The notes under the pieces: model-generated
Databases searched by the model: none
The model's input: the letters and a program-made list of their open reading frames with translations, nothing else
What the model was told of the DNA's origin: nothing
Assembly (NCBI GenBank): GCA_046349975.1
Contig: JAXMBH010000002.1
Coordinates: 128,470 to 192,469, forward strand
DNA length: 64,000 bases
From: Pirellulales bacterium
GTDB lineage: Bacteria > Planctomycetota > Planctomycetia > Pirellulales > Lacipirellulaceae
Reading direction: 5' to 3'
Part shown: positions 1 through 64,000 of the stretch, in pieces
Layout: each line of letters begins with the position of its first letter
How positions within the stretch are numbered: position 1 is the first letter of the stretch
Made by a program: the position numbers and the translations under genes

Positions 1-292
1 CGTCGACGCGGAACTCGCCGGTCCACCGATCATTGATAACGGGCTGCAACCGCGCGCGATGCCACTCACCAGGATTCTGGCAATTCGCATCACCGCACAT
101 CTTTCGATAGAGCACCGCGGCGGCGATGCGATCGTGTCCATCGGTAAACACATCGGCCGTGACGACAATCACATCGCCCGCGACGCGCTTGATCGGAAAC
201 CGCCCGTTATCGACGTTCGGTTCAACATTCTCAATCACGACTCGCGAGCGGCCCGCGCTGGTCGGCAATGTTTTTATAGCGGTCTGCGACAT
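1..292 (-). CDS. glgE: alpha-1,4-glucan:maltose-1-phosphate maltosyltransferase (GlgE-like), N-terminal fragment; the gene continues past the window start
   Basis: Absent from the ORF track because it has no stop codon inside the window. Reverse-strand translation from an ATG near 290-292 reads MSQTAIKTLPTSAGRSRVVIENVEPNVDNGRFPIKRVAGDVIVVTADVFTDGHDRIAAAVLYRKM... This matches the conserved GlgE N-terminal domain pattern (I-E-x-V-x-P-x-V-D-x-G-R-x-P-x-K, then T-A-x-V-F-x-x-G-H-D). It lies directly downstream of malQ on the same strand. Confidence 0.5.
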   Translation of the reverse strand, partial: MSQTAIKTLPTSAGRSRVVIENVEPNVDNGRFPIKRVAGDVIVVTADVFTDGHDRIAAAVLYRKMCGDANCQNPGEWHRARLQPVINDRWTGEFRVD

Positions 293-451
293 TCTGGCCG
301 TAAATGGCAAACCGTATGCCTGGGCGCTCACGCGATTGCTTGCGGGCGTAAACAGCCGGCGCGAAGGCCTGAAAAATGCCGCCGTATCCTAGCCCCGCTT
401 GTAGCGACAAATGTGACTGGCCGGATTTACACCAGTCTGAAATACTCACGA

Positions 452-2608
452 TCAAACATGAGCCGGGTGGCGCTGGCTACTGTGATTTGCGATCGCGTCG
501 CTCAAATCACAGAGTCGGCGGCGAATTTCTGGGTCGTTGCGGAATTGCTCGGCGGTCAGCCTTGCCTTGCGACGCCAATTTGCGTTTTCTCCATCCGTGC
601 TGGGGATATTCTGCGGCAAAGTTTCCTGCCACAAATCTTCCAGGTTCACGAGCACCATTCGGCTTGCCCTATCACGCAGATATTCGACGCACGCGTTTAG
701 AACCGCCGTCGCGGGCGTCCCATGGACCGCATAACCCAGTGATTTGAAAAACCCGATGAGAGCCGCGCGAATCGTTTCGCGATCGCGTTCTTGGATTTCA
801 CATTCACCCGGCGATAGCAGGCCGGCATGCGCTCGTTCGCCAATGTCGTTGCCGTTCCAAAAACCGGCGAACGGCGGCATGTCGTGCGTGTTCAAGCTCG
901 CGATCGAATTCGCCGGCGGCTCCGGCAATGCCGCATTCCGATCCGGTTGAATTTCGTACTGCACGACATACATGCGATGAAAGTTGTGCTTCGCCATGGC
1001 CACCGGCACTTCCGGCGGCACGGTGCCCAGGTCCTCGCCGACGATCATTGTCTGGTGCCGATGCGATTCCAGGGCGTAGACTGCGTACAATTCTTCAGCC
1101 GGGTAGCGCACATACACGCCGTCCTTCGCACTCACGCCCGGTGGTATCCAAAATACGCGATGGAAACTGGGCATGTGGTCGATCCGCAACACGTTTGCGT
1201 ATCGCATTTGATGCCGCAAAAACTGCCGGATGTAGCGGTAGCCGTCGCGGCGAATATTCTCAGGGTGCAGGGGTACGAAGCCCCAATTCTGGCCGTTGGG
1301 AAACATGATATCGGGCGGACAGCCGCCGGTCGCCCCGACACCAAACAGCGATCGTTCGCGCCACACATCGTAACCGCTGGCATTTACCCCCAACGGCATG
1401 TCGAGGTACAGCCCGCTGCCACCTTCGCGGTTCGCGGCCCGCCGGATTTGCTCGTCGGCTTGCCACTGCGCGAACATGTGGTAACGCAGTGCCGCTGCAT
1501 CGACCTCGGCGCCCGCCATTTCGCCCTCGCGCAGACGATTCGGCCACTCTGACCACGGCTTCCGAAACCGCTCGCCGAGCGCGCGAAACGCGGCGTAATC
1601 TTCCAGCGAAGGATGCGCCGCAACAAACGAGTCGAAGGCAGTGCGCTCTGTCGAGCGCGACGCGAAGAACTTTGCTGCGAGCTTTTCCAGTGCCTGCCGT
1701 TTGAGCTTTGCGATCCGGCGATAGTCCACCAGCCGCTCCGTCCGCGCTGTTTCCAATTCACTACGGAACTCGGCTGTCTCGACCACGCGTCGAACCTCGG
1801 CATCGTGCGAAAAACCCACTACCTCTGGAATGTTCAGAAAGAACTCATTCCAAAACAGCCGGCTCACGGGGGAGTAGGGGCTGATTTCAAATGGTTCGTC
1901 CAGAAACGCGGCTAGCAACGGCAACGTGCCGACGATCTGCCCGCCCAACTCCTGGAGCCACTCACGCTGTTCGCGCAGGTCGCGGAAGTCGCCGGCGCCC
2001 CAGCTTTGCTGCGATTCCAAGGCGTAGAGCGGCAAGAATGCACCCCACGATCGTTGCCAGCCGCCGCCGCGGGGAGAGTAGGCACGCATCGGCGCCGCGA
2101 TGATGAGCGTCTCACATTGTTCGCTCGCGAATTGTAACGACAGCCGGTGATATCCCAGCGGCAATGCGGCCGGCACGATCAATCGTTTCGCAATTACGCC
2201 ACGATGGACCAGGGCGCACTCATCGGGAGACGCGTCGGGCAACTCGCCAAGTCGACCAGCCCAGCGGATGGCCTCGCCATTTTCAATATCGACCGACGCT
2301 TCGAAATGATGGTCCTTGGCGGCAGCCGGGACTCGCACACCAACTTCTGTCGCACCTCCGCCCCAGGCGACGACAACAGGGCTCACGCGCTGCCGACAAA
2401 TTTCGTCCTCGCGCTCGAGGACCGCTTCTTCGATGTCGTCAAAGCGGGAAACCGGCGACCCCAGCAAGTTCAGCACAGCCAAGACCGACTCCGCCGGCGA
2501 TTCGCACCGCTGGCCACGCACATCGTCATACGATGTTTGGATACCCCACAACTCGGCAAGCTTTCTGAGCGGATCGACCGCGCGGGACTTTGCGTCGGTA
2601 TTTTTCAT
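452..2608 (-). CDS. malQ: 4-alpha-glucanotransferase (amylomaltase, GH77)
   Basis: 718-aa ORF. GH77 signatures are present, including an SPYSPxSRLFWNEFFLNIPE-like segment and a MPLGVN...GYDVW region, with typical length and composition for amylomaltase fused to an N-terminal extension. Confidence 0.85.
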   Translation of the reverse strand: MKNTDAKSRAVDPLRKLAELWGIQTSYDDVRGQRCESPAESVLAVLNLLGSPVSRFDDIEEAVLEREDEICRQRVSPVVVAWGGGATEVGVRVPAAAKDHHFEASVDIENGEAIRWAGRLGELPDASPDECALVHRGVIAKRLIVPAALPLGYHRLSLQFASEQCETLIIAAPMRAYSPRGGGWQRSWGAFLPLYALESQQSWGAGDFRDLREQREWLQELGGQIVGTLPLLAAFLDEPFEISPYSPVSRLFWNEFFLNIPEVVGFSHDAEVRRVVETAEFRSELETARTERLVDYRRIAKLKRQALEKLAAKFFASRSTERTAFDSFVAAHPSLEDYAAFRALGERFRKPWSEWPNRLREGEMAGAEVDAAALRYHMFAQWQADEQIRRAANREGGSGLYLDMPLGVNASGYDVWRERSLFGVGATGGCPPDIMFPNGQNWGFVPLHPENIRRDGYRYIRQFLRHQMRYANVLRIDHMPSFHRVFWIPPGVSAKDGVYVRYPAEELYAVYALESHRHQTMIVGEDLGTVPPEVPVAMAKHNFHRMYVVQYEIQPDRNAALPEPPANSIASLNTHDMPPFAGFWNGNDIGERAHAGLLSPGECEIQERDRETIRAALIGFFKSLGYAVHGTPATAVLNACVEYLRDRASRMVLVNLEDLWQETLPQNIPSTDGENANWRRKARLTAEQFRNDPEIRRRLCDLSDAIANHSSQRHPAHV

Positions 2609-2917
2609 TGAGGGCGTTAGATTATTTGATGCTCTTGAAAACGTCGTGGTAGACGCGTAACCAGCGGCCTCTTACCGCCCGTCGCACAGAACGAATTTCT
2701 AGCGAGTCGACCGCAATTAGCAATCGATTCACCGCGGTCGTGCGCCGACACGAGCACACGTCGTGCCTGAGTTAGGAGTTGGTCTCGAGGGCCGTTCTTT
2801 CCCGATCGCGCGTTGCCATCGACAGCTGCAAAGACGTGTGGCGTTCATAACCACGGCCCCCCTGGGCGGTATGCCGATTGCTATGCCGCGAAAGAGAGAA
2901 GAAGAAAGGATGGAGAC

Positions 2918-4741
2918 ATGGTTAAAGTATGGGTGCCAAACGCTACGACAGTTCGACTTCTGCTGAGCGAGCGCGTGATCGAAATGGAGAAGCAGCACAC
3001 GGGTTGGTGGACGGCAGCATATAAATTGCGCCACGGCGAATGCTACTCGTTTGAAGTCGACGAAAACAAAGGCCTGCCTGACCCGCGCTCACCTTGGCAG
3101 CCGGAGGGCGTGCACAGCCATTCATGCCATGTCGACCATTCGCAATTCAAATGGACTGACCAATATTGGCAACAGCGACCGCTTTCTTCGGCGATTATCT
3201 ACGAGCTGCACATCGGCACGTTCACACCGCAGGGCACATTCGATAGTGCGATCGAAAAGCTCGATCACCTCGCCGACCTCGGCGTCACGCACGTCGAAGT
3301 TATGCCAGTTGCCGCATTTCAGGGCGACCGCGGTTGGGGCTACGACGGCGTCGCGCTCTACGCCCCGCACCAGGCCTACGGCGGCCCGGAAGGTTTCAAA
3401 CGATTTGTCAACGCCTGCCACGAACGCGGCCTCGCGGTGATTCTAGATGTCGTCTACAACCACCTCGGCCCCAGCGGGAACTACCTGCCGCAATTCGGCC
3501 CGTATTTTTCCGATCGCCATTCAACTCCCTGGGGCTCGTCACTCAACTTTGACGGTCCCGACAGCGATGAAGTCCGCCGCTTTTTCTGCGACAACGCTTT
3601 GATGTGGCTCCGCGACTATCACATCGACGGTCTTCGCCTCGACGCCGTGCATGCGATCGTCGATACGTCCGCGATTCCTTTCCTCGAACAGCTGGCTGCC
3701 GAAGTCGAAGACTTGAAGGCGCACCTCGGCCGCCATTTATGCCTCATCGCCGAAAGCGACCTCAACGACCCGCGTGTCATTCGGGCGCCGGAACTCGGCG
3801 GCTTCGGCATTGACGCCCAATGGAGCGATGATATCCACCATGCGCTCCATGCCATCCTCACCGGCGAGCGCGAAGGCTACTACGAAGACTTCGGCTCGCT
3901 CGAAGACCTCGCCGTCTCGATGTACCGGCCGTATATCTACGCGGGCCGCCACTCGCCCTATCGCCGGCGCACGCACGGGCGTTCGCCGTTGGGCCTCAAC
4001 GGCCATCAGTTCGTGGCCTACATGCAGAACCACGACCAGCTCGGCAACCGCGCCCGCGGCGAACGATTGTGCCAGCTCGCCAGCGTCGAGCGTGCGAAAA
4101 TAGGCGCTGCGCTCATTCTGGTATCACCGTACATTCCCATGCTCTTCCAAGGCGAAGAGTTCGCGGCTTCGAGCCCGTTCCTTTATTTTGTCGGCTTCGA
4201 CGAGGAACCTGAGCTGGCGCAAGCGGTTGCCCAAGGGCGTTGCCAGGAATTCGCGTCGTTCGGCTGGCGGCCGGAAGACATTCCGGATCCAACGGATCGC
4301 TCGACGTTCGAAGCGTCGAAGCTGCCATGGGACGAGATCACTCAAGAGCGTCACGCGACCATGCTTGCTTGGCACAAGGCGCTTATCCAACTCCGCCGCC
4401 GCATTTCCGCGCTTACCACCGGCCGACTCGAATTGACGCATTCCGATTTCAACTCCACTGAGCAATGGCTCGACGTGCGCCGCGGCCCCATCCAGATCCT
4501 CTGCAATTTCGCTAACCAGTTAACCACGCTGCCGCTCAATCGCGAGCGCAAAACACTGATCCTCGCGTCGAAGGACGATTGTCGAATCGAGGGCGACGAG
4601 ATTCTTCTGCCCAGCGAGTCCGTCGCGATCATCGGCCCCGAATGGACGGCGAGATATCGGCCACCACAATTGGAGCGCGAGAACACGGACGGACGATCAT
4701 CTCGCCGCCCGGTGGGAGCTGCCGACGCCATCGCGCGATGA
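2918..4741 (+). CDS. treZ: malto-oligosyltrehalose trehalohydrolase (GH13)
   Basis: GH13 catalytic motifs are present (DGLRLDAVHAI, AESDLND, a QNHDQ-like motif) and an N-terminal E-set domain. The start was moved to the ATG at 2918 (MVKVWVP), which has AAGGA about 7 nt upstream. The ORF track begins at 2813. Confidence 0.85.
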   Translation: MVKVWVPNATTVRLLLSERVIEMEKQHTGWWTAAYKLRHGECYSFEVDENKGLPDPRSPWQPEGVHSHSCHVDHSQFKWTDQYWQQRPLSSAIIYELHIGTFTPQGTFDSAIEKLDHLADLGVTHVEVMPVAAFQGDRGWGYDGVALYAPHQAYGGPEGFKRFVNACHERGLAVILDVVYNHLGPSGNYLPQFGPYFSDRHSTPWGSSLNFDGPDSDEVRRFFCDNALMWLRDYHIDGLRLDAVHAIVDTSAIPFLEQLAAEVEDLKAHLGRHLCLIAESDLNDPRVIRAPELGGFGIDAQWSDDIHHALHAILTGEREGYYEDFGSLEDLAVSMYRPYIYAGRHSPYRRRTHGRSPLGLNGHQFVAYMQNHDQLGNRARGERLCQLASVERAKIGAALILVSPYIPMLFQGEEFAASSPFLYFVGFDEEPELAQAVAQGRCQEFASFGWRPEDIPDPTDRSTFEASKLPWDEITQERHATMLAWHKALIQLRRRISALTTGRLELTHSDFNSTEQWLDVRRGPIQILCNFANQLTTLPLNRERKTLILASKDDCRIEGDEILLPSESVAIIGPEWTARYRPPQLERENTDGRSSRRPVGAADAIAR

Positions 4742-5015
4742 CTCGTACGCGCCATGCGTACCCGGCTTCGTTTTCGCACTATGGGTGCATGTGTGTTTGA
4801 CCCATGGACCGACAGCATTGTCTGTCCGACCTCTTGGCCCGAACTATGCGCCTAGCGCCTGCATCGTCGCGTGCGCAAAATCACGCATTGCACGCTGCTT
4901 TTCCGTGCTAAATCCGCAATTGCCAGCGTGGCGTTTCTGCCCTACACTTCCGCCGCAATTTCGCGATCTTCCGGCAGGAAGTCACGCTATCATCGTCGCT
5001 TGAATCGAGCATTCC

Positions 5016-6956
5016 ATGAAGGATTTTGCCAGGGCACTTCAACAAGCATGGCGGCTGTGGCCGGCGCTCACTTTGGCCATCGCCTGCTCGCTCGGCGTGG
5101 CTGCCCTCTGGGGCGCGAACATCGCCGCGCTCTTCCCGATCATCGAAACCACGCTGCACGGCCAGTCGCTGCAAGAGTGGAATCAAAAGCGCGTCGAAAC
5201 CGCCAAGGCGAGTCTCGCGACGCATGAGGCCGAAGTGCAACAGCTCGCAGGCCAACTCGCCGCCGAGAAGAATGAGAAGGCTCAGCACGAGCTCGCGTTC
5301 CAAATCGAAATGGTGCAGGCGAAAATCAAGATGGATCGCGCCGGTATCTATTCGGCCGGCAAACTCCAACCGTTCCTCGAACGCTTCATGCCCAACAAGC
5401 CGTTTCAGACCGTAACGCTGATTATTCTCATCGTCGCGGTAGCCACGGCCATCAAGCAGCTCTTGATGATGACCAACACGATGTTGGTCGCGTACGTATC
5501 GCAAACGATTGCTCGCGATATCCGCGGCAAACTCTTTGACAAAGCCCTGTCGCTCGATCGCCCCTCGTTTAACGCGCTCGGCATCAGCGGCTTCACGGCG
5601 AACATTGCCCACACGACCGATATGCTCGCCATCGGCATCACCAATTTCTATGGCGGCGCCGTCACCGAGCCGCTGCGCATCATCGCCTGCTTGGGAGGCG
5701 CATGGTTTATTTCCTGGCGGCTGACGCTGGCCTCGCTCATTTTCGCACCGATCGCCGCGTTCTTTGTGTTGTATTTGAATCGCCGCATTCGGGCGCTCTC
5801 AATCAGCATCCTCGACCGCTCGATGGGCTTTCACCACGTGATGCTCGAAGTCTTCAACGCCCTGCTCACCGTGCAGGCCAATACGATGGAAGATTTCGAA
5901 CGCCGCCGCTTCCGCGATTCCACCGCGTGCATGCGCCGCATCGCCATGAAGTCGCAGTTCTACCACTCCCTCAGCAACCCCATCACCGAACTTCTGGGCA
6001 TGGGCATCCTCTGCACCGGCGTCATTGTTTCCGGCTACCTCGTCATCAACCAGCAAACGCACATCTTCGGCATTCCGATGTGCGATAAGCCGATGAGCGT
6101 GACCGACATGACCGTGTTCTTCGCCCTGCTTGTCGGTGCTTCCGACCCGCTGCGAAAGCTCTCCACGGTGATCACCGGCGTCAACAGCGGCATGGCCGCC
6201 GCTGGCCTCATTTACCCGATCCTCGAACGCCAGCCGTTCCTCGTCGAATCAACGAACCCGAAGCCGCTCCCGGCGTCGCATCAGAAGATCGAATTCCGCA
6301 ACGTCTCATTCAGTTACGACGGCATCCAGGAAGTCATCGGCGGGGTGAACCTCACGATCCCGCGCGGCGAACACCTCGCGATTGTCGGCCCGAACGGCGG
6401 CGGCAAGAGCACGATTATCAATCTGCTCTGCCGCTTCTACGATCCGCGGCAGGGCGAAGTCCTGATCGACGGCGTCTCGCTCCGCGATGTCTCCACCGTC
6501 GAACTGCGCAAACGCATCGCGCTGGTCACGCAGCAAACCGAGCACTTTAACGAATCGATCTATCACAACATCCGCTACGGGCGCTGGGACGCCACCGAAG
6601 CCGAAGTCATCGCCGCCGCCAAGCTGGCCCGTGCTGATGGCTTCATCACCAGTTTTCCCGAAGGCTACCTCACTGTGGTCGGCCCGAACGGCCAGCGCCT
6701 CAGCGGCGGCCAGCGCCAACGCATCGCCCTCGCCCGCGCGTTTCTGCGGAACGCGGAAATCCTGATCATGGATGAAGCCACGAGCCAGATCGATGTCGAG
6801 AGCGAGAAGCTCATCCACGACGCCCTCGAAGAGTATGGCCACGGCCGCACGCTCATCATGATCACCCACCGCGAGAGCACACTCTCCCTCGCCGACCGGG
6901 TCGTCCGTGTCGAACACGGCAAACTCGAACCGCTGGAAACGAAGAAAGCGGCGTAG
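5016..6956 (+). CDS. ABC exporter, fused permease and ATPase (MsbA/lipid A exporter-like)
   Basis: 646 aa. An N-terminal coiled-coil segment is followed by six predicted TM helices. The nucleotide-binding domain has a Walker A motif (GPNGGGKST), an ABC signature ([15 protein letters not shown]) and a Walker B motif (ILIMDEATS). Confidence 0.8.
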
Positions 6957-7038
6957 TTGCAGGCCGGCGCCGTCCACCTCTTTGTCGTCTACACGCGCCG
7001 TTAGTGGGTCGTGCCCAATGTGCGGGTTCCGGCCGCTT

Positions 7039-7986
7039 TCACTCCCACGACACCAACCGCGCCATGCCGAACCCCGACCGTCCAAACCCGTTGCCGTTGT
7101 AGATGAGATACGTTTCGCCCGCGTGCTCCTGCATCCACCCGTATTCGATCATCTCCGAGTCCCACCCCTCGGCCGACTTCTCAATTCCGACGCGATCATC
7201 CATCCGCTCCCACCGAATGCCGTCGCTCGACTCGGCATAGCCGAATTGATACGAACGATCCCGATCGGTGCGGTAATCGACCACCGAGCGGTACGGATAC
7301 ATCATGCCGTACTTGCCGTCGTGTTTGAATACGCAGGGCCGCGCGATCGCATAGTCGGGCCCCAAGTCGACACATGAAATCCCTTTCGGCTCCCAACGAT
7401 AACCGTCGTTCGACTCCACATACTTAATATGATAGTTCGGCTCCCAGCGGCCGTTCACTTCTTGCCAGCCGTTGCTCGCCACGTACCACATTCGCCACAC
7501 GCCGTTCTCCAAACGCACGCATGGCGAGCACACAAAATATGGCTCGGTCGGCGAGTGGCCAAGGATCGGTCCATCGGAGTAACGCTGAAACGTTCGACCG
7601 CCGTCGTTGCTGACCGCGAGGCCTATCGCCAAGTCATATGGCACGGTCGCGAGCACGTTCCAACCCGTGTAGAACAGCCGCAACTCAGCGCCGTTGCGCA
7701 CGAGCCACGCCGGCATCGCACCGCTGTCATCGAACGTCCCGGGCTTACCTAAAGAAACGATCGGCGTCGGATCAAAGTGCGTAACCACCGGCAACTTTCC
7801 CGGCAGTCCACTTACATCAAGTTCTAACCGTGCGACTCGACTCTTGCCGTTCTCATCGCGCGTGCTTAAGTAAACCCACCAGCAATTATCACTCACCACC
7901 AGCACGGTTGCGAGCGCGGCATGCGATACGGACCAGGCCACGTCGCCCCCCGGCTTCCACACAAAGCCGAGCTTTTCCCATTTCAT
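7039..7986 (-). CDS. five-bladed beta-propeller glycosidase-superfamily protein (GH43/GH130-like), probable glycan-modifying enzyme
   Basis: 315 aa. Composition and repeated Gly/Asp-rich blade motifs (FDDSGA, NDGGRTF, SNDGYRW, SSDGIRW) resemble the furanosidase beta-propeller superfamily. It lies at the edge of the glycan biosynthesis cluster. Confidence 0.45.
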   Translation of the reverse strand: MKWEKLGFVWKPGGDVAWSVSHAALATVLVVSDNCWWVYLSTRDENGKSRVARLELDVSGLPGKLPVVTHFDPTPIVSLGKPGTFDDSGAMPAWLVRNGAELRLFYTGWNVLATVPYDLAIGLAVSNDGGRTFQRYSDGPILGHSPTEPYFVCSPCVRLENGVWRMWYVASNGWQEVNGRWEPNYHIKYVESNDGYRWEPKGISCVDLGPDYAIARPCVFKHDGKYGMMYPYRSVVDYRTDRDRSYQFGYAESSDGIRWERMDDRVGIEKSAEGWDSEMIEYGWMQEHAGETYLIYNGNGFGRSGFGMARLVSWE

Positions 7987-8016
7987 ATGCGCTCCATCCC
8001 AGCGGCCAATCGTTTG

Positions 8017-8682
8017 CTAAAAGTCGATATCCGCGCTCGAAACCTTCGACGCCCGCGTCGCATCGGCCTTGTAGATCGTCCACGGATCGGTGTTCTTCGT
8101 CACATTCGCGCCCATGCCAACGAGCGTTCCTTCGCCAAGCGTAAGTTGGTCTTTGATCGTCGCGTTGACGCCCAAGAAGCAATAGCGACCAATGTTGCAA
8201 TGCCCCGAGATCACCACGTGCGACGTCACGAACACATGGTCGTTGATCGTCGAGTGGTGGCCGATGTGATTGCCGCTCCACAATACGACGTTGTTCCCGA
8301 TCGTGCAAAACGGCTGCAGTGTGTTGTCTTCCAGGATGAAGCAGTTATCGCCGATTCTGCCTTCGGTGAAATTCGTTGCCCGCGAGCTGATATACGAGAT
8401 GAACTCATACCCCGCGGACTTAAAGGAGTTGTAAACCTGTTCGCGCAGCCGATTCATGCGCCGGGCCGTGAGTGGCGCGAATGCCCGCACGCTGTCGGGC
8501 GGAAAATGCTGTGCGACCTCTTCGAAAGCCACGACCGGCAGCCCCTCGAAACTTTCGCCGGTATCCTTCAAATACTCGGCGTTCACTGTAAAGCCGCGCA
8601 CGGTGTGTGGGCTATCGTTCCGCAAGTAAAAATGGGCCAAAGAGGCGGTGTCGCGCGCTCCAAAAATGATAACGTCTGCCAT
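8017..8682 (-). CDS. sugar N/O-acetyltransferase, NeuD/PglD family (left-handed beta-helix hexapeptide transferase)
   Basis: 221 aa. An N-terminal Rossmann-like segment (MADVIIFGARDTA) is followed by hexapeptide repeats (IGDNCFILEDNTLQPFCTIGNNVVLWSGNHIGHHSTINDHVFV...). This is the typical NeuD/PglD architecture for N-acetylating amino sugars. Confidence 0.75.
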   Translation of the reverse strand: MADVIIFGARDTASLAHFYLRNDSPHTVRGFTVNAEYLKDTGESFEGLPVVAFEEVAQHFPPDSVRAFAPLTARRMNRLREQVYNSFKSAGYEFISYISSRATNFTEGRIGDNCFILEDNTLQPFCTIGNNVVLWSGNHIGHHSTINDHVFVTSHVVISGHCNIGRYCFLGVNATIKDQLTLGEGTLVGMGANVTKNTDPWTIYKADATRASKVSSADIDF

Positions 8683-8737
8683 GCGTCACGTTATCCGCCA
8701 TCTTGCTGAATAACGCAACAGCGATTCGCTAGCACCG

Positions 8738-9730
8738 CTAACTGTGGCGATACGCTGGGAAGTATCCCTGCACATTTTGGGATCTTCCTACCAACTCCGC
8801 ATACGCCCGCGGCTGCAGAATTCGACCGCAGAAATACACCGGTCGGGTGCCCGTTGCCCACCCGCGTTTGAACCGCGTCAGGCCAGAGTCGCTCGCCTGC
8901 GTGCCTGCGCCGGCGCCGAGCGCCGCCCAGCGAATTCCTAGCTTGGCGAACTGCGTGAGCGCGTGCCAGAACAGCGCGAACGACGCCCGCAGCTCATAGC
9001 CGCGCTCGTTGTACGCGGCGAGGTGATAGTAGGCGACGTCACCCCGCACGTACCACAATGTCATGCCGCACGTTTCGCTGCCCTCGCGCGCCGCGAATGC
9101 CAACAGCCCCGGCACGCCGAGCTGCTTCGCAAACGAAGCCGGCGAGAATCGCTGGATGCCCGTGATGCCGTGCCGCTCGACCAGGTGCTGGTACAACCCG
9201 CACCACTCGCCAAGTAGCCCCGCGTCAATCGTCGCATTCCCGACTTCGACGGCTCTCAGTGCCTTGCGTGCATTGCGTTGATGATGCCGATCGACGAACT
9301 GTTCCAACGGCCGCGCAAGATCGGTCACGAAATGCTGCTTGTACTCGTAACAAACATCGGGAAATGCCGCCGCCAATTCCACCGCTGTGACTTCGGCAAA
9401 CGAATCGGTCACCAGCCGCACGCTCACCAAACGCGTGGCAAGCGCCGCGAGATCATCGCCGAGCGCCGTCCAATCGCCGCACGAGAACAGCGGATAGCAG
9501 CCCAGGGCATCGCGCAGTTCGGTGCGCGGAATTGGCGTCGCGAGCAGCCAACCACCGCAATTCGGAAGCGCGCACACGTCGCCAAATTCGCTGAGCGACT
9601 CGGCATACTCGCGGCTCGCATAGCCTACACCATTCGAGATGGCCGGAAGATGAGAAACCGCCGCCGGCATATTGATCACACCGTTTCGCGCGATTGCGCC
9701 CACGATTCTACGCAGCCCGCCGGATCGCAT
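8738..9730 (-). CDS. FemAB-like / GNAT-fold acyltransferase (BioF2-like acetyltransferase domain protein)
   Basis: 330 aa with the size and composition of FemAB/GNAT-family proteins found in O-antigen and capsule loci. An alternative start at M21 (about 9670) would remove the 23-nt overlap with rfbA. Confidence 0.45.
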
Positions 9731-10616
9731 TCCGCGGATGCAAGCAACTTAGCAGATACGCGCCGTAACTATTCTGCATCGATTTGGCCACGCGTTCGAG
9801 CTGCGTGGCCGAAATAAAACCCTGCCGATACGCGATCTCCTCAATGCAACCAACCTTCAGGCCCTGCTGGCGTTCCGTCTCGCACACCAAGCGCGACGCT
9901 TCGAGCAACGAATCGTGCGTCCCGGCATCCATCCACGTCAGCCCATGATCGAGCCGCTCGACATGCAGCTCGCCGCGCTCCAGGTATGCCCGATTCACAT
10001 CGGTAATCTCTAATTCACCACGCGGCGAGGGCTTCAACTGGGCGGCAATTTCAGCGACCTGCTCGTCGTAGAAATACAACCCTGGCACGGCCAAATTCGA
10101 TCGCGGGCGCAGCGGCTTTTCCTCGAGCGACACGGCATCCCCTGCGGCATCGATCTCGACCACACCATACCGCTGCGGATCAAGTACTGGATAGCCAAAA
10201 ACCGTCGCCCCGCTGCGCCGCTGCTGGGCCGACTGTAGAGCGACGTCCAACCCATCGCCAAAGAACAAGTTGTCGCCCAGCGCCAGCACGCTGTGGTCGC
10301 CGCCCACAAAATCCCGCCCGATGATGAACGCCTGCGCCAGCCCCTCTGGCCGCGGCTGCTCGGCATACTGCATCGCAATGCCCAGCTGGCTGCCGTCGCC
10401 AAACAACCGCTCAAAGCCGGGCAAATCCACAGGCGTCGAAATGATGAGCACTTCGCGCACGCCGGCTTGCATCAATACCGACAGCGGATAGTACACCATC
10501 GGCTTGTCATAAATCGGCAGCAGCTGCTTGCTTACCGCACGCGTGAGCGGGTACAGCCGCGTGCCCGACCCGCCGGCCAGAATGATTCCCTTTCGTGTGA
10601 TGCTCGTGGCTGCCAT
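9708..10616 (-). CDS. rfbA: glucose-1-phosphate thymidylyltransferase
   Basis: Carries a [16 protein letters not shown]-like N-terminal motif, with RmlA-like sequence throughout ([11 protein letters not shown]). The start was moved to M15 of the tracked ORF ([10 protein letters not shown]). Confidence 0.9.
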
Positions 10617-10654
10617 GCTCACTGGCTCGTTGCCCACTGGTGCGATCTCGCACG

Positions 10655-11722
10655 TCAAACGCGAACGAGTCCCAACCTTTCGCGTTCATATTTGCCGCTC
10701 GTCACGCGTTCGAACCACTCGGCGTTTTCCAAATACCAGCGCACGGTCTTCGCCAAGGCCGCATCGAAACTATGCCGCGGCTTCCACCCAACTTCGCGCT
10801 GCAGCTTCGTCGCATCGATCGCATAACGCCGGTCGTGCCCCGGGCGGTCGGCAACGTGCTGAATTAGTTGGCTTGTCGGCACGTGCGGCAACTGTGGACG
10901 CAACTCATCCACCAGCCGGCACACGTGCTCGACGATCTCCAAATTCGTCCGCTCGCAATTCGCGCCCACGTTATATGTTTCGCCCGGCTTCCCGAGCTCC
11001 AGCACCATCCGCAGCGCGTGGCAGTGATCCTCGACATACAACCAATCGCGAATCTGCTTGCCGTCGCCATATACCGGCAGCGGTTTACCCTCGACCGCGT
11101 TCCACACCATCAGCGGGATCAGCTTCTCGGGAAACTGGAAGGGCCCAAAATTGTTCGAACAGTTCGTAATGATCGTCGGCAGCCCGTACGTTTCGTAATA
11201 CGCCCGCACGAGGTGATCGGCCGCAGCCTTCGTGGCCGAGTATGGCGACCGCGGCGCGTACGGCGTGTGTTCGTGGAACTTGCCCTGCGGTCCGAGCGTG
11301 CCGAAAACCTCGTCCGTCGACACATGCACGAACCGAAACCGCTGCCGCTCCGCTGGGGAAAGCGTCGCCCAATAGTCGCGCGCGACATCCAGCATCGTGA
11401 ACGTGCCCACAACGTTCGTCTCAACAAAGTCGGCCGGGCCGTCGATCGACCGATCGACATGCGATTCCGCGGCGAGATGCACGATCGCCGCCGGCCGCGT
11501 TTTCACGAGCAGCTCATGCACGAGTGCCGCATCGGCCACGTCGCCTTGCACAAATGTGTGTCGCGGGTCCTGCCTCACCGCGCCGAGCGACTCCAGATTG
11601 CCCGCATACGTGAGCTTGTCGAGATTCACCACTTGCGCGCGCGGCTGTTCCGCCAGAATATGCTTCACCAGCCATCCGCCGATGAAGCCCGCGCCGCCCG
11701 TGATGAGAATGGCCTGCTGCAT
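10655..11722 (-). CDS. rfbB: dTDP-glucose 4,6-dehydratase
   Basis: Contains [12 protein letters not shown], a [11 protein letters not shown] catalytic YxxxK motif, and RmlB-like sequence throughout. 355 aa. Confidence 0.9.
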
Positions 11723-11734
11723 GGATGATTTGCA

Positions 11735-12874
11735 CTACGCCGCGACTCGCGCGCGCCCGGTGAGTCGCCGCAAAAAGTCGCCAATCCTAATAATATCGGC
11801 CCGCACGATGGACGTCCCGTTCGGGAACTGCAACAAACTTTCGCACAGCCGCTCGGTGTGTACCAGTTTCGCCCGCGAAGTTTCGACCATTGAGCGATAG
11901 GGCTCCATCCGATGACAGCCCGGGTGAAAATACTTCTTTACGAGCACATTTTCGCGGTGCAGCGCGGCGTAAATCGCATCGCGCGACATCCCCGCTTCAG
12001 CGGCATTTACCTCGACGACTACATACTGATGATTCCGCCGCTCCACGCTCGGCGTTTCGAACAGACGCAGCCCGCGGGCGCCCCGCAGCGCGTCGCGGTA
12101 GGCCGCCATGTTCTGGCAATTCCGCGCGATGAAGTCGTTGCAACTCTCGAGCGAAGTGAGCCCCATCGCGGCCGACAGCTCGTTCATTTTCGCGTTTGTA
12201 CCGATCTCCACGACGTGTCCCTCCTCCAAACCGAAGCTCCGCAGTCGTCGAAACTCGCTGGCGAGCTCGTCGTCATTCGTCGTGATCGCGCCACCCTCGG
12301 CCGAATTCAAGAACTTCGTCGCATGGAAGCTGAACACTTCGGCCTGTCCGAAATTGCCGATCATCCGTCCGCGGTGCGAACACGCAAACGCATGCGCTGA
12401 GTCGAACATGAGCGCCAGCCGATGCCGTTTCGCAATGTCTGCGAGCGTTTCGACCTCGCAGGTGTTGCCCCACAAGTGCACGCCCATGATGCCGCTCGTC
12501 TGCGGCGTGATTAGGCGCTCGACTTCCGCCGGATCGATGTTGTGCGTCGCGGGGTCTACGTCGCAAAACACCGGCCGCACGCCCTCCCAGGCCAGCGCGT
12601 GTGCCGTTGCGGGAAACGTGAACGACGGCACGATCACTTCGCCACTGAGCCCCAGCCCGCGAATCACCAACTGCAGCCCGATCGTGGCGTTCGCCACCGC
12701 AATGCAGTGCTTCACGCCCAGGTACCGCTCGAGCTTCTTCTCGAACTCGGCGACGAGCGGTCCTTGATTCGTGAGCCAGCGGCCATCGAGCGCCGCGCCA
12801 ATGCGCGCAAATAACTGCTCTCGATCTCCGATGTTCGGACACCCGACATGCTTCGGCTCATCAAACAACCGCAT
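11735..12874 (-). CDS. DegT/DnrJ/EryC1/StrS-family PLP-dependent sugar aminotransferase (probable dTDP-4-keto-6-deoxyglucose 4-aminotransferase)
   Basis: The N-terminus reads LFDEPKHVGCPNIGDREQLF, and the PLP-lysine region reads FSFHATKFLNSAEGGAI. Placement beside rfbA and rfbB implies a dTDP-4-amino-4,6-dideoxyhexose product. The start was moved to M23 (MRLFDEP). Confidence 0.85.
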   Translation of the reverse strand: MRLFDEPKHVGCPNIGDREQLFARIGAALDGRWLTNQGPLVAEFEKKLERYLGVKHCIAVANATIGLQLVIRGLGLSGEVIVPSFTFPATAHALAWEGVRPVFCDVDPATHNIDPAEVERLITPQTSGIMGVHLWGNTCEVETLADIAKRHRLALMFDSAHAFACSHRGRMIGNFGQAEVFSFHATKFLNSAEGGAITTNDDELASEFRRLRSFGLEEGHVVEIGTNAKMNELSAAMGLTSLESCNDFIARNCQNMAAYRDALRGARGLRLFETPSVERRNHQYVVVEVNAAEAGMSRDAIYAALHRENVLVKKYFHPGCHRMEPYRSMVETSRAKLVHTERLCESLLQFPNGTSIVRADIIRIGDFLRRLTGRARVAA

Positions 12875-13345
12875 CCCAACGTTGTGGCTGCGCACTGCGG
12901 GCTGTTGTCCGCTGTCACGTAACAAATCAAGAGCACACATAAAGAAGTATTTTATCTCGTTCGATTCCGCAAAAGCACGACGTTCGAATTACCGCACTGT
13001 TTAACGATTCGCAATGAGCTTCGTGACACGGCCGCCGCTTATCCGGCCCCGCTCATTAAGGCCACAGTGCCGTACGATACGAAGAACTGCCCAAATCGCC
13101 AACCACGCTTCCTTGACTGCTAGCGAGGCTAGCGGTTTTGACGTCGTACTGCGGTCACGCGCGGCCTTTCCCAACCCACGCGTCTCGATCGGCCCTCGCT
13201 TGCCTCTCAATTCTTGCGAAAACCCATGAGCGTTCCGTATTGTTTCCTGACTGACCTTTCCACTACACTTCGCCCACTTCATCGGGGCCCTGGAGCCGCG
13301 CCCTGCCGCCCGGTTCCGCGCCACGTTCGATCGACTGCGCCTTTC

Positions 13346-14236
13346 ATGCGAACGACTCTCGAAATTGCGGTGGTCCTGACGACCTACGAGCGTCCCGGGC
13401 ACCTGGCGCGCTCGCTACGTTCGCTTGCGCTGCAAACAGGCGTCGCTGACCAATTCGAAGTGATCGTCGCCGATGACGGTTCGCAAGATAACACGGCCGC
13501 GATCGTGCAAGAATTCGCCCGCGCGGTGAATTTCCCAGTTCAGTGGATCACGCACCCTCACGACGGCTTCCGCGTATCGCTGTGTCGCAACGACGGCGTC
13601 CGCTCCAGCAGAGCGCCCTACTTTCTGTTCACCGATAGCGATTGCATTTTCCCGCCCGACCACCTGCTCAAGCATTTACAGGCCCGTCGCCCCGGTATCG
13701 TGCGGGCTGGTGAGTGCATCCGCCTCGAACGCGAAGCCTCGGAACGTATTGACCTCGCCGCCATCGACTCCGGCGCATATCGTTCGCTTGGCTCGCTCAA
13801 AGAATGGCGCAGGCTCAAAAGCAAGCGCATCAAAGACTCGTACTATTTTTGGATCAACCACGCTTGCAAGCCCAAGCTGCCAGGCTACAACATTGCAATC
13901 TCGCGTGACGATCTCGAGGCCGTCAACGGATTCGACGAATCGTTCGTGGGTTGGGGCTGCGAAGACGACGACATCGCCTTTCGCCTGCGCCGCGCCGGCC
14001 GCCGCATTGCCTCGGCCCTGGGCTACACGCACGCTTACCACCTTTGGCACCCGACTGACCCGTCACGTCCGGCCAAATGGAACGACGGCCTGAACGTGTC
14101 GCGGCTGCATTACATGGATCGCCCCATTCGCTGTGCCAATGGGCTTGTAAATACATCGCCAGCGCGCGATGTTCCACAGCCGGAAGCCAGCAGCGAGTTT
14201 TCTCTCCCGCCGCTAGTACCGAAACGCGCGGCGTGA
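13346..14236 (+). CDS. family 2 glycosyltransferase
   Basis: Has the GT2 GT-A fold, with an N-terminal IAVVLTTYERPGHLARSLRSLALQ segment, a DDGSQD motif, DSD, and a GWGCEDDD region. The start was chosen at MRTTLEIAVVL (13346). Confidence 0.75.
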   Translation: MRTTLEIAVVLTTYERPGHLARSLRSLALQTGVADQFEVIVADDGSQDNTAAIVQEFARAVNFPVQWITHPHDGFRVSLCRNDGVRSSRAPYFLFTDSDCIFPPDHLLKHLQARRPGIVRAGECIRLEREASERIDLAAIDSGAYRSLGSLKEWRRLKSKRIKDSYYFWINHACKPKLPGYNIAISRDDLEAVNGFDESFVGWGCEDDDIAFRLRRAGRRIASALGYTHAYHLWHPTDPSRPAKWNDGLNVSRLHYMDRPIRCANGLVNTSPARDVPQPEASSEFSLPPLVPKRAA

Positions 14237-14270
14237 TCGAGCCGCGCGACCCAGTTTGTTGGAGCCCAGC

Positions 14271-15428
14271 ATGCGTATCGCTTTTTTCTCGACGATGGGC
14301 GCGCTTCCCTGGGGCGGCAGTGAAGAACTTTGGTGCCGCGCCGCTCACGTGCTGCTCGATCGTGGGCATGAAGTGTGCTTCAACTCCTTCCAATGGCCCA
14401 AAATCGCCACCCCGCTCCGCGAGCTCGAAAAGCACGGCGCACGACCACACTACCGCACCCGCCGCCGCGTCGGCCGCACGATGAGCCGGATTCTGCAAAA
14501 ACTCCGCCTCACACGGATGCGTTACCTGACTTGGCTAAAAACATGTAAGCCTGACTTTGTCGTAATCTCGTTTGCGTGCCACACCGACGACCCGCAAATC
14601 GCGAACACCTGCCGCCGATTGGGCATACCCTATTCGATCGTGCTACAAGCTGCCGGCTCGCACAATTGGATCGACAACCGCTCGCTCGATGATTTTCGCG
14701 ACGCCTACAATGGCGCAAAGCGTTGCTTCTTCGTCTCCGCCGAAAATCGCGACACGATCGAATCGAATCTCGCAGTCGAACTGCAGCATAGCGAAATCAT
14801 CGACAATCCATTCTCAGTCGCCGTCGACGCCCGCCCCGCTTGGCCCGCTACCGCGCCACATTGGAAGCTGGCCTGCGTCGCTCGCATTCATTATCTCACC
14901 AAGAGCCAAGACCTCATCGTCCGCGTGATGCGGCAACCCAAGTGGCGCGCCCGGCCGCTGCAAATCGCGATGTGGGGCAGCGATAATGGCAGCCTCAGCC
15001 GCCTGCAACGCGCGCTCGATGTCTACGGCCTCCACCGTCAAATCCGATACGGCGGCGTCTCCCACAATATCGAACAACTCTGGGCGGAGCACCACGGCTT
15101 GCTGCTGCCCTCGCGCTCTGAGGGCAATCCCATCTCACTTACCGAAGCGATGCTCTGTGGCCGCGTGCCGATCGTCACCAATGTCGGACGGGCTGCGGAG
15201 CTGATCGACGATAACGACAGCGGCTTCATTGCGCCTGCCGCCACCGCGGAACTGCTCGACGAAGTCCTGGAGCGCGCCTGGCACCGCCGCGAAGATTGGC
15301 GCGCAATGGGCCAGCGTGCGGCCAACTGCATCCGCACGCGCCACAGCCTGCGACCGGCCGAAGACCTCGCCGAACGCATCCTCGCCGCCGCCGCCACGCG
15401 CCCCACCCTGCACCGCGCCGCCGCCTAG
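14271..15428 (+). CDS. family 4 glycosyltransferase (GT-B fold)
   Basis: Begins MRIAFFS...GGSE, with an EX7E-like C-terminal motif (SRSEGNPISLTEAM) and GRVPIVTNVG. The start was chosen at MRIAFF. Confidence 0.75.
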   Translation: MRIAFFSTMGALPWGGSEELWCRAAHVLLDRGHEVCFNSFQWPKIATPLRELEKHGARPHYRTRRRVGRTMSRILQKLRLTRMRYLTWLKTCKPDFVVISFACHTDDPQIANTCRRLGIPYSIVLQAAGSHNWIDNRSLDDFRDAYNGAKRCFFVSAENRDTIESNLAVELQHSEIIDNPFSVAVDARPAWPATAPHWKLACVARIHYLTKSQDLIVRVMRQPKWRARPLQIAMWGSDNGSLSRLQRALDVYGLHRQIRYGGVSHNIEQLWAEHHGLLLPSRSEGNPISLTEAMLCGRVPIVTNVGRAAELIDDNDSGFIAPAATAELLDEVLERAWHRREDWRAMGQRAANCIRTRHSLRPAEDLAERILAAAATRPTLHRAAA

Positions 15429-15458
15429 CGACTAAATTCGGCGCGCGGCAATGTAAGA

Positions 15459-15500
15459 ATTTCGCTCCGCGAGGTTCCATTTCCTGTTGCGGAGCGAAAT
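15459..15500 (+). terminator. stem-loop 30 nt after the GT4 stop (12-bp perfect stem ATTTCGCTCCGC / GCGGAGCGAAAT)
   Basis: A perfect 12-bp inverted repeat with an 18-nt loop is read directly from the sequence. There is no strong U-tract, so it may act as an attenuator, a processing site, or a Rho-independent-like terminator. Confidence 0.4.
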
Positions 15501-15754
15501 GCCTTCAGTCTTGGGCCTCCCCGGCCCGCCCCCCGGGCCGACGGCCTCGCAGCCCGCGCATCCCAGTCGACCCGTTTAAAGGTCGCTTATCAGGCCAGCG
15601 CGCTGCTTTTTCGCCTCATTCGCCGCCCCGTCTGGCTCCGTAATTACGCTGGAAATCAGCGGCCGAATGGCCCTTCGGCGGAGCGTCCGCGCCGCCGCCA
15701 TTCATGGTCGCTGCCACTCTTCCACGAATCGTTTCTTCCGAGGCCCGCCCGCAG

Positions 15755-17596
15755 ATGCACTCCTCACGAGCTACTCCAGCGCACCGCGCGCTCCTGCAAT
15801 CGTGCGCATCGATTCTCTCGTTCGTTGCCGCCGCTGTCGTTGAGGTTTCCACCACCGCCGCCGCCATTGACTTCAATATCGGCGCGCCTCAGGTCATCTA
15901 CTCCAACTCACAGCGCAAAAGCGCCGGCGGCGCGAACTGGCCCGATGGCAGCCTCGGCGCGGTCGCCAATGGCAACGGCACCTACGACTTTTACGGTGCG
16001 AACGCCTCATCGCCTGTTGTCACCACCGGTACGCTAAATACCCCGGGCGCATCGAAACGCTCGGTGAAGATCAACAACGTGCCCAGCAAAACTTTCAATT
16101 ATCTTGCCGGTGGGCCCGTTTATACCGACCCGTTCAGCGGCGCGCGGCTCATGATCTATCACGGCGAACTCAAGGGCAACAGCAAGAAGAATTTCCATAG
16201 CGTCCTTGGCCTTGCCGTTTCGACCGATGGCACGAATTTTCGCGACCTCGGCCAGATCATCACTCCCAACATCCCTGCTGGCTTTGCCGAGGTCGGGGGC
16301 GGCTCGTTCGCGGTCGTCGACGGCTATCTCAATGTCTACTACCGCGACTGGCTCACGACCGGCGCGACCGCCGAAGTCGCTGTCGCGCGGGCGCCGCTCG
16401 TCGACCTCATGAACAATGCCTTCGCCGGCCGCAATACGCAGTTCTGGAAGTACTACGATGGCAGCTGGTCGCAGCCCGGCGTGGGCGGCCGAGCTGCTGC
16501 TCTCGAAGCTTACAATCCTTCGAACGCATGGGTGGCAATCTCGCGCAACGACTACCTGAACCAACTCGTGCTCGTCACGTCGCAATGGTCCGACGACGGC
16601 GGCGATCTCTACTACTCCACGTCTCCAGACGGCATTAACTGGGCGCCGCGCCAGCCGCTCGCCGTTAGCCCCGGCGAGCAGATGTATCCCTCGATCATTG
16701 GTACCGGCGCCGATCCCGCCCGCTCCGGCCAGTCGTTCTACGTCTACTACACCGACAGCAAGAAGGGCGCCTGGAGCCGGTGGAGCAATGCCCAACTCGT
16801 GCGCCGCGAAGTGACCATTCAATCGGCGCCAGTGGCGAGCGGCGGTTCATTGGGCGCCGGGCTCGGTTACACCGCCGACTGGGTCCCCGTCGGCGACTAC
16901 CAAGCCGATTTCACGCCCGGTGCGCCAACGAACGGCTGGAAGTATATGTGGGACCCCAAGGGCAAAGTCGGCAACGCCTCAACCTATTCACCTTTGCTGT
17001 GGAGCCAGTCTGAGCAAGTTTACAATACCACTGGCGGCGCCACGATGACTCCGAACCCCAAAAGCCACAAGGACGATTACCTCTTCCTCTCCGCCGATAG
17101 CGGCTCACCCGGACAGCCGAAGTACATGCCTATTATTGGCTATACGATCCAAGCCGATGACGGCGCCGGCCTGTACCGCCTGAGCGACAGCTCGATCCAA
17201 AAATCGAATGGCACATTCGTCGCCAGCGAAGATAATCTGCAAGTGCAGGTCTATATTAACGACACGCTCGTTGGCGCGAACACGGTCGTTGGTACCGACG
17301 GCCTCCTCCGCAGCTTCGACCGCAACCTCGGGATGCTAAACATCGGCGACACGATTTGGGTGCTGATCGACCCGCTCAAGAACCAAATCGACGATGTCTT
17401 CTGCAACTTCGATTTCACGATCGAGAAGCTTCTCTACAGCAATACGCCGACGTTCGCCGTAACCCAGCAGCTGGCGTTCACGCAGGAATTTTCGCTCAAT
17501 TCGGCCGTTGCGGTGCCGGAACCCACTTCCGTCGCCGTCGCTCTCATCGCCCTCAGCGGCTTCGCCATCTGCCGCCGCCGTCGCCCCGCCGCGTGA
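15755..17596 (+). CDS. secreted PEP-CTERM-anchored protein with a beta-propeller/glycosidase-like ectodomain
   Basis: It has an N-terminal signal peptide (the start was chosen at MHSS...AAAVVEVSTTAAA) and a canonical PEP-CTERM tail (VPEPTSVAVALIALSGFAICRRRRPAA). The central region is rich in Gly, Asp and aromatic residues, consistent with beta-propeller blades. Confidence 0.7.
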   Translation: MHSSRATPAHRALLQSCASILSFVAAAVVEVSTTAAAIDFNIGAPQVIYSNSQRKSAGGANWPDGSLGAVANGNGTYDFYGANASSPVVTTGTLNTPGASKRSVKINNVPSKTFNYLAGGPVYTDPFSGARLMIYHGELKGNSKKNFHSVLGLAVSTDGTNFRDLGQIITPNIPAGFAEVGGGSFAVVDGYLNVYYRDWLTTGATAEVAVARAPLVDLMNNAFAGRNTQFWKYYDGSWSQPGVGGRAAALEAYNPSNAWVAISRNDYLNQLVLVTSQWSDDGGDLYYSTSPDGINWAPRQPLAVSPGEQMYPSIIGTGADPARSGQSFYVYYTDSKKGAWSRWSNAQLVRREVTIQSAPVASGGSLGAGLGYTADWVPVGDYQADFTPGAPTNGWKYMWDPKGKVGNASTYSPLLWSQSEQVYNTTGGATMTPNPKSHKDDYLFLSADSGSPGQPKYMPIIGYTIQADDGAGLYRLSDSSIQKSNGTFVASEDNLQVQVYINDTLVGANTVVGTDGLLRSFDRNLGMLNIGDTIWVLIDPLKNQIDDVFCNFDFTIEKLLYSNTPTFAVTQQLAFTQEFSLNSAVAVPEPTSVAVALIALSGFAICRRRRPAA

Positions 17597-17785
17597 ATTC
17601 TCTCCCGGCTCGCGGAGCAAACCCGTCCCCTGGGCTTGCTCCACGCCTCTTCCGAGTTACATTGACGGTTGCAACACCGCATCGCGCGTCCCAGCGTGAT
17701 CGTGCGCACTCGCGTCGAGGTAGCCGCAACGCTACGCATTGCTGGCGCCCTGTAAAATCACTCCGATTGTTTACTCGCCCATCCC

Positions 17786-18661
17786 ATGAAACATCGCCAC
17801 CTCGCAGCGCCCTCCCTCGCCTGTCTCGCAGCCCTTGCCATGACGATTACCGCCGCCGCAGCAGATGTCGGCCTCGGCCCCAGCTTCAAGGGCCCCGTCG
17901 GCCTGCAACTCTACAGCCTTCGCGACCAATTCGCGAAAGACGTCCCCGGCACGCTCGATAAGGTCCGCGACTACGGCTTCAAGTACGTCGAACTCGCCGG
18001 CACGTATGGCCTGACTCCCGCTAAGTTCAAAAGCGAACTCGAGTCGCGCGGCCTCGTCGCGATCAGCGGCCACTTCCCGTTCGAGCGCTTCCGCGATGAT
18101 GTCGAAGGCATTGCCGCCGAAGCAAAGGCCCTCGGCCTGAAATACGCCGGCTGCGCGTGGATTGCCCACAGCGGCGACTTCGACGAGAAGCAATGCCGCG
18201 AAGCGATCCGGGTTTTCAACGCCGCCGGCGCGGCGCTGGCTAAGCACGACTTGAAGTTCTTCTATCACACGCACGGCTACGAATTTCAACCCTACGGCTC
18301 CGGCACACTCTTCGATTTGCTCATGACCGAAACGAAGCCCGAGCACGTCACGTATGAAATGGACGTCTTCTGGATCGTGCACGGCGGCCAGGACCCTGCC
18401 GCGCTTTTTGTGAAATACGGCGACCGCTTCGCGCTCGCGCACCTTAAAGACATGAAGCAAGGCACGCCCATCAACCTGCTCACTGGCAGCAGCGATGTGA
18501 CGAACGACGTGCCGCTCGGCACCGGCCGCATCGACTGTCGCCGCGCGCTCGCCGCCGCCAACAAGGCCGGCGTGAAGTGGTACTTCATCGAAGACGAATC
18601 ACCCAGAAGCGAAAAGCAAATCCCCGTCAGCCTTCGCTACCTCGAACAAGTCACGTGGTGA
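17786..18661 (+). CDS. sugar phosphate isomerase/epimerase (xylose isomerase-like TIM barrel) with signal peptide
   Basis: 291 aa. A signal peptide ([26 protein letters not shown]) is followed by an AP-endonuclease-2/xylose-isomerase-like TIM-barrel pattern ([22 protein letters not shown]). Confidence 0.7.
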
Positions 18662-18859
18662 CGGCACTGTTGGGCGCACTTCACGTACAACGACATGCGA
18701 CAGCCGCACTCAGAGGCTTCCACGATGCGTTTCGTCAGTGATGACGTCCTACGCCGAAGGCGTTGAACTCCACAGCCCAGCGTCGCTCGGCTTGGCGAGC
18801 GCACGCTGGGTCAACTTGCCCCTGCTCATTGCTTACGCTGAAAGCGTTACGCCACTCGC

Positions 18860-19564
18860 ATGCTGATATCTCATCCCATTCTCGCAGCGCTATTAGTGAC
18901 AATCGCCTGTCAATTTTCGGCCGCCGAGCCATCTACGAAATCAATTCAACTCTTCGACGGCAAAACTTTCACCGGCTGGACCGCGGCCGACGGCAAAGCG
19001 CCGCCCAAGAACTGGACGATCGAAGACGGCGCGCTCGTCGTCAGCGGCACCGGCGGCTCACTCTTCACGGCCGACGAGTACGACGACTTCGATCTCTCGT
19101 TCGAATGGCGGATCACGCCCCACGGCAATAGCGGCGTGAAGTATCGCAGCAACTTCTACCGACTCGGCGTGCACGGCCATCCCGGCTGGCTTGGCTGCGA
19201 GTACCAAATCCTCGACGATTCTGAATATGGGAACGAGCCGCCGAACGCGACCAACCGCAGCGGCGTCATCTATGATCTTTATCCCATCACAACCAAGCCC
19301 ACGCTGCGCCCCGTCGGTGAGTTCAATGACGGCCGTATTGTTGTGAAGGGCCCGCACATCGAACATTGGATTAACGGCACCATGGTGTCGAGCGCTGAAA
19401 TCGGCACCGACGATTGGAAACACCGCGTCGAACAAAGCAAGTTCGGCATCGTGCCTCACTTCATGCAGCACCCCAAAGGCCGCATTGAACTCCAGGACCA
19501 CAATCACAAGGCCGCCTTCCGCAACATTGTGCTCACTCCTCTCGACGCTGCAGCCTTACATTAG
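18860..19564 (+). CDS. DUF1080 (3-keto-disaccharide hydrolase-like) secreted protein
   Basis: Signal peptide followed by the LFDGKTFTGWT ... NSGVKYR ... GCEYQILDD ... IELQDHN pattern characteristic of DUF1080, a family that is abundant in Planctomycetota. Confidence 0.75.
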   Translation: MLISHPILAALLVTIACQFSAAEPSTKSIQLFDGKTFTGWTAADGKAPPKNWTIEDGALVVSGTGGSLFTADEYDDFDLSFEWRITPHGNSGVKYRSNFYRLGVHGHPGWLGCEYQILDDSEYGNEPPNATNRSGVIYDLYPITTKPTLRPVGEFNDGRIVVKGPHIEHWINGTMVSSAEIGTDDWKHRVEQSKFGIVPHFMQHPKGRIELQDHNHKAAFRNIVLTPLDAAALH

Positions 19565-19598
19565 TGCTATGTCACCATTAAGAATTCTTGTAAGAGCA

Positions 19599-19664
19599 AT
19601 TAGCCGCCGGGCGCTAGCCCGCGGTTCTCGCCGCCGCAACCGCGGCTAGCGCCCGACGGCTAAT
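19599..19664. repeat. long near-perfect inverted repeat (about 27-28 bp arms, 11-nt loop) in the intergenic space after the DUF1080 gene
   Basis: ATTAGCCGCCGGGCGCTAGCCCGCGGTT-ctcgccgccgc-AACCGCGGCTAGCGCCCGACGGCTAAT, with only one or two mismatches between the arms. It may be a REP-like element or a terminator. Confidence 0.5.
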
Positions 19665-19872
19665 CCAAAATCAAGATGTGGCAGAGCAGTAGCCCGCCGA
19701 ATCAGCTCCAGACCACTACTCGATTTCGCCCGCTGAGCTTCGGTGCGAAGGCCCGGCGCAGCAGAGCTCGCCCGCGCATGCGCCTTTCGGCCAGCCTAGC
19801 CGTTTTTGGGGATGTAACGTTCAGCCCCGATCCGTAACAATTGGGCCATCGTCATCTGCGTCAGCTGCGGAC

Positions 19873-20499
19873 TTGAAAAATCACCACGCGCAGGAGCGCA
19901 TGCCCAACGATTTTCCCATCCTGTACGTTGCGCGCCACGGTGAAACCGAGTGGAGCATCACCGGCCAGCACACCGGCCGGGCTGATATCCCGCTCACCAA
20001 GCGTGGCGAACAAATGGCCGCGGAGCTTGGCGCCCGACTGCACAAGCTCTCGTTCACGCGCGTCTACACGAGCCCGCTGATCCGCGCCGCCGAAACCTGC
20101 CGCATTGCCGGTTATGCCGCTGTCGCCGATTCGATGTTCGACCTTGTCGAGTGGGCCTACGGCGAGTTCGAAGGCCGCCGCCGCGCTGAAATTCGCGCCG
20201 ACTATCCCGATTGGGACCTCTTCCGCGATGGCTGCCCCGGCGGTGAATCGCCCGCAGAAGTCGGCGAGCGCGCTGACCGCGTCATCGCCGCCGTTACGCC
20301 GCTCCAAGGCAACGTACTCCTATTCTCGAGCGGCCATTTTCTGCGTGTGCTCGCCGCCCGCTGGCTCGACCTGCCGCCCGGAATGGCTAGACATTTCCAC
20401 CTCAGTACCGCTAGCCTAAGCGAGTTAACCTACGAGCACAGCCTGGCCGAGCCCGTCATTAGCCTGTGGAATGACGTGTCGCACTTGGGCGCACCTTGA
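19873..20499 (+). CDS. histidine phosphatase family protein (phosphoglycerate mutase-like)
   Basis: Catalytic RHGETEWS motif near the N-terminus. 208 aa. Confidence 0.75.
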   Translation: MKNHHAQERMPNDFPILYVARHGETEWSITGQHTGRADIPLTKRGEQMAAELGARLHKLSFTRVYTSPLIRAAETCRIAGYAAVADSMFDLVEWAYGEFEGRRRAEIRADYPDWDLFRDGCPGGESPAEVGERADRVIAAVTPLQGNVLLFSSGHFLRVLAARWLDLPPGMARHFHLSTASLSELTYEHSLAEPVISLWNDVSHLGAP

Positions 20500-20527
20500 A
20501 TTCCGCAACCACTATGAATCCATCCCC

Positions 20528-21331
20528 ATGAAAGTCCTCGTCGTCGATGTCGGTGGTTCGCATGTGAAAATGCTCGCCGCCGGCGAAAGCCAATCGCGCC
20601 GCTTCGACTCTGGCCCGTCGCTCACCGCCCGGCAAATGGTCGCCGGCGTGAAGAAGCTCACCAAAGATTGGACGTTCGATGCCGTCAGCATCGGCTATCC
20701 CGGTCCCGTGCTCGATGGTCGGCCAGTTGCTGAGCCAGTGAACCTGGGAAGTGGTTGGGTGGGCCTCGACTACGAACGTGCTTTCGGCTGCAGAGTGCAA
20801 GTTGTGAACGACGCAGCGATGCAGGCGATCGGCAGTTACCAAGGCGGCAAAATGCTCTTCCTGGGCCTCGGCACCGGCCTTGGCACGACGCTGATCATTG
20901 ACGGCATCGTCGAACCGATGGAGCTTGGGCACTTGCCATACAAAAAAGGCACCTATGAAGATTACGTCGGCCAGCGCGGCCTCGCCAAGCACGGCCTTCG
21001 CAAATGGCGACGCAACGTGGCTGAAGTCGTCAAGCTCCTCTCCGCAGCGCTGCGCCCCCAAGACATCGTCCTCGGCGGCGGGAATGTGAAACATCTCAAA
21101 CAACTGCCCGAGGGCTGCCGCGCAGGTGCGAATGTCAACGCTTTCATCGGCGGCTTGCGTCTGTGGGAGCACGACACCGCCCATCCGATCACGCAAGAAA
21201 CAGTTGCCGAGTCTGCGACGGCCAAACGCGGTCGCCAGGGAACTAAGAAGAAATCAGCGCAGAAGACCAAAAAGGTCACCACAAAACGCGCGACCAAGAA
21301 GAAGCCGAAGAAAGGCACGCGAAAGAAATGA
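20528..21331 (+). CDS. ROK-family glucokinase-like sugar kinase with Lys-rich C-terminal tail
   Basis: Begins [15 protein letters not shown], with an ASKHA/ROK fold ([10 protein letters not shown]). The C-terminal 40 residues are a K/T/R-rich low-complexity tail ([28 protein letters not shown]). The start was chosen at 20528, and the gene overlaps pgi by ATGA. Confidence 0.7.
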
Positions 21332-22968
21332 CGACTACGCCCCTCACCGCGCGGCCTGCGTGGGCCGCTCTCGCCGCCCATCACGCTGAAATCAAAGGCA
21401 AACATCTCCGCGAGCTCTTCGCCGCCGACGCCGATCGCGGCTCGCGGTTTGCCCTCGCTGCCGAAGGCCTCTACTTCGACTACTCGAAGAACCGCATCAC
21501 CGACGAAACGTTGCGGTTGCTGATCGAACTCGCGAACGAGTCCGACCTCCGCGGCCGCATCGAAGCGATGTTCAGTGGCGAGCGCATCAACAAAACCGAA
21601 AACCGCGCGGTGCTCCATGTCGCGCTGCGTGCGCCAACAGGCGCGACGATCGAATTCGACGGCGCGAATGTCGTGCCGCACGTGCAGGCCGTGCTCGATA
21701 AAATGACTAACTTTGCCAACCGCGTGCTCAGCGGCACGTGGAAAGGTCACACAGGCCGCGCGATTCGCAACATTGTCAACATCGGCATCGGCGGCTCCGA
21801 CCTTGGCCCCGTCATGGCCTTCGAAGCGCTGCGTCATTACACGAATCGCGCGCTCACGTTCCGCTTCGTGTCGAACGTCGACGGCACCGATTTCGCCGAA
21901 GCCACGCAAGACCTCGCGCCGGCGGAAACGCTGTTCATCGTGTCGTCGAAAACGTTCACGACGCTCGAAACAATGACCAACGCCCACAGCGCCCGCAACT
22001 GGCTGCTGCGGGCGTTCGGCGGTGATCGGAAAGCAGTCGCCAAGCATTTCGTCGCCGTGTCGACCAACGCGGCCAAGGTCTCCGAGTTCGGCATCGACAC
22101 ATCCAATATGTTCGAGTTCTGGGATTGGGTCGGCGGCCGCTATTCGATGGATTCTGCCATCGGCCTCTCCACCATGCTCGCCGTCGGCCCGGAGAATTTT
22201 CGCGAGCTACTCGCCGGCTTCCGCGCGATGGACGAGCACTTCCGCACCGCGCCGTTCGAGAAGAACCTGCCCGCGCTGCTCGCACTGCTCTCGATTTGGA
22301 ACACGAACTTCCTCGGCGCGGAAACGATCGCCGTGCTGCCTTACGATCAGTACCTGAAGCGTTTTCCCGCGTACCTGCAGCAGCTCACCATGGAAAGTAA
22401 CGGCAAGCGCGTGACGCTCGATGGCAACGTAGTGGATTACGCGACCGGCCCAATTTACTGGGGCGAGCCCGGCACCAACGGCCAGCACTCGTTCTACCAG
22501 CTGATCCACCAAGGCACGCGGCTGATCCCATGCGATTTCATCGCCTTCACGGAGTCGCTCAACCCGCTGGGGCCGCATCACGACCTGCTCGTCGCCAACG
22601 TATTCGCCCAGGCCGAAGCACTCGCGTTCGGCAAAACGGCCGACGAAGTGAAAGCCGAAGGCACGCCAGATTGGCTCGTGCCGCACCGCGTATTCCCCGG
22701 CAATCGGCCGTCGAATACGATACTGGCCCCGCGGCTCACACCCGCGCTGCTCGGCAAGCTGATTGCACTCTACGAGCACGCTGTGTTCGTACAGGGCATC
22801 ATCTGGAGCATCGACAGCTTCGACCAATGGGGCGTCGAACTCGGCAAAGTGCTCGCGCAGCGCATCGTTAGCGAACTCGAATCCAAAGAATCACCAGCGC
22901 TCAAGCACGACAGCTCCACCAACACGCTCATCCAGCGTTACCGGGCCAATAAAGCAACTTCATCGTAA
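21328..22968 (+). CDS. pgi: glucose-6-phosphate isomerase
   Basis: 546 aa with PGI family signatures (GIGGSDLGP, YSxxDSAIGLS-like, [12 protein letters not shown]). Confidence 0.9.
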
Positions 22969-23264
22969 GAATAAACTGACTCACGCACAGGCGCGAAGAC
23001 GCAAAGCCGGAAGAATTAACCACGACGACACGAAGGACATGAAGAAAGCACCGAGTCGAACGTAACGCAAGACTTCGTTGCGATCGGCATTGACAGTTTG
23101 CTTTTTCTATTGTTTTGCATTTTGCAAATGCCAACTTCTTCCTTTGTGCTCTTCGTGCCTTCGTGGTTAATATTTCTTGTCCTTATCGTCTGAGCGCCTT
23201 GGCGTGAGATAATTACTATCTTTCCTTCCACCAACCAGGCCGAAATTCAATCGGAGGAGCAACT

Positions 23265-24281
23265 ATGCAACTTGGAATGATTGGCCTCGGTCGAATGGGC
23301 GCGAACATGGTCCGCCGGCTCATTCGCGGCGGCCACGAGTGTGTGGCATATGATGTCTTCCCACAAGCCGTGGAAGCACTCACGAAAGAGAAGGCCATTG
23401 GCGCCGCATCGCTGCAGGATTTCGTTGCTAAGCTTGCCAAGCCGCGGGCCATCTGGCTGATGGTGCCGGCGGCGGTCGTCGACAAGATGATCACCGAGCT
23501 GCTGCCACTTCTCGAGAAAGACGACGTTCTCATCGACGGCGGCAACTCGTACTACGTCGACGACATCCGCCGCGCGAAAGAGCTCGCACCGCGCGGCATC
23601 CACTACGTCGACGTCGGCACGAGCGGCGGCGTGTGGGGCTTGGAACGCGGCTACTGCATGATGATCGGCGGCGAGCAGCAGGTCGTGTCGCACCTCGACC
23701 CCATCTTTGCCACGCTCGCCCCCGGCCGCGGCGACATTCCCCGCACTCCCGGCCGCGAGAACCTGCCCGGCACGGCTGAAAATGGCTACCTGCACTGCGG
23801 CCAAAACGGCGCGGGCCACTTCGTGAAGATGGTGCACAACGGCATCGAATACGGCGTGATGGCCGCGTATGCCGAGGGCATGAACGTGCTCAAGAACGCG
23901 AATATCGGCAAGCGCGAACACGCTGCCGACGCCGAGACCACGCCGCTCCGCGAGCCCGAATACTACCAATACGATCTCGACCTTGCCGACATTGCTGAAG
24001 TGTGGCGGCGCGGCAGCGTCATCGCCTCCTGGCTGCTCGACCTCACGGCCACGTCGCTTGCTGAAGATCCGCAGCTTGCCAAGTTCGCTGGCCGCGTATC
24101 GGATTCCGGCGAAGGCCGCTGGACGATCAAAGCCGCTATCGACGAAGCCGTGCCGGCACCAGTCCTTACAACCGCGCTCTACGAACGCTTCAGTTCGCGC
24201 GGCGAGGCCGATTTCCAGAATAAACTCCTCTCCGCCATGCGTTTTCAATTCGGCGGCCACCTCGAGAAACCAGCCAACTGA
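23265..24281 (+). CDS. gnd: 6-phosphogluconate dehydrogenase (decarboxylating), short-chain form
   Basis: N-terminus [15 protein letters not shown]. It matches the roughly 300-aa 6PGDH (YqeC-type) pattern. Confidence 0.85.
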
Positions 24282-24293
24282 AAAGGCAACCGC

Positions 24294-25685
24294 ATGGCAA
24301 CTCATGTGCAATCCGATGCGCTCGTCTTCTTCGGCGCCACGGGCGATTTGGCGTACAAAAAGATCTTCCCGTCGCTGCAAGCGCTCGTGAAACACGGCAA
24401 GCTCGACGTGCCGGTGATCGGCGTCGCGAAACAAGGTTGGAATCTCGACCAGCTCAAAGCCCGCGCGCGAGATAGCGTCGAACACCACGGCGGTATCGAT
24501 CGGCCCGCGTTCGAAAAACTCATGCAACTGCTTCGCTACGTCGATGGCGACTACAACGACGCGGCCACGTTTCAAGAGTTGCGGAAACAGTTGAACTCCG
24601 CCCAGCATCCGGCCCACTACCTCGCGATTCCGCCCGCGATGTTCGGCCCGGTCGTCGAGCAGCTCACGAACGCCGGCTGCGCCGCGGGCGGACGCGTCAT
24701 CATCGAAAAACCGTTCGGCCGCGATCTGGCCTCGGCGCTTAAACTCAACGCGATCCTGCTGGAAACATTCAGCGAGCGCGATATCTTTCGCATCGACCAC
24801 TACCTCGGCAAAGCACCGGTCCACAACATGGTGTTCTTCCGGTTCGCCAACTCGTTTCTCGAGCCGATCTGGGATCGCGATAACGTCGAAAGTTTGCAGA
24901 TCACGATGGCTGAAGACTTCGGCGTGCAGGGCCGCGGCGCGATTTACGACGAGATGGGTACGATCCGCGACGTCGTGCAGAACCACCTCTTCCAAGTGCT
25001 CCTGAATCTCACGATGGAGCCGCCGATTCGCACCGATCCCGAGTGCATTCGCGACGAAAAAATCCAGGTCCTCCGCGGCATCAAGTCGCTCGAAGTCAAA
25101 GACATCGTTCGCGGCCAGTTCAAAGGTTACCGCAATGAGAAAGGCGTCGCGCCCGGTTCGCAGGTCGAAACGTTCGCGGCTGTGAAGCTGGAAATCGATT
25201 CGTGGCGCTGGCAAGGCATACCGTTTTACATCCGCGCGGGCAAGTGCTTGCCGGTGACGAGCACCGAGATCGTCGTACGACTCAAAAAGCCGCCGACGAT
25301 GTTCAAGAGTTACAACCTGAAGTCGAACTATTTTCGCTTCCAGATCAGCCCAGAAATTGTGTTTGCGCTCGGTATGATGGCGATTACGCCGGGCACCGAG
25401 AAGACGGGCGATTGCGTCGAGATCGTCGCCGCGCGCCATCCGGCACCAGACGAAATGGACGCCTACGAACGCTTGCTCGGCGACGCCATGCAAGGAGACC
25501 CCACGCTGTTCGCCCGCGAGGATTCGGTCGAAGAAGCGTGGCGCATTGTCGACCCCGTGTTGAAAACCGAATCGCCCGTGTACGAATATGAGCCGGGCAC
25601 TTGGGGCCCGGAAGAAGTTGATAGTCTCGTGTGCCCGCCGGGTGGTTGGCAGAACCCGACGATGCATTGTGGAGCAGAACAGTAG
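24294..25685 (+). CDS. zwf: glucose-6-phosphate dehydrogenase
   Basis: [18 protein letters not shown]-binding motif, RIDHYLGK active-site motif. 463 aa. Confidence 0.9.
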
Positions 25686-25697
25686 TCGAGGTGGTGC

Positions 25698-26387
25698 GTG
25701 GAAATCATCGTGCTTAGTAGCGCGGATGCCGTCGCTGCCGAAGCCGCGGCGCTCATCGCGCAGGATGCCCGCGATGTCGTGCGCGCCCGCGGCCGGTTCG
25801 TGCTTGCCGTCAGCGGTGGGCGCACGCCCTGGCAAATGTTGCGGGCGCTTGCCAGGGAAGACGTGCCCTGGTCCGGCGTGCATATTGTGCAAGTCGACGA
25901 ACGGATCGCCCCCGCCGGCGACGCCGATCGCAATCTCATGCACCTCCATGCCAGCTTGCTCGAAAACTCGCCGATCCCCATCGAACAAATTCACGCGATG
26001 CCGGTGGAGGCGAACGACCTCGATGCCGCGGCAGCCCAGTATGATAGAATGCTCGCGCAACTCTGCGGCGAGCCGCCGGAGATCGACCTGGTACATCTCG
26101 GCATGGGGCCCGACGGCCACACCGCGTCGCTCATTCCAGGCGACCCCGTGCTCGACGTGGCCAATCGCGACGTGGCGCTCACCGGTCTCTATCAGGGGCG
26201 CCGACGAATGACGCTGACGTACCCGATTATCAACCGCGCGCGTAAAATCCTGTGGTTGATAACAGGCGCCGACAAAGCCGACCGGCTCCCGCAACTGCGA
26301 GCTGGCGATGCCACGATTCCGGCGGGCCGCGTGAACCAATCGCGTGCGACGGTCATCGCCGATCATTCCGCTGCAGCTAAAATATAG
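25698..26387 (+). CDS. pgl: 6-phosphogluconolactonase
   Basis: 229 aa with SGGRTP and PDGHTASL motifs, directly downstream of zwf. Confidence 0.85.
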   Translation: MEIIVLSSADAVAAEAAALIAQDARDVVRARGRFVLAVSGGRTPWQMLRALAREDVPWSGVHIVQVDERIAPAGDADRNLMHLHASLLENSPIPIEQIHAMPVEANDLDAAAAQYDRMLAQLCGEPPEIDLVHLGMGPDGHTASLIPGDPVLDVANRDVALTGLYQGRRRMTLTYPIINRARKILWLITGADKADRLPQLRAGDATIPAGRVNQSRATVIADHSAAAKI

Positions 26388-26548
26388 GCTTAACATTGAA
26401 GTGAATTTACAGCCGATAGCCCAGGCTCTGCCGGGGGCTTACGTCGGGTGGCATGGTGCGAGCGTTAAAACCCCCGGCAGAGCCGGGGGCTGACGGGGAT
26501 GCGCATGATGCGACGAAGTGTGATGCAATGAATGTGAAAGGCACGACC

Positions 26549-26998
26549 ATGCGAGTAGGAATCGCCACTGACCACGGCGCGTTCGACCTGAAGAACGACA
26601 TGATCGAGCGCCTTGTGCAAGCGGGGTTCGAAGTGATCGATTTCGGCGCCGAAACACTCGACCCGAAAGACGATTACCCCGACTTCGTCATTCCGCTCGC
26701 CCGCGCTGTGGCGAGCGGCAAGGTCGACCGTGGCATCGCCGTGTGCGGCAGCGGTGTCGGCGCTTCGATTTGCGCGAATAAAGTCCCGGGCGTGCGTGCG
26801 GGCCTGATCATGGATCATTATTCGGCCCATCAGGGCGTCGAGCACGATCATATGAACGTCATCTGCATCGGCGGCCGCGTTGCCGGTGTGGAAGTCGCTT
26901 GGGACCTCATCCAAGCGTTCCTCGAAGCCCACCACAGTTCCGAAGAACGGCACTTGCGGCGCCTGGCGAAAGTCGCCGCGCTCGAAGAGCAGAGGTAG
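26549..26998 (+). CDS. rpiB: ribose-5-phosphate isomerase B
   Basis: MRVGIATDHGAF...CGSGVGASICANKVPGVRAG RpiB/LacAB signature. The start was chosen at MRVGIA. Confidence 0.85.
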   Translation: MRVGIATDHGAFDLKNDMIERLVQAGFEVIDFGAETLDPKDDYPDFVIPLARAVASGKVDRGIAVCGSGVGASICANKVPGVRAGLIMDHYSAHQGVEHDHMNVICIGGRVAGVEVAWDLIQAFLEAHHSSEERHLRRLAKVAALEEQR

Positions 26999-27088
26999 GC
27001 GATTGCCTGGCAGCTGGATTCTTGCCACCCGCCGCGCCGCATTGTAGGGTGGGCACTGCCCACCATTCTCCGCACCGCCGCGTTTGCG

Positions 27089-30061
27089 ATGTTTGGCGGC
27101 GCCCATCCTACGAATCACGTCATCCGCATGCCGACCAACATCTACGACACCCGCGAGGGCGACCGCCTGCGGATGAGCCGCGAGCGCATTGGCCACTGGA
27201 ACCGCTGGGGGCCATTTGTGGCCGAGCGGGCCTGGGGCACTGTCCGCGAAGACTACAGTGCGAACGGCGACGCGTGGGCCTACTTTCCGCACGATCACGC
27301 CCGCTCGCGGGCTTATCGCTGGAACGAAGACGGGATTGCCGGCATCTGCGATCGGCACCAATACTTGTGCTTCGCGTTCGCCTTCTGGAATGGCCGCGAT
27401 CCTTTCCTCAAGGAGCGCATGTTCGGTCTCAGCGGCCACGAAGGCAACCACGGCGAAGATGTGAAGGACTATTTCTTCTACCTCGATAACACGCCGACTC
27501 ACTCGTACATGAAGTATGCGTATAAGTATCCGCACGCGGCGTTTCCATACGATGAATTGCTCGCGGAGAACCGTCGCCGCACGCGGAATGATCCGGAGTT
27601 CGAACTCGTTGATACCGGGATTTTCAACGAACACCGCTACTTCGACATCGTCATCGAGTACGCCAAACGTGAGCCGGAAGACTTGTTGATTCGCTTGAGC
27701 GTGACGAACCGCGGGCCTGAGACCGCGACACTCCACATGCTGCCGACACTGTGGTTCCGCAATACATGGGATTGGGGCCGCGACGCCCGGCGGCCGGTTA
27801 TCGAACTTGGAAGACCATCGCGGGCGCCTGGGGCAGAGTCTTCGCTGACCCAGACAGCGGATGTCGATGTACTGGGGCATCGCGGAGCCTCTGCCCCAGC
27901 CACCCCACAATACGAGGCGGGCCGACGGGCGCCTGGGGCGGAGTCTTCGCTGACCCAGACAATGGATGCAAACTCTCTGGGGCATCGCAAAGCCTCTGCC
28001 CCAGCCACCCCCGATGCACTGGGGCATCGCGGAACCTCTGCCCCAGCCACCCAGTGTTCCGCGAGAGACTCTGGCAACGTCGGCACGATCGTTGCCAAGC
28101 ATTGGCAACTCGGCGAATACATCCTGTACTGCGACGATGCCGAGGAGTTGCTCTTCACCGAAAACGAAACGAACTTCGCACGCATCTTTGGCGCCCGCAA
28201 TCGAACTCCGTATGTGAAGGATGCATTCCATCGCCACGTAGTCGACGGCGAGCAAGGTGCGGTGAATCCGGCCGCGACCGGCACGAAATCGGCCGCGTTG
28301 TACACGCGAACCATCGCCGCCGGCGAAACGATTGCGATCAAACTGAGGCTGGCGGCCCTTGTCGGTGATCATCCGCTCGATGCGCCGTTTGCCGATTTCG
28401 ACGCGAACATCGCGCAGCGCATTGAAGAGGCCGACGAGTTTTATGAGGCCGTCCACGGCGTGCGGCTTTCGGACGACGCGTGCGACGTTGCCCGCCAGGC
28501 GCTCGCCGGCATGCTGTGGTCGAAACAATACTACCACTACGTGGTGAACGACTGGCTGCAGGGCGACCCGGCGGAGCCGCTGCCGCCGTGCAACCGGCTG
28601 CACCAGCGCAATCACAATTGGCCGCAGTTCTTCGCCCGCGACGTCATCTCGATGCCCGACAAATGGGAGTTTCCGTGGTTCGCTTCGTGGGACCTCGGCT
28701 TTCACTGTGCGGCGCTCGCGCATGTTGATCCGCAATTCGCCAAAGAGCAAATCGTGCTCATGCTGCGCGAGTGGTACATGCATCCCAACGGCCAAATTCC
28801 GGCCTACGAATGGGATTTTGGTGACGTCAACCCGCCGGTGCTGTCGATGGCGGCGCGGGCCGTATTCGAAATTGAGCGCACGCAGACGGGCTTCGCCGAC
28901 TACACGTTTCTCGAACGCGTGTTCGATAAGATGCTGCTCAACTTCACGTGGTGGGTGAACCGGAAGGATCCGCACGGCAAGAACATTTTCGAGGGCGGCT
29001 TCCTCGGCATGGACAACATCGGCGCGTTCGATCGCGGTAAACTGCCGCCGGGCTACATGCTCGGCCAGGCCGACGGCACGAGTTGGATGGCGGCGTTCGC
29101 ACGGAGCATGCTCACGATTGCGCTGCTGCTCGCCGAACACAACCCGGTGTACGAGGACCTCGCTAGCAAGTTTTGGGAGCACTTTGTTTATATTGCCAAC
29201 TCGATGAACAGCCTCACCGATCGCTCGCGGTCGCTGTGGCACGAAGAGGACGGGTTCTTTTACGACCACCTGACGACGCCCGACGGCGAGCGACTGCCGA
29301 TTCGCGCGCGGACGATGGTCGGCTTCGTGCCGCTGTTCGACGCGGCGGTTGTCGAGTCGCATGCCTGCCACCAACACCCGGCATTCAACCGGCGACGGCA
29401 GTGGTTCATCGATCATCGGCCGGACCTTACGAAGAGTGTGGGGCCGATGGTGACGCCTGGGGCGCATAACACGCTGATTCTTGGTCTCGTGCGCACCGAT
29501 CAGTTGAAACGAATGCTGGCGTACATGCTTGATGAGAACGAGTTTCTCTCGCCGTTTGGAATTCGGGCCGTGTCGCGGTATCATTTGGAACATCCACTCG
29601 TGATGGCGCTCGACGGGCAGGAATATCGCCTCGACTACGAGCCGGGCGAATCGACGACCGACTTGTTCGGCGGCAACTCGAACTGGCGCGGGCCTGTTTG
29701 GATGCCGGTGAACTTTCTCATTATTCAAGCACTTCGCGAGTACCATCTGTACTACGGCAACGATTTCAAGGTTGAGTGCCCGACAGGCTCCGGCCACCTG
29801 ATGACGCTGGAGCAAGTGGCCAAGGAGTTGGCCCGTCGCGTGGCGCGAATTTTCCTTCGCGACGGCGCCGGGAAGCGGCCCGTGTTTGGCGGGTCAGAGT
29901 TATTCAACGACGATCCGCATTGGCGCGACCTTGTGCCGTTCTACGAATACTTCCACGGCGATACCGGCCGCGGTTGCGGCGCGAGCCACCAAACGGGTTG
30001 GACGGGGCTGATCGCGCAAATTCTCGTCATGCTCGGCAAGGAGATGGGGGAGGATGCGTAG
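27089..30061 (+). CDS. (alpha/alpha)6-barrel glycoside hydrolase, GH63-like (mannosylglycerate/glucosylglycerate hydrolase or processing alpha-glucosidase-like)
   Basis: 990 aa. The C-terminal two-thirds have an (alpha/alpha)6-barrel GH63/GH37-like composition (FPWFASWDLGFH, GGFLGMDNIG, NWRGPVWMPVNFLI). An N-terminal beta-sandwich region carries an in-frame repetitive insertion at 27820-28052. Confidence 0.55.
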   Translation: MFGGAHPTNHVIRMPTNIYDTREGDRLRMSRERIGHWNRWGPFVAERAWGTVREDYSANGDAWAYFPHDHARSRAYRWNEDGIAGICDRHQYLCFAFAFWNGRDPFLKERMFGLSGHEGNHGEDVKDYFFYLDNTPTHSYMKYAYKYPHAAFPYDELLAENRRRTRNDPEFELVDTGIFNEHRYFDIVIEYAKREPEDLLIRLSVTNRGPETATLHMLPTLWFRNTWDWGRDARRPVIELGRPSRAPGAESSLTQTADVDVLGHRGASAPATPQYEAGRRAPGAESSLTQTMDANSLGHRKASAPATPDALGHRGTSAPATQCSARDSGNVGTIVAKHWQLGEYILYCDDAEELLFTENETNFARIFGARNRTPYVKDAFHRHVVDGEQGAVNPAATGTKSAALYTRTIAAGETIAIKLRLAALVGDHPLDAPFADFDANIAQRIEEADEFYEAVHGVRLSDDACDVARQALAGMLWSKQYYHYVVNDWLQGDPAEPLPPCNRLHQRNHNWPQFFARDVISMPDKWEFPWFASWDLGFHCAALAHVDPQFAKEQIVLMLREWYMHPNGQIPAYEWDFGDVNPPVLSMAARAVFEIERTQTGFADYTFLERVFDKMLLNFTWWVNRKDPHGKNIFEGGFLGMDNIGAFDRGKLPPGYMLGQADGTSWMAAFARSMLTIALLLAEHNPVYEDLASKFWEHFVYIANSMNSLTDRSRSLWHEEDGFFYDHLTTPDGERLPIRARTMVGFVPLFDAAVVESHACHQHPAFNRRRQWFIDHRPDLTKSVGPMVTPGAHNTLILGLVRTDQLKRMLAYMLDENEFLSPFGIRAVSRYHLEHPLVMALDGQEYRLDYEPGESTTDLFGGNSNWRGPVWMPVNFLIIQALREYHLYYGNDFKVECPTGSGHLMTLEQVAKELARRVARIFLRDGAGKRPVFGGSELFNDDPHWRDLVPFYEYFHGDTGRGCGASHQTGWTGLIAQILVMLGKEMGEDA
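27820..28052. repeat. in-frame palindromic tandem repeat inside the GH63-like gene (units A and B in the pattern A-B-A-B-B, with periods of about 105 nt and 42 nt)
   Basis: Unit A (GGGCGCCTGGGGCAGAGTCTTCGCTGACCCAGACA) occurs twice and unit B (CTGGGGCATCGCGGAGCCTCTGCCCCAGCCACCCC) three times. Unit B is itself a hairpin (CTGGGGCA / TGCCCCAG), and the GGGGCAGAG of unit A pairs with the CTCTGCCCC of unit B. The array translates as RAPGAESSLTQT...LGHRGASAPATP repeats and is also open on the opposite strand. Confidence 0.7.
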
Positions 30062-30883
30062 TGCCGGCGCGCGGAATACGCGTGGGCTCGCTGTGCGGAG
30101 TGTCAGGAGCGGGGTTAGATGGGGTGCTTGGATAGTGGATAGTGGATAGTGGATAGTTGTGGGTGATGGGGTGGCTTTTTGGCGGTGAAATGGATGGTTT
30201 GGCTGAGAGCTGACAGCTTCTTATATAAAAAATGCTGGGCCCAGTGACGTGTGGCCTAGGGTGAGCTTGACGCGCATGATCACATCGCTCGCGAAGGAGC
30301 GGGGATGGCAACGACGCTCGAGGCCGCACTTCAACCGACTTAGCGCTGGTGACTGCTCCGCGGGACCGGAGGTTCGGAGCTTTTTGCGATCCCCGTTTGG
30401 TGTGGCTGAGTAAGCGACTGGTTACGTGTCATGCCCGGGGACCGGCTTGCTGGGATTCCGGCGAGACGTCTTCGCTGCAATCACTGGTGCTCGGTCGGTC
30501 ATTTCAGGGGTGCAGCTTAGCAGGATACGGAGCAAATGTCCAGTATTAAAAAGAGCCACCTGCGATTTTGTTGGTGGGCCCGGCTTGGGGGCACATGGCG
30601 GGAGAGGTCGGGAATTGTGTGATGCTGCGACCCTTTCAGGGTCGTAGAGAATCGTCGGATTCAGTACCGGTGGTGTCGTCGCTGGCGCGACTCGACCACC
30701 GGCTAAGGGCTGGGACCCCTGCGGGGGCGAGAAGTTGCGGGATGGCAATGCGCAGTACGCGGTGCGCATTGAAAACCGCCAGTGCTGGGGCGCTGGCGGT
30801 GGGTGTCAATTGTTGTGGTTTAATGGCGGACGGACAGAATTGTCCGTCCTACAGTTTGAATGGTGGGCGATGCCCTCGCTGCG

Positions 30884-33118
30884 TTATTTGCCGTTGGTCG
30901 CCGCGGCGGGTTCGAGATTTGCCGGGGCGGTTGCCGTTGTTAGTGGTTCGGCGGCGATGCGTTCGGCGAACGAGCGGAGGTCGCTGAGTTCGGGCGTGTC
31001 GGCGCCGAGTTGGAAGCCGCTTTTTTCGGCGACCAAGAGGCTCACCAGCAAGCCGAGCAGGCCGCTCGTGGCGCTGGCGTCTGGCGACGTCGAGCCGCCG
31101 GCGTCGTGGCCGTTCGAACCGGCCATGAAGACGCGTTCGGGAACGAGCGGCTGCTTGCTCTGGGAGAGGTTCTTCGACACGAGCGACAGGGCGTACAACC
31201 GTGGGTCGCCGTACGAGGCGATGCGTCGCAAGAGCACCGAGGCTTCGGCCAGACCGACTTGGGCGATGCGTTGCGACTGGCCGCGGCCGGCGAGTTGTTC
31301 GCGTTCGGCGGCGGCTTTCGCCAGCACGACCGTTTGCTCGGCCTCGCGGCGTGAGCGGGCGAGCTCGGCGTCGGCGACGACGATCGTCTGCTCGGCCTTT
31401 TTGCGGGCCATCGCCAGGTCGGCTTCGCTTTGGCTCTCGGCAACTTGCACGTTGACGCGAGCGTTCGTGAGCTTCGTCTGCATGTCGGCATGGGCTTCGG
31501 CTTCGAGCAGCACGCGGCGTTTTTCGGCTGCGATGCGTTGGCGGTCGTATGTTTCCACTTGCTCGGTCGACAGTTGGCGTTGCCGCAACTGTTCGAGCAG
31601 CGTTTCGATTTTCGAGTCGCCTTCGCGCGGGTCGGGCTTGCCGATGAGCACGTCGACGCATTCGATATCGAACTCGTGAAACTTCTCGCGGAGCTTCTCA
31701 CGGGCTTCGCCCTGGATCTTCTGCCGTTCGTGCAGCAGCTCGAGCATGGTCTTGGTGTGGGCGATATCGCGGAAGAACGCGCTGAGCATCGGGTCGAGCG
31801 TTTGCGTGATGAGTTTCTTCACGTCGCCAAAGCGTTGGATAACGCCCGGGGCACGCTCGTAGTCGATATGCACCACGACCGAGAGCGGGAGCAGCGGCTC
31901 GTAGGCGTCTTTCGTCACGAGGTCGATCGATTTGAGACTTTCGTCATAACGATGCGACTCGCTTTTGCCCGTGATCCAATGGAGCACGAAGTTGGTGGTG
32001 GGCACGAGGACGATGCTGCCGGCGAACGTGTTGAACGCGTATTTGCCGGGGCCGAGCGGCCGCATGCGCACGCCGCGTTCGCCTTCGCCGACGCGTTCAC
32101 CATGGCGGAAGCCGGTGCCGGTGAGGTCCTGGCCTTCGCGTCCGTAGTAGCTCACGACGACGCCGACGTAGCCGATCGGCACGACGGTTTTTGGAATGAG
32201 CTCGACCGAGGCGAACCAGCGGTTGATGAAGTAGGTACCATCGGTGAGCGGCACATACTGCCGACCACGCCGACCACCGGCCGCGAGGAAGGCTTCGGGA
32301 TCCTGGTAGTTGTTGTGATAGTTCGGTTCGCTGGCGTTCGTGCCGACGGCTGGAGCGATAATTTCGCCGGGGGCGAGCGACGGACCGTCTTGGATCGTGA
32401 CGATGCCGATGCTGTCGACTTCGCAATCTTGGTCGGCATCGAACGGGTCGGCCGCGTGCATTTTGCGACCGATGACGACGGGGCTGAAGCCGTCGACGGC
32501 GAGCAGAGCGTCGCGCCATTGCAGGATCGCCTGCCACTCGCTTTTCTCGACGAGGTCATCGAGTGCGTGGACCTTCGATTCGGTGATGACGGTGAATACG
32601 GCAAGGTTAATGGCGTACACGCCTTCGCGGAGGATGCCGCGCTGGCGACCGCGTTGACCGGCATCGGGGCCGGCGAGGAACGCGGCGGCGTCTTGGAAGT
32701 TATTGCAATCGACGAGGCGGCCGAGCGTTTGGCTCGAGGGCAGCGGCTCGCCGTCGCGGGCGTACACGTAGCCGATCTTGCCTTCGGAGATGGTGACGAG
32801 ACGGACCTTGTGCACGGCGTATTGCCATCGCCAGAGTCCGATGTGGACGCCACCGCGGAGGAGCGCGGCCTGATAGCCGGCTTCGCCGCCCAGGGCGATG
32901 ATGCGGCCTTCGCCGACCGAGCCGCTGGAGGACCAGAGCTTTTCGACAATGCCGACGTAATCGTTCGGAATGTAGCGGAGCGCGAGCCAGATCCAGAGGA
33001 GCGGCAGGAGCACGAGCGCGGCCATCACGACGAGCGTGGTGGTGGTGAACTCGAACCAGATTTCAGCGGGGGCGAGAACTGGGAGGATCCAGTTCGCCAG
33101 GGAAAAAGTGGTAAACAT
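30884..33118 (-). CDS. flotillin-like SPFH/band-7 domain membrane protein
   Basis: N-terminal TM helices are followed by an SPFH domain and a long Ala/Glu/Gln-rich coiled coil (EAEAHADMQTKL...AELARSRREAEQ), which is typical of flotillins (YqiK/FloT-like). The start was moved to M75 of the tracked ORF (MFTTFSLANW) at 33118, which has an AAAGGAAC ribosome-binding site. Confidence 0.7.
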   Translation of the reverse strand: MFTTFSLANWILPVLAPAEIWFEFTTTTLVVMAALVLLPLLWIWLALRYIPNDYVGIVEKLWSSSGSVGEGRIIALGGEAGYQAALLRGGVHIGLWRWQYAVHKVRLVTISEGKIGYVYARDGEPLPSSQTLGRLVDCNNFQDAAAFLAGPDAGQRGRQRGILREGVYAINLAVFTVITESKVHALDDLVEKSEWQAILQWRDALLAVDGFSPVVIGRKMHAADPFDADQDCEVDSIGIVTIQDGPSLAPGEIIAPAVGTNASEPNYHNNYQDPEAFLAAGGRRGRQYVPLTDGTYFINRWFASVELIPKTVVPIGYVGVVVSYYGREGQDLTGTGFRHGERVGEGERGVRMRPLGPGKYAFNTFAGSIVLVPTTNFVLHWITGKSESHRYDESLKSIDLVTKDAYEPLLPLSVVVHIDYERAPGVIQRFGDVKKLITQTLDPMLSAFFRDIAHTKTMLELLHERQKIQGEAREKLREKFHEFDIECVDVLIGKPDPREGDSKIETLLEQLRQRQLSTEQVETYDRQRIAAEKRRVLLEAEAHADMQTKLTNARVNVQVAESQSEADLAMARKKAEQTIVVADAELARSRREAEQTVVLAKAAAEREQLAGRGQSQRIAQVGLAEASVLLRRIASYGDPRLYALSLVSKNLSQSKQPLVPERVFMAGSNGHDAGGSTSPDASATSGLLGLLVSLLVAEKSGFQLGADTPELSDLRSFAERIAAEPLTTATAPANLEPAAATNGK

Positions 33119-33757
33119 GCGACGTTCCTTTCGTTGTGGTGCGCAGTTGTAGTGGGCACGCTCTGCGTGCCGTAACTGGAGCACAAATGGCTGTTTGCGA
33201 TGGGTAATGCGGCGGCTGTTGCTGGAGGTCCAGCAACGGGCACGGCGGAGCGTGCCTGCTACACTAGTTCGCACGCCAGAACGGTGGTGCTTATCGCCGC
33301 AGCGCAGTGGCGAAGAAAGCCCTTCCACTTGGCCGAACAACGCGTTCGACCGGCCGACGAGGTTAGCTGACGGGCTAGGGCTGGAAAGTGCCCCGATGGA
33401 TTGGAGTCGAGAGCTGAGAGTCGAGAGTCAAGAGCCAGAGTGTTGTACTGACCTGATCACCGATATCCGAGATCCCACGACTTCAGATCGCATCTGCGCC
33501 CCGTGGAGAACTTGTGTGGTTGTTTGCTTGCGCCCGCACTTGTTCGCCGTTTGGGTCCCCCGCTGCCGCGTCTGGCGACGTGGCATTAGGCTGCGTGACG
33601 CTCATTATAACGTCACAAGGCATTCGCCGTAGAAGTGCGAATATTGGGCAGATTGCAACTGGTTATGGCTGTGGGAATTGCTCAAAATGGGACGGCTTTA
33701 AGTGGCGTTGACGGGTGATGAGTAGCGACCACGACATGAAGTGAAAAAAACGTATTC

Positions 33758-33834
33758 ACCACGGATAGCACGGATGACACGGATATGAAAAGGAAGCTTG
33801 CTATTCCCATCAGTGATATCCGTGTTATCCGTGG
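33758..33834. promoter_or_regulatory. AT-rich repeat array of the heptamer CACGGAT (3 direct copies and 2 inverted copies) immediately upstream of the PQQ-propeller gene
   Basis: ACCACGGAT-AGCACGGAT-GACACGGAT-at...ATATCCGTG-TTATCCGTG-G. The AT-rich context is unusual for this genome. It ends 25 nt before the ATG at 33860. Confidence 0.4.
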
Positions 33835-33859
33835 TAAATAAATTCGGAGCGCCATACAG

Positions 33860-35098
33860 ATGATCGTGCGAATCCCTCTCTTGATGTTGTCGCTGTTGAT
33901 TGGTTCGTCATTGCACGCCGCGGACTGGCCGCAGTTTCGGGGGCCGACGGGGGATGGTGTTTCGACGGCGAAGAATGTGCCCGTCGAGTGGAGCGCGACC
34001 GAGCATGTGGCTTGGAAGCAGGCGGTGCCGGGCGTGGGGTGGTCGTCGCCGGTACTGGTGGGCGGCAGGATTTATTTGACGACGGCTGTGGGTAAAGACG
34101 GCGCGCCGGTGTCGTTGCGGGCGATGTGTTTCGCTGCCAGTGACGGTCACACGTTGTGGGACGCGGAGCTATTTCGTCCCGAAGCCGGTCCGGCCAAGGA
34201 GATGCACGGGAAGAACAGTCTGGCGAGCCCGACGCCGATCGTGGCGGGCGATCGAGTTTATGTTCACTTCGGACATTTGGGGACGGCCGCACTCGATCTG
34301 GCAGGCAATGTCGTGTGGCGGCAGAGTGCGCTCGCGTATCATCCGCAGCATGGCAATGGCGGGTCGCCGGTGCTAGTGGGCGACGTGCTGGTGTTTAGCT
34401 GCGATGGCCGGGAGGGCCCGTTCATCGCGGCGCTGGATTGTAAGACGGGCGATGTGCGGTGGAAGGTTGATCGCGAGACGACGGCGAAGAAGACGTTTTC
34501 ATTCAGCACGCCGGCGGTGATCGATGTCGATGGGCAGACGCAGGTGATTTCGCCCGGCAGCGGATTGGTGGGAGCGTACGATCCACGCGATGGCCGCGAG
34601 ATTTGGCGGGTGCGGTACGGCGAGGGTTACTCGGTGGTGCCGCGGCCAGTGTTTGCGAAGGGGTTATTGTTTTTAGCGTCGGGTTATGATCGGGCGATGT
34701 TGTATGCGATCAATCCGCAGGGGGCGCAGGGCGACGCCACGGATACGAACGTAGCATGGACGGCTGAGAAGGGCGCGCCGCTGACGCCGTCGGTCGTCGT
34801 GGTTGGCGATGAGATTTACTTCGTGTCGGACAATGGCGTAGCGACGTGTGCCGATGCCAAGACCGGGAAGGTGTACTGGACGAAGCGGCTGGGCGGGAAC
34901 TATTCGGCATCGCCTGTGGCGGCGGAGGGTCGGATATATTTTCTTAGCGAAGAAGGCGCGACGACGGTCGTGCGGGCGGCAAAGGAATTTGACGCGCTCG
35001 CGAAGAATGAACTGGGGGAGCGGGCGCTGGCATCGCCGGCGGTGGATGAGGGGACGATTTATTTGCGCACGGAAGGGGCGCTGTGGAAGATCCAGTGA
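33860..35098 (+). CDS. PQQ-like beta-propeller repeat protein (BamB/YfgL-like), secreted
   Basis: Signal peptide (MIVRIPLLMLSLLIGSSLHA) followed by repeated PQQ-type motifs (AxDxxTGxxxW, e.g. ALDCKTGDVRW and CADAKTGKVYW). 412 aa. Confidence 0.75.
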   Translation: MIVRIPLLMLSLLIGSSLHAADWPQFRGPTGDGVSTAKNVPVEWSATEHVAWKQAVPGVGWSSPVLVGGRIYLTTAVGKDGAPVSLRAMCFAASDGHTLWDAELFRPEAGPAKEMHGKNSLASPTPIVAGDRVYVHFGHLGTAALDLAGNVVWRQSALAYHPQHGNGGSPVLVGDVLVFSCDGREGPFIAALDCKTGDVRWKVDRETTAKKTFSFSTPAVIDVDGQTQVISPGSGLVGAYDPRDGREIWRVRYGEGYSVVPRPVFAKGLLFLASGYDRAMLYAINPQGAQGDATDTNVAWTAEKGAPLTPSVVVVGDEIYFVSDNGVATCADAKTGKVYWTKRLGGNYSASPVAAEGRIYFLSEEGATTVVRAAKEFDALAKNELGERALASPAVDEGTIYLRTEGALWKIQ

Positions 35099-35228
35099 AG
35101 TTTGCTAGTGGATAGTTGATAGTTGTGGGCTCAATAGAATTGGACTGCTACGTGAATCGGGTTTTGAGAATTCGTTGAAAGCTACGAGGTGGTCGCATCC
35201 GGGCAGAAACAAACCTGAAAGGGAGGTT

Positions 35229-35483
35229 TCGATGTCAATGAAACTGCGTTCGGCACTGGCTGGATTGGCGATAATCATGCTGGGATGGTTCGTCGCCGCG
35301 CAATCGTCATCACGCGGGGAAGGATCGACTCAGGGAATACAACGCTGGCAGTACCACATCGAAATAGCTTCGGAAATTACCGAGGCCAACGCGAGTGCCT
35401 TGGGTGCGGACGGCTGGGAGCTAGTGACGGTCTTCCAACAGCACGAAGGGCAGTTTCGGGCGATCTTCAAACGCAAGGGTTAA
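35229..35483 (+). CDS. DUF4177 domain protein with N-terminal signal/TM segment
   Basis: The C-terminal 60 aa match the DUF4177 pattern (W-x-Y-H ... ALGADGWELVTV ... AIFKRK). The start was chosen at MSMKL, which has GGGAGG 5 nt upstream. The ORF track begins at 35175. Confidence 0.5.
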   Translation, partial: SMSMKLRSALAGLAIIMLGWFVAAQSSSRGEGSTQGIQRWQYHIEIASEITEANASALGADGWELVTVFQQHEGQFRAIFKRKG

Positions 35484-35519
35484 CGAGCGCGGCCGACATC
35501 GTGGTGGCCGTTGTGCGAA

Positions 35520-36938
35520 TTATTGCGTGGCATTGGCAACTGTATCGCTTTGCCAATAGCTCGGTACTTGTGGTTTTGTTTGCTGCACGATTTCGGCGAT
35601 TGCCAGGCGATCGGCGGGCGTGAGATGGTCGAAGCGAGGCTCTTTCAGTTTGCCGGTGAGCACATCCCACAAGCGCTGCCACACGTAGGCCCGCATTTCC
35701 TCCGGCAGCGCGTCGAAGCTGGGTGAATAGATGAGGTAGCTGCAGGGGTATTGAAAGAGCCGCGTTTTGAGGTCGAAATCGCGGAGTGAGCGGCCATGGG
35801 AGTCGCGCGGGCCGCGGGCGGCGAATTCGGCGGCGAAGGTCGAGGTGCCGCGGATTTCGTCGGTGAGCGGGGCTTCGTCGACGAAGAGCAGCGCGTCGAC
35901 GAGCTTGTCGCCGGCGTTCTGGATGCGGTGCGTGACGCTTTCGAGCCGGTTCGTGGCGGGCTCGCCGAGTGCGCGGTTGATTTCTGTTTGATAGTAGAGT
36001 GCACTGCGGGCTTCAAAGTTTGCGCGGGTGATGCGGTTGTGCATCGTGGTTTGGTGTTCGAGCACCATAAGGGCGACGATGTCGCTGTGGGGCGCGAGGT
36101 AATGGTCGGTGGCAAAGCGCTCGCTGAGCGAAGTCAGGTTTTCGCCGGTGGAGTTATCGACGGGCTCGTGCACTTCCGAGGTCGCGACGACTAGATTGCC
36201 GAGATGTTTTTGTTTGCCGTGGGTGCCGGTGACGTACCAACCGCCCCAGCGGTGTTCGAGCGGCGTGGTGTAGTCGACGGTGTAGCCGCCGGCGGAAAGG
36301 AGGGGCTCGCCGCTCTTGCTTGTGAAGAGCGAGCGAGCGAGGAGGCCGGGGACGCTCTCGCTACGTGAGGAACTGTGACACACAAGGCAGTTCTCGGTTT
36401 GACGTTGGATGTGCGCGGCGTCGGTCTTCTTCTGGTCGACCGTGTAGAACACCGTGCCGAGCTGCGGATCGATCGCGGCGACTTCGAGGACATCGCCATT
36501 GCGGCAGTAGCCGATGTAAGTGTCGTCGTTGAAGTAGACAGCCCGCGGCGTGCGGGGGCTAATGCGAGCCCGCTGCAAGCTCGTCTTGGAGAAGACGAGC
36601 ATTTGCGAGGAGATCGGCACGTGAGTCGCCTTGAGGAGGGCGGGCAGGTAGCCGAGGTTGTTGTCGAAGTCGAGTTTTTGTTCGCCGCTGTCGAGACGGG
36701 AGATGAGATCGGCGACGCGGTTATGGGGCGTAGACCTCGTGTATTCGATGGGAGGGCGTTCGAAATCGTCTTCGGCGTGGCAGCGTGAAGCTGTGCCGAC
36801 GGCGAAGGTTGCGACGAACGCAGCAAGATAATAGAAACGGACGGCGGTCGGCCGAGGACAGTGGCGGGACCGCGCTCGGCTTCGCGAAGCCTTGGCCTCG
36901 CGGCTAAACGGTTCGGGGTGGCGCATGTGACTCACCAT
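35520..36938 (-). CDS. secreted protein with single CXXCH heme-c binding motif (cytochrome-c-like domain protein)
   Basis: 472 aa. It has a signal peptide, a single ENCLVCHSS CXXCH motif and non-repetitive composition. It is divergent from the rrf2 gene, with a palindrome in the shared intergenic region. Confidence 0.5.
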   Translation of the reverse strand: MVSHMRHPEPFSREAKASRSRARSRHCPRPTAVRFYYLAAFVATFAVGTASRCHAEDDFERPPIEYTRSTPHNRVADLISRLDSGEQKLDFDNNLGYLPALLKATHVPISSQMLVFSKTSLQRARISPRTPRAVYFNDDTYIGYCRNGDVLEVAAIDPQLGTVFYTVDQKKTDAAHIQRQTENCLVCHSSSRSESVPGLLARSLFTSKSGEPLLSAGGYTVDYTTPLEHRWGGWYVTGTHGKQKHLGNLVVATSEVHEPVDNSTGENLTSLSERFATDHYLAPHSDIVALMVLEHQTTMHNRITRANFEARSALYYQTEINRALGEPATNRLESVTHRIQNAGDKLVDALLFVDEAPLTDEIRGTSTFAAEFAARGPRDSHGRSLRDFDLKTRLFQYPCSYLIYSPSFDALPEEMRAYVWQRLWDVLTGKLKEPRFDHLTPADRLAIAEIVQQTKPQVPSYWQSDTVANATQ

Positions 36939-36963
36939 TTTGCGGCCAGCGGTTTGTATTGAA

Positions 36964-36985
36964 TTCTACACACAGATGTGTAGAA
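36964..36985. promoter_or_regulatory. 9-N4-9 perfect palindrome TTCTACACA-caga-TGTGTAGAA between the divergent CXXCH gene and rrf2: candidate Rrf2 operator
   Basis: Read directly from the sequence. It lies 28 nt upstream of the rrf2 start, inside a 75-nt divergent intergenic region. Confidence 0.5.
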
Positions 36986-37012
36986 TAAGCAATTGGGTCT
37001 GGAGCCTTTGCG

Positions 37013-37441
37013 ATGTTGCCGAAAACATCTGAATACGCGCTGCGCGCTGCCGTATGGCTGGGGCGGGAGCCCGAGAGCACCGAATCGGCCGATGAGCTGG
37101 CGAAGGTGACGAAGGTTCCCCGGCGGTATTTGCACAAGGTGCTGCAAGACCTGGTGCATGCGGGGCTGGTGCGTTCGCAGCCAGGGCCTGGCGGCGGTTA
37201 CGGGCTCGCAAAGAAGCCGAATGCGATTTCGATTCTAGACGTGGTGAATGCGGTGGCACCGCTGGAACGGATTCGCGGCTGCCCATTGGGGCTTAAGTCG
37301 CACACAAGTTTGTGCCCGTTACACAAAGAACTCGATGAAGTGTATGCGACGATAGAAGAGTCGCTGGCGCGGGTGACGATTGGGCAGCTGCTGACGTCGA
37401 CGCGGGATATTGTGCCGCTGTGCGAAGTGGGGCCGCGGTAG
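37013..37441 (+). CDS. Rrf2-family transcriptional regulator (IscR/NsrR-like, 3 Cys)
   Basis: N-terminal wHTH SEYALRA...L, three C-terminal cysteines ([15 protein letters not shown], plus one further Cys) typical of Fe-S-binding Rrf2 proteins. 142 aa. Confidence 0.85.
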
Positions 37442-37561
37442 GCTTGTTCATTTCGGGAAGTTTATCAGGACCCTGGCGCGGCAGGGCATTCTCGAAGTTC
37501 GTGGCTCGATGCGCTGTTGGGGTGCGTCGCGCCTGAGCTGGATGGTGCCCACTCGTCGAGA

Positions 37562-37987
37562 CTATGAGGCGAGCTTTGCATCCATCGTGACTTTGGTGTT
37601 GAGGAGGCGCGAGATGGGGCAGCCGGCTTTGGCATTGTTGGCGGCAGCTTCAAAGGCTTTCTGATCGGCGCCCGGGATTTTCACGCTGACGTCGAGGTGA
37701 GATTCGGTCACGGTGAAACCGGCGTCGGTTTTTTCCATCGTGATCGTGCAGAGCGTTTTGATTTCAGTGGCGGTCATGCCGGCGTTGCCGAGTTGGCCGG
37801 AAAGGGCCATCGAGAAGCAGCCGGCGTGGGCGGCGGCGATAAGCTCTTCGGGATTCGTGCCCTTGCCTTCTTCGAAGCGGGTGTTGAATGAGTACTGGGT
37901 GCTGGAAAGAACGCCGCTGTCGGTCGAGATCGTACCTTTGCCGTCTTTGAGGCCGCCGCTCCAAACTGCCGAGGCTTGCCGCTTCAT
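37562..37987 (-). CDS. OsmC/Ohr-family peroxiredoxin
   Basis: Has the two conserved Cys (AAAHAGCFSM and KAGCPIS) and the OsmC fold pattern. The start was moved to MKRQASAVW to give the typical 142 aa. Confidence 0.8.
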   Translation of the reverse strand: MKRQASAVWSGGLKDGKGTISTDSGVLSSTQYSFNTRFEEGKGTNPEELIAAAHAGCFSMALSGQLGNAGMTATEIKTLCTITMEKTDAGFTVTESHLDVSVKIPGADQKAFEAAANNAKAGCPISRLLNTKVTMDAKLAS

Positions 37988-38232
37988 GGTTTTGCTCCTG
38001 TCTATACGATTTGACGATGTATTTCGGGGACCGCTCATATTGCGCGAGGAGTGGCGGTTCGCCAAGGGGGTAGAGTGGAAGAAGTATGTAGCAGGATTCC
38101 GGATTGCGGTGGCGTTCCGGCTAGTTGGGACTGCTTCGTTGAACTCGATTAGCCGGCCGACTTAACAACTTGTTTGGTGACTGAATTCTTGCGAATTCAG
38201 TTACAGCACGCGGAGCGTGGCTACCATATTTC

Positions 38233-38715
38233 TCAATCGACAGGGCCACGGTCGCGGGTGAAAGCCTCGGCGTACCAGGTTTGCAGCGTGAGTTCTTGCT
38301 TACGGATGCGAGCGAGCAGCATTACCCCTTCGTTGATGAGCGCCCGCGTCAGGCGGGTGGCTTTGTCTTCGTCGGGTTCGAGCTTTGGCGATTGCTCGGC
38401 GGCTCGCGTGAGTGTTTGGCGGAACTTTTCGAAAGCTTCGAGGATGGCGCAGTCCTCTTCTTTGAGCCGGTCGATCTGAGAGAGCAACTCGGGGTCTTGG
38501 TTACCGATTTCGTCATACTCTTCGGTATGAAATTGGGTCAGCTCGCGATTGAGCTTGTCAGCGGCCTCGTTGGCAGTGAGCTGGAGATGTTCGAACCAAA
38601 CCCCCAAATCGCCAGCGATAATCGGTGTGAGCAGCGCTTTCTCAAACGCGTCGAGTGCGGTTTTCAGTTCAGCGTCGGAAGTTGCTGGGGCGGATTGCTT
38701 GCCATCGGTGGTCAT
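38233..38715 (-). CDS. hypothetical acidic helical protein
   Basis: 160 aa with coding-like composition and no recognised family. It lies upstream of osmC on the same strand. Confidence 0.35.
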   Translation of the reverse strand: MTTDGKQSAPATSDAELKTALDAFEKALLTPIIAGDLGVWFEHLQLTANEAADKLNRELTQFHTEEYDEIGNQDPELLSQIDRLKEEDCAILEAFEKFRQTLTRAAEQSPKLEPDEDKATRLTRALINEGVMLLARIRKQELTLQTWYAEAFTRDRGPVD

Positions 38716-39096
38716 TCGTCGCTCCAGAGGCGCGTGTAACTGTGGTTGAAGATGTAGTTCCGCAGTTTTTTAGCAAGCGCCGCGCCAAAAAGGCGAGATG
38801 GTCAGCCAAGATTCAGTCCGGTGTATTTAGTGGCGTGTATTCGATCAGCGTGGCTCATTAATGACCAGTCGTGCTGTGGGCCCGCCGACTGAAAGCACGC
38901 ATGTGACGTGGTTTCCGGCAAATCAAGCTGATTTCAAACTGGCCCAATAAGTGCATATGTGGCCAGTCAGGCCTAGCTGGCGGCGGTGCACATTCCGTCT
39001 ATTTCCAGCATTTCTGTACACGGCGGTGCAGTTCATCGCTTCCCCGACGCATGCGTTCAGCGCTGATACCACGGTTTTGACAAGGAGAATGTCGCC

Positions 39097-42000
39097 ATGC
39101 AGATGTTGGAAGATCAAGCCGAAGCCGGATTGGATCCTCGCGCGCTTCTGACTGCTCTCAACGCGTTCAAGAAGGGGGACTTTTCCGTTCGGCTGGAGAC
39201 TGATGTTAACGGCATGGCAGGCAAGGTGGCGGCCGCGTTCAACGAAGTGCTGGAACTGAACGAGCGGCTGGTCGGCGAGTTGGATCGGATCAGTCAGGTG
39301 GTCGGTAAGGCCGGCCGGCTGAATCAACGAGCGTCGTTGGGCGAAGTTGGCGGCTCGTGGGGGCAGGCGATCAATTCAGTCAATGCGCTGATTAGCAACC
39401 TGGTGCACCCAACAGTCGAGACGAGCCGCGTCATTGGCGCCGTTGCGAAGGGCGACCTTTCGCAGACCATGGCGCTGGAGATTAACAAGCGTCCGCTGCA
39501 GGGCGAGTTCTTGCGGACGGCGAAGACCGTGAACCGGATGGTGAGCCAGCTGGGGTCATTCGCATCGGAAGTGACGCGCGTGGCGCGCGAAGTGGGTACC
39601 GACGGGAAGCTGGGCGGCCAAGCGAAGGTGCGAGGTGTGGCAGGCACGTGGAAGGACCTGACCGATAACGTGAACTTGATGGCCGGTAATCTTACGGGCC
39701 AGGTGCGGAATATCGCGGCGGTGACGACGGCCGTGGCGAACGGCGACTTGACGAAGAAGATCACCGTCGACGTGAAGGGCGAGTTCCTAGAGCTGAAGGA
39801 CACCATCAACACGATGGTGGATCAGCTGCGGTCGTTTGCGTCGGAAGTGACGCGTGTGGCCCGCGAAGTGGGTACCGACGGCAAGCTCGGCGGCCAGGCG
39901 ATGGTGGAAGGCGTTTCCGGTACGTGGAAAGACCTCACCGATAGCGTGAACTTCATGGCCAGTAATCTTACGGGCCAGGTGCGCAACATCGCCGACGTGA
40001 CGACGGCCGTGGCGAACGGCGACTTGTCGAAGAAGATTACGGTGGACGTGAAGGGTGAAATTCTCGAGCTCAAGAACACCATCAACACGATGGTGGATCA
40101 GCTGCGATCGTTCGCGGCAGAAGTGACGCGTGTGGCCCGTGAAGTCGGTACCGAAGGCAAGCTTGGCGGCCAGGCCGATGTGCGCGGCGTGGCCGGCACG
40201 TGGAAGGATCTTACCGACAGCGTGAACTTCATGGCCAGCAACCTCACAGGCCAGGTGCGCAACATCGCCGACGTGACGACGGCCGTCGCGACGGGCGACT
40301 TGTCGAAAAAGATTACGGTTGATGTGAAGGGCGAAATCCTCGAGCTCAAGAACACCATCAACACGATGGTGGACCAACTGCGGTCGTTTGCCTCGGAAGT
40401 GACGCGTGTGGCCCGCGAAGTGGGTACGGAAGGCAAGCTCGGTGGCCAGGCCGATGTGCGCGGCGTGGCCGGCACGTGGAAGGATCTTACCGACAGCGTG
40501 AACTTCATGGCCAGCAACCTCACAGGCCAGGTGCGCAACATCGCCGAAGTGAGCACGGCCGTGGCGAACGGCGACTTGTCGAAGAAGATCACAGTCGACG
40601 TGAAAGGTGAAATTCTCGAGTTGAAGGTGACCATCAACACGATGGTGGATCAGCTGCGGTCGTTTGCGTCGGAAGTGACGCGTGTAGCCCGCGAAGTGGG
40701 TACGGAAGGCAAGCTCGGTGGGCAGGCCGAGGTGAAGGGCGTGAGCGGCACGTGGAAGGATCTCACCGATAACGTGAATTCGATGGCCGGCAACCTCACC
40801 AGCCAGGTGCGCGGCATTGCGGAAGTGACAACGGCCGTGGCCAACGGCGACTTGTCGAAGAAGATTACGGTCGACGTGAAGGGCGAAATCCTGGAGCTCA
40901 AGAACACGATCAACACGCTCGTAGATCAGCTGAGTTCGTTTGCGTCGGAAGTGACGCGTGTGGCCCGCGAGGTGGGTACGGAAGGCAAGCTCGGTGGTCA
41001 GGCCGATGTGAAGGGCGTGAGCGGCACGTGGAAGGATCTCACGGACAGCGTGAACTTCATGGCCGGCAATCTCACGAGCCAGGTGCGCGGCATCGCGGAA
41101 GTGACGACAGCCGTGGCGAATGGCGACTTATCGAAGAAAATTATCGTCGATGTGAAGGGCGAAATCCTCGAGCTCAAGAACACCATCAACACGATGGTGG
41201 ACCAACTGCGGTCGTTTGCCTCGGAAGTGACGCGCGTGGCCCGCGAAGTGGGCACCGAAGGCAAACTCGGCGGTCAGGCCGACGTGCGCGGCGTATCGGG
41301 CACGTGGAAAGACCTCACCGATAACGTGAACTTCATGGCCAGCAATCTTACGGGCCAGGTGCGCAGTATCGCGGAAGTGACGACGGCCGTCGCCCGCGGC
41401 GATTTGTCGAAGAAGATCACGGTCGACGTGAAGGGCGAAATCTTGGAACTCAAGAACACCATCAACACGATGGTGGATCAGCTGAGCTCATTCGCCTCGG
41501 AGGTGACGCGTGTGGCCCGCGAAGTGGGTACGGAAGGCAAGCTCGGTGGTCAGGCGGAGGTGAAAGGTGTTTCCGGTACGTGGAAGGACCTCACCGATAA
41601 CGTGAACTCGATGGCCGGCAACCTCACGAGCCAGGTGCGGGGTATCGCGAAGGTCGTGACGGCTGTGGCCAATGGCGACTTGAAGCGGAAATTGACGGTG
41701 GAAGCGAAAGGCGAAATCGCCGCGCTGGCGGATACGATCAACGGCATGATCGAGACGCTGGCCACGTTCGCCGATCAGGTGACGACAGTCGCCCGTGAAG
41801 TGGGTGTGCAAGGCCGGTTGGGCGGTCAGGCGAGCGTGCCGGGCGCTGCCGGTACGTGGAAGGCGCTGACCGACAATGTGAATCAGCTCGCCGCGAATCT
41901 CACGACGCAGGTGCGGGCCATTGCCGAAGTGGCCACCGCCGTGACGAAGGGCGACCTCACGCGATCGATCTCGGTCGAGGCCCAAGGTGAGGTGGCCGCT

Positions 42001-44814
42001 CTCAAGGACAATATCAATGAGATGATTCGTAACCTCAAGGATACGACACTCAAGAACAGCGAGCAGGACTGGCTCAAGACGAACCTCGCGAAGTTCAGCC
42101 GGATGCTCCAAGGCCAGAAGGACTTGCTCACGGTCGGTCGGCTCATTCTGTCGGAACTCGCGCCGGTGGTGAACGCCCAGCAAGCCATGTTCTACCTGCT
42201 CGATACCGGCCAGGAAGCGGCGCAGCTGGTGCTGCTCGCGAGTTATGCGTATCAGCCGCCGCGCACGGTGGGAACGACGATCGCCCTCGGCGAAGGATTG
42301 GTTGGTCAGTGCGCCGTGGAACGCGAGCAGATTCTGCTCACGAACGTGCCGCCGGAATACACGCAAGTGAGTTCTGGATTGGGCGGTGCTCCGCCGCGAA
42401 GCATCATCGTGTTGCCGGTATTGTTCGAAGGACAGGTGAAGGCCGTGCTGGAGCTGGCGTCGTTTGAAACGTTCAGCCCGGCTCACCAGGCCTTGCTCGA
42501 ACAGCTGACGGAAAGTATCGGCATCGTGCTCAACACGATCGCCGCGAACATGCGGACGGAAGACCTGCTCAAGCAGTCGCAGTCGCTGGCCATGGAATTG
42601 CAGAATCGTCAGCAGGAACTGCAACAAACGAACCAGGAACTCAAGGAAAAAGCTCGCTTGCTCGCCCACCAGAACGTCGAAGTGGAGCGCAAGAACCGCG
42701 AAGTCGAGCAAGCGCGGCAGGCGCTCGAAGAGAAGGCAAAGCAACTCGCACTTACCTCGAAGTACAAGTCGGAGTTCCTGGCGAACATGTCGCACGAACT
42801 GCGGACGCCGCTCAACAGCTTGTTGATCCTTTCCGACCAGCTATCGAAGAACCCCGACGGCAACCTTACGCCGCGGCAGACCGAGTACGCCCAGACGATT
42901 CACTCATCCGGCAACGACCTGCTCACGCTCATCAACGATATTCTCGACCTGTCGAAGATCGAATCGGGTACGGTGGTGCTCGATGTCGGCGAGGTGCGGT
43001 TTACGGAGCTCCACGACTTGCTCGAACGCACGTTCCGGCACGTCGCCGAGGCCAAGGGAGTGGACTTCCTGGTGCATCTCGCGCCAGATTTGCCGCTCAA
43101 CATGCAGACCGATAGCAAGCGCGTGCAGCAGGTACTCAAGAATTTGCTCTCGAACGCATTCAAATTCACACATCGCGGCACGGTATCGCTGGACGTGCGG
43201 ATGTCGCATGCCGGTTGGAGTAGCGACAACGATATGCTCAAAAATGCAGATGCTGTGGTGGCCTTCAGCGTCACCGATACCGGCATTGGCATTCCGCCGG
43301 ATAAGCAGCAGAGCATTTTCGAAGCGTTCCAACAGGCCGACGGCAGCACGAGCCGGAAGTACGGCGGCACGGGCCTGGGCCTCGCGATCAGCCGCGAACT
43401 CGCGCGGCTGTTGGGCGGTGAGATCCGCCTGATCAGCATGCCGGGCGCAGGCAGCACATTCACGCTCTATTTGCCGATGTCGTACACATCGTATACCACG
43501 CCCCGGCCCGCGCGGCGGCAGACGATTGCGCCCGTGGCGGCGGCCGAACCCGAGCCGGCGCCATTGCCCGAGTTCGCGAAAGTTGAAGAGCCGGTCACGT
43601 TCAACGAGTTCGACGATGACCGCGATTCGATTCAAGCGAATGATCGGGTGGTGCTGATCGTGGAAAACGATCCGACATTCGCGAAACTCCTGTTGGAAGC
43701 GGCTCGTGAAGGCGGATTCAAGGGGATTGCGACGTCGCGCGGGGCGGCGGCGTTGTCGCTCGCGCACGAGTATCGAATCTCGGCAGTGACGCTCGACATA
43801 TGCCTGCCAGATATCAACGGCTGGCGGGTGCTGCGGCGACTCAAGCAGGATCTCGACACGCGGCACATTCCGGTGTACGTCGTGTCGACCGAAGACGAAC
43901 GCGAAAGTGCCCAGAGCATGGGCGCCGTCGACACGGTGCAGAAGCCGTTGCAAACAAAGGAGACCATGGATGAGCTGTTCGCAGCGATTCGTCGGTTCAT
44001 CGAACGGCCGGTGAAAGAATTGCTGGTTGTGGAGACCGACGGCGAGCGTCGTGAGAAGTTGCTCAATGTGATTGGCAACGGCGATGTGCGGCCGACCGCG
44101 GTGGCCAGCGGCGCTGAAGCCTTAAAAATCCTGGACGAAAAGCAATTTGATTGTGTTGTGTTCGATGTGAATGCGCCGGAGTCGAGTGTCGACGCCGTGA
44201 TCGATCGACTGCACGCCAACCCGCAGCATAGCGACACGCCGCTGGTGATGTACTCCGAAGAACCGCTGCTCCTCGACGAGGCAATGACCGATCGGCTGGC
44301 CCGCTCGACAACGGTGCGGCACGTGCAGTCGCCCGACCGGTTGCTCGACGAAGTGAACTTACTGCTGCATCGACCGACGTCGACGCTCAGCGAGCCGCAG
44401 CGGCAGATTTTGCAGAAGTTGCACGAGGACGACGCGATCCTCAACGGCAAGAAAGTGCTGATTGTCGATGACGATATTCGCAATATCTTCGCCCTCACGA
44501 GCATCCTGGAACGGTATAATATTCATATCTTGTCGGCGGAAACGGGCCGCGATGCCATTCAAATTCTGCAAGACACGCACGACGTGGATGTGGTCTTGAT
44601 GGACATCATGATGCCCGAGTTTGATGGGCTGGATACGACCCGAGCGATTCGCGAGATTCCGCGGTTCAAGGATTTGCCGATCATTGCGGTGACGGCGAAG
44701 GCCATGAAGGGCGACCGCGAGAAGTGCATTGAAGCGGGCGCTTGGGACTATTTATCGAAACCGGTGAACCCGGAGCAGTTGTTGGCAGCGTTGCGTGCTT
44801 GGATACGGCGCTAA
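39097..44814 (+). CDS. soluble hybrid sensor histidine kinase with poly-HAMP array (about 20 HAMP domains), GAF, HisKA/HATPase_c and three receiver domains
   Basis: 1905 aa with AAGGAG 8 nt upstream of the ATG and no TM segment. Nine 92-aa units (...[92 protein letters not shown]...) each contain a canonical and a divergent HAMP. These are followed by a GAF domain ([14 protein letters not shown]...[20 protein letters not shown]) and a coiled coil. The kinase core has an H-box ([17 protein letters not shown]) and a G-box ([23 protein letters not shown]). The three REC domains end with a canonical one (VLIVDDD...[13 protein letters not shown]...K). Confidence 0.9.
39560..42050 (+). repeat. nine tandem 276-bp coding repeats (8 about 88-99% identical, 1 diverged) encoding the poly-HAMP units
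   Basis: The periodicity is visible in the nucleotide sequence. For example, 40150-40290 and 40426-40566 are nearly identical, and the AAGTGACGCGTGTGGCCCG-CGAAGTGGGTAC blocks recur every 276 nt. It also creates many spurious antisense ORFs. Confidence 0.85.
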
Positions 44815-44824
44815 TCTCGCGTGA

Positions 44825-46969
44825 GTGACGATGGGAGATCGGGCGGGCATCCTGCCGCTGCTGCTGAGAGACGATGTGATGAAGTCCAATTGCGAGCCAG
44901 TGAACATCCTGGTGGTTGACGACGTGCCAGAAAAGATTCTGGCCATCGAGGCTGCGCTGGGTGAATTGGGGCAGACACTCGTGAAGGCGAACTCGGGCCG
45001 CGAAGCGCTGCGATGCCTGCTGAAAGATGATTTCGCCGTGATCCTGCTCGATGTCAACATGCCGGAGATGGACGGCTTCGAAACGGCCGCGCTCATTCGT
45101 GAGCGGCGGCGCAGCGAACATACGCCGATCATCTTCATCACGGCCTTCAATGATGATGTGCAGATGGCGAAGGGGTACTCGCTCGGGGCGGTTGATTTCA
45201 TCTCGACGCCAATCGACCCAGACGTGCTGCGCACCAAGGTGAGTGTGTTCGTCGACCTGTTTCAGAAGACGGAGACGATCCGACAACAGGCGGCCCACCG
45301 CGTGCAACTCGCGCGGGAGCAAGCGGCTCGGCAGGTCGCTGAGAAGGCGATGCGGCGTTCCGCACTGCTCGCGGAGGCAAGCCGACTGTTGTCGCGGTCG
45401 CTGGATTTCGACACGACGCTTACCAGTTTGTACCGCACGATTGTGCCGGCGCTCGCCGATGGTTGCCAGCTCGTGCTCTACGACACGAATATGGATATCT
45501 GGTACTCGCACATCAAAACAGGCGAGGAGGAGCACGACGGCGGCAACGCCAGCTCGCACGCGCGCGTGGAGCAAGTCGACCCGACGCTGGCCTCGGTCGT
45601 GAAAAGCGCGGTCGAAAGCGGGCACGCGCAGCCGATTTCGCCGGAGTTCGTGAAGAACGCGCCGAATTTGGGGTCCCGGAAGAATTGGTCGTACGCGGTC
45701 GTGGCGCCGCTCATTGCTCGAGATATGCCGCTGGGGGCCATTGTATGCTGTCTGCAGGGCACCAACCGACAGTTCGAGCCGGCTGACCTCGCACTGATCG
45801 AAAATCTCGCGAGCCGCGCGGGGACGGCGCTCGACAATGCGCAGCTTTTCCAAACGATTCGCGAAGGCGAGCGCCGCAAGGACGAATTCCTGGCGATGCT
45901 CGGTCACGAGCTACGCAATCCACTCGCCGCGATCACCAACGCCGGTGAGCTCACGCGGCTGCTTGATGCCCAGGATCCGTCGTTCCAGGAATCACTCGAG
46001 ATCATTCGGCAGCAAGCGTCGCTCATGAAGCGGCTGGTCGACGACTTGCTCGATGTGTCGCGCATCACGAGCGGTCGCGTGCAGTTGCAGAAATCGCTCG
46101 TGGATGTGTCGGAGATCGTGACGCGCGTGGCGGAGTCGAACGATGTATTGTTCTCTTCGCGCGGTCACACATTGCACCTCAGCACGCCCGAGGAGGATTT
46201 GTTCTTGGAGGCCGATCCGTATCGGCTCGAGCAAATTCTATCGAACTTGCTGGTGAATTCGGCGAAATACACCGACCCCGGCGGCGATATTTGGTTCAGC
46301 GCGGCCCGGGAAGGCGACGATGTGGTCTTCCGTGTGCGCGATACTGGCATAGGCATTGGGCCCGATTTGCTGCCGAATGTGTTTGATCTGTTTGCACAGG
46401 CGAACCGATCGCTGCATCGGGCCGAGGGCGGTTTAGGCATTGGTTTGACGATCGTTCGCGGTCTCACCGAGCTCCACGGCGGCCGCGTGTGGGCGACCAG
46501 CGAAGGCTTTGGCCGAGGCGCTGAATTCGTGATTTCACTGCCTGCCGTCGTGGAAGCAAATAAGCCTGCTGAACCGGAAGAACCGCCGCTGGCCGAAGAG
46601 ACGATTCGGCGGCGGCGTGTGCTGGTAGTCGAAGATCAACCGGCGCTGTCGCATGTGACGGTGGCTTTGCTTAAAAAGTTGGGCCACGAGGTGCGGTCGG
46701 CGGCCGATGGTCCCGAGGCCCTGATGGCTGTGCGGGAGTACAACCCGGAAGTGGTGTTGCTCGATATCGGGTTGCCGGGCATGGATGGATATGAAGTGGC
46801 GCGTTGCGTCCGCAGCGAGCTTGGCGAGGATGCGCCGCTGCTGGTGGCGATGACCGGTTATAGCCAGCACGAGGTGAGCCGGCACGCGCGGCGTGCGGAG
46901 TTCGACCATCACCTGGTGAAGCCGGCTGATATGAGTGCGCTTAAAGAATTGCTCACGCACTCGCGTTGA
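44825..46969 (+). CDS. hybrid histidine kinase: N-terminal receiver, GAF-like linker, HisKA/HATPase_c and C-terminal receiver
   Basis: It has two receiver domains (REC1 NILVVDDVPE...ILLDVNMPEMDG and REC2 VLVVEDQPAL...VLLDIGLPGMDG), an H-box (FLAMLGHELRNPLAAI) and a G-box (GGLGIGLTIVRGLTELHGGRVWA). A possible alternative start is at 44879 (MKSNCEP). Confidence 0.85.
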   Translation: MTMGDRAGILPLLLRDDVMKSNCEPVNILVVDDVPEKILAIEAALGELGQTLVKANSGREALRCLLKDDFAVILLDVNMPEMDGFETAALIRERRRSEHTPIIFITAFNDDVQMAKGYSLGAVDFISTPIDPDVLRTKVSVFVDLFQKTETIRQQAAHRVQLAREQAARQVAEKAMRRSALLAEASRLLSRSLDFDTTLTSLYRTIVPALADGCQLVLYDTNMDIWYSHIKTGEEEHDGGNASSHARVEQVDPTLASVVKSAVESGHAQPISPEFVKNAPNLGSRKNWSYAVVAPLIARDMPLGAIVCCLQGTNRQFEPADLALIENLASRAGTALDNAQLFQTIREGERRKDEFLAMLGHELRNPLAAITNAGELTRLLDAQDPSFQESLEIIRQQASLMKRLVDDLLDVSRITSGRVQLQKSLVDVSEIVTRVAESNDVLFSSRGHTLHLSTPEEDLFLEADPYRLEQILSNLLVNSAKYTDPGGDIWFSAAREGDDVVFRVRDTGIGIGPDLLPNVFDLFAQANRSLHRAEGGLGIGLTIVRGLTELHGGRVWATSEGFGRGAEFVISLPAVVEANKPAEPEEPPLAEETIRRRRVLVVEDQPALSHVTVALLKKLGHEVRSAADGPEALMAVREYNPEVVLLDIGLPGMDGYEVARCVRSELGEDAPLLVAMTGYSQHEVSRHARRAEFDHHLVKPADMSALKELLTHSR

Positions 46970-47203
46970 GCATGTTGGGTTCAAAACGGTTTAATGGTAA
47001 GTGAGGGCTTATTCGTGTGAAGCAATCGTGCCGACGCCGTGGAAGCCGCGGCGGCAAGCGATAGTTGGGACTGCGCAAGGCGTTGCGGCTGCGAAGCGAC
47101 AAAGTAAACGCGGCATCCTTGCAGGCGACTGGGAATACTGGAAACAATTAAGTCATGTAGCTTGATTCGCTCGGGCGAACTCGGCTATCTGGAGGAAAAA
47201 AGC

Positions 47204-48676
47204 ATGTCACGCATTTTGGTAATCGATGACGATCGTTCAGTGCGGCATTTGATCGGTAAGGCATTCGAGGAATCGGATGTCGAAGTAGTGCCGGCAGCCA
47301 CTTCAGATGAAGGCCTGCAGCTGCTCGGCAGCCGGCAGTTCGACGTAGTGCTCCTCGACATTTTATTGCCAGAGTCTTCCGGTCTGGATGTGTTCGAACG
47401 CATTCGGCAGATTGACCCGAAGCTGCCAGTGATCTTCATCACGTCGCTCTCGAGCAGCGATACGGCGATCAAGGCCATGACGCTGGGCGCATTCGATTAC
47501 TTGCTTAAACCGCTCGATTTAGCGCGGATTCGCGACCTGGTGCGGCAAGCGATCGAGATTCGCCGCTTAATGAGCATTCCGGTCGAGATGCCCGGCGCTC
47601 GGAACGGGCGCATGAACGGTGCGGTGACCGAGAATCGTACCGACACGCTCGTGGGCAATAGCCCGCAGATGCAGGAAGTGTACAAGGCGATCGGCCGCGT
47701 GGCGCCGCAAGATGTGACCGTGCTCATTCGTGGCGAGAGCGGCACGGGCAAAGAGCTTGTCGCCCGGGCGCTCTATCAGCATAGCCCGCGTGTGAAGGGC
47801 CAGTTCCTAGCGGTGAACTGCGCGGCGATCCCGGATGCGTTGCTGGAAAGCGAGCTGTTCGGCCACGAGAAAGGGGCCTTCACCGGCGCCGATCAGCGGC
47901 GAATCGGCAAGTTCGAACAATGCTCGGGCGGCACGCTGTTCCTCGATGAAATTGGCGATATGTCGCCGCTCGTGCAGAGCAAGGTGCTGCGGGTGTTGCA
48001 ATCGCAACAGTTTGAACGTGTCGGCGGCAACCAGACGATCAGCACCGATGTGCGCGTCATCGCGGCGACGAACCGCGACCTCGAGAAAATGGTTGAGGAA
48101 GGCGATTTCCGTTCCGACCTCTACTACCGGCTCAGCGGGTTCACGATCCAGCTCGCCCCGTTGCGTGATCGGCCCGAGGACCTGCCGCCGTTGCTCGAAA
48201 ATTATCTGGCACTCTTCAGCAAGGAACTGAGCAAAGATGTGCACGGTTTCTCGCCCGAGGCGATGGACGTGCTGCTCAATTACTCTTGGCCCGGCAACGT
48301 ACGCGAACTGCAAAACGTGCTTAAGCAGACGTTGCTGCGATCCGCCGGGCATGTGGTGATTCCAGATTTCATTCCCGATCGTGTTCGCACGCCGGGCAGC
48401 AGCTCGGCGAGCGATGGCGGCGACTTGCCAGGGACCGACCTTCGGCAGTTCGTCGATGAACGCCTGGAACACGAATCGACGGATTTGTATGCCGAGGCAC
48501 TTGAGTTCATGGAGCGCTACGTGGTGACTCGCGTGCTCCGCGTGTGCGAGGGCAACCAGTCGAAGGCCGCCCGGATGCTCGGCATCACCCGCGGTTGTTT
48601 ACGGAGCAAGGTGCGGGCGCTCAAAGTCTCAATCGACACGCGCGTGCAGGTGGAAGGCGAGCCGGTCGAAGTCTAA
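47204..48676 (+). CDS. sigma-54-dependent response regulator (NtrC family: REC + AAA+ + Fis HTH)
   Basis: The receiver domain reads ILVIDDD...VLLDILLPESSG. The AAA+ domain has a GESGTGKE Walker A motif, a GAFTGA sigma-54 contact motif and an ESELFGHEKGAFTGA-like segment. The C-terminal HTH reads ARMLGITRGCLRSKVRAL. GGAGG lies 8 nt upstream of the chosen ATG. Confidence 0.9.
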   Translation: MSRILVIDDDRSVRHLIGKAFEESDVEVVPAATSDEGLQLLGSRQFDVVLLDILLPESSGLDVFERIRQIDPKLPVIFITSLSSSDTAIKAMTLGAFDYLLKPLDLARIRDLVRQAIEIRRLMSIPVEMPGARNGRMNGAVTENRTDTLVGNSPQMQEVYKAIGRVAPQDVTVLIRGESGTGKELVARALYQHSPRVKGQFLAVNCAAIPDALLESELFGHEKGAFTGADQRRIGKFEQCSGGTLFLDEIGDMSPLVQSKVLRVLQSQQFERVGGNQTISTDVRVIAATNRDLEKMVEEGDFRSDLYYRLSGFTIQLAPLRDRPEDLPPLLENYLALFSKELSKDVHGFSPEAMDVLLNYSWPGNVRELQNVLKQTLLRSAGHVVIPDFIPDRVRTPGSSSASDGGDLPGTDLRQFVDERLEHESTDLYAEALEFMERYVVTRVLRVCEGNQSKAARMLGITRGCLRSKVRALKVSIDTRVQVEGEPVEV

Positions 48677-48925
48677 GGACGGAGGCCGCACACGGCCAAC
48701 TTGCGGCTTTGTCTTAGAGCGTGTTTTGAAGTTGAAGCAGTTGCCTTGCAGCCCTCAGCGTTCGGGAGCGGGCAGGTGCCGGGGTTGCTGGCACCATCAG
48801 GCTTTGGCCTAACCTCTCCCAAAGCGAGAAGGAGGATTGCCAAACACGCGCCCAGGGTGGCTGGCTGGTACGGAAAAGAAGTTACCGTCGGAAAAAGTGT
48901 GACGGGTTGAAGAGACCAACCGGCG

Positions 48926-49297
48926 TCAAGCCGTCACACTATTGCCCACATTGCTGCGAATCGCTGCAAGTAGCTGCTGCAATTCCTGCTCGAGCTCGAT
49001 AAACTGGGCATCCACATGTTCGAGTTTTGCGTGGTGGCCGGCGTCTTCAATTTGCTGAGCGGCCTGCCCTGCCCTTTCGCCGCCGCAGCCAAGCACGAGC
49101 CCTTTCAGGGCGTGCGCCTTCGCGCGAATGCTTGCCGCGTCCCTCCGTTCCACTGCCTGCTTCAGTTCCTCGGCGAGTGGTGGCGCATCATCCAACAGGA
49201 TGGCCGCCATCTCACGGAAAAGTTGTTCATCGCCACCAAAGCGGGTTAGAGTCGCCTCAATGTTGAGAATCCTTGCAGTCAACGCACCATCTCTCAT
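48926..49297 (-). CDS. Hpt (histidine phosphotransfer) domain protein
   Basis: 123 aa. It has the Hpt phosphoacceptor region AKAHALKGLVLGCGGERAGQAA in a four-helix-bundle-like context. Confidence 0.7.
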   Translation of the reverse strand: MRDGALTARILNIEATLTRFGGDEQLFREMAAILLDDAPPLAEELKQAVERRDAASIRAKAHALKGLVLGCGGERAGQAAQQIEDAGHHAKLEHVDAQFIELEQELQQLLAAIRSNVGNSVTA

Positions 49298-49651
49298 CGC
49301 TGTCCACTCGGCCGCAACTCACACCATTTACCCGCGGTAACGGAACCGCAACTAACGACGTTTCGGCTACACTGTAATCGAAACACCTGCGGAAGTGTAT
49401 TGCCGGCGGAGTTATATGGCGTCGCCGCGTGCGTGCCCGCATTCGGAGGTCCGCCAGTCCTGTAAATAATTTCGCAGTTTAGTGGGGATATCGGGCGGCA
49501 AACCTTCGCGGCGGCGGCGTTCCGTTGCGGACCAATTTCCGCGGACTTCAGCGGCTCGTTGCCGCACTTCATTCGTGCTGATTCTGCTGATTCTTAACAT
49601 TGGTCGGCTCCTGCTGAACTGCATGCTCGTGTGCGAAAGAATTGTTTGCGT

Positions 49652-49978
49652 CTATTTCGAAGCGTTCTGTTTTCGAGTACGGGCAGCCTTTCTTGCCGAG
49701 GCCCGTCGGGCGGCCTTTGGCCGGGCGGCCGCTGCTGCACCGCCTTTCTTGCCACCAGTACGCGATGGCACCTTGTTTTGTTCCTTGCCGCGACCGGAAC
49801 CCCCCGGTTTCTTGCCGCCATGGTCGCTGGCATTCACCGTCGCCCAGGCCCGCCGCTCCGCTTCTTTCTCCGACAAGCCGCGGCTTTCGTAGCCCTCTTC
49901 GATATGCTGCGCCTTGCGTTTTTGCTTGTCCGTATATTTCGATTTTTCGCCTCGCGGCATGACTCCCTCCCTGGCCAT
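49652..49978 (-). CDS. small Lys/Arg/Gly-rich disordered protein with conserved N-terminal PRGEKSKYTDKQKRKAQHIEEGYE...RAWATVN motif (stress-protein-like)
   Basis: 108 aa with a very basic, low-complexity C-terminus. The N-terminal about 50 aa appear to be a conserved small-protein motif seen in other bacteria. It is preceded by a consensus sigma-54 promoter. Confidence 0.5.
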   Translation of the reverse strand: MAREGVMPRGEKSKYTDKQKRKAQHIEEGYESRGLSEKEAERRAWATVNASDHGGKKPGGSGRGKEQNKVPSRTGGKKGGAAAAARPKAARRASARKAARTRKQNASK

Positions 49979-50073
49979 TTTCGGCCGGCCGATGGATGGT
50001 TATTGCAGCGCCGCCCGGAGCGTCTAAATTGACCGCCGCCAGACAACACTTTATGCAAGTTGGCAGGTGGATT

Positions 50074-50089
50074 AGCAAGAACCGTGCCA
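50074..50089 (-). promoter_or_regulatory. sigma-54 (-24/-12) promoter TGGCACggttcTTGCT directing transcription of the 49978 gene
   Basis: The reverse complement of 50074-50089 is TGGCAC-N5-TTGCT, a perfect match to TGGCAC-N5-TTGCW with GG-N10-GC spacing. It lies about 95 nt upstream of the ATG at 49978. Confidence 0.55.
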
Positions 50090-50281
50090 CCCCAAACTTT
50101 TTGTCGGATAGGTTACGCTGCAGGCGCAAATGTGCTTGCTTTCCCACCAGGTTAGAGCATGGCTCGGATGATGCGGCATTGTTCAATTGACGCCGAACGA
50201 CCAAGTCGGCGCACCGGTAACCGCCCTCGGCCTCAAGGCCGAATGCCGCTGCGTTTCTATAGTGGACGACGAATTGACTAG

Positions 50282-50298
50282 TGGCATACGACGTGCTT
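50282..50298 (+). promoter_or_regulatory. weaker sigma-54-like promoter TGGCATacgacgtGCTT upstream of the YflT-like gene
   Basis: GG-N10-GC spacing is satisfied. The -24 element matches in 5 of 6 positions, while the -12 element is degenerate (GTGCTT). It lies about 50 nt upstream of the ATG at 50349. Confidence 0.3.
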
Positions 50299-50348
50299 GC
50301 TCTCTTTGACGCATCTTGAGTTAAGGTTACGAGAATTTTGGCCCCATA

Positions 50349-50915
50349 ATGAAGGCGGCAACAATGGCAAGCAATACAACCACGGTGAAACTAAACGAAC
50401 ACGCAAGCGAGGAGCGGCCGATTGAAGTCGGCGTGTTTGATGCGATCGATGCCGCCCGCCAGGCCGTGCACGGCCTGCGAGCGGCCGGATTTGGCATCGG
50501 GCAAATCACGGTCGTGTGCTCCGACGAAACAAAGGAACGTTATTTTAGCGAGTTCGAACATCAAGATCCCGCGGGCACTCACACGCCGACGGCTTCGATC
50601 GCGGGTGGAACGATAGGGGCAGTCGTTGGCGGTTTGGCCGTTGTGGCATCCGCCGTGGCTACCGGTAGTTTGGCGCTGTGGGCGGCCGGACCGATTTCAG
50701 CGTGGGCTGGCGGCGTGGCTGGCGGCCTCGTGGGCGCAATGATGACACGCGGCGTCGAGAAAGAGTTGGCAAACTACTATCAACAAGCCGTGATGAACGG
50801 TCAGATTTTGGTGGCGGCCGAGGATCACAGCGAGGCGAGCGCCAGCCGTCTGGCAGAGGCCGCGCGCATTCTTTCCCAGGCGGGCGCAAAGCCCCTGCCG
50901 TTGCGAGAAGGCTAG
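50349..50915 (+). CDS. YflT/general-stress-protein-17M-like domain protein with Gly-zipper membrane segment
   Basis: The N-terminal IEVGVFDAIDAARQAVHGLRAAGFGIGQITVV matches the YflT-type domain. It is followed by a Gly/Ala-rich hydrophobic segment (GGTIGAVVGGLAVVASAVATGSLALWAAG). 188 aa, with a possible alternative start at 50364. Confidence 0.55.
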   Translation: MKAATMASNTTTVKLNEHASEERPIEVGVFDAIDAARQAVHGLRAAGFGIGQITVVCSDETKERYFSEFEHQDPAGTHTPTASIAGGTIGAVVGGLAVVASAVATGSLALWAAGPISAWAGGVAGGLVGAMMTRGVEKELANYYQQAVMNGQILVAAEDHSEASASRLAEAARILSQAGAKPLPLREG

Positions 50916-51186
50916 GCGGCAGTGCGGCATTCTTGATGGGTGCGCAACCACATTGGTCCGAAGTACGTCATAAGTGCGGCTGCCACCAGTGCTTGCATCG
51001 CAAAGTTTTAGCTTCGCTTTCGCACAACGATTACGCGCAAGCCGTACAACGCGTGTTCGTGCGACGTAGTCGACCACTCCGGCACATGAAATGCTTTAGC
51101 CAACGTAACCGAAAATAACGACTTTGTTTTCCTGGATTGTTTTTCTTTGCCATCCTCGCATAGGCGCTGGAGGCACGTTGCACACT

Positions 51187-51489
51187 ATGAAGATTAACCA
51201 CCGCTTCACCGCTCTGACCTTGCTCGGCACCAGTTTGTTCATTGAACTCGCTGGGTGCTCATCGAAGCCCGTCGGGCAGTCGACAACCACTCGCGGCGTA
51301 GCAGAACACGATACGGCGGCTCCGGTCACGCCGCCGCCGGTGACAACACCCGCGCCTGCACCGTCGACCGACGCGACGAGCGATCGGCCGGGTGACCGCA
51401 AAGTGGATGTGCAGGTCGGCGGACCGGCCGGAGTCAACGTCCAAGTCGGACCAAAGACTGGCGCCAACAACGGTACAACGGCGCAATAA
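51187..51489 (+). CDS. small lipoprotein (Pro/Thr-rich)
   Basis: Begins MKINHRFTALTLLGTSLFIELAGCSS, a signal peptide with a LAGC lipobox. The mature part is low-complexity and Pro/Thr/Val-rich. The tracked ORF begins at a TTG at 51124. Confidence 0.5.
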   Translation: MKINHRFTALTLLGTSLFIELAGCSSKPVGQSTTTRGVAEHDTAAPVTPPPVTTPAPAPSTDATSDRPGDRKVDVQVGGPAGVNVQVGPKTGANNGTTAQ

Positions 51490-51631
51490 CTAACGTCGAC
51501 TGCAAATTGTGTTGTGACCTCGAGCGAATGAAGGCACTTCGCGGTGCGATTCGGGTTAGCTCCTGAGAAGTGGAGTCGCTTCGCTCAACTGGATGTTTTT
51601 CGTTTCCGCGTTTTTGAAAAGGAGAAGTTGT

Positions 51632-52348
51632 ATGATATTGAATCAACGTAGCGTTGCGTTAGCGGCGACGGTCGTGGCCGCCCTGCTCGTCTTCGCGACC
51701 AGCGATGCCCAAGCGCGTCACCGCCGTGGCGGCAGCTGCGGGTCCTGCGGTGGCGAGTCTTCCGGCTCCTGGGGTTCCTCAGGATCCTGGGGCGGTTCCT
51801 CATGTGGCTCGTTCGGCGGTCGGTGGCGCCGTCACCATGGTAGCTCCGGGAGCTGTGGCAGTTCCGGCGGCAGCAGCTGTGGCTGCGAAAGCGAGGCCAG
51901 CTGCAGCTCATGCCAATCCAGCTGCAACACTTGTGAGTCGAACTGCAACACATGTGAGTCGAGTTGCAATACCTGCGGCACTAGCGAAAGCAGCTGCAGC
52001 ACTTGCTCTGGTAGTTCAGACGCCGACGACGATGACCACAAAGAGTCTCACGAAGCCAATTATCATCAAGATCAGAGTGTCGATAGCCATCGCACGATGA
52101 CCGGAAGCGCCGAGATGCACGACAACGGTGCGAACTCGCAGAACCGTAATCGCGAAAATGACGACATGCGCGCTCCAGACCGCGACGATCGTGCCGCCAG
52201 TCATTCCAGCAGCTCAACCGACACAAAGTCGGATAACAGTAGCGACAAGTCGTCGAAAGCAGAGGGCCAAAGCAACGATAGCGACAATAAGGAGAGCAAA
52301 TCCGACTCATCGAGCGAGAATAAATCAGAAACAGGCGCTCCGAAGTAA
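51632..52348 (+). CDS. secreted Cys/Ser/Gly-rich low-complexity protein with CxxC and CNTCES repeats and acidic Ser/Asp-rich tail
   Basis: AAAGGAG lies 8 nt upstream of the ATG at 51632. A signal peptide (MILNQRSVALAATVVAALLVFATSDAQA) is followed by RHRRGGSCGSCGG...CGSFGG...CGSSGGSSCGCESEASCSSCQSSCNTCESNCNTCESSCNTCGTSESSCSTC. The remainder is Asp/Ser/Asn/Lys-rich. Confidence 0.55.
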   Translation: MILNQRSVALAATVVAALLVFATSDAQARHRRGGSCGSCGGESSGSWGSSGSWGGSSCGSFGGRWRRHHGSSGSCGSSGGSSCGCESEASCSSCQSSCNTCESNCNTCESSCNTCGTSESSCSTCSGSSDADDDDHKESHEANYHQDQSVDSHRTMTGSAEMHDNGANSQNRNRENDDMRAPDRDDRAASHSSSSTDTKSDNSSDKSSKAEGQSNDSDNKESKSDSSSENKSETGAPK

Positions 52349-52537
52349 ATCGGACGCGTGTTCGCCAAGTTACGCGAAAGAGGCTGGTCAGGCGCTGGTC
52401 GCCAGGCCAGCCTCTTGGCGTTGCTTCGGCACGTCGCGGGGCGCCGAGCGATCGCGCATTTAGAAATACGCGCGCAGAAAAACGGCCACGGCGGCTGAGC
52501 AGCCGCGCGTGGCCTCGATCGATGCTCGGGTGTGCGG

Positions 52538-53050
52538 CTAACGACTACTCACGGATGCCGGATTGACCGAACTCTCGGCGATTTGTGTCAGCTGTTTGTC
52601 GGTCGATTTTTCTTCGTCGAGTGTCTGTTCGAGCAACTCGGCCGCGTAAGAATCGGCAATGCGCTGCGCGAATGTGCGAGCCGTACCATAGGCTGCAATT
52701 TCATAATGTTCGACACGCTGCGCCGCCGCAATCAGGGCAGCGTCCAAAACGTCTTTGTCGCCTTCAGCGCTCAACACGTTGCTGCCTTCTTTGATGAGCC
52801 CACTCATTGCGGCGCACGTCTCTCGTTCGGCATCGAGCCCGCGGTGTTCGAAGATCGACTCTAGCCGCTGGGCATGCTTTTCAGTTTGCGTAAGGTGGCT
52901 TTGAAATGCGCGTTTGAGCGCCGGGTTGGTCGCTTTGTCAGCCATTTTCGGAAGCGCGTCAATTAACTGCTGCTCGGCGTCGTACAGGTCCTTCAGCTCG
53001 TGAACGAACAGTTCTTCCAAGGAGTTGAACTCCTCACTCATAAAAAGTCC
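52538..53050 (-). CDS. ferritin-like YciE/YciF (DUF892) stress protein
   Basis: The N-terminus reads LEELFVHELKDLYDAEQQLIDALPKMADKATNPALKRAFQSHLTQTEKHAQRLE, and the protein has a four-helix ferritin-like pattern. The start was chosen at MGLFM, which has GGAGG 6 nt upstream. Confidence 0.8.
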   Translation of the reverse strand, partial: GLFMSEEFNSLEELFVHELKDLYDAEQQLIDALPKMADKATNPALKRAFQSHLTQTEKHAQRLESIFEHRGLDAERETCAAMSGLIKEGSNVLSAEGDKDVLDAALIAAAQRVEHYEIAAYGTARTFAQRIADSYAAELLEQTLDEEKSTDKQLTQIAESSVNPASVSSR

Positions 53051-53263
53051 CATCGCTGACCTCCAATACCTTATTGCTATTGCGTGGCTGCGTACATTCA
53101 CAGGTCGCAGTACTACCCGGCCTAAACCCGGACGCATAGGTCATGCCAATTGCCCTCGCGCTTGCCACGGCGAAAAATCGTTGAAGACCGATACCGATCG
53201 AGGCGGGAGCAGCGTGCGACGTTGGGTGGCCAGTACTTGGTCGGGCCGTCGCGAGTTTAGAGA

Positions 53264-53363
53264 TACACGGGGCGGTGGCATCGGCTGCAGAGCGTTGCGG
53301 CCTCTGCGGAGAAAGCTCTCTCTTGCCGGATTGCAGATCTTGGCGGGAACACCGCCCCGTGTA
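53264..53363. repeat. 100-nt element bounded by a perfect 14-bp inverted repeat (TACACGGGGCGGTG ... CACCGCCCCGTGTA) inside a 900-nt gene-free region
   Basis: Read directly from the sequence. The interior also contains sub-palindromes (CTGCAGAG/CTCTGCGG and GATTGCAGATC). It may be a structured ncRNA or a MITE-like element. Confidence 0.4.
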
Positions 53364-53949
53364 TGGGCCTTGCTTGAAAATCGGCGAGGTCGCACTTAGC
53401 GACCGACGTGATTTGGTCTCGCGGTTTGAGAACCCGCGATGGTATAGGCGGATTTAGCAAGTGATGTGCCGCATAGCGGCCACCGTCCGAAATTAGTCGA
53501 AAGTGCTACGCTTTCACGTCAAAAGGGCCGTATCGCGCTCCGCATTCGATGCCGACTGGATGGTCCGACAGTGACAGCGTTGAGTTAAATTCGGCCAATC
53601 TGAGCGGGGATCAATCATTTGGATCAATGCAGCACGGTGATGCGTGCCTATCGAGCCGCCACCCAACGAGCGATGTTGTTCAAAACAACACCAGACCTTG
53701 GTTTCAAATCGGCCTTGGAAACGGTCGCATCCGGACCGAGATCGCAAAATATACCTCCTGCTGCCGAGAGTCGCCGGCAGGGAGGCTAGGACAGGTTCGC
53801 CTTTCGACTGCCTTGTGGCAACGCCGCGCGTGACCGCACGATCAAATCTGACCCCACTCTGCCCGTACAACATGACGGGTATGCGGTTTGCGTTACAGGC
53901 ACTTTGTTGTGAGATGAACTCAGTCTAAATCGAAAATTCCCGCGAGGAA

Positions 53950-54630
53950 TTGAGCTTTGAGAGGATACCTACTGCCATGTTTTCTGATGCCATGATACTC
54001 GTCGTTGGGGCTGATCCGCAGGACCGCGAAATCATTCTTCAAGCACTCGGCGAGACATGTCACGTGGTGGCGGCTCAAAATACGGAAGACGCGCTAGCGC
54101 ACATCTCGGATCGGGTTCAGCTCGTTATCTGTGAGAGCAACGGCGCGAGCTTTCGGGGCGAGGACCTGCTGCGGCGATGGAAGTCGACGCGGTCGGGCAC
54201 GCCGTTTCTCATGCTGATCGGTGAGCATGATGTCAACGGCGCGATCAACGCGATGAAGACTGGCGCCGATGATTGCATCGTGAAGCCGATTGCAGTTGGC
54301 GCGTTGCGTGACGCTGCAAAGGCGCTCCTGGCAAATGCTGTTGATCGGCCGGTGAACGGTTCGAACGACCCGTCGTCTGGACGCCGACGTTCAAATATCG
54401 ATATTCCGCCGGACACCTCGCTCGAGGATTTGGAGCGCGCGGCGGTCGAGCAGGCTCTCGTTCAACACCATGGCAATCGCACGCATGCGGCTCGCACCCT
54501 GGGAATTTCGGTGCGCACGCTGCAGCGGAAGTTGAAAGCATGGGGAATGCCGATCGTCTCGTTCCCTAGCTCGCCCTCAGCCGCAAATTTTCTACGATCA
54601 ACTCCATCGTTTCGGGCGCACGTTCATTAA
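53950..54630 (+). CDS. atypical response-regulator-like protein (receiver with Glu at phosphoacceptor position) + Fis-type HTH
   Basis: The REC-like N-terminus has acidic residues in the beta1 loop (LVVGADPQD) and a conserved Lys (CIVKP), but the position expected for the phosphoacceptor Asp reads LVICESNG, with Glu. The C-terminal HTH reads HGNRTHAARTLGISVRTLQRKLK. A possible alternative start is at 53977. Confidence 0.6.
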   Translation: MSFERIPTAMFSDAMILVVGADPQDREIILQALGETCHVVAAQNTEDALAHISDRVQLVICESNGASFRGEDLLRRWKSTRSGTPFLMLIGEHDVNGAINAMKTGADDCIVKPIAVGALRDAAKALLANAVDRPVNGSNDPSSGRRRSNIDIPPDTSLEDLERAAVEQALVQHHGNRTHAARTLGISVRTLQRKLKAWGMPIVSFPSSPSAANFLRSTPSFRAHVH

Positions 54631-54751
54631 GACCCTGTAGCGCGTCCCTTATTCCTTGGCGGCGGCGGAGCGATGCCTTTAGTTCGTTCTGCAGCCGCCT
54701 TTTTTATCGGTTTGTGAGCGGCCGAACGACACCCGTATGGGACGTCGCAAC

Positions 54752-54785
54752 AAAAAAAGCCCGACTTGCGCCGGGCTTCTTTATT
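54752..54785. terminator. bidirectional Rho-independent terminator (AGCCCG-acttgcgc-CGGGCT hairpin flanked by A7 upstream and a T-rich tail downstream)
   Basis: The plus-strand sequence is AAAAAAAGCCCGACTTGCGCCGGGCTTCTTTATT. It serves the plus-strand regulator gene ending at 54630 and the minus-strand DUF1328 gene ending at about 54802. On the minus strand the hairpin is followed by TTTTTTTG. Confidence 0.6.
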
Positions 54786-54801
54786 AGACGTATTTTCGGT
54801 G

Positions 54802-54972
54802 TTATGCGACCGGCGGCCGCAATCGCGGCACCACCAGGCTAATCAAGAACAGCACGAGAAACACGAAGAACAATACTTGTGCGATGTAGGTTGCTGTACT
54901 AGCAGCTGCACCGAAGCCAAATGCGGCCGCGATCAACGCGATCACTAAAAACGTGAGTGCCCAGCTGAGCAT
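54802..54972 (-). CDS. DUF1328/UPF0391 small membrane protein (56 aa)
   Basis: Below the 60-aa cutoff, so not in the ORF track. Reverse-strand translation gives [56 protein letters not shown], the classic UPF0391 pattern. Coordinates are approximate to 1-2 nt. Confidence 0.6.
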
Positions 54973-55056
54973 GTTGCACCCCTTCCCTTTCTGTAGTATT
55001 GGGTGGAATTTACGCTGCAGACGCAGCGATCAGGTGAAAAACGGTATTGATTGAGT

Positions 55057-55074
55057 AAGCAAGCTGCGTGCCGA
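55057..55074 (-). promoter_or_regulatory. sigma-54-like promoter CGGCACgcagcTTGCT upstream of the DUF1328 gene
   Basis: The reverse complement has GG-N10-GC spacing, a -24 element matching in 5 of 6 positions and a -12 TTGCT. It lies about 85 nt upstream of the ATG at about 54972. Confidence 0.4.
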
Positions 55075-55328
55075 AACGGCGCGTTCGGCGTGCGGTTGAT
55101 CGGCGCACAAAACTCCGCAAGTACAGATGCTTTAGCAGGCCGCAGCTAAGAATGACTAGTCTGCGGTGGCGAAAACGGTCAAGAAACAACCAGCACGGTG
55201 TCATTGCGACACGCATGCTCGCTCGATGTGTCGGTACATCGATTGCTGGCCGATTGATAAAGGATTCGTACTGAGGCACGGCGGCCCGGAACGATTTTCG
55301 ACATTCAGTCGGCAATGCGAGGTGATCT

Positions 55329-55580
55329 ATGCGGCTAGTCCTGATTGTGCTTGTTTTGATCGTCGTGGGGTCGCTGGTCGGCTGGATTTCGTTCCGTCGC
55401 GATGCCGACCATGCGAGCATCAATCTGGAAACCAACGCGATTCGTCAGGATACGAGCAAGGTTATGCAATCTGGCGCGGAATTGCTGCATCGCGCCGGCG
55501 ACAAGATGGAAGACGAGTCCGTGAACCAACAAAAACAGGCGCCAGTCACGCGGCGTGAACCGGCGCCTGTAACGCGCTAA
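55329..55580 (+). CDS. small membrane-anchored hypothetical protein
   Basis: 83 aa. An N-terminal hydrophobic helix (MRLVLIVLVLIVVGSLVGWI) is followed by a GAGGTG ribosome-binding site 6 nt upstream. Confidence 0.4.
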   Translation: MRLVLIVLVLIVVGSLVGWISFRRDADHASINLETNAIRQDTSKVMQSGAELLHRAGDKMEDESVNQQKQAPVTRREPAPVTR

Positions 55581-55593
55581 GAATTCGGCAAGT

Positions 55594-55797
55594 CTAGCGA
55601 GGCAGTGCGGTTTCGAACGAGCGCACCTGCCGCTCTGCTTCATCTCGGGCGAGCCCGTACTTCTTCTCCACGGCGCCGAGGAGTTGATCTCGCTGTCCTT
55701 CGATGCGGTCGAGATCATCGTCCGTCAATTCGCCCCACTTTTCACGGATCTTACCGCGAATTTGTTTCCAGTTGGCTTTAATGATGTCGCCATTCAT
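55594..55797 (-). CDS. CsbD-family general stress protein
   Basis: The sequence MNGDIIKANWKQIRGKIREKWGELTDDDLDRIEGQRDQLLGAVEKKYGLARDEAERQV matches the CsbD pattern (KGKxKExxGxLTDDDLD...GKxDQLxGKIQERYG). The start was chosen at M5 of the tracked ORF, which has GGAGG 5 nt upstream. Confidence 0.7.
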   Translation of the reverse strand: MNGDIIKANWKQIRGKIREKWGELTDDDLDRIEGQRDQLLGAVEKKYGLARDEAERQVRSFETALPR

Positions 55798-55837
55798 AAG
55801 TGCCTCCATGTGTTTGTTGGACCGAGAACCTTCAGAT

Positions 55838-56038
55838 TTAAAGGTCCTTCAACGGGCGATCGATATCGACTCCCCATGCTACGTGTCGGGGATGCCAATC
55901 GCTCTCGCTCACCCACTGGTCAAACCGCCGCAATGCTTCGAGCCGGTCGCCGAGAGCTTCGAAGAGATCGCGATCAAGTCGGCGATCCCGGTCGAGGGCG
56001 TTGAGATATTCAATTTCATTGCGCGTTGCTAACGTCAT
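55838..56038 (-). CDS. hypothetical small protein (66 aa)
   Basis: The start was chosen at MTLATRNEIEYLNALDRDRRLDRDLFEALGDRLEALRRFDQ..., which has GAGAGGAGG 6 nt upstream. It lies directly downstream of a consensus sigma-54 promoter and upstream of the csbD-like gene on the same strand. Confidence 0.45.
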   Translation of the reverse strand: MTLATRNEIEYLNALDRDRRLDRDLFEALGDRLEALRRFDQWVSESDWHPRHVAWGVDIDRPLKDL

Positions 56039-56098
56039 ACATGGCCTCCTCTCGAAAAGGACGTTTTGCTGCGAGTGGCGTGATGCCGTAAGGCCGGG

Positions 56099-56115
56099 TC
56101 GCAATCGATGTGCCA
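56099..56115 (-). promoter_or_regulatory. sigma-54 promoter TGGCACatcgaTTGCGA upstream of the 56038/csbD-like minus-strand gene pair
   Basis: The reverse complement of 56099-56115 is TGGCAC-N5-TTGCG, with consensus -24 and -12 elements and correct spacing. It lies about 60 nt upstream of the ATG at 56038. Confidence 0.5.
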
Positions 56116-56306
56116 TCGAGCCATGCCAGCGCTGCGAGGAAGCATTACGGCCGAGCGCCGGCTGACCGCGCATTGACTTCACGATAAAACGCGCAAAGAA
56201 AAGGGCGTTGCCGAGCGGTCGCCGGGCTTTGCAGGCCGGCCGATCCGCTGTGGCAACGCCAGGGAGTCTGTGCCAAGTGTTTCTCGAGCGATGCGGACAA
56301 CCGCGA

Positions 56307-57425
56307 CTATTGGTCCGTGCTGATTTCGCTGCCAGCGCGCGTGACGAGCCGGGCGAAGTCGCGGATGTTGATATCAGCGTTCAGCCAGCGCACTGAACCA
56401 TCGCCCATGCAGAAGTTTGCGCCGCCGGGGTGAAAGCCGTATGGCTCGCCTGTGCCCACGGAGTTGTAATAGGGGTGCGGGAATGTGGCGCCGATTTCAA
56501 TGCCGTTCGTGCAGTTGACTGCGCAGGTGCCGACGTCGGTGGCGCCGTCGCCGCTCGTACCGTCGATGCTGATATCGCTGGCTGGGCGGCACCAGCCGCC
56601 GCCGTTGACCCGCTTCGCGGGAAACGTTTCGATCTGGCGGCCGCCGCGATACAGGTACGGCCGGCCGCCCGACTCGGCGTACGCGATTGTCTTTGACAGG
56701 CCGTCGGTGACCTGGTTAATTTTGGCCGGCACGTTGTAGGCCAACAAGCCCAGACCTGGCGAACCGGCGGCCGGCGGCATCGTGGCATTCGGCGGCGCGG
56801 CTTCATCAACCAGGTTCGACGCCGAGCTCGGATTCGCCGGATCCGGACGCAACCGCTTGTCGACAAAGATCGTGGGCGAGTAATCGGTCACCGCGCCGGT
56901 GTCGGGCGTCCAGGGGCTGATTTCCGGCACGCCGTCGAGGCGATTTGGTTCGGGCACCGAGGGGCATTGAAGAATGGCAATCTTCGTGTTCACGATGTCC
57001 TTGTTCCGCGCGCCCTTCGCATTCACGGTGTTGTCGGACCAGTTCTTGGCTTGATCATATTGATCGAACTTCGAACCTTCTTCGAAGAACGGCAACATCA
57101 GCGTGAAGCCGGCGATACGCGGAGCGTTCGTCAGTCCCGGCGGGCGGATGCTCGACGGAAACGTCTTCTTCGTGTCGACGTAATTGTGCATCGAGATGCC
57201 GAGCTGCCGGATATTGTTCTGGCACGAGCTGCGGCGGGCCGCTTCGCGGGCGGCTTGAATGGCGGGCAGCAGAAGCGCAACCAAGATGCCGATGATCGCG
57301 ATCACGACGAGCAACTCGACGAGCGTGAAACCACTGCGCGATGCGGCGGCGTTGCTGTGTGGCGGAGCGTTCACGCTTGCCGGCGCGCCTCCGATGCTAC
57401 GAATACTGATGGAATGGCGTGTCAT
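56307..57425 (-). CDS. DUF1559 protein with prepilin-type N-terminal cleavage/methylation domain and H-X9-DG motif (Planctomycete pseudopilin-like)
   Basis: The N-terminus [51 protein letters not shown] is the class III signal peptide/pilin-like helix. The C-terminal [15 protein letters not shown] gives the H-X9-DG motif. Confidence 0.85.
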
Positions 57426-57560
57426 GCGAATACTCCCTATTTCGAAACTCCCTGATTGATGATGGCGTTTGGTTGGGCGTCTGACTGAGACGCCGTTCGC
57501 CCTCGAAAATGAGCCGACTCAAATCGGCTGGCGTAACGTGCGGTGTTTCCGGACGCGAAA

Positions 57561-58028
57561 CTAACGCAACTGGATTGGCGGTAGGTGGTTGTCGCCGGCC
57601 GCGACGCGGATGGTGATATCCGATGTCCGCGCTGACGCATACTTGACCGGCAACGCGTTGGGCCCGCCGACCAACTCATCCCCCTGACGAACTGGCTTGT
57701 ACCACTGCACGGTCAACACGTACTCGCCTTCGGGCGCGCCATCGTTGCCGTCGTATGTGGTGACGGCAAACGAACCGTCCTTCGCGACAGTGGCCCGCGG
57801 ATTCGGCACTCCCTGTTTGGCGTCCTTGGGAACCAAAGAAACAAAAGCGCCTTCCGGAGGCTTGCCGCGGAATTGAATCGCACCCTCGACCGGATGCACC
57901 GCGACGTGATTTTCCGAGCGGTTACAGCCGCAACACGCACCCGGGCCCAGAGTGGCCAGAAGCAATGCCGCCCGGATGGCCCAAGGGCGGCGTTGCTGTG
58001 CGTGAATGCGCGAACTGGTAGTAACCAT
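57561..58028 (-). CDS. small secreted/lipoprotein companion of DUF1559 proteins (transthyretin/carboxypeptidase-regulatory-like beta-sandwich)
   Basis: 155 aa. It has a signal sequence with Cys residues at its end (LLLATLGPGACCGC) and a beta-rich composition. Pairing directly downstream of a DUF1559 gene is typical. Confidence 0.5.
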   Translation of the reverse strand: MVTTSSRIHAQQRRPWAIRAALLLATLGPGACCGCNRSENHVAVHPVEGAIQFRGKPPEGAFVSLVPKDAKQGVPNPRATVAKDGSFAVTTYDGNDGAPEGEYVLTVQWYKPVRQGDELVGGPNALPVKYASARTSDITIRVAAGDNHLPPIQLR

Positions 58029-58126
58029 CGAAAGCGACCTCCCAGCGATGTGGTTGTGCGCCTCCGGTCATACCAGTCGGCTGCGAGTTGTTAAAAAGAG
58101 GGTTGTGGTTCGTGGAAAAGAAATGG

Positions 58127-58360
58127 CTAGCTGTTGTTGCGATTGGCGCGCAACCGGTGTTTCTCCGTGCGATCGATCTGGATGATAACACCGTCTTGCA
58201 CGATGATGTTCACCGACCCGAATTTCAATCCGCGTAGCGACTCACGAATTTGCGCGAGCGCTTCCTCCGCCGCGGCGTCAGCCACGCCGTTCAACGACGG
58301 CGCAGGTATCTTTGCGTGTTTCACAATGGGCTCGCTCACGGTCGTTCCTCCACCGATCAT
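58127..58360 (-). CDS. YezD/DUF2292-family small protein
   Basis: The C-terminal GSVNIIVQDGVIIQIDRTEKHRL matches the YezD signature (GxVxIxVxDGxVVQIExxEKxR). Position at the end of a sulfate-transporter operon is typical for this family. Confidence 0.6.
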   Translation of the reverse strand: MIGGGTTVSEPIVKHAKIPAPSLNGVADAAAEEALAQIRESLRGLKFGSVNIIVQDGVIIQIDRTEKHRLRANRNNS

Positions 58361-58377
58361 GATCGGTCTCTCCTCGC

Positions 58378-59469
58378 CTAGATTTCGTATTCCGGCAAGA
58401 ACACGCGAGCGTTCTTCGGATAGATGAAAACGTTCGTTCCTTCGGTCAAGCTAAGGCGTTGGTACTCATCCAGGCTGAGGTCGATGAGTACATCTTGCCC
58501 TTCGGTGGTGCGTGTGGTGACCTTCGCGATCGAGCCGGCCGGGTTGATGCGGGTGACCATCGCCGGAAAGCTCGGGGCGCCGTTTTTGTAGAGTTTGATA
58601 TCCAGTTCGTGCGGCCGCATGTACACCATGGCGGCGCCGTCGTCTTTACCGGGGAAGAGGTGGCCGTCGAGTGCGACGCCATCGAGCGGCACGCCGCCGA
58701 GCATCGCCTTGCCGCCCTGCACGCGGCCGCGGAACATATTCACCTGGCCGAGAAATTCCATCACGAATCGCGTGGCCGGTTTGTGGAACACTTCTTCCGG
58801 TGTGCCGACCTGTTCGATGCGACCCTGGTTCATCACGACGACGCGGTCGGCCACTTCGAGGGCCTCTTCCTGGTCGTGCGTCACGAGAATGCTCGTGACG
58901 TGAATCTCATCGTGCAGCCGCCGCAACCAAGTCCGCAGGTCCTGCCGCACTTTGGCATCGAGCGCTCCGAACGGTTCATCGAGCAACAGCACGCGTGGCT
59001 CCACGGCGAGCGCCCGAGCGAGCGCCGCGCGTTGCCGCTGGCCGCCGGAGAGTTGCGAGGGGAATCGCCGGCCGAGTCCATCGAGCTGCACCAGGCGGAG
59101 CAGCTCCGTGACGCGGCGTTCGATTTCCGCCTTCGCCGGCCGGGCCTTGCGGGGCATCACCCGCATGCCAAACGCCACGTTTTCGAAGATCGTCATGTGG
59201 CGGAAGAGCGCATAGTGTTGAAACACGAAGCCCACGCGGCGTTCCGCGGCCGGGCGATTGGCGACGTCTTCCTCGTAGAAGCGGATGCGTGCCCGGTCGT
59301 CGGCTTCCGGCGTATCGAGGCCCGCGATGATTCGCAGCAGCGTCGTCTTACCCGAGCCGCTGGGGCCCAACAGCGCGACCAGTTCGCCGTCGTGAATGGC
59401 GAGGCTTACATCGCGCAGCGCCTGGTAGCTGCCAAACGACTTGCTGATGTGGGTCAGTTCAATGCTCAT
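58378..59469 (-). CDS. cysA: sulfate/thiosulfate ABC transporter ATP-binding protein with C-terminal TOBE domain
   Basis: Close similarity to CysA: [13 protein letters not shown]...[19 protein letters not shown]...[15 protein letters not shown]...[31 protein letters not shown]...VTHDQEEA. Confidence 0.9.
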
Positions 59470-59471
59470 CG

Positions 59472-60404
59472 TTATTCCTCTGCCCGCGCGGGCTCAAGGG
59501 CTTGCTCAAACTCACGGCGCACGCGCCATTCGACGGCCGACTTCGCGGCCAGCGTAACGACTGCCAACAGCGCCAGGAGCGAGGCCACGGCAAAGGCCGC
59601 GGCGAAGTTGTATTCGTTGTAAAGAATCTCGACATGCAGCGGCAAAGTGTTTGTGCTGCCGCGCACGTGGCCGGAGACCACGTTCACGGCGCCGAACTCG
59701 CCCATCGCCCGGGCGTTGCACAAGATGACGCCGTACAAGACCGCCCACTTCACGTTCGGCAACGTGACACGCCAGAACGTTTGCCAACCGCTCGCGCCGA
59801 GCGACACAGCGGCGAGCTCTTCATCGGTGCCCTGCTCTTGCATGAGCGGAATCACCTCGCGAGCGACGAACGGAAATGTCACAAAGATCGTGGCCAGCAC
59901 AACGCCTGGCGTGGCGAAGATGATTTGCAGGTGATGGGCGTCGAGCCACGGGCCGAACCAGCCGCGCAGACCGAACAGGAGCACGAAGATCAAGCCAGAG
60001 ATCACGGGCGACACGGCAAATGGCAGGTCAATCAGCGTGATCAGCACGCTCTTCCCAGGGAACTGGAATTTGCCGATTGCCCAAGCCGCCGCAAGACCGA
60101 ACACCGTGTTGAGCGGCACGCAGATTACCGACACCAGCAGCGTAAGCTTAATCGCCGACAGCGCGTTGGCATCGGTGAAGCTCGCGAAGTACACGGCGAG
60201 GCCGCGGCGCAGCGCTTCGGCAAAAATCGCCACGAGCGGCAAGAACAGCACGAGCGCGAGGAAGGCGAGCGTCGCGCCGATCAGCAGCCCTTTAACCCAG
60301 GCTCGCTCGTCAGTCGCCAGCCGCAAGCGTCCGGCGAGATTGGTTTCGACGAGCGAGCCCTTGGGCGCGACTCCACCCAGCGGTAATTGTGCAACGGTGC
60401 TCAT
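59472..60404 (-). CDS. cysW: sulfate ABC transporter permease CysW
   Basis: Has the permease EAA-like loop ([10 protein letters not shown]) and is CysW-like throughout. The start was chosen at MSTVAQL (M98 of the tracked ORF), which overlaps cysT by ATGA. Confidence 0.85.
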
Positions 60405-61240
60405 GCGATCCCCCGGTATTTGCGCGTCGTCCACCACTGCAGGGCGTTGATCGCGAACAGCACAGCAAACGAGGCGGCCAGCATCATCGTCGCGATGGCC
60501 GTCGCGCCGGCGTAGTCGTATTGTTCGAGCTTCGTGATAATGAGGAGCGAAGCGATTTCCGTTCGCATCGGCATGTTGCCGGAGATGAACACCACCGAGC
60601 CGTACTCGCCGAGCGCCCGGGCAAACGACAGCGCGAAGCCCGTGAGCAGTGCCGGCATGACGCCAGGGAAAATCACGCGCCAGAACGTTTGCCACCGGGT
60701 CGCGCCCAGGCTGGCGGCCGCTTCTTCCGCTTCGCGATCGATCTCCTCGATCGCCGGCTGGAGCGTGCGGACAACAAACGGCAGGCCGATGAACGTGAGA
60801 GCGATGATGATGCCGAGCGGCGTGAACGCTACGCGAATTCCAAGTGGCTCCAGATACTGGCCGATCCAGCCATTCTTGGCGTACACCGCGGTGAGGGCGA
60901 TGCCCGAGACAGCCGTGGGCAGCGCGAACGGCAGGTCGATCATTGCGTCAATGAAACGTTTGCCGGGAAGCGAGTAGCGAACGAGCGTCCAGGCGACCAT
61001 CAGACCGAAAGCCGCGTTGATCGTGGCCGCCACGAGCGACGTGCCGAACGTGAGTTTGTAGGAGGCCACCACGCGCGGATTCCAGGCCGCGTGCCAGAAG
61101 CCTTCCCAACCAAGCGTGGCGCTCTTGATCACCAGCGCGCCGAGCGGCAGCAGCACGATGAGGCTCAGGTACAACACCGTGTAGCCCATCGTGAGGCCGA
61201 AGCCAGGGAGAGCCGTTTTTTTGGAACCGGGGAGAGTCAT
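60401..61240 (-). CDS. cysT: sulfate ABC transporter permease CysT
   Basis: 279 aa, CysT/CysU-like (ARALGEYGSVVFISGN, DLPFALPTAVSGI). Confidence 0.85.
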   Translation of the reverse strand: MTLPGSKKTALPGFGLTMGYTVLYLSLIVLLPLGALVIKSATLGWEGFWHAAWNPRVVASYKLTFGTSLVAATINAAFGLMVAWTLVRYSLPGKRFIDAMIDLPFALPTAVSGIALTAVYAKNGWIGQYLEPLGIRVAFTPLGIIIALTFIGLPFVVRTLQPAIEEIDREAEEAAASLGATRWQTFWRVIFPGVMPALLTGFALSFARALGEYGSVVFISGNMPMRTEIASLLIITKLEQYDYAGATAIATMMLAASFAVLFAINALQWWTTRKYRGIA

Positions 61241-61317
61241 CGAACCGTGCGCAATCCCTTGTGGAAGGTGGGCGTCTCCGACGCCGGAGGGTGGAAAATC
61301 GGCCGCGAGCGGCGCGT

Positions 61318-62469
61318 TTAGCGCGCTTCGTAAATCGAATCAAAGACGCCGCCGTCTTTAAAATGCTTATCGGTGGCTTCTCGCCAAGAGCCAAACACAT
61401 CTTTCACACTGAACAGCGTGAGCTGCGAAAACTGTTTGAGAACCTCAGCATCAACCAACTCCGGCATGCTGGGCCGATAGTAGTGTTTGGCCGCGAGCTT
61501 CTGACCGGCCGGGGTGTAAAGATACTCGACGTACGCTTTCGCGACTTCAATCGTGCCGTTCGTTTGGGCGTTGGCGTCGACGAGCGCTACCGGCGGTTCG
61601 GCCAGAATGCTGATCGACGGCACAACGAGCTCGACCTGTTCGGGTCCCAGCTCCTTGATCGCGAGCAACGCTTCATTTTCCCAGGCGAGCAGCACATCGC
61701 CAATGCCGCGCTGCACGAACGTAGTCGTCGAGCCGCGAGCACCGGAATCGAGCACCGGCACTTTCTTGTAGAGCGCGGCGATGTATGCCTTCGCCTTGGC
61801 TTCGTCGTTGTTATTCGCTCTGAGGGCATAGCCCCACGCAGCGAGGTAGGCTAGGCGGCCGGCGCCGGAAGTTTTCGGGTTCGACGTGATGACGTCGACG
61901 CCATCGCTTAAGAGGTCGTTCCAGTCCTTGATCGCTTTCGGATTGCCTTTGCGAACCAGGAACACGACGGTTGAACGATACGGGCTGCTGTTGTTTGGCA
62001 GCCGTTCTTGCCAGTTGGCAGGCAGTTTCTTGGTGAGGTCGGCGATTTGATCGATATCGTAAGCAATGGCAAGGCTGACGACGTCAGCCTTGAGGCCGTC
62101 AATCACCGATCGGGCTTGCGCGCCGGAGCCGCCGTGCGAGACCTTTACCGTCACCTGTTGGCCGTGCTCTTCCAACCAATGTTGGGCGAATGCTTTGTTG
62201 AAGTCGGCATAGAATTCGCGCGTGGGGTCGTACGAGACGTTGAGCAACTCGACGGCCGGCTTCGCAGCGGAAGCGTCGCTACGATTGGCAGCGGCGGTCG
62301 CTGAATCGGTTGACGTGGAAACACCGGCGATCCGCGAATCACAGCCACCCAGTGCGCACAAGCCGGCGGCTAGGGCGAGCGTCACATAGGAACGTGCGGC
62401 CGAACGGCGAAGGGGTGATGCCGTCAGGCCCGAAGCTGGACCTTCCTCGGCGGTATCCGCATTGACCAT
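61318..62469 (-). CDS. sbp: sulfate/thiosulfate-binding periplasmic protein
   Basis: Sbp/CysP-like throughout (LLNVSYDPTREFY...SHGGSGAQARSVIDGL...SNPKTSGAGR). The start was chosen at MVNADTAE, before a lipoprotein-like signal ending in LGGC. The tracked ORF extends to 62568. Confidence 0.8.
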   Translation of the reverse strand: MVNADTAEEGPASGLTASPLRRSAARSYVTLALAAGLCALGGCDSRIAGVSTSTDSATAAANRSDASAAKPAVELLNVSYDPTREFYADFNKAFAQHWLEEHGQQVTVKVSHGGSGAQARSVIDGLKADVVSLAIAYDIDQIADLTKKLPANWQERLPNNSSPYRSTVVFLVRKGNPKAIKDWNDLLSDGVDVITSNPKTSGAGRLAYLAAWGYALRANNNDEAKAKAYIAALYKKVPVLDSGARGSTTTFVQRGIGDVLLAWENEALLAIKELGPEQVELVVPSISILAEPPVALVDANAQTNGTIEVAKAYVEYLYTPAGQKLAAKHYYRPSMPELVDAEVLKQFSQLTLFSVKDVFGSWREATDKHFKDGGVFDSIYEAR

Positions 62470-62534
62470 CGCAATAACTCCCGAAACTTGCGCCCAAGAT
62501 TGGTGGCCCGAAGTGCAGCGGTGCTGCGATGCAC

Positions 62535-62556
62535 TGGCAACGCAATTGCAATGCCA
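62535..62556. promoter_or_regulatory. quasi-palindromic sigma-54 promoter-like element TGGCAAcgcaaTTGCAATGCCA between sbp and the divergent sigma-54 activator gene
   Basis: The minus strand reads TGGCAT-tgcaa-TTGCG, a consensus -24/-12 about 70 nt upstream of the sbp start. The plus strand reads TGGCAA-cgcaa-TTGCA, pointing at the activator gene. Confidence 0.5.
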
Positions 62557-62715
62557 AGCAGTATGCACCCTCAGGATTCAGCTAAAATCCGCAGAAACGC
62601 GCTGCTAGCCGTGGCTTATGCTGGCGTTGCAGAAGGTGTTTCCGTTAAATATAATAGTAAGCTCCATCATATGTGATTGTTGACGCGGAAATATCACAGA
62701 GGTGATCAACTTAGT

Positions 62716-64000
62716 ATGGTAATGCAAGCATTGCAATTGTCGCTGTGGCAAACCATCTCCCGCCATTTGGAAATCAGCGAGTCGACCGAAACGACGGCGG
62801 AACTTCTCGCTGAGCAAGTGCCGTTGGATGCGTTCGTCGTGGGCCGCGTCGATGCGGAGCATCGCCGCGTGCTGTTTGTTGCCCAATGGCCGACACAAGT
62901 TCTTGGCAATGGCAGCAGCGAGGTCCAGCTGTCGGAGAGCGATTGGCGGCGCTTCGATCGTTGGCTTCGGCAACGTTTCCCCAGTCAGCAAACCCCCGAT
63001 GGCCGCTCGCTGCCGATTGCCAAACTGTTGCGTTTGCCTTTGGCGGCGGAGGATTGGCTGCTCGCGCCGCTGCTCGGCGAGCACGGGTCGAGCGGCGTGT
63101 TGTTCGCTGTCGCAGCGCAGCGCAAGCTGTTTACGCCGCAGCACCACGAATTGCTCGATTCGGTACGTGAGCCGCTGGCGGTGGCGCTTGATAACGACGC
63201 CCGCTTGCACGAGCTTGCGGCCCTCCGGCAAGCGGCGGAAGCCGAGCGGCAGGCGCTCTTGCGGCGCTTAGGCCGCAGCGACTCGGGCGAGACAATTGTC
63301 GGCGAAGACGCAGGCCTCGCTCCTGTGATGCAGCGCGTCGATCTGGTGAGCAAGTCAGAAGTGCCGGTATTGATTCTGGGCGAGACGGGCACGGGCAAGG
63401 AGTTGGTGGCCCGCGCGATTCACAATCGCAGCGAGCGGCACAGCGGGCCGTTTCTGCGCGTGAATTGCGGTGCGATTCCGCGGGAGTTGATCGATTCACA
63501 GCTGTTCGGTCATGAGAAAGGCAGCTTTACCGGAGCGGCCGAGGCTCGCCAGGGATGGTTCGAGCGGGCCGACATGGGGACGCTGTTCCTCGACGAAATC
63601 GGCGAGTTGCCGCTCGATGCTCAGGTGCGGTTCTTGCGCGTGCTACAAGACGGCTACGTTGAACGGGTGGGCGGCGCGAAGCCGATTCGCGTCAATGTGC
63701 GGGTTGTGGCGGCCACGCACCGTGATCTCGCGGCGATGGTTCGCGAGGGCACGTTCCGCGAAGACCTGTGGTATCGCATCGCCGTGTTCCCAATTCTCCT
63801 GCCGCCTCTGCGCGATCGCGTGGGCGACATTGCCGCATTGGCGCGGCATTTTACGCAGCGAGCGGCAATCCGCTTCGGGCTCGCATCTGTTGAGCCGACG
63901 GAGGCCGATTTGCGGTTGCTGGAAAGCTACGATTGGCCGGGCAACATTCGCGAACTGGGGGCGGTAATCGACCGCGCGGCCATCCTGGGTGACGGCCGGA
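62716..64000 (+). CDS. sigma-54-dependent transcriptional activator with N-terminal GAF-like sensor domain (partial; the gene continues past the window end)
   Basis: Not in the ORF track because it has no stop in the window. Translation from the ATG at about 62716 reads [20 protein letters not shown]... The N-terminal half is GAF-like, followed by [81 protein letters not shown]...[19 protein letters not shown]. This AAA+ domain has Walker A and GAFTGA-type motifs. Confidence 0.8.

Follow-up and report, generated by a model that had tools for sequence, protein, structure and literature searches.

We conclude that positions 50089-50074 on the minus strand of the 64,000-nt stretch of DNA analysed here (the window) are very probably a functional sigma-54 promoter, P1, for the gene of a small basic protein, and that P1 is paired with a divergent promoter. 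A sigma-54 promoter in front of this gene had been proposed from the letters of the window (the sequence-only reading), and the proposal is borne out by the presence of the element at the same position and in the same orientation 5' of orthologues in Pirellulales, Planctomycetaceae and Isosphaeraceae.

50074-50089, minus strand: P1, sigma-54-type -24/-12 element TGGCACGGTTCTTGCT, recognised from its sequence and from orthologue conservation
49652-49960, minus strand: basic-protein gene, 102 aa (MPRGEKSKY...), starting at the second ATG

The P1 element and its conservation upstream of orthologous genes

The minus strand from 50089 to 50074 reads TGGCACGGTTCTTGCT, i.e. TGGCAC (50089-50084), the spacer GGTTC (50083-50079) and TTGCT (50078-50074), with letters and coordinates exactly as originally claimed. 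The element matches the consensus TGGCACG-N4-TTGCW at 12/12 positions, and its GG (50088-50087) and GC (50076-50075) dinucleotides have the correct GG-N10-GC spacing. P1 is intergenic, points toward the basic-protein gene and lies 129 nt 5' of the ATG at 49960. Transcription from P1 is predicted to start at approximately 50063, which would give a leader of about 100 nt. Same-species contigs are identical to the window sequence save for one 2-nt indel in this presumed leader; this indel between strains shows that the leader is non-coding. No known RNA family and no unusual structure was found in the leader.

The gene had been described as a 108-aa open reading frame at 49652-49978. This reading frame is real, but translation almost certainly starts at 49960 to give 102 aa, because the Shine-Dalgarno sequence GGAGGGAG (49970-49963) precedes this ATG, all homologues begin with MPRG(D/E)KSKY and the gene is called at 102 aa in public annotation.

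The exact motif TGGCAC-N5-TTGC occurs twice in the window (0.20 expected), and TGGCACG-N4-TTGCW occurs once (0.04 expected); of 100 shuffled versions of the window, 4 contained at least one match to the latter. Thus, the consensus match by itself is suggestive, and P1 is placed beyond chance by its conservation at orthologous loci. A scan of 48600-51300 detected no sigma-70-like promoter; since the housekeeping and ECF promoter consensuses of planctomycetes are poorly known, this negative scan is weak evidence.

We retrieved 80 genome loci encoding the basic-protein family, 13 from Planctomycetota and 67 from non-planctomycetes, and scanned upstream regions for sites in which GG and GC were obligatory and at least 9/12 consensus positions matched. 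Among the 13 planctomycete loci, which come from Pirellulales, Planctomycetaceae and Isosphaeraceae, 8 have a GG-N10-GC site on the gene strand 60-160 nt upstream of the basic-protein gene (-61 to -133), while approximately 0.5 were expected from the background rate of 0.042 sites per 100 nt per strand in those loci (binomial P ~5e-9). Moreover, four of the five close metagenomic relatives, i.e. contigs with the closest non-identical homologues, carry such a site upstream of the basic gene:

L164: TGGCACGCCACTTGCC
L165: TGGCGCGCCTTTTGCA
L167: GGGCACGCAAGTTGCA
L168: TGGCATACCGATTGCA

In total, 12/18 loci bear a site, compared with approximately 0.8 expected. GGC and TGC are invariant across 13 sites, and of these letters C4 and T13 were not required by the filter. 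A weight matrix derived from the 12 orthologue sites was overfitted at the spacer and placed the focal P1 only ninth; because of this overfitting, simple consensus scoring was used instead. The intergenic DNA of L164, L167 and L168 is too diverged for a global alignment with the window, and the -24/-12 element therefore stands out as an island of conservation.

The five planctomycete loci in which no site was found are L011, L020, L039, L023 and L069. In L011, L020 and L039 another gene lies directly upstream of the basic gene, and the same is true of L170, which also lacks the site and in which the basic gene is operon-internal; for L023 and L069 there is no clear explanation. In a further, taxonomically mixed set of metagenome loci, most loci have neither a sigma-54 motif nor an EcfG motif.

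The divergent site, the presumed operon and the adjacent regulators

The regions flanking P1 contain the following features, the coordinates of which are used throughout.

50282-50297, plus strand: P2, divergent sigma-54-like element TGGCATACGACGTGCT, 82 nt upstream of the YflT-like start
50364-50915, plus strand: YflT-like gene, 183 aa, divergent from the basic-protein gene
50090-50281: presumed enhancer region, the 192 bp between both -24 elements, with candidate sites only
49412-49600, minus strand: conserved 62-aa ORF, second gene of the presumed operon, called in relatives (~61 aa)
48926-49297, minus strand: Hpt (histidine phosphotransfer) gene, third of the presumed operon (Pfam Hpt 2.2e-9)
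48892-48940, minus strand: terminator-like structure directly 3' of Hpt, a hairpin (48940-48896) and then a U5 run
47204-48676, plus strand: NtrC-family response-regulator enhancer-binding protein (REC, AAA+ with GAFTGA, Fis-type HTH)
39097-46969, plus strand: two hybrid histidine kinases, candidate phosphodonors

A weaker plus-strand site facing the YflT-like gene had been noted before, and it is present at 50282-50297: P2 matches 9/12 consensus positions and has the correct GG-N10-GC spacing. With its GC at 50295-50296, transcription from P2 is predicted to start at approximately 50308. The Pfam YflT score of the downstream product is below the cut-off (3.8e-4), public gene calls and synteny agree on the gene, and the C-terminal half of the protein is glycine-zipper-like. 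P2 counterparts face the YflT-like gene in L164 (CGGCATACGACGTGCT), L167 (TGGCATGCGACGTGCG, -79) and L168 (TGGCACGCTAACTGCG, -68). In L170 the YflT-like gene lies in a different context and has its own site, TGGCACCTCTTTTGCT, at -104, while no sigma-54 site was found upstream of the YflT-like genes in L011 and L033. A P2-type site is therefore present in 5/7 cases. The retention of the divergent site in L164, L167 and L168, together with the separate site in L170, supports the earlier suggestion of a bidirectional sigma-54 control region. The size given for this region, 370 nt, needs adjustment: with the start at 49960, the non-coding DNA up to the YflT-like start at 50364 comprises approximately 400 nt.

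For this intergenic region, a search for inverted repeats acting as upstream activator sequences had been suggested. Repeat searches, shared k-mers and seed-and-best-match searches, covering four orthologous regions and five control regions of the window, gave nothing above shuffled controls. The enhancer region 50090-50281 contains a candidate inverted repeat, CGCCGA-N9-TCGGCG (~50190-50210), and a candidate 10-mer, ACGCCGAACG (50189-50198), which also occurs exactly at 55083-55092 (chance ~0.06). No IHF-consensus site was found.

Downstream of the basic-protein gene, the 62-aa ORF has 23 invariant residues across diverged relatives and no Pfam match, and the Hpt protein contains the H-x-x-K-G motif (AHALKG). 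No terminator-like site was found between the basic-protein gene, the 62-aa ORF and Hpt; the hairpin 3' of Hpt has a folding energy of -21.7 kcal/mol (z = -3.1). The gene order is kept in L001, L114, L164, L167, L168 and L169: the YflT-like gene is divergent from the basic gene, the ~61-aa ORF and Hpt, and the activator and hybrid kinases are convergent with the latter. L001 is a separate Pirellulales MAG. P1 thus probably serves a three-gene operon, basic gene-62-aa ORF-Hpt, that ends at the hairpin and U-run.

The sequence-only reading held that expression depends strictly on an activator, which agrees with the established sigma-54 mechanism, in which an enhancer-binding protein is required (PMC7057263, PMC4987338), and with a conserved NtrC-family neighbour that has an intact GAFTGA loop. 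An rpoN gene is known from another planctomycete, R. baltica (PMC2754498), and the window encodes two sigma-54 activators, both of which indirectly support the presence of sigma-54 in this organism. The product of the 47204 gene, the start position of which was confirmed, contains GHEKGAFTGA and matches Pfam Response_reg (1.8e-28), Sigma54_activat (4.5e-74) and HTH_8 (1.7e-9). Orthology to ntrC, AtoC or ZraR was rejected, the scores being 486 vs 559, 461 vs 714 and 376 vs 760 bits, respectively, against the NCBIfam equivalog cut-offs. Judged by these profiles, the 47204 product is a generic NtrC-family member and no orthologue of a characterised regulator. Its gene is convergent with the presumed operon and lies outside the divergent promoter pair, and its adjacency is conserved in L001, L164, L167 and L168 at 79-96% identity. 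In the kinase encoded at 39097-44814, a HAMP array is combined with GAF, HisKA, HATPase and three REC domains; the kinase encoded at 44825-46969 contains REC, GAF, HisKA, HATPase and REC domains. Because these kinases are hybrids with C-terminal receivers, they need an Hpt. The window encodes a second activator at 62716, which is of the GAF type and has a GSFTGA loop. Both activators had been named as candidates, and synteny favours the 47204 product over the 62716 product. Because no activator binding site was found, the link between the 47204 product and the promoters is drawn from synteny, and we consider the chances about even that this protein is the cognate activator of P1.

Sites upstream of neighbouring genes and alternative explanations

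The whole window contains 44 sites with at least 9/12 consensus positions, mostly inside genes. Twelve of the 44 lie between genes, point toward a gene and are close to its start, and 9 of these 12 fall in 50-56.2 kb (Poisson ~1e-7). Several of the other sites in the window have a weak -12 element (ATGC or GTGC) and match just 9/12 positions. With gene models in 49-56 kb set manually on the basis of Pfam hits and public gene calls, seven transcription units in 50-56.2 kb have a site 77-129 nt 5' of the start codon, compared with ~0.36 expected; the distances are 129 nt for the basic gene, 82 nt for the YflT-like gene, 107 nt for a lipoprotein-like gene, 95 nt for DUF892, 101 nt for DUF1328, 97 nt for an 83-aa membrane ORF and 77 nt for a 66-aa ORF followed by CsbD. 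In addition to P1 and P2, the sites in this region are as follows.

51080-51095, plus strand: predicted sigma-54-like site CGGCACATGAAATGCT, 107 nt upstream of the 100-aa lipoprotein-like gene (51187-51489)
53133-53148, minus strand: proximal sigma-54-like site TGGCATGACCTATGCG, 95 nt upstream of DUF892 (52538-53053)
53456-53471, minus strand: distal sigma-54-like site CGGCACATCACTTGCT, 418 nt upstream of DUF892
55058-55073, minus strand: sigma-54-like site CGGCACGCAGCTTGCT (11/12), 101 nt upstream of DUF1328 (54802-54972)
55232-55247, plus strand: predicted sigma-54-like site CGGTACATCGATTGCT, 97 nt upstream of the 83-aa membrane ORF (55329-55580), divergent from the DUF1328 site
56100-56115, minus strand: sigma-54-like site TGGCACATCGATTGCG, exact TGGCAC-N5-TTGC, 77 nt upstream of the 66-aa ORF (55838-56038), which has an AGGAGG Shine-Dalgarno sequence and is followed by CsbD (55594-55797)

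Because the distances were examined after the pattern had been seen, the window-internal statistic is somewhat optimistic, and we therefore tested DUF892 loci. In this test, which was fixed beforehand, sigma-54-type sites were found upstream of DUF892 in 5/5 diverged orthologue loci. The proximal site is present at -84 to -133 in four of the five (L172, L173, L174 and L176), and the distal site at -386 to -420 is likewise present in four (L172, with a 12/12 match, L173, L174 and L175), L176 having a site at -644. Hence, the two-site layout of the orthologues is that of the window (-95, -418). Both DUF1328 genes of these DUF892 loci that could be assessed have sites (L173, CGGCACGCAGCTTGCG, at -70; L175, at -115), a weaker DUF1328 counterpart lies at -99 in L170, and in L033 a site precedes the CsbD gene at ~-142. 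GC3 in the genes of this stretch is 0.59-0.68 vs 0.70-0.80 in the rest of the window. These observations suggest that P1 and P2 belong to a set of approximately eight similar promoters in front of general-stress and small genes in 50-56.2 kb.

The DNA between both DUF892 sites contains a conserved RNA-like element of ~104-122 nt (53253-53374, minus strand), ~80 nt downstream of the distal site at 53456-53471. It is ~90% identical across six diverged genomes and is predicted to fold into a multi-branch structure with a 15-bp closing stem followed by a U-rich tail (z = -4.6 for the transcript region), with one compensatory pair. The element matched no Rfam family, and a model search of ~312 kb (the window and 58 retrieved loci) found no further copies. 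A transcript from the distal site would start near 53444 and, ending in the U-rich tail near 53255, would be roughly 180-200 nt long. We regard the element as a candidate for a small RNA or leader under sigma-54 control.

With these data, we considered other explanations of P1. That its match is a functionless coincidence would be in keeping with the shuffles, in which a 16-nt motif with 12 specified positions turned up at the frequency given above, and with the largely intragenic location of the 44 sites in the window; nevertheless, the motif occupies orthologous positions far more often than expected, and the divergent, DUF892 and DUF1328 sites are conserved too, which makes coincidence extremely improbable. 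Alternatively, sigma-54 might bind P1 while the main promoter is an unrecognised sigma-70 or ECF-type promoter, with P1 serving as a conditional boost or being non-productive. Non-productive sigma-54 sites are known in enterobacteria, the sigma-70 scan has the weakness noted above, and members of the same gene family have ECF-type promoters in other phyla. On the other hand, the site keeps its place, its orientation and its spacing from the start codon in different families, as for a working promoter, and the same layout recurs at several neighbouring genes and their orthologues; we therefore regard a hidden main promoter as improbable.

A further alternative accepts that P1 depends on sigma-54 and assigns it to another activator, either the GAF-type protein encoded at 62716 or one encoded elsewhere, such that the 47204 protein, the kinases and Hpt form an unrelated module that shares the locus. 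No binding site ties the 47204 protein to the region, its gene is convergent rather than divergent, and a second activator with a GSFTGA loop exists in the window; moreover, L046, L052, L054, L165 and others have sigma-54 sites and no such neighbour within 3 kb, and a distant master activator could equally serve the approximately eight promoters. By contrast, the block composed of the basic gene, the 62-aa ORF and Hpt and of the activator and kinases is kept in L001, L164, L167 and L168 despite unalignable intergenic DNA. Also, Hpt lies inside the sigma-54 unit while the adjacent hybrid kinases need an Hpt, and a functional link is therefore the simpler reading. Altogether, control of P1 by an activator from outside this block seems rather unlikely.

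The basic-protein family, general-stress genes and proposed regulation

The 102-aa protein is Lys/Arg-rich, as had been described (K 15.7%, R 12.7%, pI 11.1), and is also rich in Ala (16.7%) and Gly (12.7%). It had been called disordered as well. In an AlphaFold2 model (mean pLDDT 68.6) this applies to a low-confidence Gly/Lys linker at residues ~49-69, but the rest is helical, with an N-terminal helical hairpin at residues 11-48 (pLDDT ~83) and a basic C-terminal helix at 71-101. The charge and the helical hairpin would suit nucleic-acid or ribosome binding, which is speculation from composition and the model. The family is very large, with at least 7978 significant homologues, the top ones being 75-89% identical, and an identical protein in a Pirellulales MAG is annotated as hypothetical. 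For the protein and 18 homologues no Pfam or NCBIfam match was found with E up to 10, and for the protein itself there was no PDB sequence match and, by Foldseek against PDB, no meaningful fold match. The labels ParE toxin and 'plasmid stabilization' were rejected, as no ParE/RelE-type domain, sequence or fold match was found; the ParE label of the family appears to be a propagated mis-annotation. A resemblance to ChaB was not supported by comparison with an approximate ChaB query sequence.

Among the 67 non-planctomycete loci of the family, 18, mostly alphaproteobacterial, have a strict EcfG motif (GGAAC-N15-18-CGTT) at approximately -57, compared with ~0.2 loci expected from a background of 0.003 per 100 nt; no EcfG motif was found in the planctomycete loci. 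The EcfG promoter consensus is GGAAC-N16-CGTT (PMC3892343), and the family gene of R. johnstonii 3841 is preceded by GGAAC-N16-GGTT at -55. A search of the R. etli EcfG regulon supplements by the label 'plasmid stabilization' did not find the family. The family gene often adjoins DUF892 or CsbD genes. Together with the EcfG motif, these neighbours make the family look like a general-stress gene, the promoter type of which differs by phylum. The alphaproteobacterial PhyR-NepR-EcfG system and the system proposed here would share this protein family and a trigger in the form of a phosphorelay from multiple kinases; they differ in that the former uses an ECF sigma factor and partner switching and the latter sigma-54 and an ATP-dependent enhancer-binding protein.

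A similar relation holds for the sigma-B regulon of Bacillus and the sigma-S regulon of E. coli. CsbD, YflT-like, DUF892 (YciE/YciF-like) and DUF1328 (YtjA-like) proteins, which are sigma-B or sigma-S dependent in model organisms, are all present here; in contrast to those regulons, each gene lies behind a -24/-12 element and not behind a sigma-70-family promoter. The promoter itself is not new in kind: sigma-54 promoters and bidirectional control are textbook matters, and sigma-54 regulons of planctomycetes have been predicted before. In 2004 Studholme and Dixon had already predicted sigma-54 promoters for Pirellula sp. strain 1 (cited in PMC2754498). In a 2025 survey, sigma-54 control is predicted for chaperones, proteases, UspA, MscS and thioredoxin in Planctomycetia (PMC12316311); neither CsbD nor the COG numbers taken for CsbD, DUF1328 and DUF892 occur in its main text or in the supplements searched. 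The interest of P1 is its context, i.e. a conserved promoter in front of a widespread, uncurated family often mislabelled ParE, the approximately eight similar promoters in front of classic general-stress proteins and the EcfG promoters on the family in Alphaproteobacteria.

Tentatively, and at odds somewhat short of even, we suggest that in Pirellulales, and perhaps in Planctomycetota, a general-stress set (CsbD, YflT-like, DUF892, DUF1328 and the basic family) is controlled by sigma-54 promoters under a phosphorelay-fed activator. If so, sigma-54 would do here what sigma-B, sigma-S or EcfG does in other bacteria. The target genes would have stayed the same while their control passed to a sigma factor with an unrelated mechanism, and the 102-aa protein would belong to the core of general-stress proteins across phyla, as a member without a curated family. 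The suggestion offers a testable hypothesis for how the general stress response is organised in an under-studied phylum, and possibly a case in which a conserved regulon has passed from one sigma factor to an unrelated one.

At P1, we propose that RNA polymerase containing sigma-54 (RpoN) would bind GG (-24) and GC (-12) as a closed complex, and that only after an upstream-bound AAA+ enhancer-binding protein has remodelled this complex with ATP would transcription start at approximately 50063. The transcript would encode the 102-aa basic protein, the 62-aa protein and Hpt and would end at the hairpin and U-run (48940-48892). The weaker P2, on the other strand and 195 bp from P1, would drive the YflT-like gene, and with P2 on the opposite strand the intergenic region would be a bidirectional sigma-54 control region. 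Signals may pass from the hybrid kinases via Hpt to the 47204 activator and on to P1 and P2; because P1 would express Hpt, this arrangement implies positive feedback, and the presence of Hpt inside a sigma-54 operon suggests a feedback-wired phosphorelay. The likely output would be a co-ordinated stress or stationary-phase response.

The closest mechanistic analogue of this locus is the ZraR system of E. coli and Salmonella with its divergent zraP and zraSR promoters (PMC4987338). There, as proposed here, a single intergenic region holds two sigma-54 promoters that point away from each other, an NtrC-family response regulator is fed by a sensor kinase in a stress response, and a component of the signalling pathway is itself expressed from one of the promoters, giving autoregulation (PMC4987338). 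Unlike in the ZraR system, the activator gene in the window is convergent and lies outside the divergent pair, and the part of the signalling pathway under presumed sigma-54 control is Hpt and not the kinase and regulator. The two loci also differ in that the kinases here are hybrids, implying a multistep phosphorelay, and in that the products are small basic cytoplasmic and YflT-like proteins rather than a periplasmic chaperone.

A conserved RNA-like element upstream of DUF892

The region upstream of the DUF892 gene (52538-53053, minus strand) contains tandem sigma-54-like sites, i.e. sequence matches to the consensus TGGCACG-N4-TTGCW, that flank an RNA-like element. Copies of this element are present in five diverged loci with DUF892 orthologues (L172-L176).

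Features upstream of DUF892 and copies of the RNA-like element
53133-53148, minus strand: proximal sigma-54-like site, 95 nt upstream of DUF892
53253-53374, minus strand: RNA-like element, window copy, ~104-122 nt, nearly invariant
53456-53471, minus strand: distal sigma-54-like site, 418 nt upstream of DUF892
L172:1714-1836: RNA-like element
L173:1720-1842: RNA-like element
L174:1725-1844: RNA-like element
L175:1683-1806: RNA-like element
L176:1618-1736: RNA-like element

All but one of the five orthologous loci keep the two-site arrangement, and the DUF892 upstream region in L172 includes a perfect sigma-54-like site (12/12 positions). Across the six diverged genomes, the identity of the RNA-like element is ~90% and its flanks are unalignable. 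The element folds into a multi-branch structure with a 15-bp closing stem (z = -4.6), contains the unpaired invariant stretch UUCCCGCCAA, and has a U-rich tail at its 3' end; the six-genome comparison identified one compensatory pair. An Rfam search with the element gave no matches, and a model search of ~312 kb, comprising the window and 58 of the loci fetched, gave no further copies. We consider the element at 53253-53374 a candidate for a sigma-54-dependent small RNA or an attenuator.

A response regulator with an ActR/RegA-like architecture, i.e. a Fis-type HTH without AAA+, is encoded between DUF892 and DUF1328 (53950-54630, plus strand) and at the same position in L172-L175. Being unable to activate sigma-54 itself, this protein might modulate the same control regions.

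The surrounding stress-gene stretch and the small basic protein gene

In 49000-56200, the GC3 of the genes is 0.59-0.68 compared to 0.70-0.80 elsewhere in the window, and the overall GC (0.55-0.59) is slightly below that of the rest of the window; GC3-based gene calling chose wrong frames within this stretch. The low GC3 could reflect codon usage linked to expression, or else a different origin of the stretch. The same stretch encodes a secreted-looking protein of 251 aa (51593-52348, plus strand), which is Ser/Gly/Cys-rich, contains recurring CNTCES-like motifs and has a tail that is acidic and Ser-rich. It had no matches in a Pfam search, and the window scan detected no sigma-54-like site upstream of its gene.

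A protein identical to the small basic protein (102 aa; 49652-49960, minus strand) is encoded on contigs from three other samples (L081-L083). The sole difference between these contigs and the window in the 440-nt control region is a 2-nt (CT) indel at 50041-50042, which falls within the presumed 5' leader of the gene. We also compared promoters and neighbours across phyla, using the non-planctomycete loci among L003-L080 together with L171. In many Alphaproteobacteria, an EcfG-type motif (GGAAC-N16/17-CGTT) is present at about -57 of the small basic protein gene. Moreover, DUF892 adjoins this gene in many non-planctomycete taxa, and on plasmid pRL11 of R. johnstonii 3841 the gene is located near genes for DUF3175, LigD and topoisomerase IB.

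Other regulatory features of the window

Elsewhere in the window, we identified additional sigma-54-like sites, a riboswitch and a large kinase gene.

Additional regulatory features
33336-33602, minus strand: c-di-AMP riboswitch (Rfam RF00379)
38772-38787, minus strand: sigma-54-like site TGGCGCGGCGCTTGCT, 11/12
39097-44814, plus strand: hybrid histidine kinase, 1905 aa
62535-62556, both strands: near-palindrome TGGCAACGCAATTGCAATGCCA, reads as overlapping sigma-54-like sites

The near-palindrome lies between the gene for a sulfate-binding protein (61318-62568, minus strand) and that for a GAF-type sigma-54 activator, which starts near 62716. The site at 38772-38787 is intergenic and upstream of the kinase gene, and is oriented away from it; in the crude gene map of the window, no minus-strand gene is evident immediately downstream of the site. 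The riboswitch, with a score of 39.5 bits (cut-off 38), is directly 5' of a gene encoding 818 aa (30884-33340, minus strand). Finally, the kinase carries, in order, a HAMP array of about ten domains in near-identical ~92-aa repeats, a GAF domain, HisKA, HATPase and three receiver domains; in one same-species contig, the matching region is called as two genes.

Follow-up and report, generated by a model that had tools for sequence, protein, structure and literature searches.

A sigma-54 promoter and a divergent GAF/AAA+ activator as probable controls of sulfate import in a Pirellulales bacterium

Introduction

The LysR-type regulator CysB works as a tetramer on sigma-70 promoters, with N-acetylserine as its inducer. 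To our knowledge, how sulfate assimilation is regulated has been worked out for a few phyla only (CysB and Cbl, CymR, CysR, McbR); for the Planctomycetota, abundant members of soil, lake and ocean communities with a heavy part in the turnover of sulfated polysaccharides, it is essentially uncharted. The activators of Pirellula sp. strain 1 were reportedly treated by Studholme and Dixon in 2004; the literature that was searched, outside whose scope that study lies, nowhere describes sbp-cysTWA as controlled by sigma-54 or by an activator. Sulfate is not mentioned in a large survey of sigma-54 regulons from 2025, in which Planctomycetia are included (PMC12316311). In Pseudomonas putida and P. 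aeruginosa, the sigma-54-dependent activator SfnR belongs to the sulfate-starvation response (Endoh 2003, 2005 and Habe 2007, as cited in PMC8234197).

Here, a 64-kb stretch of DNA from a Pirellulales bacterium, in the following referred to as the window, is analysed by computation. A preliminary description placed a sulfate-uptake operon of this window under sigma-54 and a divergent GAF-domain activator, a proposal that is supported by comparative evidence: a promoter element common to 22 loci, synteny, upstream dyads and the GAF fold of the activator. The occurrence of this package of gene and DNA signals beside sulfur genes across the Planctomycetia suggests a hitherto undescribed stand-in for CysB.

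The sulfate-import operon

The operon sbp-cysT-cysW-cysA-DUF2292 occupies the minus strand from 58127 to 62469 (Table 1), and the gene identities first proposed for it are borne out by NCBIfam and Pfam. All four components of the Sbp/CysP-CysTWA transporter score above the curated family cut-offs, sulfate and thiosulfate specificity not being separable: Sbp also passes the CysP (thiosulfate) model (354 vs 308), so that the models used cannot separate the two. The C-terminal and TOBE domains of CysA are additionally matched by PF17850 and PF12857. Read off the sequence, the ATG of cysW overlaps the stop codon of cysT by 4 nt, and 17 nt separate cysA from the DUF2292 gene. The DUF2292 protein reaches 44 bits with the OscA model, below the cut-off of 85 (NCBIfam); its gene occupies the same slot in four related loci (L093, L106, L107, L108) and in the gene tables of P0010 and P0019.

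Sbp begins with a probable lipoprotein signal (LRRSAA...LGGC). Its start is assigned to the ATG at 62469, which is preceded by GGGAG and kept together with it in L103; the GTG at 62568, which opens the longest ORF, was rejected. No riboswitch or other known RNA was detected in the sbp leader (Rfam, E up to 1), and no cysK, cysD, cysN or TauE gene was found in the window by tblastn. The best match to sbp in the GTDB species-representative genomes is 72% identical.

Table 1. Features of the sulfate-import locus (coordinates refer to the window; a point marks features without a strand)
Feature	Coordinates	Strand	Basis or remark
DUF2292 small protein (YezD/OscA-like), 77 aa, last operon gene	58127..58360	-	PF10055, E 8e-18
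cysA, ATPase of sulfate/thiosulfate ABC transporter	58378..59469	-	TIGR00968, 379 bits vs cut-off 342.75
cysW, permease	59472..60404	-	TIGR02140, 406 bits vs cut-off 329
cysT, permease	60401..61240	-	TIGR02139, 423 bits vs cut-off 246
sbp, sulfate-binding protein	61318..62469	-	NF008022, 456 bits vs cut-off 288
Sigma-54-like element TGGCAACGCAATTGCA, activator strand	62535..62550	+	10-nt overlap with sbp element; function uncertain
-24/-12 promoter element TGGCATTGCAATTGCG facing sbp	62541..62556	-	TGGCAC-N5-TTGCW match; GG at -24, GC at -12, exact spacing
A-tract between enhancer and promoter	62584..62587	.	AAAA block aligned in 10/10 intergenic regions
Dyad site 1 CCGTTAAATATAATAG, predicted activator-binding enhancer	62642..62657	.	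10/12 specified positions; centre ~-120 from predicted sbp start
Dyad site 2 CCATCATATGTGATTG	62664..62679	.	9/12; centre about -142; 22 bp from site 1
Weak third dyad site CGCGGAAATATCACAG	62684..62699	.	8/12 (manual count); 20 bp beyond site 2
Sigma-54 activator (bEBP), divergent from sbp, runs past window end	62716..64000	+	PF00158

The sigma-54 element facing sbp

The spacer between sbp and the activator gene (246 bp) contains two matches to TGGCA-N6-TTGC, one on the minus strand (62542-62556) and one on the plus strand (62535-62549). The whole window holds four such matches, as compared to 0.97 expected; since only ~0.004 would be expected in the spacer, the two found there are not due to chance. 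On the sbp strand, the element scores 13.2 (background for this score: 6e-5 per position per strand) and predicts a transcription start near 62530, corresponding to a 5'UTR of ~60 nt. A sigma-70 scan of 57900-62800 yielded a single weak match (9/12 positions; minus 62677-62648), which is the chance level, and the earlier statement that sigma-54 provides the only recognisable promoter upstream of sbp is therefore a fair one.

The element is conserved well beyond the window. Among 25 related loci compared, 22 carry a strong TGGCAY-N5-TTGC on the strand of the target gene with a score of at least 13.2; GG and GC are fixed, and the sequence between them varies. Likewise, only the GCAA...TGCCA positions are fixed in an alignment of 10 orthologous spacers, the 5 nt in between being free. 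Exceptions are L085, where AG replaces the invariant GG, and L079, labelled as a gammaproteobacterial MAG, which retains the divergent gene pair; neither a correctly spaced -24/-12 element nor a dyad was found in L079, even at relaxed thresholds. The aligned A-tract upstream of the promoter is possibly a bend or an IHF-type site.

The dyad enhancer

A 16-bp dyad, CCGTnAnATnTnACGG, lies 40-230 nt upstream of the sigma-54 element in the related loci, either as a single copy or as two or three copies spaced by about two turns of the helix. In 12 Pirellulales-type loci, dyads are positioned at -120 (+/-3) and -143 (+/-3), for sbp and cysK targets alike. The window carries two degenerate copies (10/12 and 9/12), the positions of which each recur in 10 other loci (-119 to -123 for site 1, -142 to -146 for site 2); a third site is seen at -164 in L106 and at -161 in L084. 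The weak third site of the window (62684-62699) is indicated by a direct repeat, AAATATAATAG / AAATATCACAG, with a spacing of 42 bp, and its block is kept in the aligned spacers.

That the dyad belongs to the promoter is seen in L094, where the activator gene is not divergent and a dyad is still present 87 nt before the sbp promoter. In the window, ATATAATAG near the activator start had been considered as a sigma-70 -10 box, but TTGCAG-17-TATAAT fails the scan criteria. It is assigned to the dyad motif, because L094 has the same sequence upstream of sbp with no activator gene behind it.

The dyad is also specific. All eight matches of at least 11/12 in 1.14 Mb are located upstream of these promoters, a count to be read with the consensus having been derived from the same loci that were later scored, a circularity that the controls lessen and do not remove. 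The controls come from a genome scan with Sbp, which retrieved mostly proteobacterial loci; only L001 and L079 had the activator, and the other 78 served as negative controls. In these non-planctomycete sbp loci (868 kb), the combined signature of promoter and dyad occurs once and not upstream of sbp. Within the window, it is found at the sbp promoter only; dyad-like matches elsewhere (53863, 55829 and others; 9-10/12) appear at background rate, have no sigma-54 partner and were discarded.

The overlapping element on the activator strand

The 22-nt block TGGCAACGCAATTGCAATGCCA at 62535-62556 shows the -24/-12 consensus on both strands and is a near-palindrome with 13-nt arms that are 85% complementary. 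The preliminary description took it for a sigma-54 promoter on both strands. The match on both strands is indeed present in the window, but L103, the closest relative, is the only other locus with the palindrome; one spacer base of the plus-strand element differs there, and none of the remaining loci retains TGGCAACGCAATTGCA in this form. The absence of the palindrome from the orthologous loci beyond L103 therefore counts against a bidirectional reading and not against the sbp promoter.

Under such a reading, which would add to the control of sbp rather than replace it, the plus-strand element (62535-62550) would also drive the activator, resulting in positive autoregulation from the same enhancer. 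It scores 13.9 and thereby exceeds the sbp element; the entire 22-nt block, including 6 nt not needed by the sbp promoter, is kept in L103, whereas the flanks are only ~50% identical; and six more distant loci (L105, L107, L081, L110, L082, L001) have [TG]GGAA-N6-TTGCA on the activator strand, again with fixed ends and a varying spacer. However, these six plus two loci represent only about three independent lineages, and the geometry depends on the clade: the elements overlap back-to-back in the window and L103, whereas they are face-to-face and 38-42 nt apart in the others. L106, L108 and all distant groups lack an activator-strand element, TGGAA deviates from TGGCA at a normally well-conserved position, and the dyads would atypically fall downstream of the start site, within the 5'UTR of the activator. 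Taken together, bidirectional sigma-54 control is supported in part only and appears unlikely. A 12-nt long-range inverted repeat (62543-62554 with 62728-62739) is not kept in L103 and hence is taken as chance.

The divergent activator

The gene divergent from sbp encodes a sigma-54 activator with the GAF-AAA+ architecture originally ascribed to it. The GAF domain (residues ~1-150) is followed by a coiled linker (to ~190) and the AAA+ domain (194-432), of which residues 194-360 match PF00158 (Sigma54_activat) with E 2.9e-69. Walker A (GETGTGKE) is encoded at 63379 and the activator loop, GSFTGA, at 63520. Among 120 orthologs, 61 have GAFTGA and 57 GSFTGA; the same A-to-S change is found in LevR, a validated activator (PMC3162934). 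The full-length activator P0001 (527 aa), one residue off the window sequence, extends to a putative C-terminal Fis-type HTH, which is matched weakly by HTH_8 (residues 475-511, 18 bits vs cut-off 22); several orthologs have a precomputed PF02954 match.

The N-terminal domain scores below the cut-off of Pfam GAF_3 (20.6 vs 27 bits). A GAF fold is nevertheless supported by structure prediction: the AF2 model (pLDDT 83, pTM 0.74) retrieves GAF domains or GAF-containing sensor modules as the top-ranked Foldseek matches in the PDB (E ~1e-6), with 3k2n in the lead. Weaker phmmer matches include several long proteins (~1,000-2,900 residues) that are matched in repeated stretches. Compared with the NCBIfam equivalogs, the activator remains far under each cut-off (NorR 330/476, NifA 320/529, FhlA 300/830) and, as judged by these scores, is a member of no named activator family. 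No RpoN box was found within the 64-kb window; in R. baltica, a model for the Pirellulales, sigma-54 is present and expressed (rpoN, RB6491; PMC2754498).

Gene neighbourhood and the signal sensed

In metagenomes, a single N-terminal query retrieved nothing, and an alignment-based query retrieved relatives of the activator. Every activator ortholog with usable flanks adjoins sulfur genes, and the arrangement of activator and sbp seen in the window is conserved: (i) sbp-cysTWA is divergent from the activator in at least 16 loci with DNA and in the P0010 and P0019 gene tables; (ii) cysK, which scores above the equivalog cut-off, takes this place in L083, L084 and L095, and cysD-cysN in L085; (iii) a TauE permease gene lies beside the activator in L092. 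The activator is co-directional after cysA in L094, L098 and L099. Second sigma-54 elements precede porin O/P, an anion porin, in L094 (with dyads) and DUF1254 followed by cysK in L087 and L089. Downstream of the activator, several relatives have a gene for a YgfK-like Fe-S protein, convergent with the activator, and relatives also have one for a threonine-synthase-like PALP enzyme; both lack the signature and are therefore not counted as regulon members.

These neighbours bear on what the activator responds to. Instead of sulfur limitation, sulfate or thiosulfate could act as the inducer, or the system could defend the cell against toxic oxyanions (selenate, chromate, molybdate), with the transporter in that role. 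DUF2292/OscA-type proteins are named for a context of sulfur starvation and chromate (description of NCBIfam NF033785), and the YgfK-like protein adjoins the activator in several relatives. That gene, however, is convergent and without signature, and the linked genes constitute the core of assimilation: cysK (above the equivalog cut-off), cysD and cysN fit a regulon for cysteine biosynthesis better than one for detoxification. We consider a different trigger improbable.

The same neighbourhoods make it very improbable that the sigma-54 promoter is real but served by another activator, with the GAF activator controlling something else. Activators can work in trans, and a second one, an NtrC-type regulator with GAFTGA (47162-48676), is encoded 14 kb away. 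In the related loci that were read, however, this regulator shows no synteny with sbp. The GAF activator lies next to the combined signature of promoter and dyad in 22 loci over N-terminal identities from ~33% to 86%, and the signature tracks its family to cysK, TauE and porin targets.

Finally, the palindrome might be the operator of a conventional regulator, CysB-like or other, with a sigma-70 promoter and a fortuitous -24/-12 likeness, as the near-palindromic block (13-nt arms, 85% complementary), the textbook status of CysB control and the weak match at minus 62677-62648 would have it, but this match is at chance level, a crude regex found no LysR-type HTH pattern in the window, and beyond L103 dyad symmetry is lost and GG-N10-GC persists on a single strand with free sequence in between, a pattern that marks a sigma-54 promoter and not an operator, so that this account can hardly be upheld.

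Proposed mechanism

It is highly probable that the operon is transcribed from a sigma-54 promoter that is activated by the divergent GAF/AAA+/HTH protein according to sulfur status, in a role resembling that of CysB. The conserved promoter, the dyads, the synteny and the specificity of the signature together make the activator look like one that regulates sulfate assimilation through sigma-54 throughout the Planctomycetia. It could operate in the following manner: Transcription of sbp-cysT-cysW-cysA-DUF2292 would start from the -24/-12 element (minus 62541-62556), where the sigma-54 holoenzyme would be unable to open the promoter unaided. The activator would bind the two or three phased dyads, CCGTnAnATnTnACGG (62642-62699), about 110-170 bp upstream, assemble into an ATPase ring and contact the promoter by DNA looping, possibly aided by the conserved A-tract; the ring would then remodel the closed complex. 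The GAF domain would gate the ATPase by the sulfur status of the cell, and sulfate import would thus increase when sulfur is scarce. The dyads are located 35-75 bp upstream of the start codon of the activator, and their occupancy therefore probably feeds back on its expression. In Planctomycetia, the activator family would also control cysK, cysDN and anion channels and would thereby do the job that CysB performs in enterobacteria.

We infer sigma-54 dependence in vivo, the activator as the dyad-binding protein and the direction of regulation, i.e. induction by sulfur limitation. By analogy with CysB and Cbl, our guesses for the GAF ligand are O-acetylserine, N-acetylserine, sulfide and APS. 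A CysB-type regulator may act at sbp in addition. A bolder version, which we put forward tentatively and hold to be somewhat short of probable, is that assimilatory sulfur metabolism throughout the Planctomycetia has this activator as its master regulator, which would take the place of CysB as a sigma-54/AAA+ system with a separate enhancer code, CCGTnAnATnTnACGG, and a GAF pocket for a sulfur-status metabolite that would be new as a GAF ligand; in the lineage of the window, one enhancer might also fire two overlapping sigma-54 promoters on opposite strands.

With a dedicated activator for sbp-cysTWA, cysK and cysDN, the known remit of sigma-54 (nitrogen, carbon, cell envelope) would extend to core sulfur assimilation. 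The cis-code of promoter and 16-bp dyad would be ready for regulon prediction in hundreds of genomes, and the GAF domain, presumably of a new small-molecule specificity, could possibly be used as a biosensor.

Comparison with known systems

The closest solved single-domain fold to the GAF domain is PDB 3K2N, the GAF domain of a sigma-54-dependent regulator from Chlorobium tepidum (Foldseek E 1.6e-6, TM 0.58/0.68, 20% identity); it is a structural-genomics entry with a description that assigns no function and, because of the low identity, gives no clue to the ligand. NifA, FhlA and NorR, which are among the five best NCBIfam matches, share the succession of GAF, AAA+ (GAFTGA) and, as predicted for the activator, Fis-type HTH, and they bind upstream dyad sites. 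Their match is carried by the AAA+ domain, however, whereas the GAF domain of the window is divergent, and both targets and dyad motif differ; the NifA site is TGT-N10-ACA.

SfnR is the only well-known case in which sulfur acquisition relies on sigma-54 together with an activator (as cited in PMC8234197). Compared by description only, its targets are organosulfur genes (sfnFG, sfnA, msu), and it is itself subordinate to CysB; it is not reported at sbp-cysTWA, cysK or cysDN.

The CysB regulon of Escherichia coli and Salmonella comprises the same targets, sbp/cysPTWA, cysK and cysDN. The logic is presumably the same as well, uptake and assimilation being switched on when sulfur is short, and in both systems the regulator is often encoded beside a target. 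Unlike CysB, to which it has no sequence relationship, the regulator described here combines an AAA+ ATPase and a GAF sensor and would act at sigma-54 promoters from predicted sites 85-205 bp upstream.

The sulfate-uptake operon and the divergent activator gene

The five genes of the sulfate-uptake operon are closely packed on the minus strand at 58127-62469, and four of them exceed the curated NCBIfam cut-offs for the sulfate/thiosulfate ABC transporter (Table). The fifth encodes a small DUF2292 protein that resembles OscA and scores under the OscA cut-off. The sbp frame is open as far upstream as a GTG at 62568; translation is assigned to the ATG at 62469, which is preceded by GGGAG and kept in the nearest relative, L103. 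Directly downstream of the operon lie a DUF1559/prepilin-type N-terminal protein and a lipoprotein-like ORF, an order shared by the related locus L106 and by the gene tables of the activator orthologs P0010 and P0019.

The assignment of the divergent gene to the GAF-AAA+ sigma-54 activators in the preliminary description is borne out by its AAA+ domain, a GSFTGA loop and a GAF-type fold. The GAF_3 match is weak; the AlphaFold model of residues 1-215 (pLDDT 83, pTM 0.74) displays an alpha/beta core of GAF type and, after it, a long helix. For this model a Foldseek search of the PDB ranks GAF domains or sensor modules containing them highest, including 3K2N (the GAF domain from a sigma-54 regulator of Chlorobium) and those of PtsP. 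P0001, a full-length ortholog of 527 aa from the protein collection, differs from the window ORF in one residue over the shared region and ends in a Fis-type HTH (weak match, 18 bits vs cut-off 22). The loop reads GAFTGA in 61 and GSFTGA in 57 of 120 orthologs; the same alanine-to-serine change is present in LevR, a validated activator (PMC3162934). The activator scores under the NCBIfam equivalog cut-offs of NorR, NifA and FhlA and belongs to no named family. Residues W11, R16-H17, P36, P118-L119 and G127 are invariant across distant groups; they identify no ligand.

Other regulators are encoded in the window: the gene of a hybrid histidine kinase precedes that of an NtrC-type response-regulator activator, the second sigma-54 activator of the window, and a further product, with a receiver domain and a Fis-type HTH, is reminiscent of an NtrC-like regulator after loss of the ATPase.

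Coordinates of the features discussed (window positions unless a related locus is named)
Feature	Position	Strand	Remarks
Sbp	61318-62469	-	NCBIfam 456 bits vs cut-off 288
CysT	60401-61240	-	NCBIfam 423 bits vs cut-off 246
CysW	59472-60404	-	NCBIfam 406 bits vs cut-off 329
CysA	58378-59469	-	NCBIfam 379 bits vs cut-off 343
DUF2292 small protein	58127-58360	-	Pfam E 8e-18
Activator ORF	62716 to past window end	+	Sigma54_activat AAA+, E 3e-69
Palindrome (promoter block)	62535-62556	both	TGGCA-N6-TTGC
Dyad sites	62642-62657 and 62664-62679
12-nt inverted repeat	62543-62554 / 62728-62739		promoter block / activator codons 5-8
DUF1559/prepilin-type protein	56307-57425	-
Lipoprotein-like ORF	57561-58028	-	155 aa
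Hybrid histidine kinase	44825-46969	+
NtrC-type activator	47162-48676	+	REC, AAA+ with GAFTGA, HTH
Receiver/Fis-type HTH product	53950-54630	+	no AAA+ between the domains
Sigma-54 match	50074-50089	-	TGGCACGGTTCTTGCT, score 15.1
Lysine-rich ORF	49652-49978		108 aa
Sigma-54-like element	56100-56115	-	TGGCACATCGATTGCG
csbD	55594-55809
Syntenic element, L106	523-538	-	CGGCACACGGATTGCT
Degenerate promoter, L079	3255-3274	+	TGGCAT-N9-TTGCT, upstream of sbp
Degenerate promoter, L085	1551-1567	-	TAGCATGGGAGTTGCAT, upstream of cysDN
Second element, L095	1778-1793	-	TGGCACGTTTCTTGCA, between cysK and sbp
[TG]GGAA-N6-TTGCA	L105, L107, L081, L110, L082, L001	opposite to sbp element	38-42 nt towards sbp
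YgfK-like/PALP region	L106 10260-12293; L107 6843-10270		also gene tables P0009, P0010, P0019

A probable conserved sigma-54 promoter

The palindrome in front of sbp indeed matches TGGCA-N6-TTGC on both strands (the minus strand reading towards sbp), and the earlier claim that this element is the only recognisable promoter of sbp stands, since a promoter scan gave no sigma-70-type promoter above chance level; an Rfam search returned no match. Across the 64-kb window the pattern occurs four times vs 0.97 expected. Expression of rpoN in Pirellulales has been demonstrated by R. baltica (PMC2754498).

Related loci were obtained by scanning genomes with Sbp, by scanning metagenomes with an alignment built on the activator N-terminal domain, and by looking up individual orthologs. 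In the alignment of the 10 closest intergenic regions, the blocks A[AC]GCAA and [AG]TGCCAA, the reverse complement of TTGGCAY-N5-TTGC, are fixed and the five bases between them vary from locus to locus, a pattern that fits a sigma-54 promoter and does not fit a protein operator. In 22 of all related loci the sulfur-gene strand bears an element with a score of 13.2 or more; the background of such scores is 6e-5 per position per strand (1.14 Mb), and thus ~0.015 would be expected per 250-nt spacer. L079 and L085 are exceptions with degenerate promoters in otherwise typical loci: in L079 (labelled a gammaproteobacterial MAG), which keeps the divergent pair and has no dyad, the element is four bases too long, and in L085 AG replaces the invariant GG.

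Sigma-54-like elements are also found elsewhere in the window. The best match lies ~95 nt upstream of the lysine-rich ORF, which has no Pfam match. Another, ~65 nt in front of a 66-aa ORF that precedes csbD, has a syntenic counterpart upstream of the small ORF and csbD of L106; it is likely to be a further conserved sigma-54 promoter, one that serves small stress genes.

Read on the plus strand, the palindrome might represent a second sigma-54 promoter, serving the activator. This reading is conserved in L103, where the flanks are only ~50% identical (the activator is 86% identical over its window-encoded part), but in no other locus, so that the palindrome described at the outset recurs in this nearest relative and is absent from all other orthologous loci. 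Six more distant loci possess a different sigma-54-like element on the activator strand, [TG]GGAA-N6-TTGCA, with fixed ends and a variable spacer, inside the predicted sbp 5'UTR; however, it is placed face-to-face with the sbp element instead of back-to-back, the -24 sequence TGGAA is unusual, and two close loci as well as all distant groups lack any sigma-54-like element on this strand. Candidate roles for this element are sigma-54-like promoter of the activator gene, operator and RNA element. On balance, sigma-54 control in both directions appears unlikely. The perfect inverted repeat between the promoter block and the activator codons is not conserved in L103 and is therefore probably a chance occurrence.

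A predicted dyad enhancer upstream of the promoter

Alignments revealed a 16-bp dyad, CCGTnAnATnTnACGG, near the activator start, usually in 2-3 copies 20-23 bp apart. Scored with a consensus derived from these same loci, 1.14 Mb contain eight matches of at least 11/12, all upstream of the sulfur-locus sigma-54 elements. In 12 Pirellulales-type loci, including the window, the dyad centres are located at -120 (+/-3) and -143 (+/-3) from the predicted start site, equally for sbp or cysK as the first gene, and a short A-tract between dyads and promoter is aligned in 10/10 spacers. In L094 the activator gene is downstream of cysA and not divergent, and a dyad is still found 87 nt upstream of the sbp promoter; the dyad hence goes with the promoter rather than with the region where the activator gene starts.

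The paired signature, defined as a sigma-54 element with a score of 13 or more and, 40-230 nt upstream of it, a dyad matching at 9/12 positions or more, occurs in the 64-kb window at the sbp promoter only, and none is present at the DUF1559/prepilin-type protein or the lipoprotein-like ORF. In 78 non-planctomycete sbp loci (868 kb) it was found once, not upstream of sbp. L095 has a second, perfect-scoring sigma-54 element without dyads of its own, the nearest being 1.4 kb upstream at the cysK promoter.

Neighbourhoods and distribution of the activator

Sulfur genes adjoin every activator ortholog with readable flanks. The arrangement, which the preliminary description proposed to check in related genomes, is conserved: at least 16 loci with DNA, together with the P0010 and P0019 gene tables, show sbp-cysTWA, usually followed by DUF2292, divergent from the activator. 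The divergent gene is cysK in L083, L084 and L095 (TIGR01139 389-418 bits vs cut-off 351), cysD-cysN in L085 and a TauE/SafE permease in L092; in L094, L098 and L099 the activator is co-directional, after cysA. Second sigma-54 elements precede porin O/P in L094, with dyads, and DUF1254 plus cysK in L087 and L089. Organism-labelled homologs are all planctomycete (Pirellulales, Lacipirellulaceae, Planctomycetia or Planctomycetaceae), and the N-terminal domain forms ~275 clusters at 50% identity for E up to 1e-3 and 84 for E up to 1e-10. Downstream of the activator, beyond the window end, relatives keep a convergent YgfK-like Fe-S protein of ~680 aa and likewise threonine-synthase-like PALP enzymes.

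Proposed mechanism

These elements would most likely operate in the following manner: sigma-54 holoenzyme would form a closed complex at 62541-62556. To activate it, the activator would bind the phased dyads (62642-62699), oligomerise, loop to the promoter and open it with ATP, transcription starting near 62530, and the GAF domain would couple sulfur status to promoter opening. We consider this architecture of promoter, activator and enhancer highly probable. Sulfur limitation is a somewhat favoured candidate for the signal, with induction expected by analogy with CysB; the GAF ligand and the sign of GAF control we infer. Since the activator ATG follows the dyads at a distance of 35-75 bp, autoregulation is likely.

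Relation to known systems

In the literature searched, we encountered no account of sbp-cysTWA, cysK or cysDN being controlled by sigma-54 or by an activator of this type, and sulfate goes unmentioned in a cross-phylum survey from 2025 of sigma-54 regulons, Planctomycetia included (PMC12316311). The activators described here are, as a solid prediction, a new and widespread family whose regulon and enhancer motif are likewise new, with no new mechanism involved; the prediction can be tested and closes a gap in the picture of sulfur regulation. Sigma-54 is otherwise familiar in sulfur acquisition only through Pseudomonas SfnR, which, according to references in PMC8234197, controls organosulfur genes and sits under CysB. 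The planctomycete activator would resemble CysB in function, its predicted targets being the same, and NifA, FhlA and NorR in mechanism, being a GAF-type sigma-54 activator as well.
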